Origin: a phage | Strand: one strand, 5' to 3' | Length of the DNA: 64,000 nucleotides | Sequence record: NC_102531.1 | Shown: in pieces, positions 1-64,000 of the stretch | How positions within the stretch are numbered: the stretch's first letter is position 1 | How the letters are laid out: each line of letters begins with the position of its first letter | Program-made: the position numbers and the translations under genes | The notes under the pieces: model-generated | Seen by the model: the letters and a program-made list of their open reading frames with translations, nothing else | The model's database searches: none | What the model was told of the DNA's origin: nothing

Positions 1-495
1 GGCGGACGGAATGGGAATACTTCTCATTCTTATAATAATTCTCAAATATCGAGGCAGTGAGGCAAATTAATAGGCCAGGCCGTTCACACAGTGGCACAAC
101 ATTTGCAACCTATCTTGGGCGGGTGAATGAGAATACCTATCATTGTGAGAACTGTTATCATTACGGGCAATTTAACATAATACCCATTATGCGCACCACT
201 GGCGATACATACAGGGATTGATAACATGGGTTACTGTTTACGCACATAACAATTATATTTCTTACTATTTGTGTGGGATATAGTTAGCAGCCGATAGATT
301 AGATATTAACCTGCAGACTTCTGACCGTCCAGACGTCTAAACGCCCACACACCAAGGATTATACATACACTCCTGAATGTAAACAGGGCCGCAAAAATGC
401 TACCATACAAGCTTGTAAATTTTCCATGCAGCACTTGACAAAGAGGAGAAAAACTTGTCTGACATAATGTGACCTAACTGTCACAACATGACACT

Positions 496-580
496 TTTAC
501 ACACCTATTAGTTTACACACTGGATTGTTTACATTCCTGATTGTTCACATGCTAACCATTTACATGATTGACTGTTTACA
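496..580. repeat. Periodic array of six TTTACA-core repeats (one is TTCACA) at 15-16 bp spacing, cores starting at 496, 512, 528, 544, 559, 575
   Basis: Counted directly in the sequence; non-coding context. Confidence 0.6.
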
Positions 581-592
581 CACCGATAATCA

Positions 593-612
593 GCCATGCC
601 ATTCGTTTGCAT
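593..612. repeat. 20-bp direct repeat gccatgccattcgtttgcat, copy 1
   Basis: Exact match to 824..843. Confidence 0.7.
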
Positions 613-676
613 GACAATAATTATACATGACAATAATCGCACTGATTATAATTAGCATGACATAATATAAAAGCAG

Positions 677-704
677 GGCAACTATTAGCAGATCTATAGT
701 TGCC
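677..704. repeat. Inverted repeat GGCAACTAT / ATAGTTGCC (9-bp arms) around an AGATCT-containing spacer
   Basis: Arms complementary on inspection; related GGCAACTAT / ATAGTTGCC motifs recur near 736 and 843. Confidence 0.5.
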
Positions 705-823
705 TTGCTTGTCATGTCATGATTAACTAAATACAAGGCAACTATGATCTGATTAATAGTTTGCAGACAAACTATCACGGGGGTGATGGTTACTGCTTTT
801 ATATTATGTCGCGACTCCGTCGC

Positions 824-843
824 GCCATGCCATTCGTTTGCAT
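824..843. repeat. 20-bp direct repeat gccatgccattcgtttgcat, copy 2
   Basis: Exact match to 593..612; preceded by palindrome cgcgactccgtcgcg. Confidence 0.7.
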
Positions 844-1454
844 AGTTGCCTTATTGTTACAGGTAAAACAATTACATTATTAATTATTTCTTATCTTTTT
901 CTTAGTCATCTAATGATTCCAGTCAGTATAGTAATGTACAGTAAACATTAGACGACTAAAGATTTCCCTGCTTATGATAACCTAACGTGACAATTACGAA
1001 CTGTTTACGAAAAATGTTGACACCGGGACAGGTTTATGTTATGTAGTTTATACGAATAATTATTTTGTACAGGTATTGACTATTCCGTTATTCTGTGGTC
1101 GGAATAAATACTTTGCAGGCTATAGAATGGTGATCGTACGTGGATTCTGAGATCTGTCGGCTATAGTTACACCCGATTTTTCACGTAGGACACGCTTTTT
1201 GGTTTGTGTAAGTGTATGAATTATAAGAATTTTTATTTGTTGACAAGATATTGAAGATATGCATCAGGTTAAAATTTATGCAGTAGCGGCATTACGTGCA
1301 ATTTTGGAAGAGAAAACGGGTAAAAATGACACTGCTACCACACAATGAAAAGTTATGCAATAGTTATTTTACCTGTATGTTTGTACAGTGAGGGCAATTG
1401 CTGGCTTGTTGGTTATTCCACTTGTCAGGCGGGGCCGTTTGTGGTAGGAAAAGA

Positions 1455-1485
1455 GCAGACAAAAAGAAAGGGGCCTAAGCCCCTT
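1455..1485 (-). terminator. Intrinsic terminator closing the leftward early block
   Basis: Stem AGGGGC / GCCCCT with loop CTAA, followed on the minus strand by TCTTTTTGTC; lies just downstream of the stop at 1498. Confidence 0.55.
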
Positions 1486-1497
1486 GATAATGTTGTA

Positions 1498-1761
1498 TTA
1501 TTTGTTACTCATCCAGCTTTCCCAAGCTGCCTGATAATCTGCCTCACTACGGCGGATCTCTTCTTGCTCTTCAAGGCGGATCTCTTCTTCAAGGTACCCC
1601 AGGATATCGGATTTTTTGGTCTGGCGTAGCATCCAGTCATCTTTTTTGCGGGTAAAGATCTTATAAGCTTTCTCGCAAACCTCTTTTTTGCTACCTTTTT
1701 GGACTTCAAGAATTCTGTAGGCCATGTACTGAACTAATTTAAGCTGATCCAGACGTTTCAT
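1498..1761 (-). CDS. Hypothetical early protein (87 aa)
   Basis: ORF with AAGAGGA Shine-Dalgarno upstream; terminator downstream. Confidence 0.5.
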   Translation of the reverse strand: MKRLDQLKLVQYMAYRILEVQKGSKKEVCEKAYKIFTRKKDDWMLRQTKKSDILGYLEEEIRLEEQEEIRRSEADYQAAWESWMSNK

Positions 1762-1838
1762 GATGTTTCCTCTTTATGTGGTTCGTTTTGATTAGTTGAT
1801 AATACAGCAGTTCGCAGATCAGTCTTTAGCAATTCATG

Positions 1839-2057
1839 CTATTTACTCACAAGGGTGTCGAAAACAAATTTTTCTTTATTGTCTAAACTCACGTATCCGA
1901 TTCGACCACGCAAGCCGCAAGTAGTGCCGTACTCGTAACCATTAAGGCCTTTAACCTTCCAATCCGTACCCATTAAAACCGCATTATATTCCTGACCAAC
2001 TACAAAAGCGCCCCCAGTCGATTCAATGCAAACAACTTTAATTTTACGGGTTGTCAT
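1839..2057 (-). CDS. Hypothetical protein (72 aa)
   Basis: ORF with AGAGGGA Shine-Dalgarno. Confidence 0.5.
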   Translation of the reverse strand: MTTRKIKVVCIESTGGAFVVGQEYNAVLMGTDWKVKGLNGYEYGTTCGLRGRIGYVSLDNKEKFVFDTLVSK

Positions 2058-2117
2058 TTTCTTTCCCTCTTTGTGTGGTTCTGATTAGTGGGCCTTTTGG
2101 CCCGTGTCATTATCTTA

Positions 2118-2390
2118 TTACTTACGGCGGCAGAATTCAAGCGTTTTTAATTGATAATCTTCCTCAGCCTGGAGTACTACCGCCTCGATCATTTCGTTGG
2201 CATTGTTAAAGCCATAACCTTTAGCGAACTCATCCGCGCCACCTTCGTGATCATGTTCTGCGTTCATCGCTTCCACAAAATGGAATTCCAAATTGTTGAG
2301 GTAGGGGCTTGATGTTCCGTCCTCTTTTTCGATGAGATCCCAAATAGCATTAAAACGTGATTCAACTTCTTGGTTAATCCAGCTTAACAT
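2118..2390 (-). CDS. Hypothetical protein (90 aa)
   Basis: ORF with GAGAGGA Shine-Dalgarno. Confidence 0.5.
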   Translation of the reverse strand: MLSWINQEVESRFNAIWDLIEKEDGTSSPYLNNLEFHFVEAMNAEHDHEGGADEFAKGYGFNNANEMIEAVVLQAEEDYQLKTLEFCRRK

Positions 2391-2601
2391 GGCGTTTTCC
2401 TCTCTTCCGGTTGTTGTGTGGGCACTTTTGCCCCTTCAAGATAAATGTTACCCCACCCCATGGCAGATGTCAACGGTTTTTATAGTTCTTATATGACAGG
2501 CACCCCCGGTGATTGTCTCCCCCCGTCGCCAGGTGCCTGCCGTGTAATAAGTATAACAAAAAACAGGACCATTGCAAGCCCTGTTTTCTAGTTAATAAGG
2601 A

Positions 2602-2793
2602 TTATATTTTTTCGCCTATGTAGTCCGGTCGGTTTTTCTCTGTCATGCGCTTTAGCAATTCTTGCATGTTACTTATGGCTTGTAGTGTATCCTCTTCCAG
2701 ACTTGAATCAACATAATCAGGATCGTCTATAACCTTTCTATGATTATGATAACGCAGTACCGCCAATACCTTTCTAACTTGTTCGGTATTCAT
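2602..2793 (-). CDS. Hypothetical protein (63 aa)
   Basis: ORF, weak Shine-Dalgarno. Confidence 0.4.
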   Translation of the reverse strand: MNTEQVRKVLAVLRYHNHRKVIDDPDYVDSSLEEDTLQAISNMQELLKRMTEKNRPDYIGEKI

Positions 2794-2942
2794 TTTTATC
2801 GCTCTTTAAAACAAGGTGCCAACCGTTTCCAATAGATCACTGACTACAAGGACAATACTGATCAGCACATATCTAACCATAAGGGGGAAGAGCGCCAGAG
2901 ATCCCGCCACAATCCCCAAGGTGATAATTATCTTTCTCATGG

Positions 2943-3227
2943 TTAACGGTTCACGTAAGTTTTCCCGTTTACGGTGATGGGCAGATCCTCCAGGTCTGGA
3001 TCTTCCTTAAGGTCGCGAGCAAGCTCACCGCACCGGATACCCTCGAATCCGTAGTACTCTGTCGTGCCGTCCCGGAAAGTTTTAGCGGCAAGGCATAAGC
3101 GATAAGTAACCCCGATTTGATTGACGGCATGAATATCCGTTAGATTAACCTCTTTTGCCAGCTCTTTAGCCATTACAGGCGCATTAAGTCCAACAACCAG
3201 GGCAACCACTGCGATCATCTTTTTCAT
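2943..3227 (-). CDS. Small secreted protein (94 aa) with N-terminal signal-peptide-like segment
   Basis: MKKMIAVVALVVGLNAPVMA then polar domain; AAGAGGA Shine-Dalgarno. Confidence 0.5.
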   Translation of the reverse strand: MKKMIAVVALVVGLNAPVMAKELAKEVNLTDIHAVNQIGVTYRLCLAAKTFRDGTTEYYGFEGIRCGELARDLKEDPDLEDLPITVNGKTYVNR

Positions 3228-3318
3228 TGTGTCTATCCTCTTTCTGCTAAGTTTAAGGCGGCGGTAACCGCCTGTTTATGCTTTGTTGGTTAATTTTCGG
3301 GTATCGGTATAAATTAAA

Positions 3319-3534
3319 CTATGCTGTACGCTCAACTATAACAACGGTTTGGGGGATCTCACCTTCCACCACTAATAAGGCCTTTTTCTGCGTGATGGAT
3401 ATCTTTACCCGTTGCAGCGTGGCGGTGAAGTCTTTCATTTCGTCACGTGGTGTTTTAGTGCAATACCAGATCTCAGGCTTGCCGATCTGTAAGTTGCGTA
3501 AAAATTCTGTTTTGCCTGTTTTGTTAGTGATCAT
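3319..3534 (-). CDS. Hypothetical protein (71 aa)
   Basis: ORF in the operon frame series. Confidence 0.45.
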   Translation of the reverse strand: MITNKTGKTEFLRNLQIGKPEIWYCTKTPRDEMKDFTATLQRVKISITQKKALLVVEGEIPQTVVIVERTA

Positions 3535-3543
3535 TTGCCAACC

Positions 3544-3648
3544 TCACCCGATACCGTTGGAAGACAAGATCATATTAGACATGGTTGCAATCAGGCCAAT
3601 ACCCAGGGCAATAACCAGGATCACCGCATCAATTAATTTCTGTTTCAT
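3544..3648 (-). CDS. Small hydrophobic peptide (34 aa, MKQKLIDAVILVIALGIGLIATMSNMILSSNGIG)
   Basis: Hand-translated; ATG preceded by AGAAGAGGA; below the ORF-track size cutoff. Confidence 0.35.
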   Translation of the reverse strand: MKQKLIDAVILVIALGIGLIATMSNMILSSNGIG

Positions 3649-3738
3649 CTTGTTTTCCTCTTCTTGTTCCAGGTGGCGGACCATTCCACCGCCTTATGTA
3701 TTATGCTTTGTTAGATGGTTGTTTGTTGTCAAGCTATT

Positions 3739-3993
3739 TTAACGATAATCATCGTACGCTTTATTAACCTGGCGAATATAACATTCAAAAGCCAGATCAA
3801 TAGATTTATATTCACGGATATATTCACCATAGGAAACAACATACATTTCTATAGCTTCCTCATATGCGAGGAGAATAGAATCTAAGCCTACGATCTCAGT
3901 CTTTGCAATAATAGCCATGATTTTTATCCTCTTTGTGGTTGGTGGGGCTTGTTCCTTTGATTTATATTCTACAGTCTTATAAGGCCATGTCAA
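3739..3993 (-). CDS. Hypothetical protein (84 aa)
   Basis: ORF. Confidence 0.45.
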   Translation of the reverse strand: MTWPYKTVEYKSKEQAPPTTKRIKIMAIIAKTEIVGLDSILLAYEEAIEMYVVSYGEYIREYKSIDLAFECYIRQVNKAYDDYR

Positions 3994-4251
3994 CTATTTT
4001 TCAAAAAATTTTTCTGCTGTGATATTCTTCCCGGTAGGGTTCGCTACTTTCAAAATTTTATCATGCACTGGACGCCCAAAAGAATAAGCGCCGTACACAG
4101 TAAACCAATAATCGCCGTCAGGCTGTACTATTACCGCCGCATATGGTACGCCTTTTTCGTTATTGCTGACAAAATAGATCACATTGCCATTAATAGCCTC
4201 AGCGCGTTTAATTTGTTCCATCATGATAGTTTGCCTCTTTTTATTTTTCAT
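3994..4251 (-). CDS. Hypothetical protein (85 aa)
   Basis: ORF abutting the upstream gene. Confidence 0.45.
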   Translation of the reverse strand: MKNKKRQTIMMEQIKRAEAINGNVIYFVSNNEKGVPYAAVIVQPDGDYWFTVYGAYSFGRPVHDKILKVANPTGKNITAEKFFEK

Positions 4252-4286
4252 AATTTCAGGCGGGGGCCTTTTCGGCCCCGCCAGGT

Positions 4287-4619
4287 TTATTTATTGATAG
4301 CGTGCAGCGGGAAAGCTACGCCAGGTTGATAGATAACCTTTACAACCTCATCAGGACAAAAGAAATTGCAGAACTCACCGCAATAGGCCTCATCCTCTTT
4401 CAACTCTTCATCAACATACTCAAAAAAGTAGTCGATGCTTGGATAATCTTGCCCTGGGTTATAGTCAACCATTGTCAGGACTAGTTCAAGATCGTTGCGT
4501 AGGATATGCATACCCGCTTTTAAGTATTTTGCTTCCATTTCTACTACATCGCCAGCGGTAACAATAGCCATGGTTTTAACTCCTGTTTCTGTTAATGATT
4601 GGGGGCCGCCCCTTGACAC
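4287..4619 (-). CDS. Hypothetical protein (110 aa)
   Basis: ORF. Confidence 0.5.
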   Translation of the reverse strand: MSRGGPQSLTETGVKTMAIVTAGDVVEMEAKYLKAGMHILRNDLELVLTMVDYNPGQDYPSIDYFFEYVDEELKEDEAYCGEFCNFFCPDEVVKVIYQPGVAFPLHAINK

Positions 4620-4792
4620 GTCCTATTATCCATATTGTAGGGCTTGATGCAAGTACTTATTTAAAAATTTTTTAAGCGCCTTGGGGGCCGCTGTAACGCT
4701 AAAATAATAAAGGCCATGCAACCGCATAGCCTTTATGTGATTATATCGCTGCAGGCCCTGCTAGGGGCCTTATTTTGCATCATTTGCCGGAA

Positions 4793-5098
4793 CTACACAG
4801 AGAAAACATCGTTCACAATAGCGATCACAATGCCGCCCACCTTGTCACGGTCAACAATGCACAAATCACCATAGATCATGTGGTAGTCTGGATGATCTTT
4901 CACGGAATAGTCAATGAGCGTTTTCTTGTCGTCCAGCTTTGTAACTTCCATTCTCATAACGATATGAGAATCATCAAAGGCATTATTCCGAAAAGTCATA
5001 GCCTGACCACCAGGGCACCCAGTGATCTCCACTTCCACACCGTCTACGATCTGACCATCAAAGAAATAAAGATTATTGGCGGGTATAAACATGATCAT
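4793..5098 (-). CDS. Hypothetical protein (101 aa; start moved to the ATG after AAGGAG)
   Basis: The track ORF begins at GTG 5113; ATG at 5098 has AAGGAG 4-5 nt upstream. Confidence 0.5.
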   Translation of the reverse strand: MIMFIPANNLYFFDGQIVDGVEVEITGCPGGQAMTFRNNAFDDSHIVMRMEVTKLDDKKTLIDYSVKDHPDYHMIYGDLCIVDRDKVGGIVIAIVNDVFSV

Positions 5099-5134
5099 TA
5101 CTCCTTTTTGCACTGATTATTTTAACAGGGTTTA

Positions 5135-5164
5135 AATTTACTTTATTGATGGCCCTGGAGTCAA
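5135..5164 (-). promoter_or_regulatory. Sigma70-like promoter, repeat family A copy 1 (-35 TTGACT, 18-nt spacer, -10 TAAATT)
   Basis: Inside a 50-bp element (5137..5186) repeated at 8880..8929 and, degenerate, at 9502..9541. Confidence 0.45.
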
Positions 5165-5183
5165 GGCCATCTAAAAATAAATT

Positions 5184-5384
5184 TTACAGGCCTACAATCT
5201 CTTTGATTCGTTTAATTGCTGCCTCAGCGCCTTGGGGGTAGAAATTATGGTAACCAATCACGCGAGTGATACTAATCGCCGTTTGATGATCTTCATAGTC
5301 GCCCTTGAAGATTTCTTGACCGTCAATCAGCACGGCAATTTTTTCTTCTTTTTTGAAGTTAATAACGCGGATATTGTTGCTCAT
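5184..5384 (-). CDS. Hypothetical protein (66 aa)
   Basis: ORF. Confidence 0.45.
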   Translation of the reverse strand: MSNNIRVINFKKEEKIAVLIDGQEIFKGDYEDHQTAISITRVIGYHNFYPQGAEAAIKRIKEIVGL

Positions 5385-5484
5385 TTTGTTTCTCCTTTCT
5401 GGTTTTTGTGGTGGTAGGGATTAGCTCCCCGTTGATTGTTATTATCCACATTCCGGACCGGATTGCAACACTCCGGAAGAAAAA

Positions 5485-5519
5485 TTTTTTAAAAAGATAG
5501 GCCCCCATGATCGGGGGCC
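5485..5519 (-). terminator. Intrinsic terminator
   Basis: Stem GGCCCCC / GGGGGCC, then TATCTTTTT on the minus strand. Confidence 0.55.
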
Positions 5520-5523
5520 GTTC

Positions 5524-5643
5524 TTAGTTACTTACAGCGATAAAGTACATCCCTACGCCTAGCAATATTTCAAGGGCGATAATCTCAAGCCATACCATAA
5601 CGCGGCGCACCTTATCGGTGCATGGCTTATCCTTGGTTGTCAT
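5524..5643 (-). CDS. Small membrane peptide (39 aa, MTTKDKPCTDKVRRVMVWLEIIALEILLGVGMYFIAVSN)
   Basis: Hand-translated; AGGAGGA Shine-Dalgarno; ATGA start-stop overlap with the upstream ORF. Confidence 0.35.
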   Translation of the reverse strand: MTTKDKPCTDKVRRVMVWLEIIALEILLGVGMYFIAVSN

Positions 5644-5903
5644 CGTCTCCCCCTTTCCTCCTGGTAGTAGTGACGCGATCTACAATGGCCCCCAGGAGTC
5701 CTATCACGACACACACCACAAGAAAAATTATCTCCGCTGTTGTTCGATCCATTGTTATAAAATTCCTCAAGATCAGGCCTGAAAATAAAGCGTTCGTTAT
5801 TGAATCCGTCACGCCAGGCGGCTGGCTTCAAATCTTCACTAAAGGGATTAATTAACGTGGCATTATTTAAACGGTTGGCCCACATATTTTCTATTCCTCT
5901 CAA
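5640..5903 (-). CDS. Hypothetical protein (about 81-87 aa; start uncertain)
   Basis: ATGA coupling to the 39-aa gene; the alternative frame 5627..5812 encodes a TM-containing ORF, so the frame choice is ambiguous. Confidence 0.3.
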   Translation of the reverse strand: MRGIENMWANRLNNATLINPFSEDLKPAAWRDGFNNERFIFRPDLEEFYNNGSNNSGDNFSCGVCRDRTPGGHCRSRHYYQEERGRR

Positions 5904-6234
5904 ATAGACGATCCGCCTCAGTTAAACATATCTCATGGGCTTGATCTCTGGTTTTAGCCTCATCAAAAACCTGTTGTGCCAGGCTGCAGCGTAGGGAGAC
6001 TGGAAGATCACTATAATAGGCGTTGACAAACGTTTGAGCGTCGTACAGGTCTGAAAATACTTTACCCTTTCTATTATTCCCCTTGTCAACAATTGCAAGG
6101 ATAACCAATACAATAGTTGCAACCACCCCCAAGAAAATAGATATAATAAACCATAAAAAGGCGGATCTGCCCATCTTGCCAGCGATCCAGGCGTTAAACA
6201 AGGCAACCAATACAGTCAAAATAATAAATTCCAT
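5863..6234 (-). CDS. Small membrane protein (123 aa, two hydrophobic helices)
   Basis: ATG at 6234 preceded by AAAGAGGT; track start at 6267 judged too far upstream. Confidence 0.5.
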   Translation of the reverse strand: MEFIILTVLVALFNAWIAGKMGRSAFLWFIISIFLGVVATIVLVILAIVDKGNNRKGKVFSDLYDAQTFVNAYYSDLPVSLRCSLAQQVFDEAKTRDQAHEICLTEADRLFERNRKYVGQPFK

Positions 6235-6298
6235 TCTATGTACCTCTTTTGCAGTTCTGTTTAACAATAAGGCGGCAAATATGCCGCCTGTTACCTGA

Positions 6299-6679
6299 TT
6301 AAAAATTATCGCCGTAAATCTTTCCGCTTTCTGCCCACACCACCACGCGGGGCATACTATCCCACACGTCTTGTTTTAGATTGAGCGCGTGCAATTCTTC
6401 GGTGGTGCCCATACCGGGCACGGGCTGATTGTATACTGCAAAACGACCACCCGCATAGTCATAGGCCAGAGTTAAATCACACTGGATCATCTTTTTGATC
6501 ATGGCATTAAGCATGGCGTTAGCCGCATACTGATCACGTTTTAAAGGCAACTCTTTGATTAGTTTGCGATAGTTTTCGATATGGTCGCACACTGTTTCAC
6601 GCGGAAGATCTTTCATATCCTCGCGAAAGGTAACCAGGTTAAACATAACGGTGTCAATAGCTTTAGTAGTGTTTTTCAT
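6299..6679 (-). CDS. Hypothetical protein (126 aa)
   Basis: ORF; hairpin GGGGGCAA / TTGCCCCC in the 5' UTR. Confidence 0.5.
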   Translation of the reverse strand: MKNTTKAIDTVMFNLVTFREDMKDLPRETVCDHIENYRKLIKELPLKRDQYAANAMLNAMIKKMIQCDLTLAYDYAGGRFAVYNQPVPGMGTTEELHALNLKQDVWDSMPRVVVWAESGKIYGDNF

Positions 6680-6769
6680 GATGTTTTCCTCTTTGTTTTG
6701 TGTGGGGGCAAACGTCTTGCCCCCTTGAGTTTTAATATAGCAGGTTTTTAGGTTATTGCAACACTTTAT

Positions 6770-7393
6770 TTATGAAAAAGTCATCTCGCCATATTCATCC
6801 ACATCAAACCGCCAATCATTGGCCTCGATAAGGCCGATCAGGTTTTCGGTAGTGAATTGTTCAAGATAGGCCCCCTCCAGGTCTACGTAAACCTTGCGGG
6901 ATAGTTCCCGTACCGTCTCGGTGATCAGCTCTTCCAGCTCTTCAACCTTACTTTCTTGCTTGGCTGTCAGGTCTAGCCATGTAGTATCGATGTACCCGCT
7001 TACAGTGTTTTCGTGACTATAGCGGCTATATGGATCACGCTCAACACTTGCGGATAGTTCGCCATCGTGCATTGTGCCGAACAAGTGACGAATTGAACGG
7101 AATTTAGTCAGAGACTTGACTTTACGCAAGAATTTTTCTAAATCCACGTTTTCAGCACTGATTGACGCGCCGTCACCCTGGCACCAAAAGCCGGACCAAT
7201 GTACCTTGGTATCTTCAAGGCCGTACTCTGGAAAGATATATTCTTCATAGTATTCAATTACATTTTCTGCAAAAAAGTTATCCCCGCTGTGTTCTTCTCT
7301 TTCGCGGACCATTTCAACGGCTTTTTCTTTTTGTTCGTCGGTCAGCACGTCGAAAGATAAATTGTAACCTGTGGTAATGTTAACGGTGGTCAT
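6770..7393 (-). CDS. Hypothetical acidic protein (207 aa)
   Basis: ORF with AGGAGAAAAT Shine-Dalgarno, downstream of a consensus-like promoter. Confidence 0.55.
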   Translation of the reverse strand: MTTVNITTGYNLSFDVLTDEQKEKAVEMVREREEHSGDNFFAENVIEYYEEYIFPEYGLEDTKVHWSGFWCQGDGASISAENVDLEKFLRKVKSLTKFRSIRHLFGTMHDGELSASVERDPYSRYSHENTVSGYIDTTWLDLTAKQESKVEELEELITETVRELSRKVYVDLEGAYLEQFTTENLIGLIEANDWRFDVDEYGEMTFS

Positions 7394-7421
7394 GATATTT
7401 TCTCCTATTTTCTTTGTTAGT

Positions 7422-7440
7422 GGCGGGAAGTTTTCCCGCC
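7422..7440 (-). promoter_or_regulatory. 5' UTR stem-loop GGCGGGAA gtt TTCCCGCC, conserved family B element
   Basis: 8-bp perfect stem between promoter and ribosome-binding site; related copies at 9293..9309 and 9958..9978. Confidence 0.45.
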
Positions 7441-7450
7441 TGTGTGTTTA

Positions 7451-7479
7451 AGTATACTTATTGATATTTACTTGTCAAC
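7451..7479 (-). promoter_or_regulatory. Sigma70-like promoter, family B copy 1 (-35 TTGACA, 17-nt spacer, -10 TATACT)
   Basis: Near-consensus hexamers with correct spacing upstream of gene 6770..7393. Confidence 0.55.
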
Positions 7480-7728
7480 ACTATTTTTTAAATTATTGTG
7501 GCGTAAAATGTTCAAGATCTCTTCAACGTCATCAACACGGCGGCAATTTTTAAACGCTACCAATTGCCCCAGGATTTTAATCACTGGACGGCCTTGCCAG
7601 TGCCCTTGGAGAAAGCGCGCCTTAACTTTATCGGTGGAACTATCGCGCCACCAAACTGCTTTATTATTGCAGTAGTAAAAATTATTCAGGACAACATCTA
7701 CTTTATCAAAATTTTTTAATTTGCGCAT
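7468..7728 (-). CDS. Hypothetical protein (86 aa)
   Basis: ORF. Confidence 0.45.
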   Translation of the reverse strand: MRKLKNFDKVDVVLNNFYYCNNKAVWWRDSSTDKVKARFLQGHWQGRPVIKILGQLVAFKNCRRVDDVEEILNILRHNNLKNSVDK

Positions 7729-7973
7729 GGCGTTTACTCCTTCCTTCTTGCTTTGATGTGGTTAGTATATCCGGACTATTCCAAGGTGTCAAGCTTTGAA
7801 TAAAATCACTGTCAATAATATTTTTAACGCCATAAAACGGCCCTAGACGCTGTTTTCAGGTCAAGAAAGGGGATTGCATAGGTAGGGGCTTTTGTGGCGT
7901 TTGTGGGGCCAACCGGGGGCGCTATTCGTAGGATAGAAATAAAAAGCCCCGCACAATGGCGGGGCGTTGGTTG

Positions 7974-8171
7974 TTATTTGCCTTTGTGGCGGTATCGTTC
8001 CGCCTGTCGTTCACGTTCCAAAAGTAGGCCCGGCAATTTACGATCATAATGATTCCGCCAGATCTTCCCAAATCTTTTTGGCTTATTCAGTTTATTGTTG
8101 CGCTGGCGGCGTTCCGGCAACTCTTCAGAATCATGAGGGCGCTTTACAATTTTTTCGAAATTAATTTTCAT
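7974..8171 (-). CDS. Small basic protein (65 aa)
   Basis: ATG at 8171 preceded by AGGGGGA; Arg/Lys-rich. Confidence 0.45.
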   Translation of the reverse strand: MKINFEKIVKRPHDSEELPERRQRNNKLNKPKRFGKIWRNHYDRKLPGLLLERERQAERYRHKGK

Positions 8172-8532
8172 AACTTCCCCCTTTACTGATCTCAATATTT
8201 GCCTGAATCGCCCGGATACGCCGTTTTATAACCTCCTGATCCTTGCAATCATATCCCCAAAAGTCTACGATTTTTGCGCCTCCAGCCTTTAGGCGGTATA
8301 GTGTTTCTTGCATCTTGTAAGCCGGGATCGGTCGCGGTGTTACCTGGTCGCCCTTCTCATTCTTGTACTTGATAATGTAGTCTTCATTGTCGTTGAATAC
8401 CCAAAATGGGTATTCTGTGAGCGCGTTGCTCTCTTTTTCGTTTTTGGATTGGATCTTGTTTACAATTAAAGCCGTAGCAATAGCACCAATAATAAAACTT
8501 GCCCCGCTGATCATGTTACTTTCTCCTTTCAT
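8161..8532 (-). CDS. Hypothetical protein with N-terminal hydrophobic segment (123 aa)
   Basis: ORF; ISGASFIIGAIATALIV looks like a TM helix. Confidence 0.45.
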   Translation of the reverse strand: MKGESNMISGASFIIGAIATALIVNKIQSKNEKESNALTEYPFWVFNDNEDYIIKYKNEKGDQVTPRPIPAYKMQETLYRLKAGGAKIVDFWGYDCKDQEVIKRRIRAIQANIEISKGGSYEN

Positions 8533-8590
8533 TGTGTTGATAAACTATCTTTATAGATGGCCCTGCTACCAGGACCACCGAAAAAACAGT

Positions 8591-8836
8591 TTATTTGACG
8601 ATACCGACAAAACAGATCCCGCCTTCCCCTATATAGGCAATATCGGTAATTTTATAATTTGTCAAGATCCGCGTGTTCAGCTCATTAATAAAATCTGTCA
8701 TCGCGTTGGTGTAGTTGTCTTCCATGTCTAGGGAATAATCCCAGGTGTAAACCTTTTTACGTCCGAAGCCTTTTACCATGATACGGGCGCTTTTGGTGTT
8801 AGTAGGAGCATAATACTTGGTGATTAGTGCTGCCAT
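8591..8836 (-). CDS. Hypothetical protein (81 aa)
   Basis: ORF with AAGGAG Shine-Dalgarno, downstream of the family A promoter. Confidence 0.5.
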   Translation of the reverse strand: MAALITKYYAPTNTKSARIMVKGFGRKKVYTWDYSLDMEDNYTNAMTDFINELNTRILTNYKITDIAYIGEGGICFVGIVK

Positions 8837-8877
8837 GGTTTTAACTCCTTTGCATTAGTTCAGTGTTAACAGTATAA

Positions 8878-8907
8878 AGTTTACTTTATTGATGGCCCTG
8901 GAGTCAA
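8878..8907 (-). promoter_or_regulatory. Sigma70-like promoter, family A copy 2 (-35 TTGACT, 18-nt spacer, -10 TAAACT)
   Basis: 50-bp element 8880..8929 identical to 5137..5186. Confidence 0.45.
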
Positions 8908-8926
8908 GGCCATCTAAAAATAAATT

Positions 8927-9268
8927 TTACTCGTTTTCTTCCAGCTTTGAAAGCTCTTCTTTCACTTCTTCAAGCTCTGTCTGCAATTCTTGGTACTCTT
9001 CATCGTCCTCAATATCCAGGCTGTCGATGTAGTCGCTAAATCCGCAGCGGTAAGCGATAGGATCTAACTCCTTGAGGATACGCGACGGAAGAAAAGAAAT
9101 GTTTCCGATCATAATTTCGCCATAAACCTCGTCTAGCCATTCATCATAGTTTTCGTCGTACTTGTCCTCGTCGATTTCAAAGTTATCGATCTTATTCTCA
9201 AGGTCTGCGATCTGTTTTTTCAGAGCGGCGATCTGCAGGGCTTTTTCTTCGGCGGTCATAGTAGTCAT
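8927..9268 (-). CDS. Acidic coiled-coil protein (113 aa)
   Basis: ORF; heptad-like acidic sequence. Confidence 0.5.
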   Translation of the reverse strand: MTTMTAEEKALQIAALKKQIADLENKIDNFEIDEDKYDENYDEWLDEVYGEIMIGNISFLPSRILKELDPIAYRCGFSDYIDSLDIEDDEEYQELQTELEEVKEELSKLEENE

Positions 9269-9319
9269 GGTGTTTTTCTCCTTTCGTGTGTCTGGGGAAG
9301 TTTTCCCGTCTATGTGCTT

Positions 9320-9347
9320 AGTATACTGATCTAAGTTAGCTTGTCAA
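9320..9347 (-). promoter_or_regulatory. Sigma70-like promoter, family B copy 2 (-35 TTGACA, 16-nt spacer, -10 TATACT)
   Basis: Same architecture as 7451..7479, followed by a GGGAA / TTCCC hairpin. Confidence 0.5.
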
Positions 9348-9467
9348 TTAAAAGTTTAAGAAAAATTTTGCTACACCGTTGGCGCTACCCATCAACATTT
9401 GCGCCAGGATGTAACCAATGATGCAAACGATAATAGTTACCTTTGTGTGCTGGCGTGTAGTGCTCAT
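9348..9467 (-). CDS. Small membrane peptide (39 aa, MSTTRQHTKVTIIVCIIGYILAQMLMGSANGVAKFFLNF)
   Basis: Hand-translated codon by codon; AGGAGG Shine-Dalgarno 7 nt upstream. Confidence 0.35.
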   Translation of the reverse strand: MSTTRQHTKVTIIVCIIGYILAQMLMGSANGVAKFFLNF

Positions 9468-9542
9468 CTTTAAGCCTCCTTTTCCGCTTAATTGTGGTTA
9501 GTTTACTTTATTGATTGGAGTCAAGGCCATCTAAAAATAAAC

Positions 9543-9938
9543 TCAATAAGTTTTTAGTACTTTCCCGTCCAATCTGTCAAGCTGGATCTCGATAGCTGCA
9601 GAAAACCTATTGTAAACCACATCGCCCAAGGAGTCCAGCCAATCTATGACGTTATACACCTGCTCTTTATTCTTGCAAGTCCGGATCCGTTTCATTACGT
9701 AAGACGGATCAATATTAGTGCTCTCGTTGTTGTGGTCATGCGCCTGGCCTGCCGCATTAGTTATAGATTTTACAACCACCTGAAAAGGCTTTAAGGTGCC
9801 TTTTGCGTTCATCTCACGCGCTTTTGCGGCGCGGTTGTTATATGTTACACAACGGCGGCAAATGTTGACTAAATGCATGTCAATAATTTTTTCATCGTTT
9901 GCCAGTTCGTTCATGATGCGGCGTACGTTCTTATTCAT
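9543..9938 (-). CDS. Hypothetical protein (131 aa)
   Basis: ORF with AGGAAA Shine-Dalgarno. Confidence 0.5.
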   Translation of the reverse strand: MNKNVRRIMNELANDEKIIDMHLVNICRRCVTYNNRAAKAREMNAKGTLKPFQVVVKSITNAAGQAHDHNNESTNIDPSYVMKRIRTCKNKEQVYNVIDWLDSLGDVVYNRFSAAIEIQLDRLDGKVLKTY

Positions 9939-9957
9939 GATCTTTTTCCTTTGTGTT

Positions 9958-9978
9958 GGCGGGAAACATTCCCGTCTT
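9958..9978 (-). promoter_or_regulatory. 5' UTR stem-loop GGCGGGAA aca TTCCCGTC, family B copy 3
   Basis: Same hairpin as 7422..7440 with one wobble pair. Confidence 0.4.
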
Positions 9979-10025
9979 TTGTGTATAGTTTACTTGAATT
10001 TTGCAGCGTGTCAATAATTTTTTTT

Positions 10026-10424
10026 TTATTCGTGGGCACATGTTACAATGTGCTTTTTATAGCCCAGGTGGTTAGCAAGTGCCGCCAAAAACTCTTCTTC
10101 ATAGATCCAGCCGTCGGCAGTGATTCCCATGGCACTTAATGCGCTTTCAAGTGCAGCGTTGGCTTTATCATAACCGTGACCGCTCGCCTTGCCGCCAGTA
10201 TAACCGTACTTATTGTTCTTGTTGTCGTGAATCCAAAATACACAGTAGTGAGTGTTACCGCTGGCGGCGGCATAGTACCGGATCTCCGCTACTTCGTGCA
10301 AATTATTATCATCGTCCAGGCCAACCAGATTATAGGCCTTGTAGAATCCGCGATCACGGCGGCAGCTTTTAACATCAGAAAAAGAGAAGTCAGCATTGTC
10401 AAAATTAAAGGTTGTGGTTTTCAT
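10026..10424 (-). CDS. Hypothetical protein (132 aa)
   Basis: ORF. Confidence 0.5.
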   Translation of the reverse strand: MKTTTFNFDNADFSFSDVKSCRRDRGFYKAYNLVGLDDDNNLHEVAEIRYYAAASGNTHYCVFWIHDNKNNKYGYTGGKASGHGYDKANAALESALSAMGITADGWIYEEEFLAALANHLGYKKHIVTCAHE

Positions 10425-10488
10425 GATTTTATCCTCTTAGTGTCTTTTGTGCTTTCAGTATATTTTGTTTCAGACTACATGTCAATAT

Positions 10489-10686
10489 TTATTTTTTATT
10501 AAACCAGTGGTTGATCTGACCTTTTGTCAGGGCGCAACGATTAAGCTGTTGCAGGGTATAGCTATGACCGCGACGAAATTTATAAAGGCCTTGCCCGTTG
10601 TTGATGGTTACATCCACCCGGCAAATCACTTGATTGGTGACCACCTGGCGAGTGTTGCGACGTACTTTGATCCCGTATGCGTTCAT
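10489..10686 (-). CDS. Hypothetical protein (65 aa; start at the internal ATG)
   Basis: ATG at 10686 preceded by AAAGAGGA. Confidence 0.4.
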   Translation of the reverse strand: MNAYGIKVRRNTRQVVTNQVICRVDVTINNGQGLYKFRRGHSYTLQQLNRCALTKGQINHWFNKK

Positions 10687-10767
10687 AAATTTATCCTCTT
10701 TACTGGTTAGTGCGGTGTTGTTCACCTTGTAGGGTAATAATACCATGATTAACCTTGTTGTCAACGA

Positions 10768-10941
10768 CTATTTTAAATTATTTTTATGATAGAATCCACC
10801 TGCCGCCCCCGCTAGGTTAACCACCATTTTTTCGTACTCTTCTTTATGTTCCAACGCTCCCGCCATAGCCTTTTCAACCAGGGCGATAGCCTCAGCGTCA
10901 TTAATCGCTACATTCTCCAGGTGAGTAGCATTACCTTTCAT
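10768..10941 (-). CDS. Small protein (57 aa, MKGNATHLENVAINDAEAIALVEKAMAGALEHKEEYEKMVVNLAGAAGGFYHKNNLK)
   Basis: Hand-translated; GAGGAGG Shine-Dalgarno 6 nt upstream. Confidence 0.35.
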   Translation of the reverse strand: MKGNATHLENVAINDAEAIALVEKAMAGALEHKEEYEKMVVNLAGAAGGFYHKNNLK

Positions 10942-11067
10942 TTTTGTACCTCCTCTTCAATTGTTTACCCTACTACCAGGTTTGCAAGCTTTCACCCCCC
11001 TGCCAGGCTGGCCCCGCCAGGTTGCAACGGTTAGCGCATCAGGTTAGAAAAAATTTTTTGAAAAGTG

Positions 11068-11096
11068 TTGACAGCGGCCCCGCCGGGTGGCACAAT
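11068..11096 (+). promoter_or_regulatory. Plus-strand promoter-like unit 1 (-35 TTGACA, AT-rich upstream, weak -10 CACAAT with TG at -15)
   Basis: Perfect -35 hexamer; weak -10; no ORF downstream. Confidence 0.35.
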
Positions 11097-11211
11097 ATAC
11101 CTATCGAAAGGACGGCAGGCACCGGTGACGGGGGAGACAACCACCGGGGATGGGCGCTGCATAAAATGAGAACGGTTATCATTATCATTTAAAAATTTAT
11201 GCAAAAAGTCC

Positions 11212-11242
11212 TTGCTTTCTTTGTCCTGTGTGATACTATAAT
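11212..11242 (+). promoter_or_regulatory. Plus-strand promoter-like unit 2 (-35 TTGCTT, -10 TATAAT)
   Basis: Perfect -10 hexamer at 11237..11242; downstream region shares GGGAGACAA and GAGAAnGnTTATCATT motifs with unit 1. Confidence 0.4.
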
Positions 11243-11358
11243 AACAAGCCGGGGCAACAGGGGCCGGGAGACAATCACCGGGCCTGCCCGTTATTCTGCA
11301 AACGAGAATGATTATCATTCAAAATTCTAAATGAGAACTCCTCGCATTTAATAAATTT

Positions 11359-11374
11359 AATTAGCATGCTAATT
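11359..11374. repeat. 16-bp perfect palindrome AATTAGCATGCTAATT (candidate operator)
   Basis: Self-complementary on inspection. Confidence 0.5.
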
Positions 11375-11523
11375 ACCCTCCGTAACAATTTCCTATAAAA
11401 CAGTATCCCATAAAATATTCCCATATAGAAATTTTAAAAATCCATTTCTGAAAACGAAAAATCGATTTCGTCCCCAAAAATTTCAGGTCGAGATCCGGAA
11501 CGATTTCCAGAAAATCCGGTTCA

Positions 11524-11547
11524 GAAAACGAAAAACAGATCGAGTAC
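11524..11547. repeat. Direct repeat GAAAACGAAAAACAGATCGAGTAC, copy b
   Basis: 22 bp identical to 11591..11612; partial copy at 11450..11466; contains GATC. Confidence 0.6.
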
Positions 11548-11589
11548 TGAGAAATTTATCGAGAAAAATTTTCAGAAAATTCAATCTTT

Positions 11590-11612
11590 GAAACGAAAAA
11601 CAGATCGAGTAC
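11590..11612. repeat. Direct repeat GAAACGAAAAACAGATCGAGTAC, copy c
   Basis: Matches copy b. Confidence 0.6.
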
Positions 11613-11924
11613 CTGGAAAGCTGCACCGCAACTTCAAGATAGTGGTTGGATTATTACCATAAAAGGTCAAGGGTAAGTGGAGGAAGTTCTGGTAGAAGGG
11701 TGTGAGCATGTGCGGGAAATCTGTAATGGTGGTCTGGAATATGGTGCAAACGATAGGATGAGTGGTTCATCTCGCCATGCCTGCTCTGAAAAATCCATTT
11801 TAGTTTTCGATCCATTTTCTGATTTTCTAAGGATTTTAAAATATCCAGCCTGGTGAAATATCAAAAGGAGGAAATCCATTTTAGAAATCCCCCTTACACT
11901 TGATATGCCAGGAATTTTCAAGTA

Positions 11925-12254
11925 TCAGCTGTCTTTGTTTTTAGGTTTGTACATGCGCAGAGGTATGGTCTTTGTAACACTCCATTTCCTCAACCCTTCC
12001 CAGCTCCAGTTGTGGGCGTGGTATCCGGTTATGCATGCACTGCTGGCGTGATCATAAGCATAAGAGAACGCTATGTGCACCAGGTGGGGCCAGTCCTTCC
12101 ACGGCTGTGGACCGTAAGCCTTTCTCCAACACCGACACAAACTAATTGTCTCAAGAATAGGGAGAATAACAATTCCATATACCACCACCAGAATGGTCAG
12201 TGCAATGATTGTCAGGAACACATACCCTGCAGTTGAAATGATGATCTCTGTCAT
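11925..12254 (-). CDS. Membrane protein (109 aa)
   Basis: ORF; N-terminal hydrophobic helix. Confidence 0.45.
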   Translation of the reverse strand: MTEIIISTAGYVFLTIIALTILVVVYGIVILPILETISLCRCWRKAYGPQPWKDWPHLVHIAFSYAYDHASSACITGYHAHNWSWEGLRKWSVTKTIPLRMYKPKNKDS

Positions 12255-12454
12255 TTGTCGTCCCCTTTCTTACGAATATAGATGTGAGAGCCTGCCTGTA
12301 TATAAATTTCTCGACCATCCTCTGCAAAGATATGAAATACACGATCACCTTCGTACTCGATACGAGATATCTTCATAATGGTCTTTCCACCTGGGATACG
12401 GATCTCGTCTCCCACAGCGATGTTCCATGCAGATTTAAGCTTAAACATCTGCAC
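12251..12454 (-). CDS. Hypothetical protein (67 aa)
   Basis: ORF with 4-nt overlap to the downstream gene. Confidence 0.45.
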   Translation of the reverse strand: MQMFKLKSAWNIAVGDEIRIPGGKTIMKISRIEYEGDRVFHIFAEDGREIYIQAGSHIYIRKKGDDK

Positions 12455-12686
12455 CCTCCTTTGGGAACTTGAACTCTGGCATAGCCATATACGCTACAAC
12501 AGGGTTGTGATCAAAGTAGAACTGACCGTTAATTATCCCGGTTTTGTCCACATAGTTACCAGATCCTGCAAGAACAACCTCGCAAGCTCCGAAATCTACA
12601 TTGCCATCCTCATCAGCCATAGCTACAATATACTTTCCTAGGGGCATGTTTTTAACGCCGTCTACAAATGTCCACCCTTTGTTCAT
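12441..12686 (-). CDS. Hypothetical protein (81 aa)
   Basis: ORF. Confidence 0.45.
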   Translation of the reverse strand: MNKGWTFVDGVKNMPLGKYIVAMADEDGNVDFGACEVVLAGSGNYVDKTGIINGQFYFDHNPVVAYMAMPEFKFPKEGADV

Positions 12687-12706
12687 ACTTTATCTCCTGC
12701 ACTCTC

Positions 12707-13039
12707 TTAAGGTAACCAGTAAACAATCTCGCCTTTCAGCTTCATGTCGTTTCCAACATAAATTTCCCAGCCATCCATCTTAGCAACTGTAGGCCCAAAG
12801 TCATCCGCACCCCTTACCTCTTTCCAGGCTCCGTAGTCAGGTTGCCAGATATAGAATCCACCTTCTTTGTCCCATGCTCCGTACACTACGTTTAACAGGT
12901 TTCCCATTGCAACAATGGTGGGCCGTGGGAATAATACATCTACAGATGCGCCACAATTTCGGGTATCTTTTAAGTTGCAATCCCAAAAGATGTCTGCCAG
13001 TGTGGCGGCGATAGCTTTACGTCTTTCCAATGTTACCAT
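12707..13039 (-). CDS. Hypothetical protein (110 aa)
   Basis: ORF. Confidence 0.5.
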   Translation of the reverse strand: MVTLERRKAIAATLADIFWDCNLKDTRNCGASVDVLFPRPTIVAMGNLLNVVYGAWDKEGGFYIWQPDYGAWKEVRGADDFGPTVAKMDGWEIYVGNDMKLKGEIVYWLP

Positions 13040-13049
13040 GGCACGATAC

Positions 13050-13241
13050 TCACTTGTTGTTAAGAAGTTCTAAAACTTTCTGTTTTACTTTATCAAGATC
13101 TGTTGATTCAAAAACTGTGCGATATCCCCAGCTTTGACCATAGGAGCGACTGCAATCTCCGTAGCACCATTGTTCAATTTGATAATATTCAAGGAATGGA
13201 TGCTGTCTGACTATGATACCATCCCGATTAAAAATTACCAT
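13050..13241 (-). CDS. Hypothetical protein (63 aa)
   Basis: ORF. Confidence 0.45.
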   Translation of the reverse strand: MVIFNRDGIIVRQHPFLEYYQIEQWCYGDCSRSYGQSWGYRTVFESTDLDKVKQKVLELLNNK

Positions 13242-13309
13242 GGTAAAGTTCTCTCTCTTTGTTGGTTTATGCTTGCATTATACACTACAGTTTTCAGATG
13301 TCAACCTTT

Positions 13310-13480
13310 TTATACTAAAATCTCCAGCCAGAAAGCACACGGGAACACCTTGATGATTGAATCTTTACCTGGTTCAGCAGTTCTTTTTCCGTAGGGCAGG
13401 TAGAAATACCCTCCTGCAGATTCGAACACAGCCCCTTCGGTTGTATCTATCACAGCTAGAATTAAGATTTTAGTCTCCAT
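13310..13480 (-). CDS. Small protein (56 aa, METKILILAVIDTTEGAVFESAGGYFYLPYGKRTAEPGKDSIIKVFPCAFWLEILV)
   Basis: Hand-translated; GAGGGAG Shine-Dalgarno upstream; fills a 290-bp gap in the track. Confidence 0.35.
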   Translation of the reverse strand: METKILILAVIDTTEGAVFESAGGYFYLPYGKRTAEPGKDSIIKVFPCAFWLEILV

Positions 13481-13533
13481 AGTGCTCCCTCTCTCAATTG
13501 TTGTGGTGACTATACCACCTCAAGAGCCAGCTG

Positions 13534-14091
13534 TCAACACTTTTTGTACTCCACCACGATCACATCAATGTCTGTGGTGGCAAGATTAATGACGTCTTCC
13601 ACGTGTTCCCACTTTAGACCACCAATACCGCATCCGATTTTAGGAATGTAGAACGGTAATGACATACCTTTGAATACCTCATTGACTCGCTCAAAGCCTT
13701 TCATGATTGAGAAGTATTCAGCGTTAGGTCCTGGGTAGAACTGAGTATATAGGTTGATTCCATATACAACCTTGTTCTTGGCAAAATGCTCCCAACAAGA
13801 AAACATGCCCAGCTTGTCTAGATTACCATAAGCAGTCTCTTTGTCGGCTGCCAATGCTTGAGGGAACTCACGGGCAATATCTTTCGCTATGCCTGCCCCC
13901 ATTGTGTGAAAGCAGTTACAACCGTGGATCATGTGTCCTGCCCCTTTCTTGAAAAGGGAGATCAGATCCCCCTCTACAGTATCAATAATCACGGTATGCC
14001 AGCTCCTCTTCTGCAATTTCCAAAAACTCATCCCAACACTGTGGCATATTTGAGTTGCCGAAGTGGCTTTCGTAGTAGAGATTTTTACCAC
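13534..14091 (-). CDS. Macrodomain protein, TARG1/OARD1/DarG-like (ADP-ribose binding or hydrolase)
   Basis: GDLISL...HGCNCFHTMGAGIAKDI and IPKIGCGIGGLKWEHV align with the TARG1 motifs GDLF...MGAGIA and MPRIGCGLDRLQWENV as recalled; true start may be an internal Met. Confidence 0.65.
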   Translation of the reverse strand: MVKISTTKATSATQICHSVGMSFWKLQKRSWHTVIIDTVEGDLISLFKKGAGHMIHGCNCFHTMGAGIAKDIAREFPQALAADKETAYGNLDKLGMFSCWEHFAKNKVVYGINLYTQFYPGPNAEYFSIMKGFERVNEVFKGMSLPFYIPKIGCGIGGLKWEHVEDVINLATTDIDVIVVEYKKC

Positions 14092-14407
14092 TTGGAAGGT
14101 AGAAATCTGTTACCTCGTAGAATCCACAATCATCGCACTCACCTTCTTCAAACTTAGCTTTAACTTTAATACCGAGGAAGGTGAAAAGTTTATGGATATC
14201 TTCAGTTTCGAACTCCCAGTGAATGTTGTTTTCCGCATCGGTGTAGAACTGGATCAGCAGACCATTGTCCAGTTTACCAAAATACTCTGTGAAGTAACTT
14301 CCTTCCCAGAAATCTTTATGACAAATAATATCCATGCGTTTGCCCATAATAATGGTGTGAGCGTTTTGGGCATCGTCACGAATCAGTTTTGGCATTTCAT
14401 AGATCAT
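13982..14407 (-). CDS. Hypothetical protein (141 aa)
   Basis: ORF with GGAGAA Shine-Dalgarno; its 3' end overlaps the macrodomain ORF in another frame. Confidence 0.45.
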   Translation of the reverse strand: MIYEMPKLIRDDAQNAHTIIMGKRMDIICHKDFWEGSYFTEYFGKLDNGLLIQFYTDAENNIHWEFETEDIHKLFTFLGIKVKAKFEEGECDDCGFYEVTDFYLPSGKNLYYESHFGNSNMPQCWDEFLEIAEEELAYRDY

Positions 14408-14475
14408 CTTCGTTCTCCGGGTTCAACAGGTGGTGGTGCTACAGGAAGATCATAAAACATGGCTATCACAGTCTC

Positions 14476-14673
14476 TTACACAGGAATTGCTTCAAACAGT
14501 CCGTTATCTATACCGTCCTTCAGATAGAGATTATATTCTATGTCGGTATCTGTATAAAGGGCAGCATCCAGCATTCTATCTGTGAGGCCATTCATTGGGT
14601 GGAGAAACCACCACCCACGCCAGTCAAAGTAACAGCCTGGTGCATCTTCTCTTACACGGATTCGATAAATCAT
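14476..14673 (-). CDS. Hypothetical Trp-rich protein (65 aa)
   Basis: ORF. Confidence 0.4.
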   Translation of the reverse strand: MIYRIRVREDAPGCYFDWRGWWFLHPMNGLTDRMLDAALYTDTDIEYNLYLKDGIDNGLFEAIPV

Positions 14674-14769
14674 GGGCAGTGGCCTCCTGTTAGTTATACA
14701 TCCCAGTTTTCTTCGTTCATCGCGTCCTCCCGTTATATGAAGTTATAATTGCACACCTTTCAACTTGTG

Positions 14770-15186
14770 TCAACAGAAAACTTCAACAAATTCTTCCACA
14801 GTTTTAATGTCGTGGGAAAAAGGTTTACGGCTATAACGGGCAATAGCACTATCAACCACCGCCCGGTACTCCAAATCTTCAGAATATTTCATGAAGCATT
14901 GCAGCGTCTCTGGGCAGATAGCTAAATAGCTCCACCACCCCTCTTCAGATTGGTAGTCGAATCCCATACTCTCCAACCATGAAGCATATACGCCTGCACC
15001 TTCAAGCCAGTGAGTATTTTCATCCAGAAACTTGTTAATAGACATGTGAGCTTCTAAGCATTTATCCAGCTCTTTTCCGTTAACCAGCCATGCACTAACT
15101 GTGGCGCATCCGAGGTCTACAGATTGAGTTGACAGGTTGTATTGGTCATAGTTCTCAGGTTTAACAATGATATCTTCTAATGTCAT
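14770..15186 (-). CDS. Hypothetical protein (138 aa)
   Basis: ORF with AAGGAG Shine-Dalgarno; follows a terminator. Confidence 0.5.
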   Translation of the reverse strand: MTLEDIIVKPENYDQYNLSTQSVDLGCATVSAWLVNGKELDKCLEAHMSINKFLDENTHWLEGAGVYASWLESMGFDYQSEEGWWSYLAICPETLQCFMKYSEDLEYRAVVDSAIARYSRKPFSHDIKTVEEFVEVFC

Positions 15187-15202
15187 TTTTCAGATCTCCT
15201 TA

Positions 15203-15233
15203 TACAAAAATGCCCCACCCTTTCGGGCAGGGC
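15203..15233 (-). terminator. Intrinsic terminator with GAAA tetraloop (GCCCTGCCC gaaa GGGTGGGGC, then ATTTTTG)
   Basis: 9-bp stem with T-run; the 22-nt hairpin sequence recurs exactly at 25334..25355. Confidence 0.65.
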
Positions 15234-15248
15234 TATGTTAACTAATTG

Positions 15249-16463
15249 TTAAAAAGGGATGTCATCATCAAAGGCGTACTGTGCGGGATTCTGATCCATT
15301 GGGTCATCTTCCTCATCATTTACAGGAGGAGCGTCTACAGTGTTTTGCTGTGGAGCTGCTTCCTGTTTGGCAGCCTGAGGTTCTTGATGGTCAGTTGACC
15401 CAGCACCGTTCTTGATCCAATCGTACAACGGCTCAGCCAGATTAGTCAAGACATCTTTTGCTTCTGCAGTAATTGCCGATGCAAAATCATCAACTTTCGT
15501 TTTCTTGTCAATGCGGCGACAAGCGTTCAACACCGCATTACCGACACTGGCACCTACTTCATCTTCAGTTCGGTTGGTGGCTTGAGCATACTCTTTCTTA
15601 AGCTCAATGGTGACTACGTGCAGTGTTTTAGCCACGCCTAGTGGGTCGTCTACCTTAAACCCGCGATCCAGGATGATCTGCAACGCATTGATGCTGTGCC
15701 CCGTCTCCACACCAATAGGGTCGTAAGAGGATTTACGCTTGCCACCAGAGCCTTGAGTGCCGTTCTCTGCCTTAGGTGGATAGGCTTTGAAACCACTGAT
15801 AATGTTTCCGGTGTCTTTGTCAACAATGGCTGCAACACGACCACCTACCACCAGGTCTTTAAGTTGCTCATCGGTGACAACCATAGCACCTTCGCCAATC
15901 TTGTGATCATTAACAGTAACCACGTTGCCAACAATCTGAGTCACATCGCCATAGATGCGTAAAACGTCCTGATTGGCATTCTGCTGAGGTTTCTGCTTCT
16001 GGCCTTGTGATTGTGCACCTTGCTGCTGAGTCGCTGCTGGAGCCTCTCCTGCACCCAGCTTGACCATCTTAGCCAGTGAGCCTTTGTAATAGGTCTTACC
16101 GTTATGCTCGTTTGCCTTCAAAGGGATATTTACGATCCATCCTGGTGTTACGGTTTCCCACTTGTCATCAATTTTAACAGAGACAGAGTCTTGATGACCC
16201 GGTTTAAGCAGCTTATCGCCCATACTGATCCAAACTTCTTCACCACCTTGAAGCAGGTTATCAGAGGAATCCAGTTCAGAAATCAGTAAAGAGATGGTGT
16301 GGCTGGATTCAATTTTCTTACCTTGCCACACAGTGGTTTTAATACCTGTTGTAGGATCAGCACCTTTGATAGGTTTGATGCTGACACGTTTAATCATGCC
16401 GTGAGCCAGTAAAACAGTTTCACGCGGATTCATCGGGTTAGCGAATTGTTGAATAACGCTCAT
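15249..16463 (-). CDS. Single-stranded DNA-binding protein-like (404 aa) with C-terminal DDDIPF tail
   Basis: C-terminus AQYAFDDDIPF matches the E. coli SSB acidic tip; Gln-rich linker; position in the replication module. Confidence 0.55.
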   Translation of the reverse strand: MSVIQQFANPMNPRETVLLAHGMIKRVSIKPIKGADPTTGIKTTVWQGKKIESSHTISLLISELDSSDNLLQGGEEVWISMGDKLLKPGHQDSVSVKIDDKWETVTPGWIVNIPLKANEHNGKTYYKGSLAKMVKLGAGEAPAATQQQGAQSQGQKQKPQQNANQDVLRIYGDVTQIVGNVVTVNDHKIGEGAMVVTDEQLKDLVVGGRVAAIVDKDTGNIISGFKAYPPKAENGTQGSGGKRKSSYDPIGVETGHSINALQIILDRGFKVDDPLGVAKTLHVVTIELKKEYAQATNRTEDEVGASVGNAVLNACRRIDKKTKVDDFASAITAEAKDVLTNLAEPLYDWIKNGAGSTDHQEPQAAKQEAAPQQNTVDAPPVNDEEDDPMDQNPAQYAFDDDIPF

Positions 16464-16828
16464 TATTTGTCTCCTTGTTCTTCGTTAGTGTTTGCCGTGT
16501 GTGCAAACCCTGCCTGAATTAATTTGTCCTGAACTTGAGCCAACAGGCCCATTGCAAAACTTGTGGTCCCAGAGAGGGCCATCAGCATATCTCGTTGTTG
16601 AGCTACCCAACCTAAGGCATAGTCCAAACGACGATATTTTTCTTCTTCACGCAGAGCCTGAAATAATTGTTCAGCCTCCGGTTGTTGTGTGAGCTCCTGA
16701 AGTCTTCCCATGAAAGAAGAAAGCACCAGCAAAAGAGACACTTGATCTTTACTTAACCCTAAGAAAAATTCTTGAGGTTGTTCTTGCTCGTTCATCGCAA
16801 CCGACGCTTGATCGTTCATTTGTTCCAT
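16463..16828 (-). CDS. Hypothetical protein (121 aa)
   Basis: ORF, 1-nt overlap with the SSB-like gene. Confidence 0.45.
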   Translation of the reverse strand: MEQMNDQASVAMNEQEQPQEFFLGLSKDQVSLLLVLSSFMGRLQELTQQPEAEQLFQALREEEKYRRLDYALGWVAQQRDMLMALSGTTSFAMGLLAQVQDKLIQAGFAHTANTNEEQGDK

Positions 16829-16872
16829 TATGGAATCTCCGATTTTATTTGAACAACATAGAAGGAGACACT

Positions 16873-16901
16873 ATTTTAGCATCCCCTTCTGTAAATTACA
16901 A
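16873..16901 (-). promoter_or_regulatory. Sigma70-like promoter (-35 TTGTAA, 17-nt spacer, -10 TAAAAT)
   Basis: Hexamers and spacing read from the sequence; lies between two minus-strand genes. Confidence 0.35.
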
Positions 16902-16911
16902 TAGGTATTTG

Positions 16912-17157
16912 TTAGCCAATCACTTCAAAAGTTCCCCAATTCCCGTCCAGCAGGCAGGTGATCGGATCCCCATCGTCGTCAAAGATTTCAAAGTTTTCAG
17001 CATCCAGGATGTGGCCCTCGAACACAATACTTTCGTCGCCACCGCCAGAAATAACAGCGTATTCCTTACCTTGAGTCAAGTTTTGACACCCTTTGCCACC
17101 AAAACCTACTTCAACACAACGTACTTTCTGTCCTGCGCGAGCAACTACTTCAGTCAT
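16912..17157 (-). CDS. Hypothetical protein (81 aa)
   Basis: ORF with AGGAGA Shine-Dalgarno. Confidence 0.45.
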   Translation of the reverse strand: MTEVVARAGQKVRCVEVGFGGKGCQNLTQGKEYAVISGGGDESIVFEGHILDAENFEIFDDDGDPITCLLDGNWGTFEVIG

Positions 17158-17174
17158 CTTAAGGTCTCCTGATA

Positions 17175-17495
17175 TTAATCGTCAAGTTCAAAATAGATTT
17201 TAACGGCTTCATCGAAGATTGGAATCCCGATGTTGTTGATAAGTTGCCAAACTACCATATCTTTACCTGGATCTGGGAGAATGTCAACCTTTCTCCATGC
17301 GCTGTATATCCAGTTCGGACCACCTTCTGCACTAACTGGCAGATTTTCACCAGCCTCCTGCAGATACTTATACAGCAAAAGATATTCTGGATACTCTAGA
17401 ACACTGTCCTCTGTAGTATATAGCAGTTCACGGTATACTTTTAAGAACCCTGCTGGGGTAATGTTTTCAGTCTTCATTTGCCGCTTCTCCTGCAT
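17175..17495 (-). CDS. Hypothetical protein (106 aa)
   Basis: ORF. Confidence 0.45.
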   Translation of the reverse strand: MQEKRQMKTENITPAGFLKVYRELLYTTEDSVLEYPEYLLLYKYLQEAGENLPVSAEGGPNWIYSAWRKVDILPDPGKDMVVWQLINNIGIPIFDEAVKIYFELDD

Positions 17496-17859
17496 TCATC
17501 AGGTCTGCCATAGCGTCACCTACGAAGAGAACAACCACATCGTTGACAGCGTCAGCATCATCTTTATTGACGTTGCTGAATTTAGGACACACAGCAATGA
17601 TCATATAGACACCGTTACCAACCTGAACTGTCCGTGTGGTGCACATCATGGCGGTATTTGTGCCTTCTTTGAAGGCGAAGCCTTGAAGACGCTCCTCTAA
17701 AGTGTTACCGGTAGATTTCAGAAGCGCCAGCTCGTCCAAGACATAGATGATATCTCCGGAAGTTAGTGTTGCCTTGCCATCAGACACCATAATAACTCCA
17801 TCAGCACCGTCAAGCTTAGAGGCTTCAAAGATATCAATATCCCAAATATTTTTCATCAC
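17467..17859 (-). CDS. Hypothetical protein (130 aa)
   Basis: ORF. Confidence 0.45.
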   Translation of the reverse strand: MMKNIWDIDIFEASKLDGADGVIMVSDGKATLTSGDIIYVLDELALLKSTGNTLEERLQGFAFKEGTNTAMMCTTRTVQVGNGVYMIIAVCPKFSNVNKDDADAVNDVVVLFVGDAMADLMNAGEAANED

Positions 17860-18176
17860 GCTTCCTCGTCGTCTAAGGAGTTGAAGATTTCACCGAAGTA
17901 TTCTAAGACTTCTAGCTCCCGTGTGGTGCAGAAAACACAGTCACCGTTGTCATCCTCGATAACGGCCTCTTTACCCAGCACATCTACTTCAAGTTTATCG
18001 TTCAACAGGACAGCCCCTGTGTAAACTTTGTCGGCTGTGCAGTCCCGAAAAGCAGAGTCTTTCTCCAGATAGTCTGGCTTAACCTTGGCTTTAATTCGTT
18101 GATATTGTTTGGTCATTGCTGTGGTCCCCTTTCGTTTTGATAGGGCCATTATATTAGGCCCCATCACTGTTGTCAA
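17856..18176 (-). CDS. Hypothetical protein (106 aa)
   Basis: ORF with 4-nt overlap. Confidence 0.45.
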   Translation of the reverse strand: MTTVMGPNIMALSKRKGTTAMTKQYQRIKAKVKPDYLEKDSAFRDCTADKVYTGAVLLNDKLEVDVLGKEAVIEDDNGDCVFCTTRELEVLEYFGEIFNSLDDEEA

Positions 18177-18179
18177 GTA

Positions 18180-18434
18180 TTAATGTTCAGGTTTTACAAA
18201 AACTACTTCATTAACAGTGCACCAGACAGAGTCTCCTTCATCATCTTTAAAGGTAAGGCACTGTGCTGAGTTTTCCAGCTCATCGATCTCTTCTTGTGAT
18301 AAAGGGGCCCCTTCTTCCAGGAGGGCTTTTACCAGAGGGTTCTCACAAAACTCTGCTTCATAAATTGCACCGACTGTGCAATCTTTAAAAGCTCGGTCAT
18401 TTGCAACGCATTCTGACTTCAAAGTAATTTTCAT
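18180..18434 (-). CDS. Hypothetical protein (84 aa)
   Basis: ORF. Confidence 0.45.
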   Translation of the reverse strand: MKITLKSECVANDRAFKDCTVGAIYEAEFCENPLVKALLEEGAPLSQEEIDELENSAQCLTFKDDEGDSVWCTVNEVVFVKPEH

Positions 18435-18510
18435 CTTAGCGGTCTCCTTAAGTGTTAAACAATCAACGCTCTGTTTGTGTGAAGCATCTTATATCTAATC
18501 TTACTTCCTG

Positions 18511-18909
18511 TCAACGACTATTTTCGATCATCCACCAAGGATCAAGATAAGTTTGTTGACTTTTTGCCCACTGACAAACTTCATTGTACATCTGAACCTC
18601 GTTGTCCGTCAATTCACGAATAGGTTCATCTACACCCTCATTTTTGTGGTAATCCCATTCTGCGTCTATCTCCCACAGCCATGACTTGTTGTCACCACGC
18701 TTACGCACACAGAAATCACCAGGGCGGCCTGCCAGTGCATTTAAGAACTCGTTCTCCGCTCGCTCCTGGAGAATACTAAGGAGCAAAACGTTGGAGCATG
18801 ACCGTAAAATATGCTTCAGCTCACAATCATCAATCTCAACTTCAATACGTTGTTTGACTGTGTGGGTACCTTTTACTAACATCCTACCTCCTCTAAACGA
18901 ACTCTGCAA
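18511..18909 (-). CDS. Hypothetical protein (132 aa)
   Basis: ORF. Confidence 0.45.
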   Translation of the reverse strand: MQSSFRGGRMLVKGTHTVKQRIEVEIDDCELKHILRSCSNVLLLSILQERAENEFLNALAGRPGDFCVRKRGDNKSWLWEIDAEWDYHKNEGVDEPIRELTDNEVQMYNEVCQWAKSQQTYLDPWWMIENSR

Positions 18910-19087
18910 GGGTTGTGTTGTTCACTGCACCACAGTAAATGGAGTATCCCAGCCCATTAGAGTGCAGAAACCACGGCGTGCCGAAATTATCTTTCACGTA
19001 GACATCGCCGTTGCTTGTAAAGGGCCAATATTCTTCACCAAGGGTGAAATACCTACTCATACCCTCAGCCAGATACTTTACTTTCAT
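18893..19087 (-). CDS. Hypothetical protein (64 aa)
   Basis: ORF. Confidence 0.4.
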   Translation of the reverse strand: MKVKYLAEGMSRYFTLGEEYWPFTSNGDVYVKDNFGTPWFLHSNGLGYSIYCGAVNNTTLAEFV

Positions 19088-19311
19088 AGGTCCTCTTCAA
19101 CAACTACAAACTTGGCAAGCAGGGTGGTTCCGTAGATATGATACTCACCGTTTGCCAGATGGGAGATAAACCAGGCAATCCCCTCCTCGTCTTTAATCAT
19201 CTTGTTTGCACGATCTTTATCGTAATAAACCTCGTAGGTCTTTCCTTCTTTAAAGAAGGACAGGTCTGTCATCTTTTCTTCTACAAAAGTAGCTTTAACC
19301 AAAGTTGTCAT
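19084..19311 (-). CDS. Hypothetical protein (75 aa)
   Basis: ORF. Confidence 0.4.
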   Translation of the reverse strand: MTTLVKATFVEEKMTDLSFFKEGKTYEVYYDKDRANKMIKDEEGIAWFISHLANGEYHIYGTTLLAKFVVVEEDL

Positions 19312-19682
19312 TGATCGGTCTCCTTCTTGTTAAGTCTGAATACTGCAATAATAGCATTCCCAAGGTGCAGTGTCAAATCATTTCCAAGATACCACAACAT
19401 TCCACGGTCATCTTTGATGAAAGGGTAACAATCTGGTGCCTTCCAGACATTGTACACTTTCCCGACCTGAAAGAAATCAGGACCTGTTGGGATTTTAGTG
19501 CCAGGCCACACTTGAGATACCTGAACACACTCTACCTGCATAATAACAGGGATAGTCATGGATGTAAATGTTTTTGTTGGTTCTACTACCATAAAAGTCT
19601 CCTCTTTGCTCAACAACACTTCCATGTGTTGATAGTTTACATTAGTGACAATCACCCCAATTACGACCACACAAGTATTCAC
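19308..19682 (-). CDS. Hypothetical protein (124 aa)
   Basis: ORF. Confidence 0.45.
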   Translation of the reverse strand: MNTCVVVIGVIVTNVNYQHMEVLLSKEETFMVVEPTKTFTSMTIPVIMQVECVQVSQVWPGTKIPTGPDFFQVGKVYNVWKAPDCYPFIKDDRGMLWYLGNDLTLHLGNAIIAVFRLNKKETDQ

Positions 19683-22419
19683 CTGTGATCTGGAACGGGA
19701 CTCCCATCATTTTAGAAGCTTGCCAGAAGCAATGCACCACCATTTCACCTACAGGGCTCCAGATAAGTTCAAGCTTTCCGTCATCGTTCAGGATAGGATC
19801 GTACACCGTGTTTCCGTCTCTGTCAACCACTTCGTTTCCGTCCTCATCCTTGCGTGCCTTTTTGTGCTTATGACCGTCGAACACATGAAGTTTGGCCTCC
19901 TGCTCTGCCTTAAATGCTTCCAGTTCTTCAATTGTGTCGAAGGTGTACACAGTCTTATACTTCGGTGTGTCAGGCACTTGAAGCTGATATTCGTCATGGT
20001 AATAGATAATACGACGGACACCTTCATCGTACCACCCACGCTTCACCATTTGGTGGTGCATGAGTATCCCAACCAAGTCACACAACGATGCACCACCATT
20101 TTGTTGGTATGCATTAAGCAAAGAGTGTTTAGAGCGAGTCCAGATGGCATGACCATCAAAAGAGTAGATAAATTTCTTACCTGTTGCTTCCCAGAATTTC
20201 TCCAAGTCCTCTTTACGCCCTTTAAGACCGGGGTTGGCATCCCAAAGCGCATCGATCACCCTTTGTCCCAACTCTGGAGAGATATCCAGCATGTCTGCAA
20301 CTTTATCTTTTTGTGCCCCATACATAACCCCATACGTGATAGGTTTACCGTCGTTACGAGACACCTCTCTGCCTGCTACTTTCGTATATGCCTCAGCATT
20401 GTTTTGGTGTGCGTCCCCGTTACTTACAACATCATAATACAAGCCGTTGTCGAACTCAAAGGCACCCCAAGCCCCGATAAGCTGCTCTAAGTTGGACCCG
20501 TCAATACCGATCTCAAAGTATCCTGGAGGAACACCCCACAGACTACGCATCTCTTTACCCATAACCACTTTAGGAGATGGTTTAGGCATGTTTGCACAAA
20601 TACTGTGTTTCTGTCTGGAAGTGTTTGTTAATCCAGAGCTTTTAGCAGGAAGCTTATGGTCAATCTTCAAACGTGGGTGATTAAGAAGACCAGTATCAAC
20701 CTTATCCTCCTTAATTGGATCAAGGACCGATCTGCGGTTTCGCAATGATAACCACAAGACGATATCTTTAGCCATCTCTCCGTTCAATTTTTCAAGATTC
20801 GGACATAGGTGTCCAAACGTATCTTTCAGTTGCGGAGAAGTAATAAGTGCCCTGGCTTTTCTACGTATTTTCCCGAATACTTCCTTTTTAATCCTCTCGG
20901 AGTTAGGAAAGCTTCGGAACTTGTGCACGGTTGTCTGGAACTTAGCATCAGTTTTGTTCCAGAAGTTGATAATCAGGTCACAATACTCTGACTCTAAAAG
21001 CTCGTCCATATATGCATATACTCGTGCATCAACATCTGCATCAGGTAGAGCTTTCTTCTTGCTGTCTTTAGTTACATCCTTAGTTCTCCACATTGTCGGA
21101 AGCCAACCAGCACTGATCAGGTATCGCTTAATATCGTCCTGATTGCTGATTTTCATAGGTATCTTGCAGTCAGGCATTCGCTTCTGCTGCAGATCGCTTA
21201 TTGCCTGATCCATCAGCTCTTTAGGTAAAGGTTGTGGTGTGGAGGTGCCCTTAATATAACCTCTCAAGAAATCAGCCATCTTGTCTGGGTCTTTGCAGCC
21301 CATCTCTTCACACCATTTTATCCCCATTTTACTGACATCTCCTGTGGAGGTAAATGCTCGCTTAGGTGGGGCTTTGAACTCTAAAGCGCTCATGTCTACA
21401 GGATAACCAAGCTTATCTTTTAACCATTTCCAACCATTATTGGAGATTGTCCCATCTTGGTTAAACGGCTTTTCAGGGAACTTGGGCCGCTGAGACATTG
21501 ACAGCTCTTTTAAAGGTAGTTGTGGTTCAACACGATCAGCTATTTCTTTCATCCACGCATCGCAACGGTCACGTAAAGCAATAGCCCCGTCTATGTCGAA
21601 ATACACACCCTGACGGGCCTGCAGCTCCATCAGGAAGTGCTGCAGCATGCCTCGGCGTAATGCGTTCTTCCAGGTGATCTTCTTGAACCCTTTTGGCTTC
21701 TCTTTGGCAGGATCGTACATAAAGTTCTGCATGTCAGATTTGCCGTAGAATACACCTTTTGATTCCGCTACCAGCTCTTTCCAGAGCAGCTCCTGGATGA
21801 TAACGTCCTCGAATACACGATCCACATACTTCCACAGCGGAAGATCGCGCCAGTCATCAATTTGAACTTTCTGGTTACCAAGAGCGTAGCCCCATGCCAT
21901 AAGGCCGTGAGGACCAACAGGCTGCATTTTCTTAGTAACCGGGTTGAATACAGAGTCCGGACAACCTTTTGGTAAAGGGCGATCAGGCCACAAGATTCGG
22001 CTCATCGCCAACGTATCGAACAGGTTAACCTGGTGGTCGTTGATAGTCCCCATACATTTAGGATCACGGAACATATCAAAATGAATACCGGATAATCTCT
22101 CCATCAGCATAAAGTCATAACTGTAGCAGTTATGGCAGTTCAAAGCTGTTGGTGACCAGTCGGAATTTCCTGTAAGCCAACCTTCCAACTCCGAAAAATC
22201 TGCTATGCGAACTTCAAAATCTTTATAAAGAGTTTTCTTTGCCAGAATAAAGTTCTTAGCCTTCTCTATATCCTCCTCGGAGTAGTGTGTGCGGTCATTT
22301 AGAGGAAGGAACAGCATAAAACGGTTCTTATTCAGCTCTTTAAACAGGCCGCAATGATAATAAAGATCTGGGTCTTCCAGCAAACCGGATGACTCAAAAT
22401 CGAACGACCACATGCTCAT
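19642..22419 (-). CDS. DNA polymerase, family A, T7 gp5-like, with N-terminal 3'-5' exonuclease
   Basis: FDFE exonuclease motif, motif B (KPITYGVMYGAQ), motif C (YYHDEYQ); N- and C-termini (ending NWGDCH) resemble T7 gp5 as recalled; AAGGAGA Shine-Dalgarno. Confidence 0.9.
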   Translation of the reverse strand: MSMWSFDFESSGLLEDPDLYYHCGLFKELNKNRFMLFLPLNDRTHYSEEDIEKAKNFILAKKTLYKDFEVRIADFSELEGWLTGNSDWSPTALNCHNCYSYDFMLMERLSGIHFDMFRDPKCMGTINDHQVNLFDTLAMSRILWPDRPLPKGCPDSVFNPVTKKMQPVGPHGLMAWGYALGNQKVQIDDWRDLPLWKYVDRVFEDVIIQELLWKELVAESKGVFYGKSDMQNFMYDPAKEKPKGFKKITWKNALRRGMLQHFLMELQARQGVYFDIDGAIALRDRCDAWMKEIADRVEPQLPLKELSMSQRPKFPEKPFNQDGTISNNGWKWLKDKLGYPVDMSALEFKAPPKRAFTSTGDVSKMGIKWCEEMGCKDPDKMADFLRGYIKGTSTPQPLPKELMDQAISDLQQKRMPDCKIPMKISNQDDIKRYLISAGWLPTMWRTKDVTKDSKKKALPDADVDARVYAYMDELLESEYCDLIINFWNKTDAKFQTTVHKFRSFPNSERIKKEVFGKIRRKARALITSPQLKDTFGHLCPNLEKLNGEMAKDIVLWLSLRNRRSVLDPIKEDKVDTGLLNHPRLKIDHKLPAKSSGLTNTSRQKHSICANMPKPSPKVVMGKEMRSLWGVPPGYFEIGIDGSNLEQLIGAWGAFEFDNGLYYDVVSNGDAHQNNAEAYTKVAGREVSRNDGKPITYGVMYGAQKDKVADMLDISPELGQRVIDALWDANPGLKGRKEDLEKFWEATGKKFIYSFDGHAIWTRSKHSLLNAYQQNGGASLCDLVGILMHHQMVKRGWYDEGVRRIIYYHDEYQLQVPDTPKYKTVYTFDTIEELEAFKAEQEAKLHVFDGHKHKKARKDEDGNEVVDRDGNTVYDPILNDDGKLELIWSPVGEMVVHCFWQASKMMGVPFQITGEYLCGRNWGDCH

Positions 22420-22437
22420 ATACAGTTCTCCTTAAAG

Positions 22438-22462
22438 GGGAGGCGGTTGTACTACCCCTCCC
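22438..22462 (-). promoter_or_regulatory. Intergenic stem-loop (GGGAGG / CCTCCC) just upstream of the polymerase ribosome-binding site
   Basis: Hairpin without a following T-run; candidate processing or stability element. Confidence 0.3.
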
Positions 22463-22477
22463 ACTCTTGGTTAAACA

Positions 22478-24556
22478 TTAAAAAGGCGTTTCATCGTCCT
22501 CAAAACCAGGAATCTGGTCAGAGGATGGATCATCGTACTGGAGGTCTTCCTGCGTGTCAACAGGCTTAACAGTAGGAGTTACAACCTTATCAGCCACAAC
22601 CTTGCCCATAGGTGTTTCTACAACTGCATGCTCCTGATCCTCAAACATGGCCTGAGGTCTCCAAACAACCTCCCCACCTTCTCCGTCTGTAAACATTTGC
22701 ATTTCTTTGTCCCAGTACCAATTACTGGCATCATGGAACTTACCTGTGTGCGGGTCCATAACTAGAGTGTCAGCAATACCTAAAGTTTTTGCTGGACGGT
22801 TTTTAAGACCTACCAGACGGACACGCCCACGAGAACGATCCACCATTTCTTCGGCCTCGACACCTATGACTACCCAACTCAACTGTTCAAGCCCAGCCGA
22901 TCCTCGCAAATTCTCTTTTCGCACAGGATACCAGAAAGGTAACGGGTTACCATCCTTGTCCTTAGGAGGCACAATCTCTGTACGTTTGAGGTGAGCAATC
23001 ACTAAGATAAACACGTTAAACTGCTTACAAAACGCAGCCAGTTGGGTCATAGCCATGTCCAGTTCTTTTCGCTCATCCTTAACATTAAGACCTGAAATTA
23101 CCATGGACAGGTGATCCAGTACAATATAACGACAATGGTACAGGCAAACCATTTGCTTAAGCTTAGTAATCAACTCGTCCACCGGAATAGATCCGAAATG
23201 TTTGAACACTTTGATTTTTCCAGCTTTTGCCCATGATTGGTGAATCTCTGCGTGTTCTTGATCAGTTAAAAACTGGCTAGGGTCTTCAACAAACTCTTTA
23301 ACATCAAACCCTAACTGGTTTGCATACAAGGAGTTAATTGCTTCCTCTGGGTCCTCCTCAAGATGGATCATGCATAGACGATCATCCTCTTCGTAGTCAT
23401 CGGCCTTCGGACATGTCGGGTCCATTAGGTATCTTGCAATACAGTGTTCCAGTTTTTTAGCTACGGTTGTTTTACCGCCACCTGACGGACCTGTAAGCAT
23501 TACGAGTGTCCCTTTGTGCAAGCCTTTTAGCATTTTTTGCAGTTTTGGGAACTCTGCGCTGATATCTACCCCGTTGGAAGTCTTTTTCCGCAAAGACTCG
23601 ATAGAGAAGTCTTCTAAATCCGACACAGCATCAGGCACATATTTAACAGGGTGCCGAAACATGTTGACAATATCTTCTAGCTTTTTAGCCTTCAGCATGT
23701 CACGGATATCTTTTACACCGTCAGGATCGTTTACCTCACCGGGATATTCTACGTGGTAAACGTTATCAGCCATCAAAAATGCTGCGATATTGTGAGTGGC
23801 CTCAACACCTTTAATGACGTGTTTTTGCTTTTCTACCTCGTTAGCTGCATCGTTATCCATTGCCAGCACAACTGTTCCATAGCTACGGATAAACTTCTCA
23901 TTGTTTGCAAAAGTATCTACTGCGTTTGCACATCCACAGTTAATTCCAACAAAAGGTAGGCAGGGTTTTCCTGCCAGATCACCACCGTTGATAACTGCAT
24001 CGATCCCGTCCTGGACCTCTTTAGCCCACTGCTTGACCTTTGCCGGGGCTTTAGCGTTGGTGAGAATCCCTTTTACCTGTATCTGATATGCAGCTTGCCA
24101 TGCTGCAATAACATCTCCTTCCCCCTCACAGACGTTAATCTGCTTGCGGTTGTTAGAGGATGCACACAGCTTTTGACCAAACATCTGAGAGTTAGCCTTT
24201 ACTATGCCTACTACAGACCAGTGTCCTTTCTGCTCTTTCGGCTTAGACCAATCACGTTTTTTGAAACCAGACAGATTCCCGTAGCGGTCGTAATATGGGA
24301 AATATGTTGCAGTAACTGTCACACCGTCTTCTTGGGACAATGCTGATCGCACACCAAAATATTGTGCAGCCATCAGACCGATATTTTGTTGTGGGACAGG
24401 GACAATTTTAGTATTTTCTAAAACAGTCTCTACAGTTTCAACTTCTTTTTCATCACGATAGTCTCGTTTCACACTTCCCCCACTTTTATACTTAGTTGCT
24501 TTCGGGTTTGGCTCACCGAAACGGTTGTATGCAGATGCCATAAATTTACTTCCCAT
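22478..24556 (-). CDS. Primase-helicase (DnaB-type helicase domain), T7 gp4-like
   Basis: Walker A LTGPSGGGKTT, Walker B-like DHLSM; N-terminal primase-like region; adjacent to the polymerase. Confidence 0.8.
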   Translation of the reverse strand: MGSKFMASAYNRFGEPNPKATKYKSGGSVKRDYRDEKEVETVETVLENTKIVPVPQQNIGLMAAQYFGVRSALSQEDGVTVTATYFPYYDRYGNLSGFKKRDWSKPKEQKGHWSVVGIVKANSQMFGQKLCASSNNRKQINVCEGEGDVIAAWQAAYQIQVKGILTNAKAPAKVKQWAKEVQDGIDAVINGGDLAGKPCLPFVGINCGCANAVDTFANNEKFIRSYGTVVLAMDNDAANEVEKQKHVIKGVEATHNIAAFLMADNVYHVEYPGEVNDPDGVKDIRDMLKAKKLEDIVNMFRHPVKYVPDAVSDLEDFSIESLRKKTSNGVDISAEFPKLQKMLKGLHKGTLVMLTGPSGGGKTTVAKKLEHCIARYLMDPTCPKADDYEEDDRLCMIHLEEDPEEAINSLYANQLGFDVKEFVEDPSQFLTDQEHAEIHQSWAKAGKIKVFKHFGSIPVDELITKLKQMVCLYHCRYIVLDHLSMVISGLNVKDERKELDMAMTQLAAFCKQFNVFILVIAHLKRTEIVPPKDKDGNPLPFWYPVRKENLRGSAGLEQLSWVVIGVEAEEMVDRSRGRVRLVGLKNRPAKTLGIADTLVMDPHTGKFHDASNWYWDKEMQMFTDGEGGEVVWRPQAMFEDQEHAVVETPMGKVVADKVVTPTVKPVDTQEDLQYDDPSSDQIPGFEDDETPF

Positions 24557-25340
24557 TAATTCTGCTCCTTACTGCAGGCTCGTTTGCTAAGAATACAGCT
24601 TTTGCCCAGCCACGGGGTGTGAGGCTTCGAATCATCTTTGTTCTTGCACTCTTTCCCCCCAGCTTGGCGTGTTGCATGGAATACCCGCTAACCGCGTCAA
24701 CTATTTGCGGGACAGGTTTTGTGGCCGGGATTATAAATCCATTACCTATCCAGCCGCAAGTTATTTTTGGATAGGCATCACGTGGAGCTATAAATTCAGG
24801 AAACCAGGGGTTTACATCATCCTCCGGTAAATACCCGCCATAATCAGAAGGGTGAAAACGGTAATCAGGTTTGCGCCACAGCGTGGACATAACACCCACA
24901 GGATTCTCTACATGCCACGGGCAATCGTAAATCTCTCCCAACTCTTCTGCAACCCGAGCATCCTTTACAGCGTTAATCTGGATCAGCGGGTCCTTAGCCA
25001 GCTTCTTCTTAAAGTGTGCAGCACCTGACACCGCTAAGTGGGTGCACGGAGGAAATGCAAGAACAAAGTCCGGAGCTGGGTACATGCAGAAAGTTTCCTG
25101 AGGGAACCATGGATCAATCCAATAATCTACATAGTGAATATTTGGATGATCGGTGATCACCTCTGCATAACTGCCGTGGTCAGCACCTTCTGCGTTAAAG
25201 CACAGGCACAGATATCCAGCTTTTGCCCAGTCAATGACTGCACCGCCAGATCCGTCAAACAGACTCCACACAACACCTTTGTGGTAGTGTTCTTTATAGA
25301 TAAATTTCAATTTGCTGTCTCCTAATGCAAAAAGCCCCAC
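24546..25340 (-). CDS. Compact C5-cytosine methyltransferase-like protein (264 aa) with variant catalytic motif
   Basis: Motif I SLFDGSGG, motif IV FPPCTHLAVSG (PCT instead of PCQ), motif VI HVENPVG; too short for a normal target-recognition domain. Confidence 0.5.
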   Translation of the reverse strand: MGLFALGDSKLKFIYKEHYHKGVVWSLFDGSGGAVIDWAKAGYLCLCFNAEGADHGSYAEVITDHPNIHYVDYWIDPWFPQETFCMYPAPDFVLAFPPCTHLAVSGAAHFKKKLAKDPLIQINAVKDARVAEELGEIYDCPWHVENPVGVMSTLWRKPDYRFHPSDYGGYLPEDDVNPWFPEFIAPRDAYPKITCGWIGNGFIIPATKPVPQIVDAVSGYSMQHAKLGGKSARTKMIRSLTPRGWAKAVFLANEPAVRSRINGK

Positions 25341-25355
25341 CCTTTCGGGCAGGGC
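25326..25355 (-). terminator. Intrinsic terminator, second copy of the GAAA-tetraloop hairpin
   Basis: Identical 22-nt hairpin to 15212..15233, followed by TTTTTGCA. Confidence 0.6.
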
Positions 25356-25361
25356 CTAGTG

Positions 25362-25844
25362 TTAAACCCGGATACCTATTGTATACTCGGTGGATACCAA
25401 TGTCAAATCTAAATTTAAAATTTCTTGCATCTCATAATATGCGTCCAGGGTGAGATACATTTCCCCATCCTTTTCTACATACTTGTCAAGGTGTTTGAGG
25501 CACTTTGGATAACTATCAAGTGCAGCTTTCAGACACTCAAATTCTGTGCTGTTGATGAATCCTTCCATCTTGGCTACCCGTTCTGGAGTAACGATAGCAC
25601 TGTAGTGAGATTTAGCTTCCTGAATGCAATGGGTCCAAGCATCAACTTTCTCTTCGAAAAGTCCGAAGAACTTCTTTTTGGTGAGCTTCAGATTCTTTAA
25701 GTGCTTAAGCACTCGGTTGCCGATCACAGCCACATCACGAAACTTAAGGATCACTTTGTCGATATCCTCGCGGCCTATTTTCACAAAGCAAGCTTCACAC
25801 ATTTCAGGAGCTGCGTAACCTACTTTCCACATAAAATCTGACAT
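25362..25844 (-). CDS. Hypothetical protein (160 aa)
   Basis: ORF. Confidence 0.5.
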   Translation of the reverse strand: MSDFMWKVGYAAPEMCEACFVKIGREDIDKVILKFRDVAVIGNRVLKHLKNLKLTKKKFFGLFEEKVDAWTHCIQEAKSHYSAIVTPERVAKMEGFINSTEFECLKAALDSYPKCLKHLDKYVEKDGEMYLTLDAYYEMQEILNLDLTLVSTEYTIGIRV

Positions 25845-25856
25845 AACACTATCTCC

Positions 25857-26255
25857 TTATTCTTCCTGAAAAGCTATGATATCATATGAACTTGCAGATG
25901 ATCCTGGTGAAGAATGACTCCAGTCCAGGTCATCAGAGTAGTCAGCGTACTGTGCACCGCTACGTAGTTTGTATTTTACCCACTTACCTGGTGCAGGGTT
26001 TTCACCACCTTCCCATACTTCCCAGCCTTCTGGCAGGCCGTCCTGAGCATAGTCATCCACCTCACTAATGATCTTAGGGTTTGGCACCAAGATCCCCGCA
26101 GGCTCTTCCTTCCGGATAAGTGTCCACACAGCGTAGGTATCTGAGCAGGCGCATGATAGCAAAGTATATCCACTATTCAGAACTTCTGCAAGCTCTTTTT
26201 CAGCATCTTCCAATTTAGTTAAGTGGTATTGGATAATCTTCACACCTGTAATCAT
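25857..26255 (-). CDS. Hypothetical protein (132 aa)
   Basis: ORF. Confidence 0.5.
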   Translation of the reverse strand: MITGVKIIQYHLTKLEDAEKELAEVLNSGYTLLSCACSDTYAVWTLIRKEEPAGILVPNPKIISEVDDYAQDGLPEGWEVWEGGENPAPGKWVKYKLRSGAQYADYSDDLDWSHSSPGSSASSYDIIAFQEE

Positions 26256-26599
26256 CAGAAACCTCCCACTTCTTCAGCAAATGCAGCTGCTGTCGTCGCT
26301 GCATCCAGATAGGACTCCAGTTCACGGGCTGCACGTTTGTAAATTGAGTGTCGCAAATCGTTTGGCAGTTGGTGGAAGTCCACCTCTTCACCGTTGTGGT
26401 AAACATGCACATCGGTAATTTGTCTAAATCCGTAATAGTCAACATCAGAATCACGGCACTCCGGGTCTGGCAACTGGACAACTGCCTGAGCTTCTACAGT
26501 AAACATATCGTCAAGTTCGAAATCGATTTCAAAAGTGTATGGTTTATAACGTTTCATCATTTGATTGTACTCTTTATTGATCAGACATATCTTTCGCAA
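26255..26599 (-). CDS. Hypothetical protein (114 aa)
   Basis: ORF. Confidence 0.5.
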   Translation of the reverse strand: MRKICLINKEYNQMMKRYKPYTFEIDFELDDMFTVEAQAVVQLPDPECRDSDVDYYGFRQITDVHVYHNGEEVDFHQLPNDLRHSIYKRAARELESYLDAATTAAAFAEEVGGF

Positions 26600-27899
26600 T
26601 TAAGGCCGGGGTAAGTTTGTAATAACGGAAGCCACCACCACCTTGCCAGTTTACAGACTTGGAAATACCACCTTGATCTTCGCCATCGATCACTTTTTCC
26701 AAGCGCGGAATAATATGGGTATGACAATGATCACCCAGTTCGATCAAGATCCAACGTCTTTTCATTTTGTGAGCTACAGCAGCAGTAGTTCCCGAACCAC
26801 CGAATGAATCCAATACCAAATCGCCTTCTCGCGTACACATTTCGAAAATCCGCTTCAAAAGCGCTTCTGGTTTTTTCCCATTTTTGAAACTAACGCCACC
26901 TTCATTTGCTATTCCATTCCAACTAATATCTGTCCAAACATCAGTTATTAGTTCCGCAGGCTGCATCTCACCGTCAATTTCCAAAAGCCTATTGGAGTAA
27001 AAGACCATTTGCCTACCATTTGCGATATAAAATCCTTCAACATCCTCATTTGGATGTACATAAACCTTATCCTTATCTTTCTTTGACTTCTCGATAGTTT
27101 CTTTTCTCTTTATTTTAGCACCACCACCAATTGCAACAGATTGAAATACACGTTCTGCATTATCAATTGCGAATTGTGCTAATTCATCATCGAATGTGTC
27201 AGGCAGTTTTTTCTTGGCTTCTTTTGCATCTTTATAGCCATTGGCCTTTGCAAACGCATCGGCAATACCGCACCACGTCCAATTTTTATAATGGTCATCC
27301 GGGTTTAATAGGTATTTGTTATATCCTGTATCATACCCTTTAGGTATATAGATTTTGTTAAGCGGTTTCTGGGTGCGATCTTTTGCATATACAAGCAAAA
27401 AGTTTGCTGTGGAGAAAACTGTGGCTCCTGTTGCCTTAAATCCCGAAGGGGAATTTGTGGTCATCGATATGGTAGTTAACTGATTTGCACGACCAAAAAT
27501 CTCGTCCATCAAAACTTTTAAATACGCCATTTCGCAATCATCTAAGTGAACGAATATTACCCCATCATCACTTAGAAGATTACGAATTATTTCTAACCTA
27601 TCCCTCATTAAGCCCAGCCAAATGGAATGCTCAAGGCTATCATCGTAGTGCTCAAAAGCCCTTCCAGTATTGAATGGTGGGTCTATGTAAACACACTTCA
27701 CTTTGCCTGCATACTCTTGCTCTAGCGCCTTCAATGCTAATAAGTTATCTCCAAAAATCAGTTTATTATCAAAAATATCGTTTTCGGTCACTTTCTGGCT
27801 GTGGTAAGACTTGCTAGAATCTTCTAACAAAATGTGCGGCTCTAACTTTTTGCGCTCGTTTTTACCTATCCAGGTTAGTTCTAATTTGGTTTTACTCAT
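26574..27899 (-). CDS. DNA methyltransferase, Mod-like, probably N6-adenine; no partner endonuclease recognised
   Basis: LIFGDNLLALKAL then VYIDPPFNTG (motif IV) and C-terminal SFGGSGTTAAVA (motif I), i.e. beta-class order. Confidence 0.8.
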   Translation of the reverse strand: MSKTKLELTWIGKNERKKLEPHILLEDSSKSYHSQKVTENDIFDNKLIFGDNLLALKALEQEYAGKVKCVYIDPPFNTGRAFEHYDDSLEHSIWLGLMRDRLEIIRNLLSDDGVIFVHLDDCEMAYLKVLMDEIFGRANQLTTISMTTNSPSGFKATGATVFSTANFLLVYAKDRTQKPLNKIYIPKGYDTGYNKYLLNPDDHYKNWTWCGIADAFAKANGYKDAKEAKKKLPDTFDDELAQFAIDNAERVFQSVAIGGGAKIKRKETIEKSKKDKDKVYVHPNEDVEGFYIANGRQMVFYSNRLLEIDGEMQPAELITDVWTDISWNGIANEGGVSFKNGKKPEALLKRIFEMCTREGDLVLDSFGGSGTTAAVAHKMKRRWILIELGDHCHTHIIPRLEKVIDGEDQGGISKSVNWQGGGGFRYYKLTPALIAKDMSDQ

Positions 27900-27960
27900 C
27901 GTTTGGTGCTCTCCTTAGTTTTTGTGGGGAGGAGTGCCTCCCCTTTATACTCACATCTTA

Positions 27961-28302
27961 CTACTCAAGGTCTTCAGAGTCAAGCTCAAAAAGAATCAAA
28001 CTGTGCATACCTGCAGAGAGATTAACACACCCTGCAACAATAAGGGTTTGATAGTAAGGTTCAGCACCCTCGATGTCTTCGTTAAAATCCACAACAAGAT
28101 AGTCACCTTTGTTAAAGGTGTATTTGTCCGATGTAAACGCAAAACCTGCCCAGTCCCCTACTGCAGGATCTTTATCAGTCACCTTTGTCAGCAGTAGATC
28201 TTTTTCACGAGATCTTTTAGTAAAATCGTGAATCACGACATCCTTCTCTTCAGGAGTTGGATTGCCACACACGTAGTTAACTATATTTCTCCACAAACTC
28301 AT
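27961..28302 (-). CDS. Hypothetical protein (113 aa)
   Basis: ORF. Confidence 0.45.
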   Translation of the reverse strand: MSLWRNIVNYVCGNPTPEEKDVVIHDFTKRSREKDLLLTKVTDKDPAVGDWAGFAFTSDKYTFNKGDYLVVDFNEDIEGAEPYYQTLIVAGCVNLSAGMHSLILFELDSEDLE

Positions 28303-29669
28303 ACGTCCCCCTCTTCTGCTCTGGTTTCAAAATCTTTCCTGACAATTTTGTCTAAGTCAGGAAAGGTTGTATTGTAAAACTCTACGACTCGCGGGTCAAC
28401 AATAATGTCAACTTCTCTTAGTGGACGCAACAAGTTTATTCCTTGTATTGTCTTAACTCGACTCAAAGCAACATACGTCATCCCAGGAGAGAAAGCTCCG
28501 TTCTTTCCAAGGTCCAGGTTGTAACAATCTAGCGTAAGTCCTTGACTTTTATGAGATGTTACGGCGTACCCAGATTTCAGAGGGAGTTGCTTGTATGATC
28601 CAATCACTACCCTCTCTATAAACTTCTCCATCTTCCTTTCTGCAATGTTGTATCTTTGAGATGGCTTATACTCGTTATTCTCCCACAACCTTTGTTCTAT
28701 GTCAACCTGTGTTCCATCTTCAAGCTCTACCACCACCGCCTTGTTCTTAAATTTAACAATTGTGGCACGTGTTCCGTTAACATAATAAGGTACTTTGTGC
28801 GTCGGGTCAACATCGTTGGCGGTTATCATAACTTTCATGCCAATTTTCAACTTCATCTCCTGCTCAACTGGCAAGGTGGAGGGAAACTTACCCTTCATTT
28901 CACCAGTGTATACCTTCTCTGGGGCGTTGATGGCATCATAGAACCTTCTGTTCACTTCCTCTGCTTGTTTGTTGGTGGCGCAAATTGTGAGAGCATCTGT
29001 TGGTACACCGCCTTTGTAACAGCGAGCATTAAGTTCTGCTACAACCTCTTTTATGCGACGACCCTCACGAACACAGTTGAGCATTGTGGCAAATCGAATA
29101 GACTCCTGTCGGAACTGATCTATTAGGGCTATGTTGTGGAGGTCAAGCTCTTTCCAAGATTCGGTATAGCAACACAGGTCCGTATGGTAGAAGTTGAAAT
29201 AGGCTTCCTTCTCCATAGAAGAGACAACAGGAGGTGCCTGGTAAAAATCGCCAAACAATATGACCTGTATGCCTCCGAAAGGTTTGTCATTTTTTCGAAG
29301 GAAGCGGAGTTTCCTATCCATCTCTATAAACTTATCAGCACGGATCATAGAGATTTCATCGATAATTAGGATGGTAAATGCCTTGCTTTTCAAAGGCTTT
29401 GCTGTTTTTGCCCTTATTGCGGTCCAATCTGACTCCATGCTCACACCTGCTGCAAGATCGAAGGTTCGGTGTGCTGTTGCTCCATTAACGTTTAAAGCGG
29501 CTACCCCTGTCGGGGCAACCGTTATGCAAGAGTCTCCATACATCGACTGGATCATGTTGATGAGATACGTCTTCCCACAACCTGCAGGTCCTGAAACGAA
29601 GACATTCTCACCACTCATGATTGCAACGAGGGCAGCATCTGTGCCTACATCATACTGCCCTTTTTCCAT
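28299..29669 (-). CDS. SF1B DNA helicase, Pif1/RecD/Dda-like
   Basis: Walker A GPAGCGKT, APTGVAA, Walker B IIDEISM, GDFYQAPPV, TSHKSQG. Confidence 0.8.
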   Translation of the reverse strand: MEKGQYDVGTDAALVAIMSGENVFVSGPAGCGKTYLINMIQSMYGDSCITVAPTGVAALNVNGATAHRTFDLAAGVSMESDWTAIRAKTAKPLKSKAFTILIIDEISMIRADKFIEMDRKLRFLRKNDKPFGGIQVILFGDFYQAPPVVSSMEKEAYFNFYHTDLCCYTESWKELDLHNIALIDQFRQESIRFATMLNCVREGRRIKEVVAELNARCYKGGVPTDALTICATNKQAEEVNRRFYDAINAPEKVYTGEMKGKFPSTLPVEQEMKLKIGMKVMITANDVDPTHKVPYYVNGTRATIVKFKNKAVVVELEDGTQVDIEQRLWENNEYKPSQRYNIAERKMEKFIERVVIGSYKQLPLKSGYAVTSHKSQGLTLDCYNLDLGKNGAFSPGMTYVALSRVKTIQGINLLRPLREVDIIVDPRVVEFYNTTFPDLDKIVRKDFETRAEEGDV

Positions 29670-30874
29670 TACGCCTCCTCGTAAAGAATGTCGATAGTGT
29701 TACCGTCACGATCAACTACATATTCAATAGGGTCTCCATCTTTGCGTGCTTCCGGAGCTACCACAATCTCATAGCGGCATGCACGGCACTTAGCGCTATT
29801 GTGTTGGTATGGCACACTAACCACATCTGCAGGGTCAACCATAACAGTCATTACAGTGCCGTAGCTCTTTGCATACTCTTTGCTGGCGCAGTGTAAGCCA
29901 TAGGAGCACGCAGCTTCCGGATCATCCTCTACAAAGTTACGAGGCATGGATACAAAAGCCCCCTGGTATTGTGGAACTTTACCACTGTGCCAATCCACCC
30001 ACTTGCTGCCGTTAAACTGAACCCCTTTGTAGCAAATGATTCGACCATCTTCTGCAATCTGAATATCATTGGCCTGCATAAAATCGTAGAGCATGTTTAC
30101 AGATTTTGCAGAAGGATTGCGTAGCAGGCGAACGAGGAATTTCACATAGCGGTCATCCAGTGTTCCGTCTGCATAATCTTTCTCAATTTTCTTTGCAATG
30201 GTGGATCGCATCTCTACACCGTAGTAGTAGAGCTTACCATCTTTCATGATCAGGTTGTCTGCAAGTGTGGTGAACTCATTCTTGCGTTCCAGCCAGACAA
30301 GGATTTCACCAATTGCCTCGTCATATTCCTGAACAGAGATATGGTCGAAGACTTTCTGGTAAACTTCCTCACTTTCGCTGCGGCGAATTTCAAAAATGCC
30401 TTCGTTGCAGGTAATCTGGAGGAGTTCCCCACAAATAACTACCAAAGGCTCAATGCTTCGAGTCTGTTGCTGAGACACACTGCTCACCACCTCCAGCACC
30501 GGATCTTTGACTTCTATTGAAGGTTCTTCTGACTTGATTGCTACCCCAGTGAACCCCACACCGTGAACAACACACAGTGGGTATACCACGCCCCAACGTT
30601 TAACGGAACCTTCGCCTAAATCTAAGATCATGGCGTACTTACCGTTATCTTCCAGACCGTATCGAAATAAACGGGCCTCTTCGCGGGTTTCAAAATCCTC
30701 ACGGGTGTAGCAGACGCTGTCACGGTCAGGATCGAACAACTCTGGGGCACCCACTGCCAGTGTCCAGGTTGTGTCGCCTTTCTCAATGGCACATGTGAAA
30801 CCCTTCTTCTCAAGTTCTGCACGGCGGTCTCGTGCTTCTTTACGGGTTTTGAAATGTTCGTAGATGAAAATCAT
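29669..30874 (-). CDS. Hypothetical protein (401 aa), partner of the GHKL ATPase
   Basis: Long ORF immediately downstream of the GHKL gene; no motif recognised. Confidence 0.55.
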   Translation of the reverse strand: MIFIYEHFKTRKEARDRRAELEKKGFTCAIEKGDTTWTLAVGAPELFDPDRDSVCYTREDFETREEARLFRYGLEDNGKYAMILDLGEGSVKRWGVVYPLCVVHGVGFTGVAIKSEEPSIEVKDPVLEVVSSVSQQQTRSIEPLVVICGELLQITCNEGIFEIRRSESEEVYQKVFDHISVQEYDEAIGEILVWLERKNEFTTLADNLIMKDGKLYYYGVEMRSTIAKKIEKDYADGTLDDRYVKFLVRLLRNPSAKSVNMLYDFMQANDIQIAEDGRIICYKGVQFNGSKWVDWHSGKVPQYQGAFVSMPRNFVEDDPEAACSYGLHCASKEYAKSYGTVMTVMVDPADVVSVPYQHNSAKCRACRYEIVVAPEARKDGDPIEYVVDRDGNTIDILYEEA

Positions 30875-30884
30875 CTTGGTCTCC

Positions 30885-32867
30885 TTATTTGATGTTATTC
30901 TTTGTATCGATCAGTTCACGGTATTCAATCATAGCAGGAGTGTCCCAATATTTCAAGCCTACATGCTTCAAAAGTGGGTATTTCTTTTCCAATCTTGCAA
31001 TATAGGCCTTCCCGCATTTAACTCGGTTGGCGATTAAGATTTTGGCACGATGATTTAGCTCGCTGTGCTTCCACGCGGTGTTACCTTCCCACTTGTGGAA
31101 ATGTGGCCGATAATTTCCAAAATCTTGCATGGGAATAATTTTCCCTAATTGTCTATACAGGCTGTCATATGAAGTTTCATTTGCTGCGCGAGTCAGTAAG
31201 AATTTCCAGGCGTCCTCTTTCAACAAATGTTCCACATTCTTCTCTGTAACATACTGGCAATCAGGATCAGTCCAAAGCAGACGAGATTCTGATACCAGGT
31301 ACAGATCTTCCCCTTCAGGAATCTGGAGTGCCGCACGCACACGGTCATAATTTTGCTGGTAGATGTTACTCATCTGTCCCAGCCAGCAGCTTCCCCGTTG
31401 GATATCTCCCTCATAAGGGATGCAATGCTTAATCTTCTTGAACTCTGCCTTCGTGAGGCGCTCACGATGGAAGTAGCCATCCTCTCTAAGCTTCTTAACC
31501 CAGTAACCCGGCTCGTAACGAGTTTTGGTTTCACCTTTCTTCGAAGGTCGGCGTGGAAGCTCAGATAATAATTTTACCGTATCTGCAAAGAACGGGTGGT
31601 GTGCCGCCTCTTTAAACTCTTTCACCAGATCCGTGTTCCGACAATAGAAAACGTTGCGTCCGGTGATCTCGCTTAAGTAGTTACACTTATTCCGGTTATA
31701 TTTGCCGTCTCCGTCGTTAAATACTAAATAGACTCCCCGTAGGAATTCTACCTTTCCGTAGCAGGAGTAGCCTATGCGGCCTTTATTTAAGCCGCCAGCG
31801 AAGATCTCACAATCTCCCAAACTTCCTAGTCCTGTCTCTTCCCATCGGTCCCACATAAAATTCTTACCGAAGATGTGCCCGAACACTCCACTGTTCTTCA
31901 TCATCTCGCGTGCTTCTGAGGATGTTTTTGCTGTCTCCAATTCCGCAACAACTTCTGCCCCACGAAGACGGATACCTTCTTTGACAAAAGCCTCCAGACG
32001 CTCTTGGAATCCACCATCGTCGTGCCCCTCTATGGTCCATTCGCGCCCAGGATTAATATTGCAATCCCCGATAGGGATCTCTACACAGATTGCAGGGTAG
32101 TCTGTCAATGTTTCCAGAAACTTAGAGCGGTAAGGTTGGTGTCCCATCACCACACGGCTCTCATCAGAGCTGGTATAACCTTTCAGGATGGTCATTTTCC
32201 AACCATCTTTCTCGTAGCGATACTGCGCCTCAACCTTGTCACCTTCCAGCATCTTACTGGTCATAGGGTCGGTAACGGTAAACGGAAACTTTGCATAGCG
32301 TAGGCATGACGCAATAGCAGTGCGATATTTCAGAACATGCTCTTTCTTAACATGGAACTGAACTTTTACCCCGTTGTGCTCTTCAGTCTTCCGCTCGCGG
32401 ATCTTGGTAACGTTTGGGATACCCTGATCCAAGAACAACAGATATGTGCTTTCAACACCGTTGTGCACACTGATCACATCGAAAGTGTCCACCATGCTGA
32501 ACGGGGCCTTTGAACCTACACCTTTATTACCTACCAGAGCGTTGCTGTTGCGCTTGGTTGACTCCCCGAGGTTCATGAAAGTGTTGCGGACCATCTCTTC
32601 CGACATGCCCAATCCAACGTCCTGCACAAAGAAGTATGGTTCAAGGTCTGTAGGAGAGTGAATGATGATCGGTACATCACCCCGTCCAGACTCAACATGG
32701 GAGTCCACAGCATTGAAGATTGGTTCACGGCAGCTTGCCAGCACCTTATCTTCGTAAATCCCTTTAATGATTAGCCCAAAAGTCTCTTTGTTCAGAGAAA
32801 TTGAGCCCCTGGTGACCTCCATATTTCCGGTTAGTACTGCTTTAGTTTCATTACTGTTTACAATCAT
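30885..32867 (-). CDS. GHKL-family ATPase domain protein (660 aa), rIIA-like candidate
   Basis: Bergerat-fold motifs: N-box EPIFNAVDS, G1 VQDVGLGMS, G2 GNKGVGSKAPF; the long C-terminal region is unassigned. Confidence 0.6.
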   Translation of the reverse strand: MIVNSNETKAVLTGNMEVTRGSISLNKETFGLIIKGIYEDKVLASCREPIFNAVDSHVESGRGDVPIIIHSPTDLEPYFFVQDVGLGMSEEMVRNTFMNLGESTKRNSNALVGNKGVGSKAPFSMVDTFDVISVHNGVESTYLLFLDQGIPNVTKIRERKTEEHNGVKVQFHVKKEHVLKYRTAIASCLRYAKFPFTVTDPMTSKMLEGDKVEAQYRYEKDGWKMTILKGYTSSDESRVVMGHQPYRSKFLETLTDYPAICVEIPIGDCNINPGREWTIEGHDDGGFQERLEAFVKEGIRLRGAEVVAELETAKTSSEAREMMKNSGVFGHIFGKNFMWDRWEETGLGSLGDCEIFAGGLNKGRIGYSCYGKVEFLRGVYLVFNDGDGKYNRNKCNYLSEITGRNVFYCRNTDLVKEFKEAAHHPFFADTVKLLSELPRRPSKKGETKTRYEPGYWVKKLREDGYFHRERLTKAEFKKIKHCIPYEGDIQRGSCWLGQMSNIYQQNYDRVRAALQIPEGEDLYLVSESRLLWTDPDCQYVTEKNVEHLLKEDAWKFLLTRAANETSYDSLYRQLGKIIPMQDFGNYRPHFHKWEGNTAWKHSELNHRAKILIANRVKCGKAYIARLEKKYPLLKHVGLKYWDTPAMIEYRELIDTKNNIK

Positions 32868-33364
32868 TTATTGCGCTCCTTGTAGTAGATATGACTCCCG
32901 AATTGAGCTGTCCTCTGCATCTTTTTTGCCCATTTCGGTCGTACTTTGGTTGTATGGTAGTGTGTTGCTCCACCTGTTATGTCCATAGCCATGTATGCAA
33001 CATGGTTGTTATTATAGACCTTTAGAAGCATCTTTGCAAGACTTTTAGCGTGATCCCATGAATCTTTTTCTGTCACCTTAAAAGTTTTGCCGTGGTTTGT
33101 CCACGAAAACTGGTTAGGTTGGTAGACAATCTTTCTTATAGTGTCTGGGTATTTGGGGTGAGATTTCCTGTTTAGTGTGGCAAACCCTGATGCCAGCATA
33201 CCCATCGTGCCATCCCCTCTAGCCTCCCTGTAGATATTGCATGCCAGAATGTTTTCCTTAGTATCTGAGGGCTTGCAAGTATGATATACTTTTTGTTTTG
33301 GTGCTGCAACAACAGGCAGCGATAAAAGTGCGCTCAAAATAATAGCAAAGATCTTAATTTTCAC
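32864..33364 (-). CDS. Secreted cell-wall hydrolase, SleB/CwlJ-like (candidate endolysin)
   Basis: Signal peptide MKIKIFAIILSALLSLPVVA; NIYREARG...QPNQFSW motif; GTG start; ATGA overlap with the GHKL gene. Confidence 0.6.
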   Translation of the reverse strand: MKIKIFAIILSALLSLPVVAAPKQKVYHTCKPSDTKENILACNIYREARGDGTMGMLASGFATLNRKSHPKYPDTIRKIVYQPNQFSWTNHGKTFKVTEKDSWDHAKSLAKMLLKVYNNNHVAYMAMDITGGATHYHTTKVRPKWAKKMQRTAQFGSHIYYKERNK

Positions 33365-33369
33365 AATGA

Positions 33370-33400
33370 CTCCAAATAGAAAATCCCCGCCGAAGCGGGG
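33370..33400 (-). terminator. Intrinsic terminator (CCCCGCTTCGGCGGGG then ATTTTCTATTT)
   Basis: Same 16-nt hairpin as at 59811..59826. Confidence 0.55.
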
Positions 33401-33412
33401 AGGTCTTAGAAA

Positions 33413-33841
33413 TTAATCGTAGTGTGCCAAAATCTCTCCATCGTTGCAAGTTCCCTCTACAAAGTTATGAAGATTCATGCACTCATCTTGATAGAAGAAT
33501 TTACCGCTTTTCAGCCGTAGGCCAAACAACTCCGCATCTCCACGATGGCAAGCCTCTACAAGTTCATAGATTTCATACGGCAACTCTCCGTCGTCATGGA
33601 AGAATCCAGCCTTATCGTTGACATAAATGAAGAAATAATCACTGCTATCGCAAGCATCCAATATTTTAAACCAGATTTCATCTACATCTTTTTCTCGGAT
33701 ATCGATCACGCAAGTGGAGCTGCATTCGTACTCCTTCTCCGGCTCCTCGGTCAATACCACCAGGTAGTTTCCCCGCTTACCTACTTTAGCCATACAACCC
33801 CCCTTAAGCTTTAGCCAAAATGGCGCTAAACTCTTCACCAA
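33413..33841 (-). CDS. Hypothetical Cys-containing protein (142 aa)
   Basis: ORF. Confidence 0.45.
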   Translation of the reverse strand: MVKSLAPFWLKLKGGCMAKVGKRGNYLVVLTEEPEKEYECSSTCVIDIREKDVDEIWFKILDACDSSDYFFIYVNDKAGFFHDDGELPYEIYELVEACHRGDAELFGLRLKSGKFFYQDECMNLHNFVEGTCNDGEILAHYD

Positions 33842-34988
33842 ACTCTTTTACAATCTTCATCAGGTTTGGGTATGCTTTGATCAGCTGAGCAACAATCTTG
33901 TCACGCCCTTTACCGATAAGCAAGGCATTTCCTAAGGCATTAGGTTTCATCATCGCCATAAAGACTGAGAATACAAAATCTCGGTTCTCGTCCTTGAAGT
34001 TTTCCCAAAGGAAATCGAGGAAGTTTGCCACGCAGCTGACAAGATCTTCGTCTGAGATACTTGCATTTTCCATCATATTACGAATAGCGATACAACCTTC
34101 AGATCCAAGAATCCACAAAATGTCTGGCTGCTTAGGACCTACGTATTCTTTGCAGCCACCTGCCATAATCCGACCGATTTCCGGTAAATTGCGTTTCTTG
34201 GTGTGGTATGTCCAGATCTCTACCGCTGCAGTGTGACCAATAGCACCTTGCAGAAGAATACGGGACATAGCGTCAGAAATAATACCGCTGTCAAAATCGT
34301 GCAAGATGTCAGATGCAGCAACCCAAGATCGTGGTGTGGCAAAAGATGGACAATTAATCTCAGCCATAGCCTCATAATTATCAATAGCTGATGGAACTCT
34401 TTTCAGATACCCAATTACAGAGGAGTGAACCCCGTTGAGGAATGCGTAGTCCTCAATAAACACCTCTGCATTGCTTGTAACCTCTACAATGATAAAGCGG
34501 TTAGCCAGAGGGGCTTCGAGCGCCGAAAGAACCGCACCATCTGTAGAACGGTTACCCGCAGCCACAAAAACAGAACCCTTAGGGAATGCATAGGTGCCGC
34601 ACTTGTGGTCAAGCATAATTTGCATTGCAACCTTTTGCAGGTAGTTATCTGCATGAGTGAGCTCATCCAGAAAGATAATTCCGCTCCAGTCAGGATCCGC
34701 AGGCCAAAATTCTGGAATTGCAAACACTGTACGTGTAGTTCCATCCGCTTCTACAGGGATAGGTAGCCCAGATAAGTCGGCAGGATCTTTATCTGACAGT
34801 CGCACGTCAACAAGGTTGTCATCTCGCTCACCGAACATATTATCAGCGATCTGCTTCATCACCTGGCTTTTACCCACACCCATTGGTCCCAAAATTAGGA
34901 CAGATCGGCTATGACGTTGGGCAAACTGAATAATAGCTGGCAACTCACGGACAGTGATTTGACCACTTTCGAATACGTTTCTTGACAT
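33804..34988 (-). CDS. AAA+ ATPase, MoxR/CbbQ/CobS-like
   Basis: Walker A GPMGVGKS, Walker B IIFLDELTHA, AAA_5-like layout. Confidence 0.7.
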   Translation of the reverse strand: MSRNVFESGQITVRELPAIIQFAQRHSRSVLILGPMGVGKSQVMKQIADNMFGERDDNLVDVRLSDKDPADLSGLPIPVEADGTTRTVFAIPEFWPADPDWSGIIFLDELTHADNYLQKVAMQIMLDHKCGTYAFPKGSVFVAAGNRSTDGAVLSALEAPLANRFIIVEVTSNAEVFIEDYAFLNGVHSSVIGYLKRVPSAIDNYEAMAEINCPSFATPRSWVAASDILHDFDSGIISDAMSRILLQGAIGHTAAVEIWTYHTKKRNLPEIGRIMAGGCKEYVGPKQPDILWILGSEGCIAIRNMMENASISDEDLVSCVANFLDFLWENFKDENRDFVFSVFMAMMKPNALGNALLIGKGRDKIVAQLIKAYPNLMKIVKEFGEEFSAILAKA

Positions 34989-35257
34989 TAGTAAAAGTCC
35001 TCTACTTGTGTGTAAGTGTTTTCAAAGTTTTCCAAAACAGATATCACATCGAATCTGTCAATATCATACGTGACTCTCCAGTTGTACGCAACCCTTTCTG
35101 CTGTTGCCTCTTCTGGCGCTAGTCGTCTGCTGGCATAAAAGAGTGTTGGAGTACACTTTCTTGCTTGCCCTCTAACTTTCCCATAATAATATCTGTGAAT
35201 ATCTTTGTCAAAATTTAACTCTTTTTCTGCACGAAGTTCATATTGCTGGTATAACAT
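34988..35257 (-). CDS. Hypothetical protein (89 aa)
   Basis: ORF. Confidence 0.45.
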   Translation of the reverse strand: MLYQQYELRAEKELNFDKDIHRYYYGKVRGQARKCTPTLFYASRRLAPEEATAERVAYNWRVTYDIDRFDVISVLENFENTYTQVEDFY

Positions 35258-35301
35258 CTCTACTACTCCTTAAGCAGCATCCTTGCCGCCATTCCTGCCC
35301 A

Positions 35302-35682
35302 CTAAAATGCAGTCCGAATCCAGACAAGGTTCTTATCTGCCCAATCATAGAGGCAAGTCATTGCACTATTGAATTGCTCACACGGAGGATAATCTTCTTC
35401 CATCTGGCGCATAGCAGAGCCTTGTGGGTAAAGCTCCCGTGCTGCAAACCACGCATCGTAGTCATCCACGGTATCGAAGTAGTATACAACATCCTCCAAC
35501 TCAGGATCGAACTTTGAACTATCAGGATCCAGTTGTTCAGGGAACTTGGAGCGTAACTTGCCAGCCACAATACTTGCCAACTCGCTAACATGCTTATTGT
35601 CCCACTCCACTAGCTTCCCGTCTTCAGTGATGCGTCCTAACCACTGATCATGAAGGTCAACTGTTGTCTTCCACTGAGCCAT
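35302..35682 (-). CDS. Hypothetical protein (126 aa)
   Basis: ORF. Confidence 0.45.
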   Translation of the reverse strand: MAQWKTTVDLHDQWLGRITEDGKLVEWDNKHVSELASIVAGKLRSKFPEQLDPDSSKFDPELEDVVYYFDTVDDYDAWFAARELYPQGSAMRQMEEDYPPCEQFNSAMTCLYDWADKNLVWIRTAF

Positions 35683-35684
35683 TA

Positions 35685-35942
35685 TCAGTCCACCTCTTCT
35701 TCTCGTTGTAGTTCAAGATACCCGTAGGTCTGGACATCTTGAAGGGTGTGGAACTCCCCCTCTGCCGCTAAGGCACGAACAACTTGGCACAAAACCTTAT
35801 GAGGAACTTCATCCAAACCTAGATTCAGTGCAGGAAACACCTTATCTAAGTCAACAAAATAAACGAACTGTAGCTCACCAGCTTCAAAAGGTGTATCTTC
35901 AATAAACATCTTCTCGGCATTAGTCAAGATCTGCACTTTCAT
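35685..35942 (-). CDS. Hypothetical protein (85 aa)
   Basis: ORF. Confidence 0.45.
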   Translation of the reverse strand: MKVQILTNAEKMFIEDTPFEAGELQFVYFVDLDKVFPALNLGLDEVPHKVLCQVVRALAAEGEFHTLQDVQTYGYLELQREEEVD

Positions 35943-36298
35943 TATTCTACCTCCTCTTCTTTTTCTTCGGCATTAGTTTCATGGCTACTCCACTCGGGAG
36001 TTTCTACCTCGACAGTAAACTCACGCACTACACGGTAATTGCCCATGAAGCGCTCTACTTCGTCAAGGCTTATGGAGAGGCCATTGGCAACCAGGTCTGC
36101 AGCACCCTCTTCTACCAGGTAGTCCAGATTGGCTTCCAGAGCCTCAGGTTCAAACCCTGTCAATGCAATCAGATAACCTTCCCCTTCATCAGGGAGGACA
36201 ATACAGCCCAATTGATTTTCTTTAAAAAGGCAGTGACCATCATTATTGATTGGGTGTTCATTGCAGTAAATAGCTGCACGATAAGTAACTTTAGACAT
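35942..36298 (-). CDS. Hypothetical protein (118 aa) beginning MSKVTYRA inside the 29-bp inverted repeat
   Basis: ATG at 36298 preceded by AAGGAGA; first 24 coding nt identical to 38142..38165 on the other strand. Confidence 0.45.
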   Translation of the reverse strand: MSKVTYRAAIYCNEHPINNDGHCLFKENQLGCIVLPDEGEGYLIALTGFEPEALEANLDYLVEEGAADLVANGLSISLDEVERFMGNYRVVREFTVEVETPEWSSHETNAEEKEEEVE

Positions 36299-36303
36299 CG
36301 GTA
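36275..36303. repeat. 29-bp perfect inverted repeat, left copy
   Basis: Exact reverse complement of 38137..38165; flanking bases differ on both sides. Confidence 0.85.
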
Positions 36304-36311
36304 AGGTCTCC

Positions 36312-36590
36312 TTAGGCAATTGTCATTTTACATTCTTGAAATTTTAACACAAGACGGTGATTGTGTCTAGTGTCTAAAAAGATTTTTTCAACCATCAGGC
36401 ACACGGTATAACCGTCCATCTTGTTGACAACAAAATCTCCAGGATGAGGGAGGATGTCTCCCGGATTGGGGAAACATAGTCCACTCAGAAAGGCATCGTC
36501 AGTGGTGGACTTAATAGATTTCCACACACTGTCTGCCTGAACATGTTCGCCGACGTAATATACATTACCACATGCCTTCATCATAGTCAA
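36312..36590 (-). CDS. Hypothetical protein (92 aa)
   Basis: ORF. Confidence 0.45.
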   Translation of the reverse strand: MTMMKACGNVYYVGEHVQADSVWKSIKSTTDDAFLSGLCFPNPGDILPHPGDFVVNKMDGYTVCLMVEKIFLDTRHNHRLVLKFQECKMTIA

Positions 36591-37486
36591 ACCCTCGCAT
36601 AAATTAAACTTGTATCAGTATACTTCTTTAATGGGTAAATATCCTGTCCATAGATGCAATCATTAAACACCTCATCTACCCAAAGGCTACACTTATATCC
36701 CATCATTTCTAAAACACCCATCTCTTCTTCGGTAAACTTATCACCGCTCTTGCAAGATGTCAATACCTCATTCTGAACTCTTGCTACCTCGAAGCGGTTA
36801 TTGGCAATATCGCTATTGGCGATCAAATACTCACCTAGAGGGTGTGCGGCATTAAAGATGCACAGTGGACGGCTGACGTAATAGTCTCCGGGTGTATAAA
36901 AATTGTTGAGGTCTTTCACTAGAACATTCTTATCAGTCACTTCATTTATAACATCATGCATATCGCACATCTTTATATGTTTGAGGATTCCATCCCCCAT
37001 CACAAAATAAAAACTTGCTGAGACACTTTCGGCATAGATCTTACTAGATCCGTTGTAGTTGTATTTTACTCGGATGCTAACGGGGGTTTTTCCTGTCGCG
37101 TTAGCCATCATCCAAAGAAATGGCAGCTCATACTTCTCCTCTGAGGAAACAAAAGGTGAGGTAGCCAGAGATCGAAAACCTCCAGAGAAGTTGAAAGTTA
37201 CAGAACCGCTCCGGCGGTATGATACCGCGTATTCTACTTTTATATCGACGTACCCATTGGAATAGGTGTGTCCTTCATTATCTAAATATGTCCACTTATC
37301 AGACCCAGATACCAATCTACGCTCAATAACCTTCATCACTACAGGAATTAGTGGGTTGGTACAAACCGCTTTTGAAGTAGCTTTATCATCTAAAGCCTCG
37401 TAAATTGCAGAAAGGATGTCCCCAGCTGAAAGATTGGTTGTTATGTCCTGTTTCCACCGCGTACTAAAACTGTTAAGATTTGCCAT
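36587..37486 (-). CDS. Hypothetical protein (299 aa)
   Basis: ORF; first gene of the leftward block. Confidence 0.5.
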   Translation of the reverse strand: MANLNSFSTRWKQDITTNLSAGDILSAIYEALDDKATSKAVCTNPLIPVVMKVIERRLVSGSDKWTYLDNEGHTYSNGYVDIKVEYAVSYRRSGSVTFNFSGGFRSLATSPFVSSEEKYELPFLWMMANATGKTPVSIRVKYNYNGSSKIYAESVSASFYFVMGDGILKHIKMCDMHDVINEVTDKNVLVKDLNNFYTPGDYYVSRPLCIFNAAHPLGEYLIANSDIANNRFEVARVQNEVLTSCKSGDKFTEEEMGVLEMMGYKCSLWVDEVFNDCIYGQDIYPLKKYTDTSLIYARV

Positions 37487-37526
37487 AAGTAAGTGCTCCT
37501 ATGTTAGTTTTCTTTCGAATGGGTGC

Positions 37527-37555
37527 ACTATATTGTGGAGTTAGAGTAAAGTCAA
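37527..37555 (-). promoter_or_regulatory. Sigma70-like promoter in the divergent region (-35 TTGACT, 17-nt spacer, -10 TATAGT)
   Basis: Hexamers and spacing read directly. Confidence 0.45.
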
Positions 37556-37565
37556 CACGTTTTTG

Positions 37566-38606
37566 ATGTTGACATCTGTTGAGACAATTGATACGATTTC
37601 TTCACTTACAGAGCACGAGAGACGACTCATGAATCTTGAAAAATATTATACACCAGAAGAGTTAGAGCGCTTGCTCAAAAAATATAGACGCAAACAGAAT
37701 AACGCACGGAAACGAGATATAGAGTTCGACCTGTCATGGGAAGAATACCTCCTATTTGGTAAAAAACTTTTAGGAGATGGAGTATGCGACTATACCCTTA
37801 TACCTTTTGACATGCACACAGATGAAAACGGGCTGGGAAATCCTTTCTACCCATCTCTGGAGCGGATAGATGATGAAGGTCCTTATGCGGTTGATAACTG
37901 TTGTGTGGTGGGATTGAGATGCAACTCTCTAAAGGACTGTCTGGTAGATAAAAAGACTGCAGTCTTGATTAAAGACGAAACTGATCGAAAAATTGTCCAG
38001 CAGATGATGCTCCACCTGAGCGAAGAGCGTATGGAGAAATTGAAAGGTGATTATACTTTTGAAGATTTCATCTTGCAATATGGAACGGAAGAGGATAAAC
38101 TAGCACTCTTTGACGAAGAAGAGGAGGAAGATATGCTACCGATGTCTAAAGTTACTTATCGTGCACCCAAGAAGCACATTTCCGACATTGTAAACGAGCC
38201 TATCACAGAAGAGATTGAAGAAATGACGCAACAGGTGCATGAAGAGGAAAAAGAGACTCAGGAGGTCGAAGAGGAGCTTACAGAAGAGGTTCCTGCACTA
38301 CCTGATGATGTTGAGATTGCCAAAGCTTACACTTTCTATTGTCAAACGTTCTACGATGTAGGTATGAAAGTTGATCTGTCGTTCAGCCAATTTAAGAGTT
38401 CGTATATTCGCAAATGCTGTGCTTTAACTGGTGAACGTCTTGAAGCTGGACTTAAACCTCTGTTGGTGACCGACTGGAATAAAGGTTTCACTAAAGGAAA
38501 CTTTATGGTAGTATCTCCAATTATGGAGAAAGCTATGACAGATCTTATGAAGACCACCCGCATGACAATGACCGAGTTGGCAGGTATTTTCAAACACGTT
38601 AAATAA
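37566..38606 (+). CDS. Hypothetical protein (346 aa) with internal MSKVTYRA copy at residue 193 and an acidic central linker
   Basis: First gene of the plus-strand island; contains the right copy of the 29-bp inverted repeat in frame. Confidence 0.5.
   Translation: MLTSVETIDTISSLTEHERRLMNLEKYYTPEELERLLKKYRRKQNNARKRDIEFDLSWEEYLLFGKKLLGDGVCDYTLIPFDMHTDENGLGNPFYPSLERIDDEGPYAVDNCCVVGLRCNSLKDCLVDKKTAVLIKDETDRKIVQQMMLHLSEERMEKLKGDYTFEDFILQYGTEEDKLALFDEEEEEDMLPMSKVTYRAPKKHISDIVNEPITEEIEEMTQQVHEEEKETQEVEEELTEEVPALPDDVEIAKAYTFYCQTFYDVGMKVDLSFSQFKSSYIRKCCALTGERLEAGLKPLLVTDWNKGFTKGNFMVVSPIMEKAMTDLMKTTRMTMTELAGIFKHVK
38137..38165. repeat. 29-bp perfect inverted repeat, right copy
   Basis: taccgatgtctaaagttacttatcgtgca, reverse-complementary to 36275..36303. 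Confidence 0.85.
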
Positions 38607-38639
38607 TAACAGGGGCCAATGGCCCCTTCTGGAGTTTTA

Positions 38640-40100
38640 ATGGATAGCAGAAGTTCAGAAATCATTGCCTCGCAGAAAGATGATGCCCTGAGAATGTTGC
38701 AGGCTGCACGTATGTATCTCCTTGAAAAGCTGCCGTTCTATGGCACACTACTGTCAGGGTTGCAGTTCGTAGAAAACCACACATGGTGCTCCACCATGGC
38801 AACCGACCATAAACGCATCTATTACAGTCCTGAGTTCATTATGGGATTGGCTGATGAACGCAAGGCTATTCTTAAGGCTTCTCTAACTGACGAGCAGTTT
38901 GAGATGGCTGAAGTTTTCTATTCCCCAAAATCTGTGAAAGAGGTGGCCTTCCTTCTGTCACATGAGGTGGGGCATATTATCTGTGATCACCTAGTCCGTG
39001 GTAAAAGCTTTGAGCCGGAACTGTTCAATATTGCTTGTGATCACGTTATCAACACAGGCCTTGTGGTTGACTTTAGCAAACCTCCTTGTGTTTTCTTCCC
39101 GAAGGGGAAAAGCACTACGTTCGTGAAAGGTAAGCCTTTTGGCTTCTTAGCCAGCTGCTACTGCGACATGAAGTTTCATGGATGGATTGCTGAGAACGTT
39201 TATGCAGTTCTTGATAAGCAAAGAGATCAGAATAACGGTAAAAGTAAGAACGGTAAAGGTGAGAACTCTCAAAGTGATAAGCGACAAACCGATGATCACA
39301 TGAGTGGGAACGGTGGCACCAATGATAATCTTGGAAAGGCTATGGGGTATGATCAGCCACAACCTGTAATCAGCCAATCTGATAAAGATCAGGCCATGCA
39401 GGACTCTGGTGATATGCTGGAGGCAGCAATGCAAGCGTCCGGAGGCCGTTGCCCTGAGGCGGTGCGTGAGTTTGTCAAGAACAGAGGTAAACCTGTAATC
39501 AACTATATAGACATCATTAAGCAACGCATGTTGTCTAAAAGAAAGGCCGAACTGACCTACAGAAAACCTGGTCGCCGATCTGGGTCTTTGACCAGCACAA
39601 TGCGAAAAGTTGGGGCTATAAACAAGAACCAGCACGTTATTGTTCCTGGTCGTAATCCGGAAAACACTATAGATATTGTGGTGGCTTTAGACGTTTCTGG
39701 CTCGATCTCTCAAAGAACTTTAAAGAAAATGTTCAATGAAATCACCGGATTGTGCAATCTGTATAAAGAGTTTAAGGTTACAATGTTCTGTTGGTCAACT
39801 GAGGTTGGAGAGGTTAAAGTATACACTCGCGGCAACATAGACGAGATGATCAACTATGAGGTCCACTCAACATGGGGCACAACAGCTGCTTGCGTGTTCG
39901 AGTATCTGGATGCCAACATACCTAATGCAAAAGATGTCATCGTCCTGACCGACCTATACTTTGAGCATAACTTTGAACAAAAGGTTGTTGACAACAAGTG
40001 GAAAAAGTACGATACTCTATGGGTCCTCACTGAGGGGTATAATAAAAATTATATCCCGAGCTTTGGGAAAACTGTGGAATTAATCGAGTACGCTAAGTAA
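38640..40100 (+). CDS. vWA-domain protein with N-terminal HExxH metallopeptidase-like motif (CobT-like partner of the MoxR ATPase)
   Basis: LSHEVGHIICDH (HExxH) and MIDAS-like VVALDVSGS; start placed at the ATG after GGAG rather than the ATG inside hairpin 38611..38627. Confidence 0.65.
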   Translation: MDSRSSEIIASQKDDALRMLQAARMYLLEKLPFYGTLLSGLQFVENHTWCSTMATDHKRIYYSPEFIMGLADERKAILKASLTDEQFEMAEVFYSPKSVKEVAFLLSHEVGHIICDHLVRGKSFEPELFNIACDHVINTGLVVDFSKPPCVFFPKGKSTTFVKGKPFGFLASCYCDMKFHGWIAENVYAVLDKQRDQNNGKSKNGKGENSQSDKRQTDDHMSGNGGTNDNLGKAMGYDQPQPVISQSDKDQAMQDSGDMLEAAMQASGGRCPEAVREFVKNRGKPVINYIDIIKQRMLSKRKAELTYRKPGRRSGSLTSTMRKVGAINKNQHVIVPGRNPENTIDIVVALDVSGSISQRTLKKMFNEITGLCNLYKEFKVTMFCWSTEVGEVKVYTRGNIDEMINYEVHSTWGTTAACVFEYLDANIPNAKDVIVLTDLYFEHNFEQKVVDNKWKKYDTLWVLTEGYNKNYIPSFGKTVELIEYAK

Positions 40101-40115
40101 GAGAGGAGGTTATTT

Positions 40116-40379
40116 ATGGCAACAGAGTTAAAATTTGCATCAAACCGTAAAACTAAGAAGTATCTGTCCTCAGTAGCTCCAGGCACTGTGGTGATGTTTG
40201 TTGATGAACTTGGGGATGTGAATACAGCACTTGTTGTAAAATCACATCCTGCAAACATATATGTTGGGGTATTTGACCTGTTCAGAAAGGTGTTTGTAGA
40301 ACTACCTCACAGTTTGGTTGTTACAGAAATGGATGCCTGCATAGAAATTCTTGGCGAAGTTATGGTGGAGGAACAATAA
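40116..40379 (+). CDS. Small paralogous protein 1 of 4 (87 aa)
   Basis: Shares the layout KF-x-S, G-x-VV, Cys or His core, V-TE(L/M)D, I-ILGE with the next three genes. Confidence 0.5.
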   Translation: MATELKFASNRKTKKYLSSVAPGTVVMFVDELGDVNTALVVKSHPANIYVGVFDLFRKVFVELPHSLVVTEMDACIEILGEVMVEEQ

Positions 40380-40642
40380 TGGCTACCAGCATTGTATTCA
40401 ATTCTAAGGTGAAGAACAAAAAGCGTGCAGACAGCTTTCCGTGTGGGACCGTGGTAAGTTGCGACGGAGACGGCATTCAAAACATAGTTATGATTGTCAA
40501 AACAGGAGAACATTGTGTGTGGGGGTTCGATTTAGAAAATAATGAGTTGTACGATCTGCCACCAAACATGAAAGTTACAGAGCTTGACACCAAAATTACC
40601 ATCCTTGGAGAGACAAGCTATTCAAAAGAAGGAGGAGAATAA
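40379..40642 (+). CDS. Small paralogous protein 2 of 4 (87 aa)
   Basis: Tandem paralog, TAATG-type junction. Confidence 0.5.
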   Translation: MATSIVFNSKVKNKKRADSFPCGTVVSCDGDGIQNIVMIVKTGEHCVWGFDLENNELYDLPPNMKVTELDTKITILGETSYSKEGGE

Positions 40643-40905
40643 TGACCACAAAAATCACTATCGCAGAACCGAAAGCTAACACTCAACCTATCGAAAAGTT
40701 TAAGTGCGGTGAGGTGGTAACATTCACACCAGATAATGAAGATGCTAAGATTTTCGCAATGGTCACAGCTGAGTGGATGTGTGACAACACCACACAGGTT
40801 CTGCGTTTTGACACCTATCTTACCGATGAAATCAGGAACGACAAGATTGTGACTGGTGTGGATACTGAGATTGTTTTCTACAAGAGCTTTTTAGAGGGTT
40901 TCTGA
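40642..40905 (+). CDS. Small paralogous protein 3 of 4 (87 aa)
   Basis: Tandem paralog. Confidence 0.5.
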   Translation: MTTKITIAEPKANTQPIEKFKCGEVVTFTPDNEDAKIFAMVTAEWMCDNTTQVLRFDTYLTDEIRNDKIVTGVDTEIVFYKSFLEGF

Positions 40906-40906
40906 T

Positions 40907-41140
40907 ATGGCAAAAATTCGTAAATTATCTAGTAATCAGGTTGTGAAAGACTTTGAATCTGGAGAGATTCTTTATGTTCGTGATGCAGATGACGAAGGTG
41001 AAGATCTCGTTATGTTGGTGGGGCACGCTGAGGACGGATGCATCCAAGCTGTTTTTCTTGAAACAGCTATGGTGCACTGGATAGAGCTGGACCTGAAAGC
41101 ACGAAAACCTAAAGCAGAAATCCTGATTTACGAAGATTAA
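40907..41140 (+). CDS. Small paralogous protein 4 of 4 (77 aa, most diverged)
   Basis: Similar length and motif order. Confidence 0.45.
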   Translation: MAKIRKLSSNQVVKDFESGEILYVRDADDEGEDLVMLVGHAEDGCIQAVFLETAMVHWIELDLKARKPKAEILIYED

Positions 41141-41155
41141 TAAAAGGAGAGAGCC

Positions 41156-41605
41156 GTGTTGAGCAAACGTGAATGCGACAGCATTAGCCTGAATTCTTAT
41201 AAGAAACAATGGTTTGGGGTGGAAGTTTGCCGACTGCGGCTAGGCTCCTACCTGAACTTCGTTTATTATGAGAGCGACAGTCGTATCGTTTCTTATGAAG
41301 TGTTCTACACTAAGAACACATTCGAACTGCGCCGTAAAGTAGAGGGAGGGAGAACTACCGCCCAGAATAATTGGGAAACTATTCTGCCTCCAGATGTTAT
41401 AGGAAGCCCCCTGAATGTATCTGAAGATGAAAATCTTATGGTTCATGCTATGATGGGACTTGACAGCTTAGAGCTGGCGATCTATGATATGTCCATCGAA
41501 GCAGTTAAGCTGGACTACATCGAAAACACTTTAGAGGAAGGTATCAAGAAGTTTCTCAGTGAGAAATTAAAAGACCACTTTCATAAGGAGCTATATCTGT
41601 TATGA
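41156..41605 (+). CDS. Hypothetical protein (149 aa), GTG start
   Basis: AGGAGA Shine-Dalgarno 6 nt upstream of the GTG. Confidence 0.45.
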   Translation: MLSKRECDSISLNSYKKQWFGVEVCRLRLGSYLNFVYYESDSRIVSYEVFYTKNTFELRRKVEGGRTTAQNNWETILPPDVIGSPLNVSEDENLMVHAMMGLDSLELAIYDMSIEAVKLDYIENTLEEGIKKFLSEKLKDHFHKELYLL

Positions 41606-41847
41606 AGACCCGTAAAGAACGTAACAAAATTTTACCTGGAGCTCTCGAACACCTGATGAAGTGCAGATCTATTTGGCACTCTGCCAAGGAAGGGCAGAAG
41701 GTGGTTGTGGTTAGTGACAATGCCAACCCGTTTGGAGATTATACCACCATGATGGCCCCATATGTCCGTGATGGCGTTGTAGAAGTGGTCCCTTACAACG
41801 GTTTGCATGAACGGCACTTTGAAAGCACTTTGCTAGTGGAGCTATAG
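41602..41847 (+). CDS. Hypothetical protein (81 aa)
   Basis: ORF, ATGA overlap. Confidence 0.45.
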   Translation: MKTRKERNKILPGALEHLMKCRSIWHSAKEGQKVVVVSDNANPFGDYTTMMAPYVRDGVVEVVPYNGLHERHFESTLLVEL

Positions 41848-41849
41848 TC

Positions 41850-42416
41850 ATGGCGGTCAATGTGGCTTACAACACAGGAAAGCTTGACAGAGACATTGGG
41901 TGTCTTGTCCTTTCAGATACAGAAGAGTATTGGGGTTATGGGTTGCTGTCAGACCCACACCCGAGCAACCTTGTATCAACAGTGCTATACCGCTACGACC
42001 CTGTGCCAACGGTACACGACAAAGACATTCACGACCTTCGGATCAAGTGTCTGGAAGATCTGCTGAACAATGGTTGCAACGATCTGCAGGTAGCCAAGGA
42101 GAAGCTTACAAACATTCACAAAGAGGAAGTGATGAGTACCCTCAGTAAAAGATCAGTGCACAAAAAGATGATGCTGAACTTTGCAATGGGTATCTACATG
42201 GATGGGTATAAGGGAGGGGATCCGATCCTCAAGCTTCGCTGCCCGACACTGTGGGAAAGAGTGGTTGACAGTAAGGACGGTACTGCCCTGCTCGAACTCC
42301 ACACTGCAGGTTGGATTTGGCGGTATGTAGACGGATACCCTCTGTGGGCATGTGGACCTGGGGAATTTGTTGACAGACCTAGCGCGGTGGTGGACTTACT
42401 ATTGCAGTTTGAATAA
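41850..42416 (+). CDS. Hypothetical protein (188 aa)
   Basis: ORF. Confidence 0.5.
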   Translation: MAVNVAYNTGKLDRDIGCLVLSDTEEYWGYGLLSDPHPSNLVSTVLYRYDPVPTVHDKDIHDLRIKCLEDLLNNGCNDLQVAKEKLTNIHKEEVMSTLSKRSVHKKMMLNFAMGIYMDGYKGGDPILKLRCPTLWERVVDSKDGTALLELHTAGWIWRYVDGYPLWACGPGEFVDRPSAVVDLLLQFE

Positions 42417-42473
42417 AAAGGTGAGGTATAAGGTATTCATACACCTACCAACAATACAACAGGAGAGACTAAG

Positions 42474-42749
42474 ATGACGAAAGAAGAGGCCGACGTATTA
42501 GATTTTGCACTAGAGGCTACGCAGGAGGCTTTGGTGTTAGCTTGGAAAATGAACCAGCGTGCTGCAGAATGCAACCGCCGCATCAATGAGATCTTGGGCA
42601 TGTCTATGTATGATTTCACCATGCATGCCGGAGAGATTCCTGAATTAACTGCCGAGATGAATGATCTTGACGATAAAATTAATATCATTCTGAAGACAGC
42701 AGAAACAACTCACCAAACCGCCCGTAAATTTATCAACGAGAAGGTGTGA
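42474..42749 (+). CDS. Hypothetical protein (91 aa)
   Basis: ORF. Confidence 0.45.
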   Translation: MTKEEADVLDFALEATQEALVLAWKMNQRAAECNRRINEILGMSMYDFTMHAGEIPELTAEMNDLDDKINIILKTAETTHQTARKFINEKV

Positions 42750-43216
42750 ATATGGACTACAGCTACTGCGGGGAAGAAGTCCCTTTTAATTACAGCAATC
42801 TTACAACGAGCAATCCATATGAGACTCGCCACGGCACGCACATCATTGCCATCGACTTTGATGGAACGTTTAATGCGAGCCCTTTCATCTTCTCCCGCCT
42901 GATCAGGGATCTGAAGAAGGAGGGGTGGACAGTCTACCTTGTGACTTTCCGATTCATTACTCAAGACAATGTAGACATTGAGTATTGGCGCAAGGAGCTC
43001 GATGTTGGTGTGTTCTACACAGGTGGTGTTCAGAAGGCAGCCTACCTGGCGCAGTTTGATATCTACCCAGATATCTGGATTGATGATTCTCCGGCATGTA
43101 TTCCGGCTAAGAATCAGTTAGAGTTTGCAATGAAGGAGATTGAGTATAAGTCTGAGGCTAAGCGGAACGGATGGCCCTTTATTATTGAAGATTACCCAGA
43201 TCCTGAACCGGAGTAA
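42746..43216 (+). CDS. HAD-superfamily phosphatase-like protein (156 aa)
   Basis: Motif I IAIDFDGTF (DxDGT) and C-terminal IWIDDSP (DD). Confidence 0.45.
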   Translation: MNMDYSYCGEEVPFNYSNLTTSNPYETRHGTHIIAIDFDGTFNASPFIFSRLIRDLKKEGWTVYLVTFRFITQDNVDIEYWRKELDVGVFYTGGVQKAAYLAQFDIYPDIWIDDSPACIPAKNQLEFAMKEIEYKSEAKRNGWPFIIEDYPDPEPE

Positions 43217-43221
43217 GAGCC

Positions 43222-43392
43222 ATGAGGCGAAGATATCATTACCTGATGTGGAAGTTATATCAAAATGCTGCCAAAGCCTATCATACCATGTTTGGCAATG
43301 ACGATCACTACATCATGTTACATCTCACCGCTATTGAGCATCACAATGAGTGGATTCATGCAATCGTGGCAGGTGATAAAGACTTTAAGTAA
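43222..43392 (+). CDS. Small His-rich protein (56 aa)
   Basis: Hand-translated MRRRYHYLMW...GDKDFK; below the track cutoff. Confidence 0.3.
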   Translation: MRRRYHYLMWKLYQNAAKAYHTMFGNDDHYIMLHLTAIEHHNEWIHAIVAGDKDFK

Positions 43393-43442
43393 AGTATACC
43401 TCAAAAACGTATAGTGCGGCTTTCTAGACGGAGACTGATTAA

Positions 43443-43823
43443 ATGTGCAAGTGTAAATCCTATAATTGGAAAGTGAAAGGTGCCAAGCATCCAAATGTTA
43501 TCGTTGATGTGCCTAAAAATCTTCGTGACGGCAAAAAACGTGTGTGCCTTGATAAGTGTATGGCTAAGCCTATCATGAGTTTGTGGGCAGCAGGTTTGAA
43601 AACGCTAAACTGCTGCTGTGGTCATAACAAAGATATTCCAAGCATCATTATCCCAGAAGATGCAGATCCTAAAGCTTATGCCAAAATACTGACCCGCTAT
43701 CCCAGCACCTTCCTGATCGGAAAATGGTGTCACGATGAACTCCAATGGTGGATAGCCTATGGTAGTATAGGCACTACTTTTGGCTTCCCAGCTTTGTCAG
43801 AGCGCTATGTCAAAGTGTCATAA
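43443..43823 (+). CDS. Cys-rich hypothetical protein (126 aa)
   Basis: ORF with multiple Cys clusters. Confidence 0.45.
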   Translation: MCKCKSYNWKVKGAKHPNVIVDVPKNLRDGKKRVCLDKCMAKPIMSLWAAGLKTLNCCCGHNKDIPSIIIPEDADPKAYAKILTRYPSTFLIGKWCHDELQWWIAYGSIGTTFGFPALSERYVKVS

Positions 43824-43927
43824 TAGAATTTAAGGCCTCAAACGAGGCCTGTGCCTTCATAAATTTCCCCACCCTGTGCGATTGCCTTCCTGAATAAAAT
43901 ACCCTCTCAGATCTCTTAAAATTAAGC

Positions 43928-43956
43928 TTGACACCACCACCAGATCTATATATAAT
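43928..43956 (+). promoter_or_regulatory. Perfect-consensus sigma70 promoter (TTGACA, 17-nt spacer, TATAAT) inside the plus-strand island
   Basis: Both hexamers exact with 17-bp spacing; GAGGAG Shine-Dalgarno and ATG at 43985 follow. Confidence 0.65.
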
Positions 43957-43984
43957 TCTCACCAACCAAACAGAGGAGATCGTC

Positions 43985-44389
43985 ATGGATAATCTTGCAG
44001 ATGTAAATGTCGAAATTGTTAAACTAAAGTTCTTGGGCTTTCGAGACCATTCTTTAACAGCCATACTAATGGATACTCACTTCACACCAGGTAAAGAGTA
44101 CACTGCCTTCCGTTATATTTGCGGAGATCACGAATCAGCTTACAGTGTGAATACAAACCTCGGCGAGGGATATTTCATCAGAGATATCACAGATCACTTG
44201 TGGGGCATGTGGGAGTTGGTGGAGGAAGAGAATAAATCCCTTCCTAAAGAGATTTGGGTGCACACCTTCCACACAGGTAAGTTTGGAGGTACGGAACATA
44301 AGTCTATCCACTATGATGAAGAAAGTGCCATCAAACAACAAGCTGTGCTTGGTGGATCTATAGAAAAATTTGTTAAATGCGAGGACTGA
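43985..44389 (+). CDS. Hypothetical protein (134 aa; start moved to the ATG after GAGGAG)
   Basis: The track start at 43928 is the TTG of the promoter -35 hexamer. Confidence 0.5.
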   Translation: MDNLADVNVEIVKLKFLGFRDHSLTAILMDTHFTPGKEYTAFRYICGDHESAYSVNTNLGEGYFIRDITDHLWGMWELVEEENKSLPKEIWVHTFHTGKFGGTEHKSIHYDEESAIKQQAVLGGSIEKFVKCED

Positions 44390-44392
44390 GAA

Positions 44393-44593
44393 ATGGCTGA
44401 TTTTTGTAAAGATTGCTCTGAAGAGTTGTTTGGCTTTGACTGCAAAGATTTGGAAGGTCTGATCACTGAGGATCAGTGGAAGGAAGGCTATGCAGCACCT
44501 GTTATTTGTGAAGGTTGTGGCTATACCTATGTTGACCATAAAGGTAAGCGCGTCAAGCCGTCTGAAGATGGGGCATGTTGGGAGTATTACTAA
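44393..44593 (+). CDS. Zinc-ribbon-like small protein (66 aa)
   Basis: CxxC ... CxxC pairs (CKDC, CEGC). Confidence 0.45.
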   Translation: MADFCKDCSEELFGFDCKDLEGLITEDQWKEGYAAPVICEGCGYTYVDHKGKRVKPSEDGACWEYY

Positions 44594-44597
44594 CTAT

Positions 44598-44630
44598 AAA
44601 AAGAAAGGGGCCGTTTGGCCCCTTTTTATT
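44598..44630. terminator. Bidirectional intrinsic terminator between convergent blocks
   Basis: Stem GGGGCC gttt GGCCCC with T-runs on both strands. Confidence 0.65.
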
Positions 44631-44640
44631 TACCCCCTTG

Positions 44641-47600
44641 TTAACGAGAAAAGGTTGCGTAGGCTTCTAGACGATACTGCTGGTCACCAGGGAACATAAC
44701 ACCTATAGAGGCTGTCCCTAGAATCCTGCCTTCCTTTCCAGACTCCATTCTGAACCCTACCCATCCTGAACTCCTTGCAGCCTCGATGTTGTCGCTATAC
44801 CCGAAAGTGGCAAGATCGTCAACACCAGCCCCAAACAGCAACTGAAGCTGACTTCTCGGAAGCCCTATAATTTCAGGAATATACGCACCAAAGTACACCA
44901 TCTGCCCTACCTTAGGACCGCTGCCGTACTCCATCGGTTTGCTTGTAGAGAAAGTCTTCATACCAGAAGTACCTGCCGGATTAGGGTATGCCCCGTTTGT
45001 TGCTGTACCTATCCACATTCTCCACTGTGGTGCCATCTGTTTGACAGTAAAAGATGTTGAAGACGTTTTGCGCCCTGCATCATCTGTAACTACAAACTTT
45101 ATGGTGACATTCCCAGTAGCTTTAAATGTTACCAGTCCTGTGGTGGCATCCACTGTTGCAATGTTGGTATTACTACTTTCCCAAGTCTTTCTAATCCCGG
45201 ATACGTTGGAAGGGGTAATAGAAGGTTCCTGCATCTGCAGTTTACCCCCAACAATCCCTATGCCGTTGCCCGGATTATACAGCACACCAACCTCGTCTAT
45301 AATGTTCCCTGCTTTGAGACTATACTTCCTTGAGAAGTTGTAGGTTCCGTTATAAGTGTGTGTCCCCGAGAAGGTGACATCTGCCTTCCCGTAAGAGATG
45401 CAAACCAAAGCATACTTCCTGTCAGGCAACGTTTCTCCAGTCTCTGGGTGAGTTTTACCTACCTGGAACACACTCGGGTCAGTAGAGTCGTGACTATCAC
45501 TAACGGAGCTTGGACCGCCCATCAACTGTGACAAACAATTCCTTACCCATGTCCAGTTATTATCGCTGGAGAAGTCCACAGTCAAATCAAACACAACCCA
45601 CTCATTTGGCTTCCACACAGGTGTTGTAATGGACTTGCCTACACCACCTCCTTGGAGTGTTGCCGACTGTTCAGTGATCAGGGCCGCATAGGCCAGAGTT
45701 CCTAAACTCAAAGTCTGGCTTGCTGTCCTCACTACCTTAGAATCAGCATCTGTGAAGTTGTTGATGATCTGGAATGTGCCATAAGTGTTTTTACAGGTAA
45801 TTCTGGCGTTCAGCGTGTCAATCTTCCTCACATCTGCCATAGCAGTGTTAGACACAGAGAAGTCAGAAGCTTTAGCTGAGTTTGCCGCAACAGCAGGATC
45901 AACGTTAAGAGTTGCGTTGAACTGACAGGCAGGGGTAACCAGCAGCTTGTTATCACCTATTTGCTTCCATGAAATACTTTGGACAGGTAGATTCCATTTA
46001 ATACCTGAGAAAACTTTAGCAACCCTTGGCCCCAAAGCTCCAGTCCTGTTGTCTTTACAGCACATAGACATGGTGATCGTTGACGGAGTTGCTTGACCAA
46101 ATAATTGCTGTGCTTTTGCAGAGGACATAGTGTAGAAATTGTCCTTAACAAACTCATCAGCAGCTAAAGATCCATCAGCTCTCCACCACTGAACCTGGTA
46201 CCCTGTTTTGTCCCAACCACCGACCTGCTTCAAGTCCTCCCAGGAGATTTCTAGATCCCCAGTGGTAGGGTTGATTGCAGCAGTTCCCGGTGTTCCGGGT
46301 GACCACAATGGGATATCGAACCACGCTGGTTTAACAGATTGTACTGCGTTCGGTCCTATTGCAGCAGCAAGTTGCTGACCCATCAACACACGAGCATCTT
46401 TTACCAAGCCCCATTCAATCATGGACCCGGAGTAGCCTTCTTTCTTATAGGCCGAAGATCCGTTCAAATGGATAAGTCTGCTGCAGTCGAAACCATACGC
46501 CCCGCCACCGTTAGGATCTGCAAAGTTAGTTATGATTCTATCCCTTATATTTTTCCATGCCCTGCCTCCAATCTCATAGTCATGGTCATAACATCTCTGC
46601 AGCGTTGTCCAGCAAATGATTGCCATTCTTCTGCCACCAGTAAACCCGAAAGCGCCGTCATTCAACTCTTTCCACAGATAGCAGTTAGTTGCCCACATAG
46701 CTCTGTGGATATTGAACCAGTTTATAGACTTAGCAGAATTGTCCCACTGAGTTCCAGGTAATTCAGGCCACACCGCATTCACCAGCATATCCTCTGTGCC
46801 AGCATCGACCAGGAAGCCTCTTACCTTCCTACCCATCCCTTCTCTGTCTTTAGCAATCCAATTGCCAAACAGCCTCAGTTTTGGACCATAAACAACATCT
46901 TCAGGGTGCTCAAAAGAGACATACTTCAAGTATACCGTAGGATCACCGTAGGTGCCATCACAAACACTTTTATGCATGTTCTCACCCAGGTCTAGACGAA
47001 GTCCTGTCACCACTTTAGATGTGTCGGTGAATTTGTCTGTTAAATCAAATTCATACCACCACCATCCGCCACCAAGCATAAATTTCTTGCACCGCGCAGT
47101 GTCTGTATCTGATATTCTCTTATCCCCTGCAAAAGGTGAATCAGCAAACTGATAGTGCAGAGCAGTCTCAAATAGATGTGTTGAGGTTCCGTTTTCTGCA
47201 AGAACTTGCTTACCTATTAAGTCACACTTAATAATCATCACAACACGCTTGTAGCCGTTTGTTATCGGAACCTGCATAGATATGGATGTTCCGTCCATGT
47301 TCGATCTTAGTGCGGTCATGATGATGTAAGGATCAACAGCATTACCCAAAGTTTCAGGTCCTGGAATTATCTTGTACTTCTTGACCTGCCCCATGAATCT
47401 GTCACTGGCGTAAGTTGCAGCCTCGAAGCAAGACCCACCTCCAGGTAGTTCCCCCGGACCCCAGAAAAATGCGCCATAACAGTTATAAAACCATTTGTTA
47501 GGGTCATATTTATTCTTGAAGGTCTGAACCTCGTTGGCCTGTTTTGTCAAGAAAACCTGCGTGTCTGTGAAGATTGCAGGGTTTACTCTCGCCTGTCTTG

Positions 47601-50277
47601 GAGGGTAACCTGTAGTTTGGTTAAACCACAAATTACAAGAGTAATCCCTCATATAGTCATAATCAGAGTATTTGTTTACATCTTCGTTCCAACACATGTT
47701 TAGGTTGGTACCGCCCATGCATACAATATATTCTGCGACATACTTATCACTTCTGGTAGGAATACCTATGAACCATCTGTTAACAGGCTCATCCCAAGCT
47801 GTGCGCTCATCTTTAACGCAGATAGCAATCCAGTCATGTGTTCCTGTTTTCTTGCACACATCTCGCTTCATACCATAGTAGAACTCTTTAGTATTCGGCT
47901 CAGGTGCATTTATCAGGTAACTCCATGCCTGATTTGCATAAGTTCCATTGGTGCGTGGATCATGATCAAAGGCATACATGATGATCCTTTCCCCACCAAG
48001 ATGTTCGCCAAGAGTAACTTTGACATTCACATCGCCGTAACCATTGCGAACAACCTCCATATTATCAATAGAGATACCTCTGGGCGTGTAGGCAATTTTC
48101 AGCGAGTTATCTTCACTAGTGCCGCCAAGTGTAATCCCTATGTTGTTTGTTGTCCCGTCGACATATCTTACTGTAGCTTCCCAGCGTATTCCGAAATATC
48201 CTGCATCATGGCTGACAATTTTCAGTGTACGAGCTCCCGGGTGAGGTTTTCCAGGATCAGGCCAAGGGTCTGGGTGTTCGTGAACAGTCAACGACGTTCC
48301 GTTCTGCTCATTAACCTGCAACATTTTACCACCCTTGCCATTAGGATTGAACTCCCACAAGGCTTGTGTTTTCACAATATTGTCATACGTGGCGCGTCTT
48401 TGATCGTAGATCTCTTGGGTCACATCATAAGTTACTGATCCAGCATCCATTCTGTGGAGTCTGACCATATACGATGTATCCCCTTCTACTGCAGGCTGGG
48501 TCCCATTCAGCCCAAAGTATACAGTATCGTTAACATGGAACTGCTTGTTTCTACCAACGGTATGCCACTTGCCGTTGGACGGATACGCAGGAACTATGGT
48601 GTTCCAGTTCAAAGTCCTTGTCGTGTGAGTTCTGCCTGTGCCATGCTTGTCATGATAGGTTATTTTTACAGAGTACAGGCCACGTCTGTTAACATTTCTG
48701 TTATACTGGGTAACAACAACTTCGTTGGCCCCGCCGTGGTTCCAGTTGGTGGAGAATTGGTAATTTGCATCTGTAACAACCGTACCTGCAGCATTCACCA
48801 GTTCAATCTTGTCAATGATGAACGTAGCTCCCTCTGGCTGAGGCTTCAATTTCATCTTGACCGTGTCACCAATGTAGATATTGCTAACACTGCTAACACC
48901 ATTAACGTCGAAAATATCATCAACGCCCCAACTGTCTACTGGGACATTTTTATACCAATTCTCAGGAACCTCTGTGAACCCCTGACTATTAAGTCTGCCG
49001 CCAAACAGGTTATTAGAGCCTGTAAAACTTCCCCTTGGGATACCTGACCACCAAAGTTTACCATTAACAACAGTAAAGGTCCCTAAGAAACCTTCTCTGT
49101 GGATGCCTTGGAAATAAACACTCTCTGTCCAGCTGACTGGCAGGCGTTGCTCAACATATTTAGCTGTAGCAAGAGCTTGATAGTGGATAAAATCGGCCCT
49201 AGGACTATTGTTTGCAGATTGTGCACCAATATCATTACATAAGTTGCGAGAGAACCCACGATACTGCTTAGTGCCATTATTGAAGAAAATGCCACTTGTG
49301 CCGTACCCACGAGCCATCATTACCTCATGGGTGTAGGTGATATTCAGTTCCCGCCATGTATCATCTCCCCAAATGTTTTGACCATAAAATACGTTAACAA
49401 GCTGCTGGTCATCGGGTCTATGCATCCTCTGTGTAGCAATTACTGCCCCGTTAGGACCACACATAAACCCTTTCCACTCCTCATCTGCAGGAATGCCCCT
49501 CAAATCGTTACGAGTAATCTGCACAGGAGGCCAAACAAGGTCGTTTCTACTGTTATTTCTCAGAAAGTCGTATCCAGCAATCCAGAAACCCCTAGGACCA
49601 CCGAAAATAACAGAGTTGTCATGCACCTCACAGTTGATGCTTGGGTTTTTCCAAGGGCCTGTTTCAGGATTTTCCGATGTCTCACCAATCTTTACAGGGG
49701 TTGCATGCTGATTTTTATCTACATGCAAAGATCCGTAGGTGTTGTTACCAGATCCATACAGGTTAAGTATGCCAGTACCTTCTGCCTCTGCAATAACCCA
49801 GACAGTGTTGTTAATACCGCCCATCACCTCAATAAGGCGTTCTGGGTGGGTGTCAAGGTGCAATCCTTTAACAATCTGCTCTGGGAGTGGTGTCCACTCG
49901 TTTACGCAAACATCATTACCGCCTGCCGCAGTGGATCCGATAAGACCTGCAGTGCAGCCGATGTAGAAAAACTGGTTATCAAAAGTCCGGATCACAAACG
50001 CGCGGTCTGCTCTCCACACATGATCAACATTCCAGGCTGTTTCGCTCGGATAGTTTATAGGGCTACGATCCCCAGTGCGGCACTCTCCGAACTTGTTATA
50101 GCCAGTAATATTAAGCTGACCATCATCAAAAAGTATAGCTAAGCTATTTACATAGGATACTGTGTTGCTTGTACCATCACTGTTGTCTATTGGGTATGAC
50201 AGAACAGCAAGTTCCTTAATTCCACCCCTCTTATCGAGGAAATGACGACCAAGTTTTAGCAAAGGGATTGGAAGCAT
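44641..50277 (-). CDS. Very large tail fibre or receptor-binding structural protein (1878 aa), putative
   Basis: Beta-rich Gly/Asn/Trp/Tyr-rich composition; position downstream of the fibre cluster. Confidence 0.6.
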   Translation of the reverse strand: MLPIPLLKLGRHFLDKRGGIKELAVLSYPIDNSDGTSNTVSYVNSLAILFDDGQLNITGYNKFGECRTGDRSPINYPSETAWNVDHVWRADRAFVIRTFDNQFFYIGCTAGLIGSTAAGGNDVCVNEWTPLPEQIVKGLHLDTHPERLIEVMGGINNTVWVIAEAEGTGILNLYGSGNNTYGSLHVDKNQHATPVKIGETSENPETGPWKNPSINCEVHDNSVIFGGPRGFWIAGYDFLRNNSRNDLVWPPVQITRNDLRGIPADEEWKGFMCGPNGAVIATQRMHRPDDQQLVNVFYGQNIWGDDTWRELNITYTHEVMMARGYGTSGIFFNNGTKQYRGFSRNLCNDIGAQSANNSPRADFIHYQALATAKYVEQRLPVSWTESVYFQGIHREGFLGTFTVVNGKLWWSGIPRGSFTGSNNLFGGRLNSQGFTEVPENWYKNVPVDSWGVDDIFDVNGVSSVSNIYIGDTVKMKLKPQPEGATFIIDKIELVNAAGTVVTDANYQFSTNWNHGGANEVVVTQYNRNVNRRGLYSVKITYHDKHGTGRTHTTRTLNWNTIVPAYPSNGKWHTVGRNKQFHVNDTVYFGLNGTQPAVEGDTSYMVRLHRMDAGSVTYDVTQEIYDQRRATYDNIVKTQALWEFNPNGKGGKMLQVNEQNGTSLTVHEHPDPWPDPGKPHPGARTLKIVSHDAGYFGIRWEATVRYVDGTTNNIGITLGGTSEDNSLKIAYTPRGISIDNMEVVRNGYGDVNVKVTLGEHLGGERIIMYAFDHDPRTNGTYANQAWSYLINAPEPNTKEFYYGMKRDVCKKTGTHDWIAICVKDERTAWDEPVNRWFIGIPTRSDKYVAEYIVCMGGTNLNMCWNEDVNKYSDYDYMRDYSCNLWFNQTTGYPPRQARVNPAIFTDTQVFLTKQANEVQTFKNKYDPNKWFYNCYGAFFWGPGELPGGGSCFEAATYASDRFMGQVKKYKIIPGPETLGNAVDPYIIMTALRSNMDGTSISMQVPITNGYKRVVMIIKCDLIGKQVLAENGTSTHLFETALHYQFADSPFAGDKRISDTDTARCKKFMLGGGWWWYEFDLTDKFTDTSKVVTGLRLDLGENMHKSVCDGTYGDPTVYLKYVSFEHPEDVVYGPKLRLFGNWIAKDREGMGRKVRGFLVDAGTEDMLVNAVWPELPGTQWDNSAKSINWFNIHRAMWATNCYLWKELNDGAFGFTGGRRMAIICWTTLQRCYDHDYEIGGRAWKNIRDRIITNFADPNGGGAYGFDCSRLIHLNGSSAYKKEGYSGSMIEWGLVKDARVLMGQQLAAAIGPNAVQSVKPAWFDIPLWSPGTPGTAAINPTTGDLEISWEDLKQVGGWDKTGYQVQWWRADGSLAADEFVKDNFYTMSSAKAQQLFGQATPSTITMSMCCKDNRTGALGPRVAKVFSGIKWNLPVQSISWKQIGDNKLLVTPACQFNATLNVDPAVAANSAKASDFSVSNTAMADVRKIDTLNARITCKNTYGTFQIINNFTDADSKVVRTASQTLSLGTLAYAALITEQSATLQGGGVGKSITTPVWKPNEWVVFDLTVDFSSDNNWTWVRNCLSQLMGGPSSVSDSHDSTDPSVFQVGKTHPETGETLPDRKYALVCISYGKADVTFSGTHTYNGTYNFSRKYSLKAGNIIDEVGVLYNPGNGIGIVGGKLQMQEPSITPSNVSGIRKTWESSNTNIATVDATTGLVTFKATGNVTIKFVVTDDAGRKTSSTSFTVKQMAPQWRMWIGTATNGAYPNPAGTSGMKTFSTSKPMEYGSGPKVGQMVYFGAYIPEIIGLPRSQLQLLFGAGVDDLATFGYSDNIEAARSSGWVGFRMESGKEGRILGTASIGVMFPGDQQYRLEAYATFSR

Positions 50278-50285
50278 TGTGTTCT

Positions 50286-50318
50286 CCAGATAAGAAAACC
50301 GCCCCGTCAGGAGCGGTT
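50286..50318 (-). terminator. Terminator or attenuator hairpin upstream of the 1878-aa gene
   Basis: Stem AACCGC / GCGGTT then TTTCTTATC; overlaps the ribosome-binding region. Confidence 0.4.
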
Positions 50319-50325
50319 AGATATA

Positions 50326-52071
50326 TTAACGTTGTGCAATTACTACGTCTACGATATCACCAACACCACAATACGTTAATTGCAGCAAGGTAACACTGTT
50401 AGCCTTGTTGTTAATAACAGGTGTTGCCGACAGGATAGCATACTTATCGTGCAAAGTCACGTTGTGACCTACAGCATCCTGAATTACATAGATAACCGCA
50501 GTGAATGGATAAGGTTTATCTTCCGCTGATGTCCCAGGCCACTGTCCTATTGTAAAATCCCCTTTCGCGTGAACAACATACATACTGGCCTGCCCGTTAG
50601 GTGTCCATGTCCCACTGGACGCGTCAACCTCCTCTAAATCAAAATCTACCTTTCCTGCGTGGAAAGTAGGGGCAGTAATGGTTTTACCCGCCTCAATTTC
50701 TTGAGAGGTGGTTATCTTGCCACTGGAGTTAATGCCATTACAGACAAAGTTGACATTAGAGAAGTCAGGCAACCACCCAGTCACCGTGCCGGATATTTCA
50801 AGGTTGTGAACAGAGGTGGTGCCAGTCCCTGCTGCGTTTAAACTGACATCTCCATTTACCTGCAAGTTGCGGGTAACGTTGCAGTTTTCAGAGTTTGCAG
50901 TTGTTGCAGTTAAAGTGGTTGTTGTCAGCTCGGTAATTACACCTTTGTTGGCTGTAAGCCCTTCTCCTTCAAAAGTTGCACGCTCATTGACTCTTAAGGT
51001 ATTCAGAGCTATGTTTTGGATAGAGGCCGTACCTCGAATAACTACAGACCCGCCAACCTCCAAATCGCCATTTATCAATGCATCACCAGTGCTTTCAATA
51101 TAGCTAGGGTAGATCATGGTGCCATCGACAGAGTATGTTATCCCTGTAACGGTACCTGTCACCTCAAGGTTCTTAACCCTGGTGGTCCCATCTACCTGCA
51201 ATGTCGGTTCGGTTGCTGCCTTCATGGCATTACCACGAATGTACACGTAGTCAAAAAAGTTATTACCCAGGCCATCAAAATGCACATCGTTATTATTAGC
51301 CACTGGTTTCCCAGAAGTTATAGTGTCAGCTATAACCCTGTGGGTGGACACTTCATGAGGTTGCAGCTCTGTACTTCTCCAGTCTGCATGCTTAGGATCG
51401 CTCCACGCAAAAGTAAGTGTAGAAGTATTTGCCGTGAGGATTAGATTCCTAAAGCGTGCAGTAGAATCTGCCCCATTAACAGGTCCATGTAAGGTAAGGG
51501 TGCCACCAACTATAGTGTTAGCGAGTTCTGTAAGACCTTTTACCACCAAAGACCCTACAGTAACTTTCATCCCCTCCATGGCTTTAAATATGCTATCAAC
51601 ATAGTCAACAACAAACTCTGTGTTTGCTATGGACTCTGACTTATCGTCCATTGGAGGTGTAGGTACTCGTGGGTCACCTTCGAACCTCGGGCTGTTAAGT
51701 TTTGCGTAGTATTTTGCCATTACTGCAGAGTCGGTGTATAATCTCCAGTTTGGAGATTGTGAAGGATCTGCTGGCATTCTAACCGGGTTAGATTTTGATG
51801 CTGCGGGAGCGTACCACCATTGAGGGCCTGTGTCCCCTTTAAACTCATACAGCTGGTTAAAAACTGTTGTGGATGCACCATACGCCCAAGGGATCGGTGG
51901 CGTTTTAAAATAAAGGTTGTCAAGCATGGCTTTTCGTACCGTAGGGATGGTGGTCCCATCCTCTACGACAACTTCATCCACAGCGTTACCGTTGACAACC
52001 AAGTGCAAACGTTCAGAATCAACAATTACTTGATCTACCGCCTGCTCAAAGCTTGTCATGTCTTGCGCCAT
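50326..52071 (-). CDS. Tail fibre or spike protein (581 aa), putative
   Basis: Thr/Gly/Asn-rich repetitive beta-helix-like sequence. Confidence 0.55.
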   Translation of the reverse strand: MAQDMTSFEQAVDQVIVDSERLHLVVNGNAVDEVVVEDGTTIPTVRKAMLDNLYFKTPPIPWAYGASTTVFNQLYEFKGDTGPQWWYAPAASKSNPVRMPADPSQSPNWRLYTDSAVMAKYYAKLNSPRFEGDPRVPTPPMDDKSESIANTEFVVDYVDSIFKAMEGMKVTVGSLVVKGLTELANTIVGGTLTLHGPVNGADSTARFRNLILTANTSTLTFAWSDPKHADWRSTELQPHEVSTHRVIADTITSGKPVANNNDVHFDGLGNNFFDYVYIRGNAMKAATEPTLQVDGTTRVKNLEVTGTVTGITYSVDGTMIYPSYIESTGDALINGDLEVGGSVVIRGTASIQNIALNTLRVNERATFEGEGLTANKGVITELTTTTLTATTANSENCNVTRNLQVNGDVSLNAAGTGTTSVHNLEISGTVTGWLPDFSNVNFVCNGINSSGKITTSQEIEAGKTITAPTFHAGKVDFDLEEVDASSGTWTPNGQASMYVVHAKGDFTIGQWPGTSAEDKPYPFTAVIYVIQDAVGHNVTLHDKYAILSATPVINNKANSVTLLQLTYCGVGDIVDVVIAQR

Positions 52072-52080
52072 GATTTCTCC

Positions 52081-52347
52081 TTAAGCTTTTTGCTCTTCGT
52101 TTTTAACGTGGTCAGGGTGCTGGCAACCCCACCGGAGCGAGATGAATTTGCTAATAAGCTGGGGGCAAGCTACTGAAGGCGCGTATATCCACGCATACCA
52201 TTCAGGAAGCGTATCATTATACCCCATATGAATAAACACCCCAGTCATCACCGCCATGCCTATGTTCGACCATAGCTTAGATTGGGATACTTTCGTAGGG
52301 TCATCAGATGCCGCAACCAGTCCCCATAAAAACTGAGTTAGTTTCAT
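52081..52347 (-). CDS. Small two-TM membrane protein (88 aa), holin-like candidate
   Basis: Two hydrophobic segments plus charged C-terminus KNEEQKA. Confidence 0.35.
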   Translation of the reverse strand: MKLTQFLWGLVAASDDPTKVSQSKLWSNIGMAVMTGVFIHMGYNDTLPEWYAWIYAPSVACPQLISKFISLRWGCQHPDHVKNEEQKA

Positions 52348-52358
52348 TTACCCTCTTT

Positions 52359-53402
52359 TTAAGCATAAGATATAGTGATCCATTGACCATTTACAAGTTT
52401 TTGGATAGCACCTGTCCAGTAATCACCTTGATAAGGGTGTTTATAAGCGTAGTTACCAGAGCACATCACATGTCCAGGGTAGACTCTTGACTCTCTGTAG
52501 GTGGTTTTGAAACGGTTTGCTATCCTTACATCATCAACACCTCTGCTGGGCATAGGGATAGTAAGGTTACCACTACCGTCTGCGCTGTTACCATTTACCC
52601 TACGGACCACGTTTCTTCCACCAACTGTTGCATATTGGCCCCTGACGGTTTCATCGTTACAATCAACTCTTCCACCTATTTGAGCGCTTCCGCAGGATTG
52701 TTGTCCGTTAACAGTGGCTCTTGGTATCGTAACTGCATTGGCATTTGCAGAGGAACTTTTTGCGTCGTTGCATTCAAGATTTCCTTGGATAGCCAGTCTT
52801 GCACGGTTGGCAGTTATAGCATTGAGCTTCATAGCTGAAAACACAGGCTGCCCACCAGAAGGTTGAAATCTCCAACGGAACCCGTCTATTTGGTGAGAAG
52901 GATCATCAAGATCTGTGCCGTCAGCACCACCGATGTTGTCCATAATCCAGAAATCCATCATCGTCTTGTCTGAGGTTATGGTGGTATATATTGCCGCACT
53001 GTCTGTTGACGCAGATGCAAACTCGATTCTTTGGAGACCTAAAGTTTGAGTCTGAATCATTATGTCTCCAGACTTGTCAACATATAGATCGTCCATTTCT
53101 TCAGGTGAATATACATTGAGAACTTGACGTGCAGCAGCTTTGTCTGGAACGTCTGCTAGATTATTAGTGACCCTTAAGAATCTATTATCCCATCCTGGGA
53201 CAACATCTTCTGTTAAATGCTTTAACCACGCAGAAAGCATGTGAAGTTCAAAGTTAACAACTTCACATGCCACTCTTTGTGTCATATCCCAACCTTTCAA
53301 TCTCTCTTCTTTTTTTGGTTGAGACTTATTCAATTCTCCCGTATTTTCAAGCACAACATCCTGATTGGCCCAAATATCAAGAGGGATAACTGGTTTAGTC
53401 AT
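52359..53402 (-). CDS. Tail fibre protein, paralog A (347 aa)
   Basis: Homologous over its length to 54417..55457; shared N-terminus and C-terminus KLVNGQWITISYA. Confidence 0.6.
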   Translation of the reverse strand: MTKPVIPLDIWANQDVVLENTGELNKSQPKKEERLKGWDMTQRVACEVVNFELHMLSAWLKHLTEDVVPGWDNRFLRVTNNLADVPDKAAARQVLNVYSPEEMDDLYVDKSGDIMIQTQTLGLQRIEFASASTDSAAIYTTITSDKTMMDFWIMDNIGGADGTDLDDPSHQIDGFRWRFQPSGGQPVFSAMKLNAITANRARLAIQGNLECNDAKSSSANANAVTIPRATVNGQQSCGSAQIGGRVDCNDETVRGQYATVGGRNVVRRVNGNSADGSGNLTIPMPSRGVDDVRIANRFKTTYRESRVYPGHVMCSGNYAYKHPYQGDYWTGAIQKLVNGQWITISYA

Positions 53403-53491
53403 CGCGTTCTCCTGAGAAAATTCCTTAGGACTATTTTAACACTTTAGAGAACAAAATGCAAGAACGGAGTCCTTTCCGTTCTGACCTTTGT

Positions 53492-53806
53492 TTACCTTTT
53501 ACTATGCTCTACGAGCATGTGCAAAATCTTTTGTACATCAGCTCGGATACCGGAGACATCTGTCCTGACATCCTGCTTAAGGTCGTTAATATCGGCCTCT
53601 AGCTTGCTTAACCGGGTCTCGATAACGGAATCAAGTCTATCTTTTGTAACCATACTGTTTTTCACTAAGATGAGGTCTTTCTCCAGCTCATCTAACCTCT
53701 TGGAAATGCCTTTCCATTTGGTGTGCCACTGGTTGAAAGCCCATACACAGATCGGGACAACGGTACCCATGCAGATACCGTACAATGCCGCCAAATCCAA
53801 CTCCAC
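53492..53806 (-). CDS. TM plus coiled-coil protein (104 aa), i-spanin-like candidate
   Basis: N-terminal hydrophobic helix then heptad-rich charged region. Confidence 0.35.
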   Translation of the reverse strand: MELDLAALYGICMGTVVPICVWAFNQWHTKWKGISKRLDELEKDLILVKNSMVTKDRLDSVIETRLSKLEADINDLKQDVRTDVSGIRADVQKILHMLVEHSKR

Positions 53807-53817
53807 AACACCTCCTC

Positions 53818-54402
53818 TTAGAGGGTAGGTCGCTCCGGGAAGAAAATGTCAGGGGCTTTAGATGTATCTATTTCAAGAAGTTTTACCCTGTACATTTTCA
53901 AATCTCTGATGTTACGTTTCTGGTCATCAGTAAGATCATATTCAAGGTCAATCATGTCTTGATAGGCACCAATTCTAGCAGTAGCCCAAGCAAGTTCTGT
54001 CTCTATGACACCCTCTGCCTGTTGAACAAAGAATTCATTGTCTGTGACAAATTCATCACCAACTAAACGCAAAGCGTCGTGGTGAAGCATAATGTTTTCT
54101 GGTACCTCTTCTTTTTTGGCGATAACCACACGAAGACCTGGAGCAGGCCATAAGGCATCAGGTTCTTCTGTAGATGTCTTAAGAATTCCCTTTTCGTCAA
54201 CAAGTAGGAAGATACAACCCGGATTTTCTTGTCGTAATGTTCGTGACTGCACATACCAATCGCCATCATCATTACGTAAAAAATACCCAGTGTATGCGGT
54301 GTAATCCTCAACCTCTTGAGGGGTCAGCTCTTTGGTTTCCTTGTTGGCGTGGTATTCGCCAGATCCCGGTTGGTAAAGTTTAAACTCTTGAAGTATTTTC
54401 AT
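53818..54402 (-). CDS. Tail fibre assembly chaperone (Tfa family)
   Basis: C-terminal KMYRVKLLEIDTSKAPDIFFPERP matches the Tfa signature as recalled; directly downstream of a fibre gene. Confidence 0.7.
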   Translation of the reverse strand: MKILQEFKLYQPGSGEYHANKETKELTPQEVEDYTAYTGYFLRNDDGDWYVQSRTLRQENPGCIFLLVDEKGILKTSTEEPDALWPAPGLRVVIAKKEEVPENIMLHHDALRLVGDEFVTDNEFFVQQAEGVIETELAWATARIGAYQDMIDLEYDLTDDQKRNIRDLKMYRVKLLEIDTSKAPDIFFPERPTL

Positions 54403-54416
54403 GCTAGTCCCCCGAT

Positions 54417-55457
54417 CTATGCATAATTAACAGTGATCCATTGACCATTTACAAGTTTTTGTAAAGGTCCTGCCCAGTAAGTTGAACCACGCATCTCTTT
54501 TTTGTCACCGAAATGCCAGCCTGTGACAACGTAGCCGTTGCGGATTGGGGATTCAGAAACGCCGTCCACAAGTCTTGCACCGATTCTGATGTCTTGCACA
54601 CCTGTCTGCGGGATGGTGATCGTTACATCACCGTTACCGTTAGCCGTCACTCCGTTCACAGAGCGAACCACATTTCTGTTACCGACAACACAGTGCTGGC
54701 TTCTTACAACCATACTGTCACAACTTGCACCACCATTAACATATACTGACCCAGCCGTCAATTGACTAGCCACATTACAGTTGGTGAATGTTGCTGTATT
54801 GCTGATAGTAAGGTTATTACACCTCATGTTATCGACAACTTCAACATTGCCTACCACTTTCAACAGCGCACGGTTAGCCGTGATCGCGTTAAGGTACATC
54901 AAAGTGAACTCTGGATTAATATCCGGCTGAGTTGGCTGGAATCTCCAACGAAACGCATCTATTGTAGATGTGCCACCATCATCAAACGACCCAATATTAT
55001 CACTTAACCCAAAGTCGAGAGTTGTCTTATCTGGGCCAATAGTTGTCTCTATCCAAGCCTTATCTGTATCGGCAGCTTTAAAGTTGATACGTTGCAAACC
55101 CAATGGGCCTGTCATTGTATCACCTGTAACTTTTACATACCTGGCGTCTGCCTCTTCCTTAGTAATAATCCCAAGGTTTCTACGGGCAACAGGGATGTTC
55201 AAAAGATCACTCAAGTTATTATCACGTACCAGATAACGGCCTTCTTGAGCGGGGATCTGCTCGTCAGCAATGTATTTTGCCCAAGTTCCGAGCATATTGA
55301 AAATATAGTTAAGTTCTTCACATGAGGGCTTTTGACCAAGATCCCAACCTTTTCTCCACAAATCATCAATCGGGCGTAGCCTGTTCTGTCTGTGGGTGTT
55401 AGGCAGAACCTGATCCTCCTCTGCCCAAATCTCTAATGGAAAACTAGGTTTTGACAT
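54417..55457 (-). CDS. Tail fibre protein, paralog B (346 aa)
   Basis: Paralog of 52359..53402 (C-terminus KLVNGQWITVNYA); followed by Tfa. Confidence 0.6.
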   Translation of the reverse strand: MSKPSFPLEIWAEEDQVLPNTHRQNRLRPIDDLWRKGWDLGQKPSCEELNYIFNMLGTWAKYIADEQIPAQEGRYLVRDNNLSDLLNIPVARRNLGIITKEEADARYVKVTGDTMTGPLGLQRINFKAADTDKAWIETTIGPDKTTLDFGLSDNIGSFDDGGTSTIDAFRWRFQPTQPDINPEFTLMYLNAITANRALLKVVGNVEVVDNMRCNNLTISNTATFTNCNVASQLTAGSVYVNGGASCDSMVVRSQHCVVGNRNVVRSVNGVTANGNGDVTITIPQTGVQDIRIGARLVDGVSESPIRNGYVVTGWHFGDKKEMRGSTYWAGPLQKLVNGQWITVNYA

Positions 55458-55469
55458 TTTATCTCCTGA

Positions 55470-57542
55470 TTATGAGAAGTCTGGCGGGACAACATCTTCT
55501 ACATACCCTTTCAGAGCAACCTGCCCCATATGAAGCACGGTAGAATCTCTAGCGGTAACAGTGATGCTGTCAGACATTACTTGCGGGTATGCCCACACAT
55601 ACTGTTTTACCTCAGGATATCTATACTCTATAGTTGCCATGTTTCCGCAAATACATCTCCATAAAAATTCTTGGTAATTCCTAGTTGGGTCGTAACCATA
55701 TACCGGAGCAAGCTCTTTACTAGGAACGAACCCTGCAAGGTATTGTATTTCAGACGGTTGCCAACCTAACTTAACGATAGGTATGTTTACAGACTCTTTT
55801 GCCTTTTCAATACCTCCCTGCATCACCCAATCGTAGCACTCGGTGCAGAAGAAATCAAGAGCACCTGCTTCCTTTTTATATTGGTCAGCAAGGTTCAGCT
55901 TTTGCGTAAGCTCAGTTTCCATAATGGTTGGGAAAAACAACAAAGCTGTCATCTGAGCTGATGCAGCGTGTGCCTTTATTGCCTTTGAAATAGCCGCAAT
56001 ACGAGCGCCAAGCTTACCACGACAAAATGCTACATACTTGTCGTAAACACCGCCAGTTTTAGGATCGTCAATAGTCCCAATATCTAATGCATACTCACCT
56101 GTCTCATCATAAAACGCCTGCTTTGTAGGGTAATCATAAATACAAGGTCTACGAGTATCGGTATTGTACCACCACCACGGTTCACCAACCTGCATAATCA
56201 CTGGCAGGTTGTTTCTCATAGCGGCTGATGCAAAATTCTTAAATACTGCAGTAAGGAAATTCATACCCTCTTCAATGGTTGGAGACAGGAGGTAGCTACA
56301 AGGTGTATACCCTGTTTTAGCGTAGTTATCGTTCCAGTCTCTTTGGGTCCATTCCAACGGGCAGGCATCGCTGAAAAGCTCAAAACTTACAGACTGCATA
56401 ACGTCGAAGTTATGTCGTTTGGCATTGTACATAAAATCATCATGCCATTTATAGGCTGCAGCGTTTAGCGCTCCTGTTCTGTTTATAGACCATTGGGTTC
56501 CTGACCATGTGTAGTCATAATAATGACTCATACCAACATAATGGTTTATGGTTCCGGTATAGCCCAGACGCTTGATATTGTTCAACACCCTTAAAGGAGA
56601 TACGTTCCACATATCGTCATATGCGGTGCAGATCCCAACGTCGTGCTCTCTCACCTGAATATTGTTAAGTTGCATCATTTTCCAGCCTGTGTCTGGCTGA
56701 AGCAGATCTAGGCGCAACTCACACTCTACGTTTTCCGTTCTCGGGTCTGTGCTGTTACTTACCCAGTCTTTAGGCATGAGCGGTATTAAAATCCTTCTCA
56801 CCTGCCGAGGATCAACACCCATCATGTTGTTGTTCTGGTCCATCCCAACGCAGTCCTCAAAATCAATATGAATTTCTGCAACATTCTTATCCTCTGAGAT
56901 GCTGACAGCATATTGAGCTAAAGGAACATAGATGATTGTGCCATCAACAAGGTCTACAGTCATAATCATCTTTTCAGGGGTGGAGAAGTTGCTGGCGTTG
57001 GTTATTGACATTCTGAACCAAAGCTTGGTGTTTCTCATCTCATAATGATCATCAAATCCAATACCGAAATGGTCATACTTGTCAACTGTTTCCCAAATGC
57101 ACCCAGCCATACCCCCATATGTTCTTGACACTAAACGGTTAATACAACAGTTGTTATCTGCAACAATACAGGTACTTTCAGTCTGCTGAGTAGTTGTAAC
57201 CCAATATCTTGGGTGAAACATTCTCTCCTCAACAGTATCCCAAGATATCCTGTCAAGATTCTCATCTGAAACTATTGTACATTTCGCCCTTTGTGTCCCG
57301 ATCATCACCCCTTGGGATTTTGATGAAAACTCCATAAAGAAGCTTCTTGGCAACCTGTTGGGTAATTTGTCAACAATTTCCACCGGGATCTCAATACTGG
57401 TTGCCCCAACTGGGATAGTTACATCGCCCTCAACATGATCATAATCCCTACCCGGAACGGCAGTATCCTGAACTGTGCGGTAATGAAACCGTGCAGCCAT
57501 TGTAGAGTAATCACGGTAAGGTTTAAAAACAGCTGTTGCCAT
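55470..57542 (-). CDS. Tail or baseplate structural protein (690 aa), putative
   Basis: Large ORF in the tail module; no motif recognised. Confidence 0.45.
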   Translation of the reverse strand: MATAVFKPYRDYSTMAARFHYRTVQDTAVPGRDYDHVEGDVTIPVGATSIEIPVEIVDKLPNRLPRSFFMEFSSKSQGVMIGTQRAKCTIVSDENLDRISWDTVEERMFHPRYWVTTTQQTESTCIVADNNCCINRLVSRTYGGMAGCIWETVDKYDHFGIGFDDHYEMRNTKLWFRMSITNASNFSTPEKMIMTVDLVDGTIIYVPLAQYAVSISEDKNVAEIHIDFEDCVGMDQNNNMMGVDPRQVRRILIPLMPKDWVSNSTDPRTENVECELRLDLLQPDTGWKMMQLNNIQVREHDVGICTAYDDMWNVSPLRVLNNIKRLGYTGTINHYVGMSHYYDYTWSGTQWSINRTGALNAAAYKWHDDFMYNAKRHNFDVMQSVSFELFSDACPLEWTQRDWNDNYAKTGYTPCSYLLSPTIEEGMNFLTAVFKNFASAAMRNNLPVIMQVGEPWWWYNTDTRRPCIYDYPTKQAFYDETGEYALDIGTIDDPKTGGVYDKYVAFCRGKLGARIAAISKAIKAHAASAQMTALLFFPTIMETELTQKLNLADQYKKEAGALDFFCTECYDWVMQGGIEKAKESVNIPIVKLGWQPSEIQYLAGFVPSKELAPVYGYDPTRNYQEFLWRCICGNMATIEYRYPEVKQYVWAYPQVMSDSITVTARDSTVLHMGQVALKGYVEDVVPPDFS

Positions 57543-58228
57543 TAACCCTCCTGTCTAGTTGCGTTTACTGTAATACTTTCACAATAAATGGTTGTGGTGT
57601 CCCAATCAGGTCTTACGTCAGGAACATACAGCAAAGTAGCCAGCCCACCAACTCCGAACTGGTTTTCTTCCCATACTGATCCGAAGCCAAGAGCTGTGGA
57701 GTCCCCTTCAAAACCAAAAGCTTGCCCTTGCGATTCTGTAAGGCGCAAATGACAAGGCAATGGCAGCATATCTAAGATCTGATCGATAGACTGCAATATG
57801 TCAAAGCAAGTTTTTCTAATGTTTATGTCAAACCTGAAGTTGTCTCCTTTCCACGTATCGAAATTGTTTCTTCCGAACAATTGTCGCAAGGTGGAGATGA
57901 CATCTTCGCGAGTCCCTCCCCTTGATGCTGCGGCCTGCTGAATAATTAGTGTGGCACGAAAATCAGCATCTGAGAGTCCATTCCTAAGAATACCAAGTTG
58001 ATTACCAACTTCGTCAAGGTATCTTCCGCTGGCATTGTTAAGCAATCTTCCTTCAGCCAAACCTACCAGCATCTTATCAACATCCTCCAACCTTTTAAGG
58101 TACACGGTTAAGAATGTGACTAAATTAACCTTCTCAGCCAGAAAATCTCCAGGCAGGTAGTCAAGACCTCCCTGAACAAAATCTGGCAGAGTGTGGATGT
58201 GGTTAACATCCGACTTAATCTCTGCCAT
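57542..58228 (-). CDS. Tail or baseplate protein (228 aa), putative
   Basis: ORF coupled to its neighbours. Confidence 0.45.
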   Translation of the reverse strand: MAEIKSDVNHIHTLPDFVQGGLDYLPGDFLAEKVNLVTFLTVYLKRLEDVDKMLVGLAEGRLLNNASGRYLDEVGNQLGILRNGLSDADFRATLIIQQAAASRGGTREDVISTLRQLFGRNNFDTWKGDNFRFDINIRKTCFDILQSIDQILDMLPLPCHLRLTESQGQAFGFEGDSTALGFGSVWEENQFGVGGLATLLYVPDVRPDWDTTTIYCESITVNATRQEG

Positions 58229-58239
58229 ATCTCGCCGCC

Positions 58240-59730
58240 TTAAATAGTTTGTTGGAAAGTTATATTACTTTCGTCGAGGTCAAACACCTCGGTCATGTTC
58301 GCAACAATATCGTTTGTAGTGTAAGCTTCATCAGAAGCTCCTACTGGTTTAACTTGAATTACCAGTCTATTAAATCTGCCTATAGACACAGCAGCAGATG
58401 CAGCACCGACCAATTGGATATTGTACAACGTATCTGCAACATCCAGTCCGTTAACAACCTGCAAAAGAGCCTCTACAATGGCATCTTTTTCGGTTGTGGA
58501 AAGCGCAGCACCGGAGTAGGTAATTCTTACATCCAGGCGGTAGGTATTTGCCTTGGAATAATAAATTCTTTCAGTTTGACCGTCAGATGTAGTGACATCG
58601 TAGAAAATATTACCATAAGTCCTGTTCGTACAGGCTATAGTTTGGTAAAGTGCTTGGCAAATGTCCTCCGTTGCACCACCAAACACAACCACTTGGAACT
58701 TGTAAGGAGGTATACCTTTAGCATCAGTTTTATCGGTGTTGTTGGAGAACACTCTCACTTTCTCAACACCTTTTACCTCGCTTACAGCGCTAAGGATTGC
58801 AGGACGGGTAGCCTTCGATGTTAACTGTTTTGTGCTGGAAGCTCTTAAGCGATACTCTGAGTCTTTTTCAACATCCCTTCCCTCATTGAATCTTTCTCGG
58901 TTGGTAAGCTTAATAAATCCACTGGGGGTAGGCGACATTGTTGTCACGGTTTCTGCCTCTCTTGACAGCTCACCAGCCTCGTTAGCGATAACATCTAGGG
59001 TGATAGTTCTTTCCCCTACAATCGGGGATACTCTGAAATCTACCCTACTATTAAGTCCAACTTGATCAAGATTCGAATTGTACCCTATCCACAACGTTCC
59101 TGTCAACATATCGATTTGAATCAAATCGTCGTTCAACAGAGTTGTATTATCGACAATGAATTGCTTAATCTCTCCGTAAAAGCTTGGCAGATCAGAAGAG
59201 TCCAGAGCCTTATCTGTTAAAACCAGACTTTTTGTTTTGATACTTCCATCTGTCTGGTTGGTAATTTGAAAGTTGTATTTCCCAATTCTTAGATCTGGAG
59301 CGTTTATCCTGTGAGCAATAAGATTCCCTGCTACCTGCACGTCGTTGCTAAGAACAAAGTTCCCACTGTCTAATGTGTAAGTTTTGGAATCGTAAATCAT
59401 GTTGTACGGCACAGTTGTGTTGATCGTCAACTGGCAGGTACCTGATGATTTAGAACGGCCTCTTCGGTAAATACCCTGTCTTCCAAGAAGTTCATCTAGG
59501 TAAATACCTTCTGCCCCATACAGCGTCTGCGATGCGTATACAGATGCTGCCATAAGAATAAGTTGATACTCTCGCTCGTTGAAGATAGTGGTCAGCTTAT
59601 CTGCAACGGAGTTACTCTGTACGTTGAAGTTTTCGCCAAAAGCACGGATCAGGCTTTGCTTAGTTTCAACGATTAGGTCATTTAGGGTTGGTATAACGAA
59701 ACCAGCCTCTGTCAATCCATACTTAGCCAC
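58240..59730 (-). CDS. Tail or baseplate protein (496 aa), putative
   Basis: ORF immediately downstream of the J-like gene. Confidence 0.45.
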   Translation of the reverse strand: MAKYGLTEAGFVIPTLNDLIVETKQSLIRAFGENFNVQSNSVADKLTTIFNEREYQLILMAASVYASQTLYGAEGIYLDELLGRQGIYRRGRSKSSGTCQLTINTTVPYNMIYDSKTYTLDSGNFVLSNDVQVAGNLIAHRINAPDLRIGKYNFQITNQTDGSIKTKSLVLTDKALDSSDLPSFYGEIKQFIVDNTTLLNDDLIQIDMLTGTLWIGYNSNLDQVGLNSRVDFRVSPIVGERTITLDVIANEAGELSREAETVTTMSPTPSGFIKLTNRERFNEGRDVEKDSEYRLRASSTKQLTSKATRPAILSAVSEVKGVEKVRVFSNNTDKTDAKGIPPYKFQVVVFGGATEDICQALYQTIACTNRTYGNIFYDVTTSDGQTERIYYSKANTYRLDVRITYSGAALSTTEKDAIVEALLQVVNGLDVADTLYNIQLVGAASAAVSIGRFNRLVIQVKPVGASDEAYTTNDIVANMTEVFDLDESNITFQQTI

Positions 59731-59797
59731 GTCACTCCTCCGGTATGAAAATCTCTACAAGGTATTTTACCAAATTTTGTAACAATAGTCAATCTGA

Positions 59798-59826
59798 GCA
59801 TAAAAATAAACCCCGCCGAAGCGGGG
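59798..59826 (-). terminator. Intrinsic terminator after the J-like gene
   Basis: Hairpin CCCCGCTTCGGCGGGG then TTTATTTTTATG; same hairpin as 33385..33400. Confidence 0.55.
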
Positions 59827-59835
59827 CTTTAAAGG

Positions 59836-62800
59836 TTAGTCGTGAGACTCGTTCCAAGGTCCTTGGAAGCTTGAGTTAGAACGGCTTACCACAACAGTAG
59901 GACAGGATATTGCGACCCCTGTTACAGAAGACGTTGACCATGGTGTGTAGATTTCAACAACAATATCTATGGTTTGTTCACCAAGACCTGTTATCCCTAC
60001 CGCACACATGCCGTTGTTGTCGTTTCCGTACTTCTTACCTGCAAGGATTTGATGTCCGGCTATCCAAACGTTGAGCTGGGAGCTGGCAAGAGTACCATTC
60101 AGTTTAAAGAAGAATGTTACGTTCTTACCCTGACCTGAAACGTTATCTACGTATCTCCACCTCCAACGGCAAACCCTTTGCTGGGAGTTATATACTGGAG
60201 CACAATCCCCGTAAGTCCTATGTGCAACAATTGCACCTTCGAACTGGTTAGCACGGATAACAGAAGCTTCTACACGACCACGGAAGGTACCTCCGGTTGC
60301 ATCTATGGTGCCCCTAAAGCTACCATTATTGGCATAAACATCCCCACGGAAGGTACCACTAGTGGCGTTAACTGCCCCTGTGAAGTTACCAGAACTAGCG
60401 TTGATGTTGCCTTTCACCCACACATCCATAAATTGGGCGTGCCCGTTCTTGTTAATATACCAACCGTATTTATGGTACCCGTTGCCATCGTAGTTGTTTG
60501 ACGAGATTTCTTGTGCGATCTTGGCAGAGGAGATCGTGCCATTCTCTATAAAAGCGTCTTTCAAGAACGCTTGGTTGTTCTTGATTGCGAAAGCAAGGGT
60601 TGCTGTTCCATTTCCTGGGTTGTATACCGCAAAATTGTTTGCACTAACCATGAAGTAGGATTGAACTTGGCCTCCAGACCCTTCCATCCCCAACTGAATA
60701 CCTGCAACATATTTATTCCCTGCGGAGTCTACCTGTATTTTTGTGCCCCATTGAGCATTTACTTTACCCTCTAAGTCGGTTACAGCCTTAGATGTTGTAG
60801 CTACTGCAGCCCTGATCTCAGACACATCCCCAACATCATCCATGATCTCCTGCTTAGCAACAGCAAGTTCTTGACGAATAGCTGACGCTGTGCCGTTGAT
60901 AAGGTCCACAGTGGCTTTGTTGGTATCGGAAATTGTAGCATCCAGCGCTGTTTTTGTGGAGGTCAGTTTTCCATCCAAAGCATCAATCGCTTGCTTGTTG
61001 GTAGAAATCTCCCCACGTGCAGAAGTTATCTGCTCTGACAGTGCAGATGTTTTCTGATTAAGCAGGTCAGTGGTGGCCTTGTTGGTATTGGCAATCAAGG
61101 TGTTGAGGTCAGTTTTTGCGGTAGTTATCTTTCCGTCAAGGGTGGTATAGTTTTTAGATACCGTCGCGTTTGTCTGACTAATCTTTTGATCCAGAGTTTC
61201 AGATGTCCTGTTCAGAAGATCTACAGTGGCTTGGTTAGTGCTCAAGATGCTTGCGTCAAGTTCTGTTCTCTGAGTATTGATCTTACCATCCAGAGTTTTA
61301 TCTCCGGCTAAATACCCGCTCTCAACTCCATCTATCTGCTCTACCAGCTCACCTTTGGCGGCAACCAATTTCTCATCTAAAGCCTCTGTCTTTTTGTTCA
61401 GAAGATCAGTAGTTGCTTTATTGGTTGTCTCAATCAGAGATGCCAATCTTCCACTTTCAGTGTTCAGATCGTTGGTGAACTTGTTCTGTGCAGCAACAAG
61501 TTTCCTATCCAGCGCTGTGATATTGCCATTGACATCCTCAAACTTCTGAGTTGTCTCTGTAACTACCGCACCTATTCTGTCTCCAAGTTGCTGGAATGCC
61601 TCATCTACCCTACCATCCATGTATTTATTAAGCTCTGTGACACGATTTTCAACCTCTTCAATAGAGGAATCCAAAGTGCTCATCAACTCTTTATAAGTTT
61701 CTGTCTTTTTGAATTCAGCATCTATCTGAGGCATCAAATCCTCGATAGAGGTGTAGCAGCGTGCAGCGCATTCTACAAACTGAGAACTACCAAAAGCGTT
61801 TGTGGTTCTAATATACCAATAATAAACCTTATCGTTCTGCAGACCTTCAGATGTCCAAGTTGAACCAACACCCATACGAGTGGCTTTTGAAGTAACAGTT
61901 GCATCACTGGTGTCGGGCAACCTTGTCATACCAGATGTCCAAAAGTCATACTGGGTACTTACACTTGCCAAATCCCTGCTGTGTGGAATCAAGGTGATAG
62001 CAAAGTATCCCTGCTTAACCTCTACAGAAACCGGAGCCTCAGGTGCCTGAATGTTAAACTCGCAGTACGCTTCTGGAGATACACCACCTTTATAAGATGT
62101 TGCAACCACGGTTGCTGTGTATGACCCTTTGGTCAAGCCTTCTACTCGGACAAACTGCTCAACTGTTTGTGCTGTCCAAACAATCTCTCCGTTCTTTCTT
62201 ACCTGCACAATATTTTGAGCGTATGTCCCAACGTTGTCCCAAGCCAAAACACCGTGAGTTACTTCTCCAGCTTGGAGAACGGAATATCTGAAGTTTTGCG
62301 GTTGAGCTACACCAGATGGAGATATTGGAATATCTACATCGCCAGAATCCGGAAGTTGCCCTGTGGCATCATTCCACTCTTTAGCATCTTGACGAAGTTT
62401 TACCTTGACACCACCCTTTTTAGTAAACTCCCATTCAAGAACTCTCATTTCTTGGCCCACTATACCAATACTTGGGAGGTCCATTGTAACGTAACGACCA
62501 GGTTTAAATTTGAAACCTCGCATATTGCAGGTGACTTCAATAATCCTGCCAGCTCTGGCACGTCTTAGGAAGATTGCAGAAACACGCTGAGCTTGATAAG
62601 GGCTGGTAACAAAGCGATAGTCTATATCGATTATCTTTCTTTCTCCATCCTTCTCTATCCACTCTGGGACAAACACTGATGGGAAATCTGTTTCAGAATA
62701 CCCTTTGGTCGGACTAGTGAATCTGCCAGTTATTGTGTTAGATCTTTTGTCAAATGAGGCTTCCGGATAGATCTTAACCTCACCACAGACACAGTCCTCA

Positions 62801-63675
62801 CTAAGTGTCATTGTTGCTGGGCCATAGTATGCACCAACCAGCAAACCATACTTACCAGCAACATAACTAAGATCTGCACCGCAAGCTTTCAGCATTTCTG
62901 CCATAATACTTGCTGGGGCCTCATCCATGTCAAACTCACCGTTAATGGTGTAACGGCGCTCACTGGTTCCGTCTGCGTTTTTTACCGCCTCGTCGCATAT
63001 GTTGGCAGCCTCCTTAAAGGACTCCCAGTTGATGGTTTCGTCAGGACATTTAAGGTACGTTCTTAAATAGTCTAGGATCACCAAGGCAGCGTTATTGGTA
63101 TACACCTCTTTACTGATGCGAGGATCATAGCATTTTTTACCAACCTTGACGAGTGTAACGTTTGGCAACCCAAAAGGAAACTTGTTAGGGTCAAACTTGA
63201 AACTGGCACGTAGCCAACTGATCCCTCTACCTATCATGTCGGGTGACCATGATGGGCAGTGTGTACCCATGAAAGGATCAGATGTTTTTCTGTCGTTATG
63301 TAGCTCCCACGATACCAGATCTCCATACGAGGAAATAGGATTACCGTCGATAAGTATGTCTTCTATACCTTCCAGAGGATGATTAGCAAGAACAATGGCA
63401 CAATGGAGGGTTCTGTCTCTGTCCTGCTCCAAAAACGCAAGCAGTCCAGACGTGCGTGTCTTCCCATACACTACAGAGCAAGGTGCAGCAGAAGATCTGA
63501 GAAGCTTTTGTCTATCTTGCTGACTTCTGTAAGATTTGTTGCCCTCAAAAATCTTATCCAGAGTTCTGGTGGTAACAGTGTTCAGGCTGTCAGCCAGAGC
63601 TGCCTTGGATGCGTTCCAGTCATAACTTGAAGATCTTGCAGAAGCAACGATGTTATCAATCATTGCAATTGGCAT
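59836..63675 (-). CDS. Host-specificity or tail-tip protein, lambda J-like (1279 aa) with internal coiled-coil repeat insert
   Basis: C-terminal half shows J-like segments (GYFAITLIPHS, YYWYIRTTNAFGSSQFVE, GNKYVAGIQLGMEG) against lambda J as recalled from memory. Confidence 0.55.
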   Translation of the reverse strand: MPIAMIDNIVASARSSSYDWNASKAALADSLNTVTTRTLDKIFEGNKSYRSQQDRQKLLRSSAAPCSVVYGKTRTSGLLAFLEQDRDRTLHCAIVLANHPLEGIEDILIDGNPISSYGDLVSWELHNDRKTSDPFMGTHCPSWSPDMIGRGISWLRASFKFDPNKFPFGLPNVTLVKVGKKCYDPRISKEVYTNNAALVILDYLRTYLKCPDETINWESFKEAANICDEAVKNADGTSERRYTINGEFDMDEAPASIMAEMLKACGADLSYVAGKYGLLVGAYYGPATMTLSEDCVCGEVKIYPEASFDKRSNTITGRFTSPTKGYSETDFPSVFVPEWIEKDGERKIIDIDYRFVTSPYQAQRVSAIFLRRARAGRIIEVTCNMRGFKFKPGRYVTMDLPSIGIVGQEMRVLEWEFTKKGGVKVKLRQDAKEWNDATGQLPDSGDVDIPISPSGVAQPQNFRYSVLQAGEVTHGVLAWDNVGTYAQNIVQVRKNGEIVWTAQTVEQFVRVEGLTKGSYTATVVATSYKGGVSPEAYCEFNIQAPEAPVSVEVKQGYFAITLIPHSRDLASVSTQYDFWTSGMTRLPDTSDATVTSKATRMGVGSTWTSEGLQNDKVYYWYIRTTNAFGSSQFVECAARCYTSIEDLMPQIDAEFKKTETYKELMSTLDSSIEEVENRVTELNKYMDGRVDEAFQQLGDRIGAVVTETTQKFEDVNGNITALDRKLVAAQNKFTNDLNTESGRLASLIETTNKATTDLLNKKTEALDEKLVAAKGELVEQIDGVESGYLAGDKTLDGKINTQRTELDASILSTNQATVDLLNRTSETLDQKISQTNATVSKNYTTLDGKITTAKTDLNTLIANTNKATTDLLNQKTSALSEQITSARGEISTNKQAIDALDGKLTSTKTALDATISDTNKATVDLINGTASAIRQELAVAKQEIMDDVGDVSEIRAAVATTSKAVTDLEGKVNAQWGTKIQVDSAGNKYVAGIQLGMEGSGGQVQSYFMVSANNFAVYNPGNGTATLAFAIKNNQAFLKDAFIENGTISSAKIAQEISSNNYDGNGYHKYGWYINKNGHAQFMDVWVKGNINASSGNFTGAVNATSGTFRGDVYANNGSFRGTIDATGGTFRGRVEASVIRANQFEGAIVAHRTYGDCAPVYNSQQRVCRWRWRYVDNVSGQGKNVTFFFKLNGTLASSQLNVWIAGHQILAGKKYGNDNNGMCAVGITGLGEQTIDIVVEIYTPWSTSSVTGVAISCPTVVVSRSNSSFQGPWNESHD
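60978..61758 (-). repeat. Tandem degenerate coding repeats (about 4-5 units) encoding the coiled-coil insert of the J-like protein
   Basis: Recurrent DNA phrase ...agaagatc...agtggc.ttgttggt... and peptide TNKATTDLLN-like units; coordinates estimated from residue positions. Confidence 0.4.
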
Positions 63676-63920
63676 TAATACCTCCAGACATCAACAACGA
63701 TAGAATCTTTCATGTCGAACATAAAGACCCCTTTATCACCTTTAGCCCAAATCTGGTTGTTCCAGAACACACCAGCGGTGAGCCCGTTCAGACCTTCGAA
63801 AATGACAATATCTCCACGCTGAACCTGTTTAGGAGTATCCAGCCGAGTCATAAAGAGATCAAAAATAGTGGGCAGGTGTGTGGTTTTGAAACGGAGCATG
63901 CACCATCTTTTGCTTTCCAA
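63675..63920 (-). CDS. Small tail-assembly-associated protein (81 aa)
   Basis: TAATG overlap couples it to the J-like gene. Confidence 0.4.
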   Translation of the reverse strand: MESKRWCMLRFKTTHLPTIFDLFMTRLDTPKQVQRGDIVIFEGLNGLTAGVFWNNQIWAKGDKGVFMFDMKDSIVVDVWRY

Positions 63921-64000
63921 CTCTGTTTTATACGTTCCTTCAAAATTAGAAAGAAAATCTGTTCCGTATTGGGCATCAACACACTTAGCTGCAAAGGTGC

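Follow-up and report, generated by a model that had tools for sequence, protein, structure and literature searches.

The modification subunit (Mod) of EcoP15I, a restriction–modification (R-M) system of type III, is built from an N-terminal domain (NTD), a methyltransferase (MTase) domain, a target recognition domain (TRD) and a C-terminal domain (CTD), and the CTD of one subunit, ModA, makes extensive contact with the restriction subunit Res (PMC4490356). Mod dimerises via its NTD and MTase domains, Res is additionally in contact with the MTase domain of ModA, and Mod2 works as a stand-alone methylase (PMC4490356). Among phages, lactococcal phi50 took up the LlaI methylase's amino domain from plasmid pTR2030, and phages of the 936 type gained orphan methylases that are protective (PMC4190342). 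Mod-like methylases without Res are also found in Campylobacter phages (Fletchervirus NCTC12673 gp096, CP8 and CP81), where they are annotated as similar to the C. jejuni type III methylase subunit. Orphan bacterial Mods, including those of phasevarions, likewise act without functional restriction.

Here, we describe a Mod-like methyltransferase gene in a 64,000-nucleotide stretch of phage DNA (NC_102531.1; hereafter, the window), which is an addition to the recognised class of captured phage methylases; its origin, truncation, accessory status and family pattern are new. By profile, sequence and fold, the protein belongs to the same family as the Mods of EcoP15I and EcoP1I, with which it shares the NTD motif, the order IV...TRD...X-I and an inserted TRD; however, identity is only ~20%, the linker and CTD (EcoP15I aa 539–644) are missing, and the res partner of EcoP15I/EcoP1I has no counterpart among the phage genes. 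As with phi50 and the 936-type phages, a lytic phage has taken part of the methylase of a host or plasmid R-M system, only a functional domain. In those cases, the source was type II/IIS and protection was shown by experiment, whereas the source here is type III, protection is predicted, and the part left out is the putative nuclease-docking domain. The Campylobacter phage proteins (392 aa, 37–40% identity) align to positions 45–426 of the query and share its end boundary, but they form a separate lineage that additionally lacks the N-terminal ~45 residues. Phasevarion Mods are full-length cellular proteins with simple-sequence repeats and a role in host gene regulation; in contrast, the present gene belongs to a lytic phage, and Tandem Repeats Finder detected no tandem repeat over 26400–28100, which argues against a phase-variable Mod.

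The phage gene and its enzyme class

The window is 97–98% identical to Vequintavirus genomes such as RudolfGeigy/Bas52, placing it among the rV5-like, lytic E. coli myophages, in agreement with the virulent phage assumed in the original prediction. On the minus strand at 26574..27899, where that prediction had located the gene, an open reading frame (ORF) with an ATG start encodes a 441-aa Mod-like, probably N6-adenine-specific DNA methyltransferase without the C-terminal (Res-docking) domain. It sits in the replication module, amid helicase, primase-helicase and polymerase genes. Many GenBank records have the gene annotated already, with the label 'putative adenine methyltransferase' in dozens of therapeutic-candidate E. 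coli phages; the name M.BamHI, a type II N4-cytosine methylase, used in some records, was rejected because motif IV reads DPPF and not S-P-P-Y/F. A D-P-P-aromatic motif IV is typical of N6-adenine, not N4-cytosine, enzymes.

All three motifs that had led to a beta-class assignment are present in beta-class order, with motif IV before motif I. GDNLLALKAL occupies aa 50–59. Across 51 homologues there is no variation at D73, P74 and P75 of the catalytic motif IV, DPPF (aa 73–76; 27672..27683, minus strand), or at F366, G368, S369, G370, T371 and T372 of the AdoMet-binding motif I, FGGSGTT (aa 366–372; 26784..26804, minus strand). The circular permutation is evident from the position of DPPF N-terminal to FGGSGTT, with an insert of ~145 aa between them. 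The TRD, within the MTase fold, was placed at approximately aa 178–321 (26937..27368, minus strand), its limits being set from the secondary structure of the AF2 model and the EcoP15I domain map. Alignment to Mods further identified an N-terminal motif, LELTWIGK (aa 6–13; 27861..27884, minus strand), in the Mod N-terminal dimerisation region; the aligned segments are YSLNWLGK in EcoP15I Mod and YELTWTGK in 6k0w. In the domain order NTD–MTase–TRD–CTD, the first three are present and the CTD is missing.

Profile and structure comparisons strongly support the designation 'Mod-like'. The PADLOC model MTase_III (PDLC03636) was matched with E=1.7e-204, spanning only profile positions 2–443 of 575, and PADLOC type II methylase models scored far below it; Pfam N6_N4_Mtase (PF01555) was matched with E=1.2e-41 (143.5 bits vs a cutoff of 26.7). 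In a PDB sequence search, the type III Mods 6k0w, 4zcf (EcoP15I) and 7dsu came out on top (E 1e-24 to 1e-28), and the type II/N4C structures 1boo and 8s9n matched only the ~50-aa motif I region (E 1e-5 to 1e-6). Type III Mods were also the best structure matches: a Foldseek search with the AF2 model (pLDDT 83, pTM 0.79) ranked EcoP15I Mod (4zcf_A/B), 6k0w and 7dsu first. Together, the DPPF motif and this homology suggest that the phage Mod would be a dimer methylating adenine at N6 in a short asymmetric site, on one of the two strands.

The flanking genes are, as originally described, a Pif1-like helicase and small genes of no assigned function. Upstream of the methylase lies a 113-aa gene (27961..28302, minus strand; PHROG 11869, function not assigned), followed by a 456-aa Pif1/Dda-like SF1 helicase (28299..29669, minus strand; Pfam PIF1, 1.1e-32; PHROG 325 Dda-like helicase, 6.4e-112). 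The latter has no similarity to the host Res described below and, judged from its sequence, is a phage replication gene and not a Res subunit. Downstream is a 100-aa gene (26255..26557, minus strand; PHROG 4240, function not assigned), which is annotated in RudolfGeigy. In searches of Pfam, NCBIfam, PADLOC and PHROGs, neither the 113-aa gene nor the other neighbours matched a nuclease.

The predicted lack of a restriction partner in the phage was borne out, and no cognate endonuclease was found nearby. A tblastn search of the 64-kb window with the cognate host Res returned nothing (best E=1.4), and the same query against 50,697 phage records matched no Vequintavirus. The gene consequently lacks the adjacent res of a type III mod and conforms to a phage methylase without endonuclease. 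The rIIA homologue gave an NCBIfam 'BbrUII/HgiDII restriction enzyme' match (E=1e-3; 17.8 bits vs a cutoff of 550), which was dismissed, its weak score reflecting only a shared GHKL ATPase fold. A candidate second beta-class methylase, suggested by a weak tblastn match at 45.3 kb, proved spurious, as it lies within a tail-fibre ORF.

Host origin and truncation of the gene

Nucleotides 1–1318 of the phage gene are 94.7% identical to a chromosomal mod that 24 out of 5,426 complete E. coli genomes contain; strains with the full system include SMN152SH1, 2014C-3011 and APEC E16002 (WP_024226319 / WP_213054361). The encoded proteins are 96% identical over the entire phage ORF, with 93% in the NTD, 94–96% in the MTase core and 98% (141 of 144 residues) in the TRD. 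The host product comprises 568 aa and matches PADLOC MTase_III at full length (7.4e-285), and directly after its gene lies that of a 912-aa Res (PADLOC REase_III, 8.8e-191). The origin of the phage gene can thus be traced to a host R-M mod with an adjacent Res and a matching TRD; the host gene has both CTD and Res, whereas the phage copy has neither. On these alignments, the E. coli chromosomal mod-res is the donor of the phage gene or the donor's sibling. The description of the gene as an orphan without a partner therefore holds within the phage, but a partner does occur in the host, in a mod-res system ~95% identical at the nucleotide level.

The mod-res system, which also occurs in Catenovulum agarivorans DS-2, lies in E. 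coli inside a mobile defence island, where Abi genes, an HTH gene and a DrmD-like SNF2 helicase precede it. Identification of this island as ARMADA II or DISARM was rejected because the partner there is a ResIII-type Res; ARMADA II requires a YprA/DUF1998 helicase-nuclease and a UvrD-like protein (PMC13463889). Members of the Mod-Res family mostly have a DrmD-like SNF2 helicase as companion, together with a cargo slot of variable content. These companions point to a form of type III defence that has received little study.

Transfer in the opposite direction, from phage to host, was rejected because bacterial homologues are as a rule full-length and accompanied by Res; the distant bacterial homologues (60–76% identity) are nearly all 560–600 aa long. 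Also against it are the E. coli CTD, whose similarity to distant homologues equals that of the remaining protein, and an out-of-frame CTD-coding piece kept in the phage.

This piece lies at the 3' junction of the captured cassette (26555..26594, minus strand), which was defined by DNA alignment with two E. coli chromosomes, FV3 and methylase-less phages. The phage copy consists of codons 1–~438 of the host mod (about 1.32–1.35 kb) and a frameshifted scrap: compared with the host gene, 11 bp are deleted, which shifts the frame and gives the terminal residues KDMSDQ before the stop codon. A ~25-bp out-of-frame remnant of the host CTD-coding sequence, GATCAATAAAGAGTACAA (host INKEYN), follows the stop and runs to the ATG of the next phage gene, indicating that the phage copy derives from a longer gene. 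Comparison with empty sites places the cassette insertion point at the start codon of this next gene, the 100-aa gene. On the other side, the upstream leader (27900..27960, minus strand) was compared with FV3 and methylase-less phages. It includes a stem-loop, GGGGAGGCACTCCTCCCC (27926–27943, minus strand), and an RBS-containing leader, AAGGAGAGCACCAAACG (27900–27916, minus strand), which in methylase-less phages adjoins the next gene directly. Resemblance between this leader and that of E. coli mod, AAGAGCACAGAAATGATG, may have supplied microhomology for the capture.

The phage protein thus ends with its methyltransferase domain and misses a CTD of ~130 aa. AF2 modelling of the full-length E. 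coli Mod gives a linker of low confidence (431–450) and, after it, a globular alpha/beta CTD (451–540); the phage protein terminates inside this linker. Across the family, Res is immediately downstream of 83 of 84 full-length genes vs none of 8 CTD-less genes (Fisher p=1e-10), and CTD-less forms account for 7 of 25 viral loci vs 2 of 77 cellular loci (p=6.5e-4). The association between CTD and Res supports, family-wide, a docking role previously drawn from the single EcoP15I crystal structure. The position of the host CTD, its predicted fold class and its co-occurrence with Res suggest that it is equivalent to the EcoP15I CTD; a PDB sequence search with the host CTD gave chance matches only (E≥0.15), and the whole-chain Foldseek alignment bearing on this equivalence had a low TM. 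Loss of the CTD would accordingly impair docking of the phage Mod to Res, although the contact of EcoP15I Res with the MTase domain means that it may weaken Res binding without abolishing it.

Distribution and selection among phages

The methylase is an accessory gene of its genus. It is carried by 87 records, nearly all of which keep 100% of the ORF intact, while in ~30 of 116 Vequintavirus records (about a quarter) the cassette is cleanly absent and its flanks adjoin. A few records, such as O157 typing phage 14 and EmilHeitz, have the methylase in two pieces, suggesting that its loss is tolerated in culture. Where present, the gene is under purifying selection, with a dN/dS of 0.07–0.10 in phage–phage and phage–host comparisons alike.

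Truncation at the domain boundary is found in at least three Vequintavirus-type variants with differing junctions (rV5-type, FV3-type and the L006 contig), and an otherwise unrelated phage contig also carries a CTD-less methylase with 86–87% nucleotide identity. The CTD-less viral forms end at positions equivalent to about 430–471 of the query. Between rV5-type and FV3-type phages, the methylase has a dS of 0.35, compared with 0.50–0.68 for the flanking genes; the E. coli allele is equally far (0.21) from the two copies, and these have different 3' junctions. These three features render a single ancient capture in the ancestor of the genus unlikely, and are consistent with either two separate captures or one capture followed by spread between phages.

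Proposed function and competing explanations

We consider it probable that the gene encodes a recently captured, truncated type III Mod that serves narrow self-methylation against its donor system. The donor is a mobile type III system residing in a defence island of a minority of E. coli strains and in other Gammaproteobacteria; of its Mod, the phage has kept the dimerisation helices at the N terminus, the core of the methyltransferase and the TRD. Made together with the replication genes, the phage Mod would assemble as a Mod2 dimer and N6-methylate one strand of the donor system's short asymmetric site, the same site being expected because the TRDs are 98% identical. Progeny DNA would then leave every host pre-marked as 'self' for the donor system and remain uncut on entering the next cell equipped with it. 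Having lost the docking domain, the protein would be expected to methylate without forming new restriction complexes with the host Res. Intact motifs IV and I, a confident model, the low dN/dS and a TRD matching at 141 of 144 residues argue that function has been retained. Protection limited to one specificity also fits the accessory status of the gene within the genus, although the rarity of the donor system (0.44% of complete E. coli genomes) makes strong selection by the donor less obvious.

Taken at face value, the wording of the original prediction implies general protection against host restriction, a common interpretation of orphan phage methylases (PMC4190342; PMC12707154). This broad reading is very improbable here, as methylation by a type III Mod is confined to a single short, specific site and Vequintavirinae, including the methylase-positive Bas52, are susceptible to type I, II and III systems in the BASEL collection. 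They were described there as 'exceptionally susceptible' to EcoKI, EcoCFT_I, EcoRI, EcoRV, EcoP1_I and EcoCFT_II (PMC8594841), and for these six systems broad protection is already contradicted. Since all six are non-cognate, the same data limit the claim to narrow protection without refuting it. Our literature search found no published methylome of any Vequintavirus and no published plating data for the donor system.

Retention of the dimerisation domains of EcoP15I Mod (NTD and MTase) and absence of the CTD through which ModA docks Res raise a different prospect, namely that the CTD-less Mod heterodimerises with the host Mod, or competes for its sites, in complexes that cannot dock Res. Such a dominant-negative subunit would blunt restriction within the same infection, whether or not methylation is relevant, and the close identity of NTD and MTase core to those of the host Mod, as well as the repeated emergence of CTD-less forms in viral contigs, speaks for it. 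We nevertheless regard it as unlikely to be the main function: strict conservation of the catalytic and AdoMet motifs and purifying selection over the whole protein, TRD included, would be needless for a poison subunit, which would moreover first have to be transcribed from incoming DNA already exposed to restriction. This effect is compatible with self-methylation and does not exclude it.

An epigenetic role in the phage life cycle, setting the timing of transcription, replication or packaging instead of countering defence, would suit a gene within the replication module that is under purifying selection. Dam methylation has been proposed to act in packaging of phage P1. Regulatory roles have also been discussed for some phage methylases (PMC4190342). 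However, the quarter of Vequintavirus phages without the gene are viable isolates ~97% identical to the others, the gene is younger than the phage backbone by its lower dS, and it is nearly identical to a host restriction subunit; absence, youth and host near-identity fit an exchangeable accessory gene better than a wired-in regulator, which we hold to be quite improbable. A comparably low probability attaches to the gene being a neutral passenger, a decaying or functionless host fragment left by illegitimate recombination, even though it is truncated, retains an out-of-frame 3' remnant, is missing from many relatives and is split in some records. The low phage–phage dN/dS, the full-length ORF in almost all of the 87 records and the retention of all catalytic residues run counter to decay, and at least three variants cut at a domain boundary with differing junctions are unlike random fragments.

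Narrow self-methylation could also form part of a wider and more tentative proposal, which we consider possible but on balance doubtful: that CTD loss is a recurrent adaptive step yielding an 'uncoupled antidote', and that its target is a widespread, uncharacterised SNF2-Mod-Res module instead of a plain type III system. Such an antidote would mark phage DNA, escape being drafted into host restriction complexes and perhaps poison them by heterodimerising with the host Mod. Its target would be a three-gene SNF2-Mod-Res unit with a 'cargo slot' for AbiD+AbiU or a PARIS-like pair.

These results turn a vague annotation into a concrete, testable pairing of phage gene and host system, each identified by name, for which natural plus/minus variants, such as BASEL Bas52 and SophiaRose-type phages, are present in collections. 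If narrow self-methylation is correct, it would in part account for how the host range of rV5-like phages differs from strain to strain, and the gene would provide a selectable module for engineering phages against island-bearing strains.

Family assignment and the missing C-terminal domain

Opening with an ATG, the phage methylase gene (window 26574-27899, minus strand) specifies a 441-aa protein with GDNLLALKAL at aa 50-59, motif IV (DPPF) at aa 73-76 and motif I (FGGSGTT) at aa 366-372. Because motif IV lies N-terminal to motif I, the enzyme belongs to the beta class. It matched Pfam N6_N4_Mtase (E=1.2e-41) and the PADLOC type III methyltransferase model PDLC03636 (E=1.7e-204), with all type II models far worse. 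Its closest solved structures by sequence are the type III Mods 6k0w, EcoP15I 4zcf and Mbo45V 7dsu, which also headed a Foldseek search with its AlphaFold2 model (pLDDT 83, pTM 0.79). The original prediction of a Mod-like methylase is thus borne out, with all three motifs present and the Pfam, PADLOC and structure matches in agreement; judged from sequence, the protein is by family a type III Mod. Two defining features of that family are absent, the C-terminal domain (CTD) and an adjacent res gene, and the protein fits best among orphan derivatives that lack the CTD. Its neighbors are a 113-aa unknown, a Pif1/Dda-like SF1 helicase and three small unknowns, as predicted for the flanks (a Pif1-like helicase and small unknowns).

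The methylase region shares 97-98% identity with genomes of Vequintavirus, the group of lytic rV5-like myophages of E. coli to which the BASEL phage RudolfGeigy/Bas52 belongs. That the gene exists is not new, since GenBank records already annotate it as 'putative N6 adenine methyltransferase' or 'type III restriction-modification system methylation subunit'; a further name, 'modification methylase BamHI', is wrong. Sixteen unannotated GenBank records (MG0656xx) labeled 'Campylobacter phage', host C. jejuni, share ~97% nucleotide identity with E. coli Vequintavirus over window 24000-31000 (hits H2, H6-H9, H15-H20 and others), whereas genuine Campylobacter phages show only 37-40% protein identity; the records are probably mislabeled or contaminant E. 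coli phages.

EcoP15I Mod comprises an N-terminal domain (NTD, 14-60), a methyltransferase (MTase) domain (62-262 and 390-516), a domain for target recognition (TRD, 263-384) and a CTD (539-644), and dimerizes via its NTD and MTase domains, whereas the ModA CTD contacts Res extensively (PMC4490356). HMMER aligned phage residues 338-379 with EcoP15I residues 414-454; by our extrapolation, the phage C-terminus (441) would fall near EcoP15I residue 517, at the end of the MTase domain. In the AlphaFold2 model of the full-length E. coli Mod (pLDDT 77), residues 431-450 form a linker of low confidence and residues 451-540 a compact alpha/beta domain (pLDDT 83-92); the top Foldseek match of the model was EcoP15I Mod over ~605 aligned columns. 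Searched by itself against the PDB, the E. coli CTD had no detectable match in sequence; that it is equivalent to the EcoP15I CTD is therefore a positional and architectural argument.

A second methylase-like gene (window 24546-25340, minus strand; 264 aa) lies 1.2 kb downstream of the Mod-like gene and carries C5-cytosine-methylase-like motifs (FDGSGG, PPCT, ENP). It had no match at E<=0.01 in Pfam, NCBIfam or PADLOC and matched only PHROG 757 'DNA methyltransferase' (7.9e-87). Unusually short for a C5 enzyme and extremely conserved (dN/dS ~0.01), it is also kept in phages without the Mod-like gene. At 30885-32867 (minus strand), an rIIA homologue with a GHKL ATPase domain (HATPase_c_3, 1.8e-08) is weakly similar to sacsin/HSP90-type and BbrUII/HgiDII ATPase modules. 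The RudolfGeigy DNA polymerase is annotated as two joined pieces over 3,054 bp (locus L001 7367-10420), whereas the window has no polymerase ORF longer than 925 aa (19642-22419, minus strand); this comparison suggests that the polymerase gene contains either an intervening sequence or a programmed frameshift.

The host donor system and the capture junctions

Among 5,426 complete E. coli genomes searched with megablast, 24 carry a chromosomal gene that matches nt 1-1318 of the phage ORF (1,326 nt) at 94.7% identity. This mod gene encodes 568 aa, matched by the PADLOC type III model over its full length (7.4e-285), and a 912-aa protein matching the type III restriction enzyme model (8.8e-191) begins 22 bp after it; the restriction partner of the phage methylase is therefore in the host, not the phage. 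Upstream lie a mad1-like HTH gene, a DrmD-like SNF2 helicase, AbiD and an AbiU/AIPR protein. In one strain the island adjoins tRNA-Sec and integrase remnants, in another IS66. Copies at 90-92% nucleotide identity in Catenovulum agarivorans DS-2, a marine bacterium, and in a gammaproteobacterial MAG indicate that it is mobile.

The donor pair sits within a conserved SNF2(DrmD-like)-Mod-Res module (L002 2919-13464, the E. coli locus; also L003, L014, L017 and L019-L098), and 52/80 cellular loci have an SNF2 homologue no more than 4 kb upstream and on the same strand. SNF2 is either directly beside Mod-Res or separated from it by a variable 'cargo slot' of other defence genes, such as AbiD with AbiU/AIPR (E. 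coli and a marine contig from TARA) or AAA_21 with DUF4276 (PARIS-like; Acinetobacter). Gene content rules out assignment of the module to DISARM or ARMADA.

In DNA alignment, the phage methylase tracks the host gene to '...AAAGATA', where an 11-bp deletion shifts the frame and yields KDMSDQ-stop. Beyond the deletion, the host sequence GATCAATAAAGAGTACAA (~25 bp; INKEYN in the host protein) persists out of frame, and host homology stops where the following phage gene has its ATG. Three points indicate that the gene, a truncated capture, passed from host to phage: the phage keeps an out-of-frame CTD remnant, bacterial homologues (60-76% identity) are almost all 560-600 aa, and in comparison with these homologues the E. 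coli CTD is no less conserved than the remaining protein. The GC content of the phage ORF (39.6%) is similar to that of the homologous part of the E. coli gene (~41%) and lower than that of the E. coli CTD-coding part (44%) or res (46%). The 2-kb bin at window 26001-28000 (0.415, most bins being 0.42-0.46) is one of the two lowest, with 36001-38000 (0.416), if the first bin (1-2000, 0.388) is set aside.

In methylase-less Vequintaviruses, the two flanks of the cassette are joined directly, and the stem-loop and ribosome-binding leader found 5' of the window methylase lie directly 5' of the next gene. This leader is similar to the E. coli mod leader, a likeness that may have supplied microhomology for capture. 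The FV3 variant (447 aa) has a different 3' junction, without the 11-bp deletion, with earlier divergence and with an extra hairpin and leader. After the FV3 cassette (L005 2185-2300, minus strand), the extra leader contains the 12-mer ACACAAGATAAG, identical to sequence just 5' of the E. coli mod start codon (L002 8960-9000), which places host leader-like sequence on the 3' side of the cassette.

Association of the C-terminal domain with Res across the family

At 80 cellular loci and 80 viral loci from IMG/VR, each with a relative of the methylase, we recorded how far the ORF ran past the MTase end and whether a Res homologue lay downstream. Among loci with a determinable end, the CTD was present in 75 of 77 from cellular genomes (2 CTD-less) and in 18 of 25 from viral contigs (7 CTD-less), CTD-less forms being commoner in the latter (p=6.5e-4). 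Res lay directly downstream of 68/69 cellular full-length genes with enough downstream DNA; overall, it accompanied 83/84 full-length but 0/8 CTD-less genes (Fisher p=1e-10). The seven viral CTD-less genes, at 35-63% identity to the query, end at query-equivalent positions 430-471 with Res in 0/7. A 444-aa CTD-less copy with 86-87% nucleotide identity to the Vequintavirus gene occurs on an otherwise unrelated phage-like contig encoding NrdD, PhoH, ClpP and Dam, and Campylobacter phage NCTC12673 gp096 (392 aa) shares the end boundary of the other CTD-less forms. One metagenomic bacterial locus encodes mod as 452-aa and 139-aa ORFs followed by Res, a split that marks the same domain boundary.

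On the IMG/VR contig L100 (3607-3936), a fragment whose match to SNF2 is confined to the final ~110 residues (50% identity) lies directly 5' of a CTD-less Mod (51% identity); it looks like what is left of a capture that, in another viral lineage, took in the 3' end of SNF2 together with the 5' part of mod. A CTD-less bacterial homologue of 442 aa (L007/L008 6001-9112; 65% identity) has no Res after it, a truncated 432-aa SNF2 gene upstream and, downstream, a 560-628-aa protein with a weak N-terminal match to TnsA-like nuclease, which may be an alternative partner unless the locus is a decayed system.

Proposed role and accessory distribution

The best-supported reading is that the phage methylase is a 'stolen antidote' against the donor system. 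Its product would form a Mod2 dimer and, as phage DNA replicates, add N6-methyl groups to one strand of the site that the donor system uses, so that progeny would be pre-protected against that system only. Since the TRD differs from the host's at 3/144 positions, each conservatively, the recognition site is almost certainly the same. CTD loss should block assembly with host Res, although in EcoP15I Res also contacts the MTase domain (PMC4490356); dominant-negative poisoning of host complexes by the phage Mod scores lower. Carriage as a neutral passenger also ranks below the antidote reading. Motif IV and motif I residues are invariant in 51 homologues, phage protein included, and Nei-Gojobori dN/dS for the window gene is 0.10 against RudolfGeigy, 0.08 against FV3 and 0.10 against E. 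coli; almost all 87 phage records with the gene give a single unbroken match over 100% of the protein, and it is in two pieces in 2/24 among the carrier records listed. Regulation of the phage's own cycle is likewise placed lower.

Taken at face value, the original prediction would mean protection against host restriction in general, which we likewise rate lower. A protective role cannot be broad, given the exceptional susceptibility of Vequintavirinae to the six systems of the BASEL study (EcoKI, EcoCFT_I, EcoRI, EcoRV, EcoP1_I and EcoCFT_II; PMC8594841). CFT073 is absent from the 24 E. coli genomes with a full-length (>=80% coverage) mod match (H76-H99), and the panel thus appears to lack the cognate system.

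The cassette is present in 85/116 Vequintavirus-type records matching the flanks; in about 30/116 the flanks are adjacent without it, in rV5-like and FV3-like lineages alike. Synonymous divergence between window and FV3 is 0.35 for the methylase (each 0.21 from the E. coli allele), below that of the flanking helicase (0.68) and C5-like methylase (0.50). The cassette is therefore younger than the split of these lineages, and it either arose in several captures or moved from one phage to another. Because the donor system is rare (0.44% of complete E. coli genomes) and the cassette is present in some relatives and absent from others, selection on it seems weak or fluctuating; more speculatively, a remark on Mrr (PMC12707154) raises the thought that it may be costly, for example via methyl-dependent restriction.

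The concept of a captured phage methylase is already known. Lactococcal phage phi50, which captured the LlaI methylase's amino domain from plasmid pTR2030, is the functionally closest precedent, and orphan methylases found in 936-type phages are comparable (PMC4190342). What is new here is the near-identical host donor system, a truncation exact to a domain, the link between CTD and Res across the Mod family, and a cassette that is accessory and recently mobile.

Follow-up and report, generated by a model that had tools for sequence, protein, structure and literature searches.

A previously annotated SleB-like cell-wall hydrolase of a Vequintavirus carries a predicted Sec signal and probably acts as an accessory murein hydrolase

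In the rV5 genome, gp2 was annotated in 2013 as 'cell wall hydrolase, PF07486' (Kropinski et al. 2013, PMC3606486), and in 2020 the SleB-like proteins of the Vequintavirinae were reported to possess a signal peptide, to be present in all genera and to be toxic in E. coli (Buttimer et al. 2020, PMC7344957). Toxicity of CB7_83, the homologue from Certrevirus with a reported signal peptide, is given as 'data not shown', and the same paper groups the CR3 homologue with host lysis (PMC7344957). In Pseudomonas phage PAK_P3, the Hydrolase_2 protein gp151 begins with a membrane or export segment, and its gene is surrounded by ligase and helicase genes (PMC4933390). Its transcripts are equal early and late (log2FC of 0.62, not significant), and the authors proposed an auxiliary wall hydrolase and tied gp151 to wall-precursor accumulation, the putative endolysin being a separate gene, gp28 (Chevallereau et al. 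2016, PMC4933390). A literature search on phages of Gram-negative bacteria found no Hydrolase_2 protein that had been characterised biochemically. Two candidates for such a phage example were rejected: LysV039C is of another family, and Pae87, the solved lysin of Pseudomonas phage JG004, was dropped; the PaGz-1 homologue matches SleB structures alone in the PDB.

We analysed a 64,000-nucleotide stretch of phage DNA (NC_102531.1), hereafter the window. The source phage is a Vequintavirus, an rV5-like E. coli phage with 97%–98% identity to more than 100 GenBank phages. The gene under study is the following:

32864..33364, minus strand: coding sequence of the SleB-like (Hydrolase_2) cell-wall hydrolase, 166 aa, with a GTG start at 33364..33362; corresponds to rV5 gp2.

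The protein is 98%–99% identical to the products of genes annotated 'cell wall hydrolase SleB' in more than 100 phages. Compared with rV5 gp2 and the Vequintavirus orthologues, it is the same gene, with the same length of 166 aa, 98%–99% identity, the same GTG, the same terminator t003 upstream and the same 4-nt rIIA overlap (PMC3606486). There is no substantive difference from rV5 gp2, and the window represents a further isolate of Vequintavirus. The gene is real but already known: its annotation dates from 2013, an account of the signal peptide and of the conservation followed in 2020, and the gene call itself contributes nothing new.

A first-pass annotation of the window had assigned the product to the SleB/CwlJ-type hydrolases, and this catalytic-domain family is confirmed by Pfam, PHROG and fold. 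Residues 51–161 match positions 2–100 of the 100 positions of the PF07486 (Hydrolase_2) profile with 70.4 bits against a cutoff of 27 (E = 2.1e-19), and the protein matches PHROG 938 'endolysin' with E = 1.6e-27. Searching the PDB via Foldseek with the AF2 model (pLDDT of 88.8) gave significant matches solely to the SleB structures 4F55 and 4FET, with a probability of 1.00, a target-normalised TM of 0.72–0.79 and an rmsd of 2.7–3.0. The family motif (Y/F)xE(A/S)RGE is present as YREARGD, which harbors the putative catalytic residue:

33224..33226, minus strand: codon of Glu47 in the motif YREARGD, equivalent to the catalytic glutamate of SleB, invariant in a 16-sequence alignment and aligned with YGESRGE of B. 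cereus SleB (4F55).

In the same alignment, from which residue invariance was taken, E47, R66, Q85, S87, D128, T130, G132, W145 and Y161 are invariant in homologues down to 31% identity. The SleB equivalog model TIGR02869 is matched below its cutoff (48.3 against 236.5 bits) and at profile positions 82–201 alone; Pfam detected no N-terminal PG-binding domain, and the catalytic domain is the sole domain. With a single domain and the catalytic Glu kept, the hydrolase belongs to the SleB/CwlJ (Hydrolase_2) family, and is predicted from its sequence to cleave murein.

The catalytic domain is preceded by an N-terminal segment with the features of an export signal:

33305..33364, minus strand: predicted Sec signal peptide, aa 1–20, MKIKIFAIILSALLSLPVVA, on the grounds of hydrophobicity, a low-pLDDT N-terminal helix and export signals in homologues.

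The N-terminus, MKIKIFAIILSALLSLPVVAA followed by PKQ, comprises a basic n-region (K2/K4), a strongly hydrophobic core (I5–L16; mean Kyte-Doolittle of 2.69 over 15 aa) and a small-residue c-region (V18-V19-A20/A21). Judged by the rules for signal peptidase I, cleavage would most likely occur between A20 and A21; this position is preferred because Pro22 at +1 disfavours a cut between A21 and P22. The core IFAIILSALLSL, with a mean KD of 2.7, does not resemble the weakly hydrophobic, Gly/Ala/Ser-rich TMD of the SAR type, and no small membrane protein that might serve as a pinholin partner adjoins the gene in the window. Of 78 IMG/VR homologues, at least 75 have an N-terminal export signal, in some cases of the lipoprotein type. 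The GenBank homologues examined, from Certrevirus, Stephanstirmvirinae, T5-like phages and Pakpunavirus, all have one too, and near homologues have textbook cleavage sites (AQA/E, ALA/K and VLA/K). The signal peptide and holin-independent export that had been proposed for the protein are supported at the level of sequence: given the Sec-type N-terminus, access to the periplasm should need no holin.

On its 5′ side, the gene is immediately preceded by a terminator and a ribosome-binding site:

33384..33401, minus strand: intrinsic terminator stem-loop (rV5 t003), TCCCCGC-TTCG-GCGGGGA, which closes the upstream MoxR/gp3 genes and is an annotated terminator in Murica.

33374..33383, minus strand: interrupted T-tract of the terminator, TTTTCTATTT, as read from the sequence.

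33370..33373, minus strand: Shine-Dalgarno GGAG of the hydrolase gene, abutting the T-tract 5 nt ahead of the GTG, and an annotated RBS in Murica.

The hairpin is identical to rV5 terminator t003, which has a dG of −16 kcal/mol (rV5 Table S4, PMC3606486). The GTG start had been described as overlapping the terminator T-run; the start codon is correct and the overlap is not, since the order is T-tract, GGAG, TCATT and GTG, with the Shine-Dalgarno sequence abutting the T-tract. The same layout of hairpin, T-tract and Shine-Dalgarno sequence is also seen in the Klebsiella, Certrevirus and PaGz-1 homologues, and GTG or TTG is the start codon throughout the rIIA-linked clade. As a terminator directly before the RBS and a weak start codon recur in all relatives keeping the rIIA linkage, this arrangement points to a deliberately low expression of the hydrolase.

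The nearest published promoter upstream lies 4 kb from the gene, with no published promoter in between:

37527..37555, minus strand: leftward sigma70-consensus promoter (rV5 P010), TTGACT-17-TATAGT.

In rV5, a transcription unit has been proposed for genes 10-1-238-164 (PMC3606486). An 11/12 sigma70-like site at 35211..35183 likewise lies upstream of t003. Inside the hydrolase gene, a TTGCAA-17-TATAAT sequence at 33039..33011 could be a further start site of transcription. There may be unrecognised promoters upstream of the hydrolase gene. The hydrolase gene belongs to the leftward operon from P010, in the company of genes for replication (MoxR ATPase, rIIA/B, helicase, primase and polymerase) and outside any lysis cassette. 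The reported location in the replication module rather than beside a holin is borne out, the direct neighbours being gp3 and rIIA. As to the suggested early expression, the sequence places the gene in an early operon read from a host-type promoter, and the timing in the phage would follow from that position; a literature search found no Vequintavirus transcriptome. The upstream neighbour gp3 is listed in rV5 as a T5.083 homologue. Searching nine homologous loci of T5-like and other phages for a conserved gp3–SleB pair via tblastn with gp3 and MoxR gave no match.

On its 3′ side, the gene runs into the rII genes:

30885..32867, minus strand: rIIA, 660 aa, with an N-terminal GHKL/HATPase_c_3 domain (PHROG 612, PF13589; annotated rIIA in relatives).

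29669..30874, minus strand: rIIB, 401 aa (PHROG 609, E = 1.4e-61; annotations in relatives).

32876..32881, minus strand: Shine-Dalgarno sequence of rIIA, AAGGAG, located 8 nt ahead of the rIIA ATG and still within the 3′ end of the hydrolase gene; an RBS is annotated there in Murica.

The downstream neighbour had been called a GHKL ATPase. A GHKL-type domain is indeed present (PF13589, 34.9 bits against a cutoff of 25), and the identity of the gene was missed: it is rIIA (PHROG 612, E = 3.2e-124 over residues 1–658), followed by rIIB. The annotation in relatives names rIIA/rIIB 'membrane integrity protector'. The hydrolase and rIIA genes overlap in an exact ATGA, with the rIIA ATG at 32867..32865 and the hydrolase TGA at 32866..32864. 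The translational coupling read from it is possible yet would not be required, because rIIA has its own strong Shine-Dalgarno sequence. The 4-nt overlap was rejected as a noteworthy trait, since genes often overlap in this genome: across 24.5 kb of annotated sequence from a phage of 97% identity, the 35 gene junctions include 10 overlaps, of which 4 measure 4 nt. Among the IMG/VR loci, rIIA lies downstream of the hydrolase gene in 12 of 78, plus two cut by contig ends, and is absent beside the homologous gene in Certrevirus, Stephanstirmvirinae, T5-like and Pak-like phages. A deep functional linkage of sleB and rIIA was also rejected, since rIIA downstream is confined to the clade at ≥51% identity.

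For the comparison with other phages, loci were taken from GenBank and IMG/VR. CB7_83 and the other Vequintavirinae SleB-like proteins are orthologous to the protein here at 42%–47% identity, with a predicted signal peptide and a catalytic domain in common (PMC7344957). Like the gene here, their genes are found in the replication region, upstream of the helicase, with a hairpin and T-tract before the Shine-Dalgarno sequence. The Certrevirus gene differs in having an ATG start, no rIIA/rIIB, and a 65-aa two-TM holin candidate overlapping its 3′ end, where rIIA sits in the window (PMC7344957). In sister genera, a two-TM holin-like ORF of 51–66 aa lies directly 3′ of the hydrolase gene (also PMC7344957); no relocated copy of it was found in the window or the whole Murica genome, where the search returned noise only (best E = 0.03). 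PAK_P3 gp151 shares 36% identity with the hydrolase here and differs in an N-terminus resembling an uncleaved anchor, no rII neighbour and an ATG start. The N-terminal TM segment of the Pakpunavirus and Nankokuvirus homologues lacks a basic n-region and any clear cleavage site. In small Vibrio phages of ~42–47 kb, the Hydrolase_2 family is annotated as their endolysin.

The usual lysis genes of rV5-like phages are encoded apart from the hydrolase. The rV5 gp89, which is Murica gp198, is a canonical GH24 protein and the 'obvious lysin' (PMC3606486), and its homologue LysECP26 from an rV5-like phage is muralytic in vitro according to the literature. Rz/Rz1 spanins adjoin TerL in rV5-like genomes, and gp129 is a holin candidate. 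The GH24 lysin, spanins and holin candidate are absent from the window (tblastn E > 3). The hydrolase is unlike a canonical holin-dependent endolysin in that it has an N-terminal signal-peptide-like segment and adjoins gp3 and rIIA rather than a holin or spanin. Among the Vequintavirinae genera, the canonical lysin varies between GH24, GH19 and M15, and the SleB-like gene is retained in all. The first-pass annotation had named the protein an endolysin, a role that a canonical lysis cassette elsewhere in the genome would speak against. On circumstantial grounds that role is unlikely, since lysis genes do exist outside the window; they are scattered and do not form one cassette.

Because these usual lysis genes lie elsewhere in the genome, the gene 2 product probably has an accessory role; it would be a Sec-exported murein hydrolase made at a low level in the early/middle phase. 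In the corresponding model, host RNA polymerase would transcribe gene 2 from the early/middle leftward operon solely via read-through of t003, and inefficient initiation at the GTG would yield small amounts of the hydrolase. Afterwards, the Sec system would bring it to the periplasm without any holin, where the conserved Cys30/Cys42 pair could make a disulfide. In the course of the latent period, the periplasmic enzyme would then cut glycan strands in the sacculus of the host, serving as an accessory enzyme of murein loosening or turnover, either for lysis priming or for wall-precursor release. Finally, lysis would be executed by the GH24 lysin, holin and spanins encoded elsewhere.

Some evidence is also consistent with a genuine second endolysin, which would be exported via Sec, held as a restrained periplasmic pool and take a direct part in final lysis, in the manner of SAR endolysins and of the exported endolysins known from some Gram-positive phages, with the GH24 lysin redundant or condition-specific. 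PHROG 938 and many GenBank records say 'endolysin', as do the annotations of the Vibrio phages; the CR3 homologue is assigned to host lysis, and toxicity is reported for the CB7 homologue (PMC7344957); and a holin-like ORF directly follows the gene in the sister genera. However, the 'endolysin' labels are annotations rather than tests, the holin-like ORF does not adjoin the gene in this phage and lacks a homologue in the rest of the genome, and no restraint mechanism is visible in the sequence. Furthermore, a terminator before the gene, a GTG start and an early operon are the opposite of what a late abundant lysin would have, and the GH24 lysin, spanins and holin candidate in principle suffice. 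A second endolysin is unlikely on balance, if still a serious candidate. A membrane-tethered enzyme of the signal-anchor or SAR type, inactive until the membrane depolarises and tied to a holin or to rII-controlled membrane energetics, is distinctly improbable. The Pakpunavirus and Nankokuvirus N-termini, the adjoining 'membrane integrity protector' genes and a Pro at +1 that would prevent cleavage at the AXA site most evident in the sequence speak for such tethering, whereas the I/L/F-rich h-region, the acceptable site V18-x-A20/A21, the textbook sites of near homologues and a catalytic Glu 25 residues past the hydrophobic segment speak against it.

The conservation of the gene where canonical lysins are swapped suggests a distinct function, and could also fit a protein not meant to lyse the host's own wall, acting instead in another envelope function, such as the exclusion of superinfecting phages or, once released, of competing bacteria, or as a degenerate, non-catalytic wall binder. 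Given that the catalytic Glu and the remaining family-invariant residues are all kept, that a homologue is toxic when expressed (PMC7344957) and that there is no domain besides the catalytic one, we regard such a function as very improbable. Wall hydrolases that phages encode away from a lysis cassette are frequently virion proteins, and the hydrolase could as such be a virion-associated lysin that pierces murein at DNA injection. This is hardly credible here, as a cleavable Sec signal would take the protein out of the cytoplasm, where virions are assembled, the gene is in the early/replication unit rather than the structural one, and the CB7 study gives the role of virion-associated lysin to another protein, the gp25-like CB7_28 (PMC7344957).

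An exported SleB-type hydrolase, encoded in the early/replication region, is retained alongside a normal endolysin by many virulent phages that infect Gram-negative bacteria. It is conceivable, though doubtful, that exported SleB-like hydrolases form a widespread class of pre-lysis wall-remodelling enzymes, produced in the early/middle phase at an intentionally low level through terminator read-through and a weak start codon, in several unrelated groups of virulent phages (Vequintavirinae, Stephanstirmvirinae, T5-like phages, Pakpunavirus/Nankokuvirus), which in the rV5/Klebsiella/Salmonella clade would work with an adjacent small two-TM protein and/or with rIIA–rIIB holding the damaged envelope until the holin fires. 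If the accessory hydrolase remodels or weakens the wall before lysis, this would bear on lysis timing and on the still obscure role of rII. It would also affect the many database records that name the protein 'endolysin', labels that may mislead enzybiotic screens.

The phage hydrolase has its catalytic fold and catalytic Glu motif in common with the SleB/CwlJ cortex-lytic germination enzymes of Bacillus (PDB 4F55 and 4FET), from which it differs in missing the PG-binding N-terminal domain and in having a predicted Sec signal for the Gram-negative periplasm. Bacillus SleB requires muramic-delta-lactam, and E. coli murein is devoid of it; unlike the Bacillus setting, the phage host has no muramic-delta-lactam cortex. 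Exported endolysins are known in the Sec-signal Lys44 of Oenococcus phage fOg44 and the SAR endolysins P1 Lyz and R21 of phage 21, in which the host Sec system carries a murein hydrolase to the wall without a holin. Each is the sole endolysin of its phage, is made late and belongs to another catalytic family. The predicted holin-free Sec route of the hydrolase here is reminiscent of these enzymes, whereas the hydrolase coexists with a canonical cytoplasmic GH24 lysin and is encoded in an early operon.

Profile searches placed the 166-aa product of the minus-strand gene at 32864..33364 in Hydrolase_2 (PF07486; 70.4 bits, cutoff 27) and in PHROG 938, and SleB catalytic domains were the only matches in a PDB sequence search. 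The AlphaFold2 model (mean pLDDT 88.8; about 55 for residues 1–20) gave significant structural matches only to 4F55 and 4FET (probability 1.0, target-normalised TM 0.72–0.79). Glu47 of the YREARGD motif aligns to the catalytic Glu of SleB and is invariant in 16/16 homologues with identities down to 31%, as are R66, Q85, S87, D128, T130, G132, W145, and Y161. The protein is a predicted SleB-type cell-wall hydrolase, as first annotated. It falls short of the equivalog model for SleB proper, scoring 48 bits where 236.5 are required, and a PG-binding domain was not found in it. Publications of 2013 and 2020 already describe the feature; its rV5 counterpart gp2 is listed as ‘cell wall hydrolase, PF07486’ beside gp1, ‘rIIA, HATPase_c_3’ (PMC3606486). 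Across a 5.3-kb region, more than 100 phages in GenBank share 97%–98% identity with the window, which is a Vequintavirus genome, and the hydrolase is 98%–99% identical to records named ‘cell wall hydrolase SleB’ or ‘endolysin’. Between 16 and 23 unannotated ‘Campylobacter phage’ records (GenBank MG0656xx), with C. jejuni given as host, share about 97% identity here with rV5-like phages of E. coli, and their host label appears doubtful.

The N-terminus, MKIKIFAIILSALLSLPVVAAPKQ, comprises two lysines, a 12-residue core rich in I/L/F, and a Pro-Val-Val-Ala-Ala c-region. We infer signal-peptide cleavage after A20, because Pro22 would otherwise occupy +1. Textbook cleavage sites occur in homologues from Certrevirus (…SALA|KDN), phi92-like phages and Phapecoctavirus (…VAQA|EAA), Klebsiella phages (…PVLA|KES), and T5-like phages (…NSHA|TYD); the N-terminal segment is anchor-like in Pakpunavirus and Nankokuvirus. 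At least 75 of 78 scorable IMG/VR loci encode an N-terminal export signal, in some cases of lipoprotein type. The Cys30/Cys42 pair, kept across Vequintavirinae and Stephanstirmvirinae, would be compatible with a periplasmic disulfide. These predicted signals favor the proposed holin-independent export. The ‘endolysin’ CDS of Klebsiella phage K54_rec2 (127 aa; PQ569688.1, locus L006) is apparently truncated at its 5′ end; starting from a TTG at L006 3917, with GGAG upstream, the frame (3917-4447) encodes 176 aa and regains a typical signal peptide, like its IMG/VR relatives.

The start region and the upstream promoter comprise the following features.

37555..37527, minus: promoter P010, TTGACT-17-TATAGT, published for rV5 and found in the window
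33401..33384, minus: GC-rich hairpin TCCCCGC-TTCG-GCGGGGA upstream of the hydrolase gene, matching the predicted rV5 terminator t003
33383..33374, minus: interrupted T-tract TTTTCTATTT after the hairpin
33373..33370, minus: GGAG, the hydrolase ribosome-binding site, followed by TCATT and GTG
32864..33364, minus: hydrolase ORF, 166 aa, GTG start (ORF listing)

Contrary to the first-pass annotation, the GTG does not overlap the terminator T-run: it is the ribosome-binding site that directly follows the T-tract, and GGAG and TCATT separate the GTG from it, placing the start codon 9 nt past the tail. In rV5, genes 10-1-238-164 were proposed to form a leftward unit from a bidirectional promoter region (PMC3606486). 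Between P010 and gp2 the published list has no promoter, and the space from t003 to the SD is too short for one, so that transcription of gp2–rIIA–rIIB is expected to depend on read-through of t003. Lying in this leftward unit behind P010, the gene has a predicted early-operon placement, in line with the first-pass annotation. A sigma70-like site absent from the published rV5 promoter list (TTGACA-17-TATTAT, 11/12; 35183..35211, minus) lies upstream of t003, inside an 89-aa ORF directly upstream of the MoxR ATPase gene. Another (TTGCAA-17-TATAAT, 10/12 with a perfect -10; 33011..33039, minus) lies within the hydrolase gene, about 136 nt 5′ of the rIIA ATG, and could allow rIIA–rIIB transcription independent of t003 read-through; both its hexamers are unchanged in four relatives, one of them 9.6% diverged over the gene, which is not statistically significant.

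The order of hairpin, T-tract, and SD recurs in a Klebsiella K54 phage, two Certrevirus phages, and PaGz-1. Across the IMG/VR clade of at least 51% identity (14 loci scored; two more without a called start left out), 13 loci have a perfect-stem hairpin and a T-tract ending 4–6 nt before the SD window, and GTG or TTG is the start codon in all 14. In the phi92-like and Phapecoctavirus homologues, by contrast, the gene has a promoter of its own (TTGCAA-17-TACAAT or TATACT) and a TTG start. Together with the reported toxicity of the Certrevirus homologue CB7_83 in E. coli (PMC7344957), this recurrent start architecture points to a deliberately low dosage. The sole homologue transcript data concern PAK_P3 gp151, whose transcripts showed no significant change from early to late infection (log2FC 0.62, p=0.28) and which its authors suggested as explaining wall-precursor accumulation (PMC4933390); a literature search found no Vequintavirus transcriptome.

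At the 3′ end, the TGA (32866..32864) and the next ATG (32867..32865) have three bases in common, confirming the overlap. Translational coupling is possible yet not needed, since the downstream ORF has its own AAGGAG 8 nt 5′ of its ATG; overlaps are also routine, at 10 of 35 junctions (four by 4 nt) across 24.5 kb of annotated sequence from a phage 97% identical to this one. The neighbor, annotated as a GHKL ATPase, does carry an N-terminal HATPase_c_3 domain, but is more fully identified as rIIA (PHROG 612, E=3e-124). It is followed by rIIB (PHROG 609) and a helicase, and a 126-aa protein (rV5 gp3) and a MoxR-type ATPase lie upstream, which bears out the replication-region placement. rIIA overlaps sleB by 4 nt in Vequintavirus, follows it in Klebsiella phages and, among Vequintavirinae, in Salmonella phage 40 (usually with a 51–77-aa ORF between), and lies 21 nt away in one further IMG/VR lineage. 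It is absent downstream of sleB in the Certrevirus, Stephanstirmvirinae, T5-like, and Pak-like phages examined, Certrevirus missing the rII genes altogether. Judged from these loci, the linkage is limited to one lineage.

At its N-terminus, the rV5-type rIIB carries about 130 additional aa that include a SPOR-like stretch; a second similar-looking repeat follows. SPOR domains bind peptidoglycan. The match (residues 8–42; 30749..30853, minus) is partial and borderline, with 19.3 bits for the whole protein and 22.4 for residues 1–140 against a cutoff of 21, and none was found in Klebsiella rIIB; adjoining a wall hydrolase it is curious, but rIIB has no export signal. A mechanical ORF list gives 33413..33841 (minus) as a 142-aa TTG-start ORF overlapping the MoxR gene; relatives annotate an ATG start (33793) and 126 aa, and residues 17–142 match PHROG 12370. 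This protein, gp3, is listed in rV5 as a T5.083 homologue (PMC3606486), and the T5.083-type gene is not adjacent to the T5-like SleB gene.

Small holin-like ORFs adjoin sleB as the intervening ORFs of K54 and phage 40, and as a Certrevirus ORF overlapping the sleB 3′ end, for which Buttimer et al. proposed a class II holin (PMC7344957).

Two-TM holin-like ORFs (51–66 aa) directly 3′ of the SleB-like gene in sister genera (Klebsiella K54-type, Salmonella phage 40, Certrevirus)
4452-4607, locus L006
5452-5625, locus L013
4426-4623, locus L011
5060-5260, locus L008

The two groups of small proteins share no detectable similarity. The window contains no counterpart of them, and a homologue search of the whole genome of Murica, an rV5-like phage, was also empty.

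The endolysin role first assigned to the hydrolase is not supported. The rV5 paper names gp89 (Phage_lysozyme/GH24) the ‘obvious lysin’ and gp129 a holin candidate (PMC3606486); the Murica annotation puts the GH24 lysin at 70.3 kb and places the Rz/Rz1 spanins by TerL. LysECP26, which comes from another rV5-like phage and is homologous to gp89, lysed 29/29 Gram-negative strains in vitro. None of the GH24 lysin, spanins, or holin candidate was found in the window (tblastn, E>3), which corresponds approximately to Murica from 104.5 kb, across the genome end, to 33 kb. A lysis cassette elsewhere had been named as refuting the endolysin reading; this largely applies to rV5-like phages, although their lysis genes are scattered rather than in a cassette.

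The first-pass observation is thus essentially correct but incomplete, and its interpretation half right. With moderate confidence, we propose that the hydrolase, conserved, exported, and probably of low dosage, would act as an accessory enzyme in loosening or turnover of the wall ahead of lysis; its family and export are much more certain than this physiological role. The canonical lysin differs by genus (GH24 in Vequintavirus, GH19 in KPP-1 and PVP-SE1-like phages, M15 peptidase in Certrevirus and Septuagintavirus), and yet every Vequintavirinae genus retains the SleB-like gene. In PAK_P3, too, the Hydrolase_2 protein gp151 is accompanied by a second, putative endolysin, gp28. The pattern speaks for a role that is distinct and non-redundant, other than the main lytic function.

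Follow-up and report, generated by a model that had tools for sequence, protein, structure and literature searches.

A MoxR-type ATPase and a vWA/HExxH protein encoded on opposite strands in an rV5-like coliphage are a candidate two-subunit machine of the N4 gp24/gp25 type

The window analysed here (64,000 nucleotides of phage DNA, sequence record NC_102531.1) comes from an rV5-like coliphage (Vequintavirus) with 99.7% identity to phage JLBYU08. In the initial annotation, a MoxR-type AAA+ ATPase and a vWA protein with an HExxH motif were proposed to be partners, even though their genes lie apart on opposite strands. Can two genes arranged in this way still encode the halves of one machine, and what would such a machine do? 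Both ORFs are real as they had been described. The ATPase gene (33804..34988, minus strand, 394 aa) is rV5 gene 4 and a homologue of N4 gp24, and the gene for the DUF2201-family vWA protein (38640..40100, plus strand, 486 aa) is rV5 gene 12 and a homologue of N4 gp25. Their start codons are separated by 3,651 bp, in line with the distance of about 3.6 kb given earlier. The longest ORF for the vWA protein begins at 38619, with an ATG located inside a hairpin (38611-38627). Since a GGAG ribosome-binding site lies 7 nt 5' of the ATG at 38640, which is also the start in GenBank, the limits originally chosen for this gene, 38640-40100, are right. The gene pair as such is already known: it is annotated in GenBank, and Iyer et al. 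2021 reported a MoxR plus metallopeptidase-vWA pair from jumbo phages of group 2.2 (PMC7824862).

The ATPase contains a Walker A (P-loop) motif, GPMGVGKS (34866..34889, minus strand), and a Walker B motif, FLDE (34662..34673, minus strand). Residues G37, G39, K40 and S41 of the former and L107, D108 and E109 of the latter are invariant in 65 homologues. Sensor-1 (AAGNR, N146), the arginine finger (ANRF, R164) and sensor-2 (TPRS, R220) follow within 34326..34562 on the same minus strand, and N146, R164 and R220 show no variation among the 65 homologues. The GenBank product name is 'MoxR ATPase', and the best-fitting PHROG family is phrog_1297, 'ATPase' (E 5e-110). Compared directly with Pfam, the protein scored 16.7 bits for AAA_5, under the cut-off of 22, with AAA_3 unlisted, and none of the 31 ATPases from the rV5 supergroup matched AAA_3 or AAA_5 at E <= 0.001. 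Relatives found at E about 1e-44, with 31-36% identity across some 85% of the length, contain PF07726 and PF07728, the AAA_3 and AAA_5 families, and some of them contain PF20030 (bpMoxR). In the AF2 model of the ATPase (pLDDT 85.6), DSSP places one hairpin at residues 75-90 and another at about 129-134, which we read as the MoxR helix-2 insert and the pre-sensor-1 hairpin. The best PDB matches of the model in a Foldseek search were NorQ (9qh4-9qhg) and CbbQ (6l1q, 5c3c), with E values of 2e-8 to 1e-7 and TM scores of 0.63-0.68 on the target; the profile of the ATPase family gave Midasin as its top PDB match (E 1e-11). The Pfam families of the relatives and the predicted fold thus support the assignment of this ATPase to the MoxR class, as the initial annotation had it.

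The second protein had been described as a vWA protein whose N-terminal part carries a metallopeptidase-like HExxH motif, and the Pfam matches bear this out. PF13203 (DUF2201_N; E 5.7e-28, 98.7 bits, cut-off 23.2) and PF09967 (DUF2201, VWA-like; E 7.1e-11, 42.7 bits, cut-off 26.4) occur on it in this order, both well past chance. We take this DUF2201 family to be the COG3864-type 'metal-dependent peptidase with vWA domain'. The protein is built from an N-terminal putative zinc metallopeptidase domain, a disordered linker at residues 201-228 and a C-terminal vWA domain (AF2 model, pLDDT 81.8). A conserved RPxRR sequence is located at residues 309-313. The putative zinc-binding and catalytic motif HEVGHIICDH (38961..38990, plus strand) comprises the HExxH (HEVGH, 38961-38975) and a further histidine, and H108, E109, H112, H117 and D134 are invariant in 26 diverse homologues. 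The same holds for the MIDAS residues: D351, S353 and S355 of the DVSGS motif (DxSxS; 39690..39704, plus strand), T414 (39879-39881) and D438 (39951-39953), the last two likewise on the plus strand. The model of the C-terminal domain matches vWA and integrin I domains, among them the vWA domain of NorD, which fits less well than the others. The sequence of the whole protein had no match in the PDB, and neither sequence nor structure searches of the PDB found a solved relative of the N-terminal HExxH domain. In PHROG the protein belongs to phrog_1314 (E 6e-123), and both PHROG and RefSeq name it 'HNH endonuclease', a label that is a spreading database error.

Whether the two genes keep company in other genomes was examined with locus scans, which used three narrower alignments in place of the 26-sequence vWA alignment. 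All DUF2201 loci with enough upstream DNA have a related ATPase, bar one rearranged contig; at the loci without an ATPase, the sequence ends within about 725 bp upstream. The reciprocal search, starting from the ATPase, found the vWA gene at 31 of 32 viral loci. Among phage genome records, 624 contain the vWA gene and 812 the ATPase gene. An adjacent and co-directional arrangement, with the ATPase gene followed by the vWA gene, is present at about 75 of 80 gammaproteobacterial loci, in about 20 N4-like contigs and in Certrevirus-like contigs (with gaps of 76-561 bp in the latter), and the adjacent pair occurs at well over 100 related loci. Annotated examples are N4 gp24/gp25, gp265c/gp264c of the jumbo phage phAPEC6 and the pair of Certrevirus PBES02; in LIT1 a single small ORF, gp34, lies between gp33 and gp35. 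By contrast with the adjacent pairs, all loci of the rV5 clade are split on opposite strands, by 3.5-5.3 kb and down to about 39% identity of the vWA protein. In one contig (IMGVR_UViG_3300045988_163358) both genes are kept at a distance of at least 35 kb, so the pair survives complete physical unlinking. The identities of the ATPase and the vWA protein across 101 pairs are correlated (Pearson r 0.98, Spearman rho 0.46), although any two genes in one genome would be expected to co-diverge in this way, and the correlation does not count as independent evidence. No third component is universal among the 80 bacterial loci, the commonest downstream genes being found at 35 and 30 of them. The partnership proposed despite the split therefore holds up in related phages, where the genes were not found to occur independently, and in most other lineages they are adjacent.

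How, then, did the split arise? The gene order in the window switches strand between 37486 and 37629. Consensus scanning of the divergent intergenic junction (37487..37628) predicts back-to-back sigma-70-like promoters, one on the minus strand (37555..37527) and one on the plus strand with an extended -10 TG (37569..37597); such sites are consensus matches, with 21 in the scan and 16.5 expected from shuffled sequence. In rV5, bidirectional promoters have been reported between gene 10 and gene 11, the late genes 27-66 being located elsewhere (PMC3606486). Because both genes of the pair are only a few genes away from one bidirectional promoter region, the split can be seen as ordinary biology (PMC3606486). 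Their positions, both within 2-7 genes of this sigma-70-type promoter region, also suggest that the ATPase and the vWA protein would still be made at the same pre-late time.

Comparison of the loci shows an ancestral order of ATPase then vWA gene, adjacent and on the same strand. A rearrangement around the bidirectional promoter, in the lineage from which Vequintavirus and its Seunavirus/Mydovirus-like relatives descend, then separated the two: the ATPase gene ended up in the leftward unit (rV5 genes 10 to 1), and the vWA gene in the rightward one (genes 11 to 26), behind a gene for an Srd-like 'anti-sigma factor' (rV5 gene 11; 37629..38606, plus strand). The Srd-like gene is inserted before the vWA gene in the window by comparison with the N4-like, jumbo and Certrevirus loci, and it is found immediately 5' of the vWA gene at every split-clade locus compared gene by gene. 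We list it as context of the module, and membership is not implied. By this comparison, the split layout is a long-standing and stable rearrangement in Vequintavirinae and does not amount to a decoupling. A perfect 29-nt inverted repeat surrounds the junction, and an active invertible switch at this repeat was considered as the cause of the split. It was rejected, as only very close relatives share the exact repeat and a flipped configuration of the junction was seen in none of 118 GenBank relatives.

Judged by its sequence families (PF13203 plus PF09967 on the vWA protein), the gene pair is of the N4 gp24/gp25 type. The N4 and jumbo-phage pairs consist of the same two families (the ATPase by tblastn, the partner by PF13203 and PF09967), have identical, invariant HExxH and MIDAS residues and share the non-structural genomic context, but their proteins differ considerably in sequence (about 20-30% identity between the window and the N4-like proteins) and their genes, like those of Certrevirus, are adjacent and co-directional, whereas the pair in the window is split by 3.65 kb across a bidirectional promoter. 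The two-gene AAA+/MIDAS logic is shared with two MoxR/vWA couples, NorQ/NorD, which serves nitric oxide reductase maturation, and CbbQ/CbbO, a Rubisco activase. Compared with NorQ and CbbQ, the ATPase of the window has some 120 additional helical residues at its C-terminal end and 15-21% identity; compared with NorD and CbbO, its partner has an additional HExxH domain, and no cognate metalloenzyme is linked to it here. Rea1/Midasin also combines an AAA_5-type ring with a MIDAS domain, but this eukaryotic protein is one giant polypeptide that holds six AAA modules and a MIDAS domain of its own and has no peptidase. The Acidianus two-tailed virus pair, likened here by description, is another virus-encoded MoxR/vWA couple (cited in PMC7824862); it differs in belonging to an archaeal virus, in lacking a peptidase domain and in its role in extracellular tail development. 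With FtsH-type zinc proteases, the pair shares the coupling of an AAA+ motor to an HExxH zinc peptidase as a functional analogy only: FtsH is one polypeptide of another AAA+ clade, with an M41 peptidase fold and no vWA domain, and no homology to it was detected.

The best explanation overall, which we hold to be probable, is that the ATPase and the vWA protein are two subunits of one machine of the N4 gp24/gp25 type. Our best inference is that this machine would be a protease or remodeller, driven by ATP and targeted through MIDAS, that works before the late genes are expressed. A 'finger-in-pore' mode, in which MoxR ATPases bind the vWA domain, has been proposed to be general (PMC9976466, PMC13036017). 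By homology with NorQ/NorD, CbbQ/CbbO and Rea1, a hexameric ATPase ring would grip the vWA domain of the partner, the MIDAS site of the partner would dock on an acidic residue in the target protein, ATP hydrolysis would twist or pull the partner, and the HExxH domain would then cut the target or become unmasked to cut it. A chaperone-protease module directed at a host or phage target, which the initial annotation raised as a possibility, would be a reasonable reading and agrees with a published prediction (PMC7824862). From the gene context, the target would be needed in the early or middle phase of infection, when DNA is replicated, rather than in capsid or tail maturation. N4 gp24/gp25 are encoded by middle transcripts and count among the 14 genes that make up the core set in N4-like phages (PMC4193335), and the neighbours of the pair elsewhere are genes of replication or nucleotide metabolism, namely those for dCTP deaminase, thymidylate synthase, 5'-3' exonuclease, helicase and DNA polymerase. 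The context of the gene pair is pre-late or replication-associated throughout, which argues against virion maturation, the sole functional proposal published so far.

That proposal keeps the two-subunit machine and places it in virion morphogenesis, where the chaperone would aid capsid or tail assembly and the peptidase would process structural proteins. Iyer et al. 2021 put it forward for the same domain architecture in jumbo phages and cite the MoxR/vWA pair that Acidianus two-tailed virus needs for its tail development (PMC7824862), and the MoxR ATPase of phAPEC6, gp265c, was detected in virion preparations by mass spectrometry (6 peptides, 19% coverage; PMC7247149). In rV5, whose late genes are 27-66, and in N4, where the transcripts are middle ones, the genes lie, however, outside the late or structural blocks, the LIT1 pair adjoins helicase and DNA polymerase, and in uncultured phages the pair is likewise outside the structural blocks. 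In the part of the phAPEC6 virion table consulted, the partner gp264c is absent, and thymidylate synthase is present in this table, the latter indicating a likely carry-over of non-structural proteins (PMC7247149). We therefore regard a role in morphogenesis as unlikely, if still worth considering.

A metal-cofactor chaperone resembling NorQ/NorD, CbbQ/CbbO, CoxD/CoxE or a chelatase, in which the HExxH holds a metal without cutting, seems distinctly doubtful to us. NorQ and CbbQ are the nearest solved structures of the ATPase, metal insertion is typical of MoxR/vWA couples (PMC13036017), nucleotide-metabolism enzymes are frequent neighbours, and in Sulfurivermis a ferrochelatase gene is found two genes downstream of the pair. 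However, no gene for a metalloenzyme shows consistent linkage to the pair, none of the neighbours being universal across the 80 bacterial loci; NorD, CbbO and CobT, the known partners in metal insertion, have no HExxH domain; and an HExxH with a conserved downstream His and Asp fits a family labelled putative metallopeptidase by Pfam curators. It is very improbable that the split genes have become functionally independent, as unrelated early genes with a mere shared ancestry in a paired module: they do occupy separate transcription units on opposite strands and are at least 35 kb apart in one contig, but every related genome examined, this contig included, has kept both of them, the catalytic, MIDAS and ATPase residues are all intact, and the same bidirectional promoter region is near both genes. 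CobS/CobT-type cobaltochelatase genes occur in some marine phages. A remnant of such a chelatase can nevertheless be dismissed almost entirely, as the general AAA+ plus vWA architecture is all that speaks for it, while no CobS or CobT Pfam family is among the matches at E <= 0.01, no chelatase model was returned from NCBIfam and PF13203 on the vWA partner is foreign to CobT; the term 'CobS/CobT-like' used in the initial annotation is thus a loose AAA+/vWA analogy.

Our findings favour a two-subunit machine of the N4 gp24/gp25 type whose two genes flank a bidirectional promoter region. What they add to the known gene pair is modest: the old and stable split, the survival of unlinking and the pre-late, replication-associated context. 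Literature searches returned no paper connecting rV5 with MoxR; of the four papers that mention DUF2201, none deals with its function in title or abstract, and the CRISPRi-ART paper, which used EdH4 and N4 for capsid and rII knockdowns only, contains nothing on this gene pair. Among PADLOC defence models the ATPase gave only P-loop-level matches (E > 0.002) and the vWA protein none, and an NCBIfam search of the pair yielded nothing informative. EdH4 and the Vequintaviruses of the BASEL collection, which are rV5-like phages, are genetically tractable. The pair belongs to the core genes of N4-like phages and turns up again in phages of the rV5-like, Certrevirus and jumbo groups as well as on many bacterial chromosomes. 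It is tempting to speculate, with low confidence, that it is a two-part protease, driven by ATP and targeted through MIDAS, with which phages destroy or remodel a single, specific protein of the host, such as a factor in defence, stress response or replication, before the late genes are expressed. If true, this would explain its core status in N4-like phages and its retention in rV5-like and jumbo phages even when unlinked, and the pair would represent a phage machine of a new class, serving host takeover or counter-defence, with a counterpart on bacterial chromosomes.

The ATPase encoded at 33804-34988 on the minus strand and the vWA protein encoded at 38640-40100 on the plus strand are well supported as partners. 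Loci were gathered with vWA protein relatives as the starting point and, in the reverse direction, with ATPase relatives, and both genes were then placed by tblastn. A related ATPase was present in every vWA locus with enough upstream DNA, one rearranged contig excepted; the other vWA loci without an ATPase all break off no more than about 725 bp upstream. In the search that began with the ATPase, 31 of the 32 collected viral loci had a vWA gene within 10 kb. Independent occurrence in related phages was thus looked for, and what was found instead was co-occurrence from both search directions, as expected from the partnership proposed in the initial annotation. The usual layout is that of an ATPase gene followed by the vWA gene on the same strand, with tens to hundreds of bases between them; this order was seen in about 75 of 80 gammaproteobacterial loci (e.g. 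Sulfurivermis fontis), in about 20 N4-like contigs and in uncultured phages. The genes are also adjacent in N4 (gp24/gp25), in the jumbo phage phAPEC6 (gp265c "MoxR ATPase" and gp264c "N4 gp25-like") and in Certrevirus PBES02, and in LIT1 a single small ORF (gp34) lies between gp33 and gp35. Identity to the window copies drops in parallel for the two proteins across loci (Pearson r 0.98, Spearman rho 0.46), a pattern that genes inherited together should show and that does not independently prove an interaction.

In bacteria the ATPase-DUF2201 pair is chromosomal (loci L064-L143 of our collection; gammaproteobacteria, mostly sulfur oxidisers). Often the gene downstream encodes a 374-aa uncharacterised protein (35/80 loci) or an HExxH protein of about 500 aa (30/80), and in Sulfurivermis ferrochelatase and thioredoxin genes are found nearby.

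The ATPase ORF was found in the window as described, and encodes 394 aa. Its P-loop (GPMGVGKS), Walker B motif (FLDE), sensor-1 Asn, arginine finger (ANRF) and sensor-2 Arg do not vary across 65 aligned homologues. Generic AAA models barely touch the window protein, its AAA_5 score of 16.7 bits being below the Pfam cut-off of 22, and Clp ATPases were the sole similarity in a PDB sequence search, at the P-loop level only. Its database relatives (E ~1e-44, 31-36% identity) carry Pfam AAA_3 and AAA_5, sometimes bpMoxR; the family profile has Midasin as its best PDB match (E 1e-11), and the AlphaFold2 model (pLDDT 85.6) is nearest to NorQ (the matches include NorQ-NorD complexes released in 2026) and CbbQ, which their depositors or authors both call MoxR ATPases. 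The "MoxR-type" designation is therefore accepted, for a divergent branch of the MoxR/Midasin (AAA_5) group that lies under the direct Pfam threshold. Overlapping the ATPase start codon is an 89-aa ORF (34988-35257, minus strand), assigned to phrog_13164 and labelled "ATPase" there and in several records. It has no P-loop and no match in a Pfam search, and the label probably came over from the neighbouring gene. Just downstream of the ATPase unit, 30885-33364 (minus strand) encodes an rIIA homologue (HATPase_c_3 domain) and a SleB-type cell-wall hydrolase; N4 gp24/gp25 likewise lie a few kb from rIIA/rIIB.

For the vWA protein, the combination of an HExxH domain with a vWA domain was borne out by matches to DUF2201_N ("putative metallopeptidase domain", E 5.7e-28) and DUF2201 ("VWA-like domain", E 7.1e-11), both far over the Pfam cut-offs. 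Twenty-six homologues, the most distant at about 20% identity, share without exception the HExxH motif, one more His and an Asp, and the full MIDAS (DxSxS, T, D). The coordinates 38640-40100 are right, since the ATG at 38640 is the annotated start and has a GGAG ribosome-binding site. The longest ORF starts at 38619, and that in-frame ATG sits inside a GC-rich hairpin (GGGGCC-AAT-GGCCCC, 38611-38627) between the Srd-like and vWA genes. A scan scored the hairpin as terminator-like on the minus strand; in front of the vWA gene it might act as a partial terminator or else affect RNA processing or stability. Directly downstream of the vWA gene are four tandem small genes (40116-41140, plus strand; 87, 87, 87 and 77 aa), divergent mutual paralogues with 15-38% identity that have position 23 (G) in common and resemble one another in C-terminal pattern. 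The family's phrog_1314 label is "HNH endonuclease", whereas its actual domains are PF13203 and PF09967 (metallopeptidase-like and vWA). RefSeq phage records use the same product name, and the label covers the window gene, N4 gp25 (locus L176), LIT1 gp35 (L179) and PBES02 ADU18_0234 (L178); it looks like a propagated mis-annotation.

The separation of about 3.6 kb on opposite strands was confirmed, the start codons being 3,651 bp apart. In every locus of the rV5 clade and in distant relatives (vWA identity from 97% to about 39%), the ATPase gene lies on the opposite strand, 3.5-5.3 kb upstream of the vWA gene. Certrevirus and the window phage share the subfamily Vequintavirinae, and because the pair is adjacent in Certrevirus, the split arose within this subfamily. 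In the split loci compared gene by gene, the vWA gene is directly preceded by an Srd-like "anti-sigma factor" gene (37629-38606, plus strand), which also resembles PHROGs of the endonuclease VII/HNH type; the Certrevirus-like loci, where the ATPase adjoins the vWA gene, yielded no homologue of it. The Srd-like gene may have a functional link with the module, or may be a mere marker of the rearranged block. The rearranged contig is IMGVR_UViG_3300045988_163358 (rV5-related, metagenomic; loci L009 and L150), which keeps both genes, on one contig strand and separated by at least 35 kb. There the rightward block (Srd-like and vWA genes) adjoins homologues of window genes at 15-18 kb, and the ATPase remains by rIIA/rIIB; either the rightward transcription unit has really moved, or the contig is an assembly chimera.

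The strand switch at 37487-37628 has predicted back-to-back sigma-70-like promoter matches, one on each strand, and bidirectional promoters have been reported exactly at this junction, between rV5 genes 10 and 11, with transcription units 10-1-238-164 and 11-26 and the late genes 27-66 elsewhere (PMC3606486). ATPase and vWA protein are rV5 genes 4 and 12; being near the same promoter region, they are plausibly co-timed, and the split layout is not mysterious. A sign change in GC skew over about 38-44 kb fits a short rightward block within leftward-transcribed DNA. A perfect, sharply bounded 29-nt inverted repeat (36275-36303 and 38137-38165) flanks the junction. Its left arm covers the start codon together with the first 8 codons of the minus-strand gene 35942-36298 (MSKVTYRA...), and its right arm is in frame within the Srd-like gene (...LPMSKVTYRAPKK...). 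Judging from the sequence, if the segment between the arms were inverted, the Srd-like protein would exchange its C-terminal half in frame; the flipped configuration was found in 0 of 118 GenBank relatives, and the exact repeat is confined to the closest relatives.

The same architecture, a MoxR ATPase and a vWA protein with an N-terminal metallopeptidase fusion, was noted in jumbo phages, where a virion-assembly chaperone with proteolytic processing was proposed by analogy to Acidianus two-tailed virus (Iyer et al., 2021, PMC7824862). N4 gp24 and gp25 are among the 14 core genes of N4-like phages and belong to the middle transcripts (Chan et al., 2014, PMC4193335). In NorQ/NorD structures a finger of the vWA domain is inside the ATPase pore and the partner undergoes ATP-driven twisting, a mechanism that the authors propose holds generally among MoxR/vWA pairs (PMC9976466, PMC13036017). 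The genomic context of the pair is consistently non-structural. Its neighbours in other phages include dCTP deaminase, thymidylate synthase, exonuclease, helicase and DNA polymerase, and in the window rIIA, the Srd-like gene and many small ORFs. From the published data, the intact HExxH and MIDAS sites and this context, we infer that the two subunits would form an ATP-driven, MIDAS-targeted protease or remodeller, which would act before late gene expression on a host or phage protein. A function in virion maturation stays alive because phAPEC6 MoxR peptides were detected in virion preparations, but these also contained thymidylate synthase, and the vWA partner is absent from the excerpt of the virion data (PMC7247149). 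A metal-insertion role is possible, but no linked client enzyme was found, the 80 bacterial loci having no universal third gene beside the pair. The CobS/CobT-like label suggested by the initial annotation is rejected at the family level, neither family being among the Pfam and NCBIfam matches at E <= 0.01.

The pair belongs to the N4 gp24/gp25-type branch of MoxR/vWA systems (PF13203 and PF09967 with a MoxR-like ATPase); PADLOC defence models gave no significant match for it. The 8-kb stretch around both genes matched 121 rV5-like (Vequintavirus) records, and is 99.7% identical in Escherichia phage JLBYU08 and 99.6% in LL12. Sixteen "Campylobacter phage" records (MG065635, MG065644, MG065647, MG065658, MG065672 and others) share about 99% identity with rV5-like coliphages across the gene-pair region, and their stated host, Campylobacter jejuni, looks doubtful. 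Since GenBank already names the products ("MoxR ATPase"; "putative metallopeptidase" or "VWA-like domain containing protein") and the pair is described in the literature, a finding of this kind is not new; what is added, on a small scale, is the conserved divergent layout with its origin inside Vequintavirinae. The module is very widespread in phages, and rV5-like and N4 phages are tractable for testing its substrate and role.
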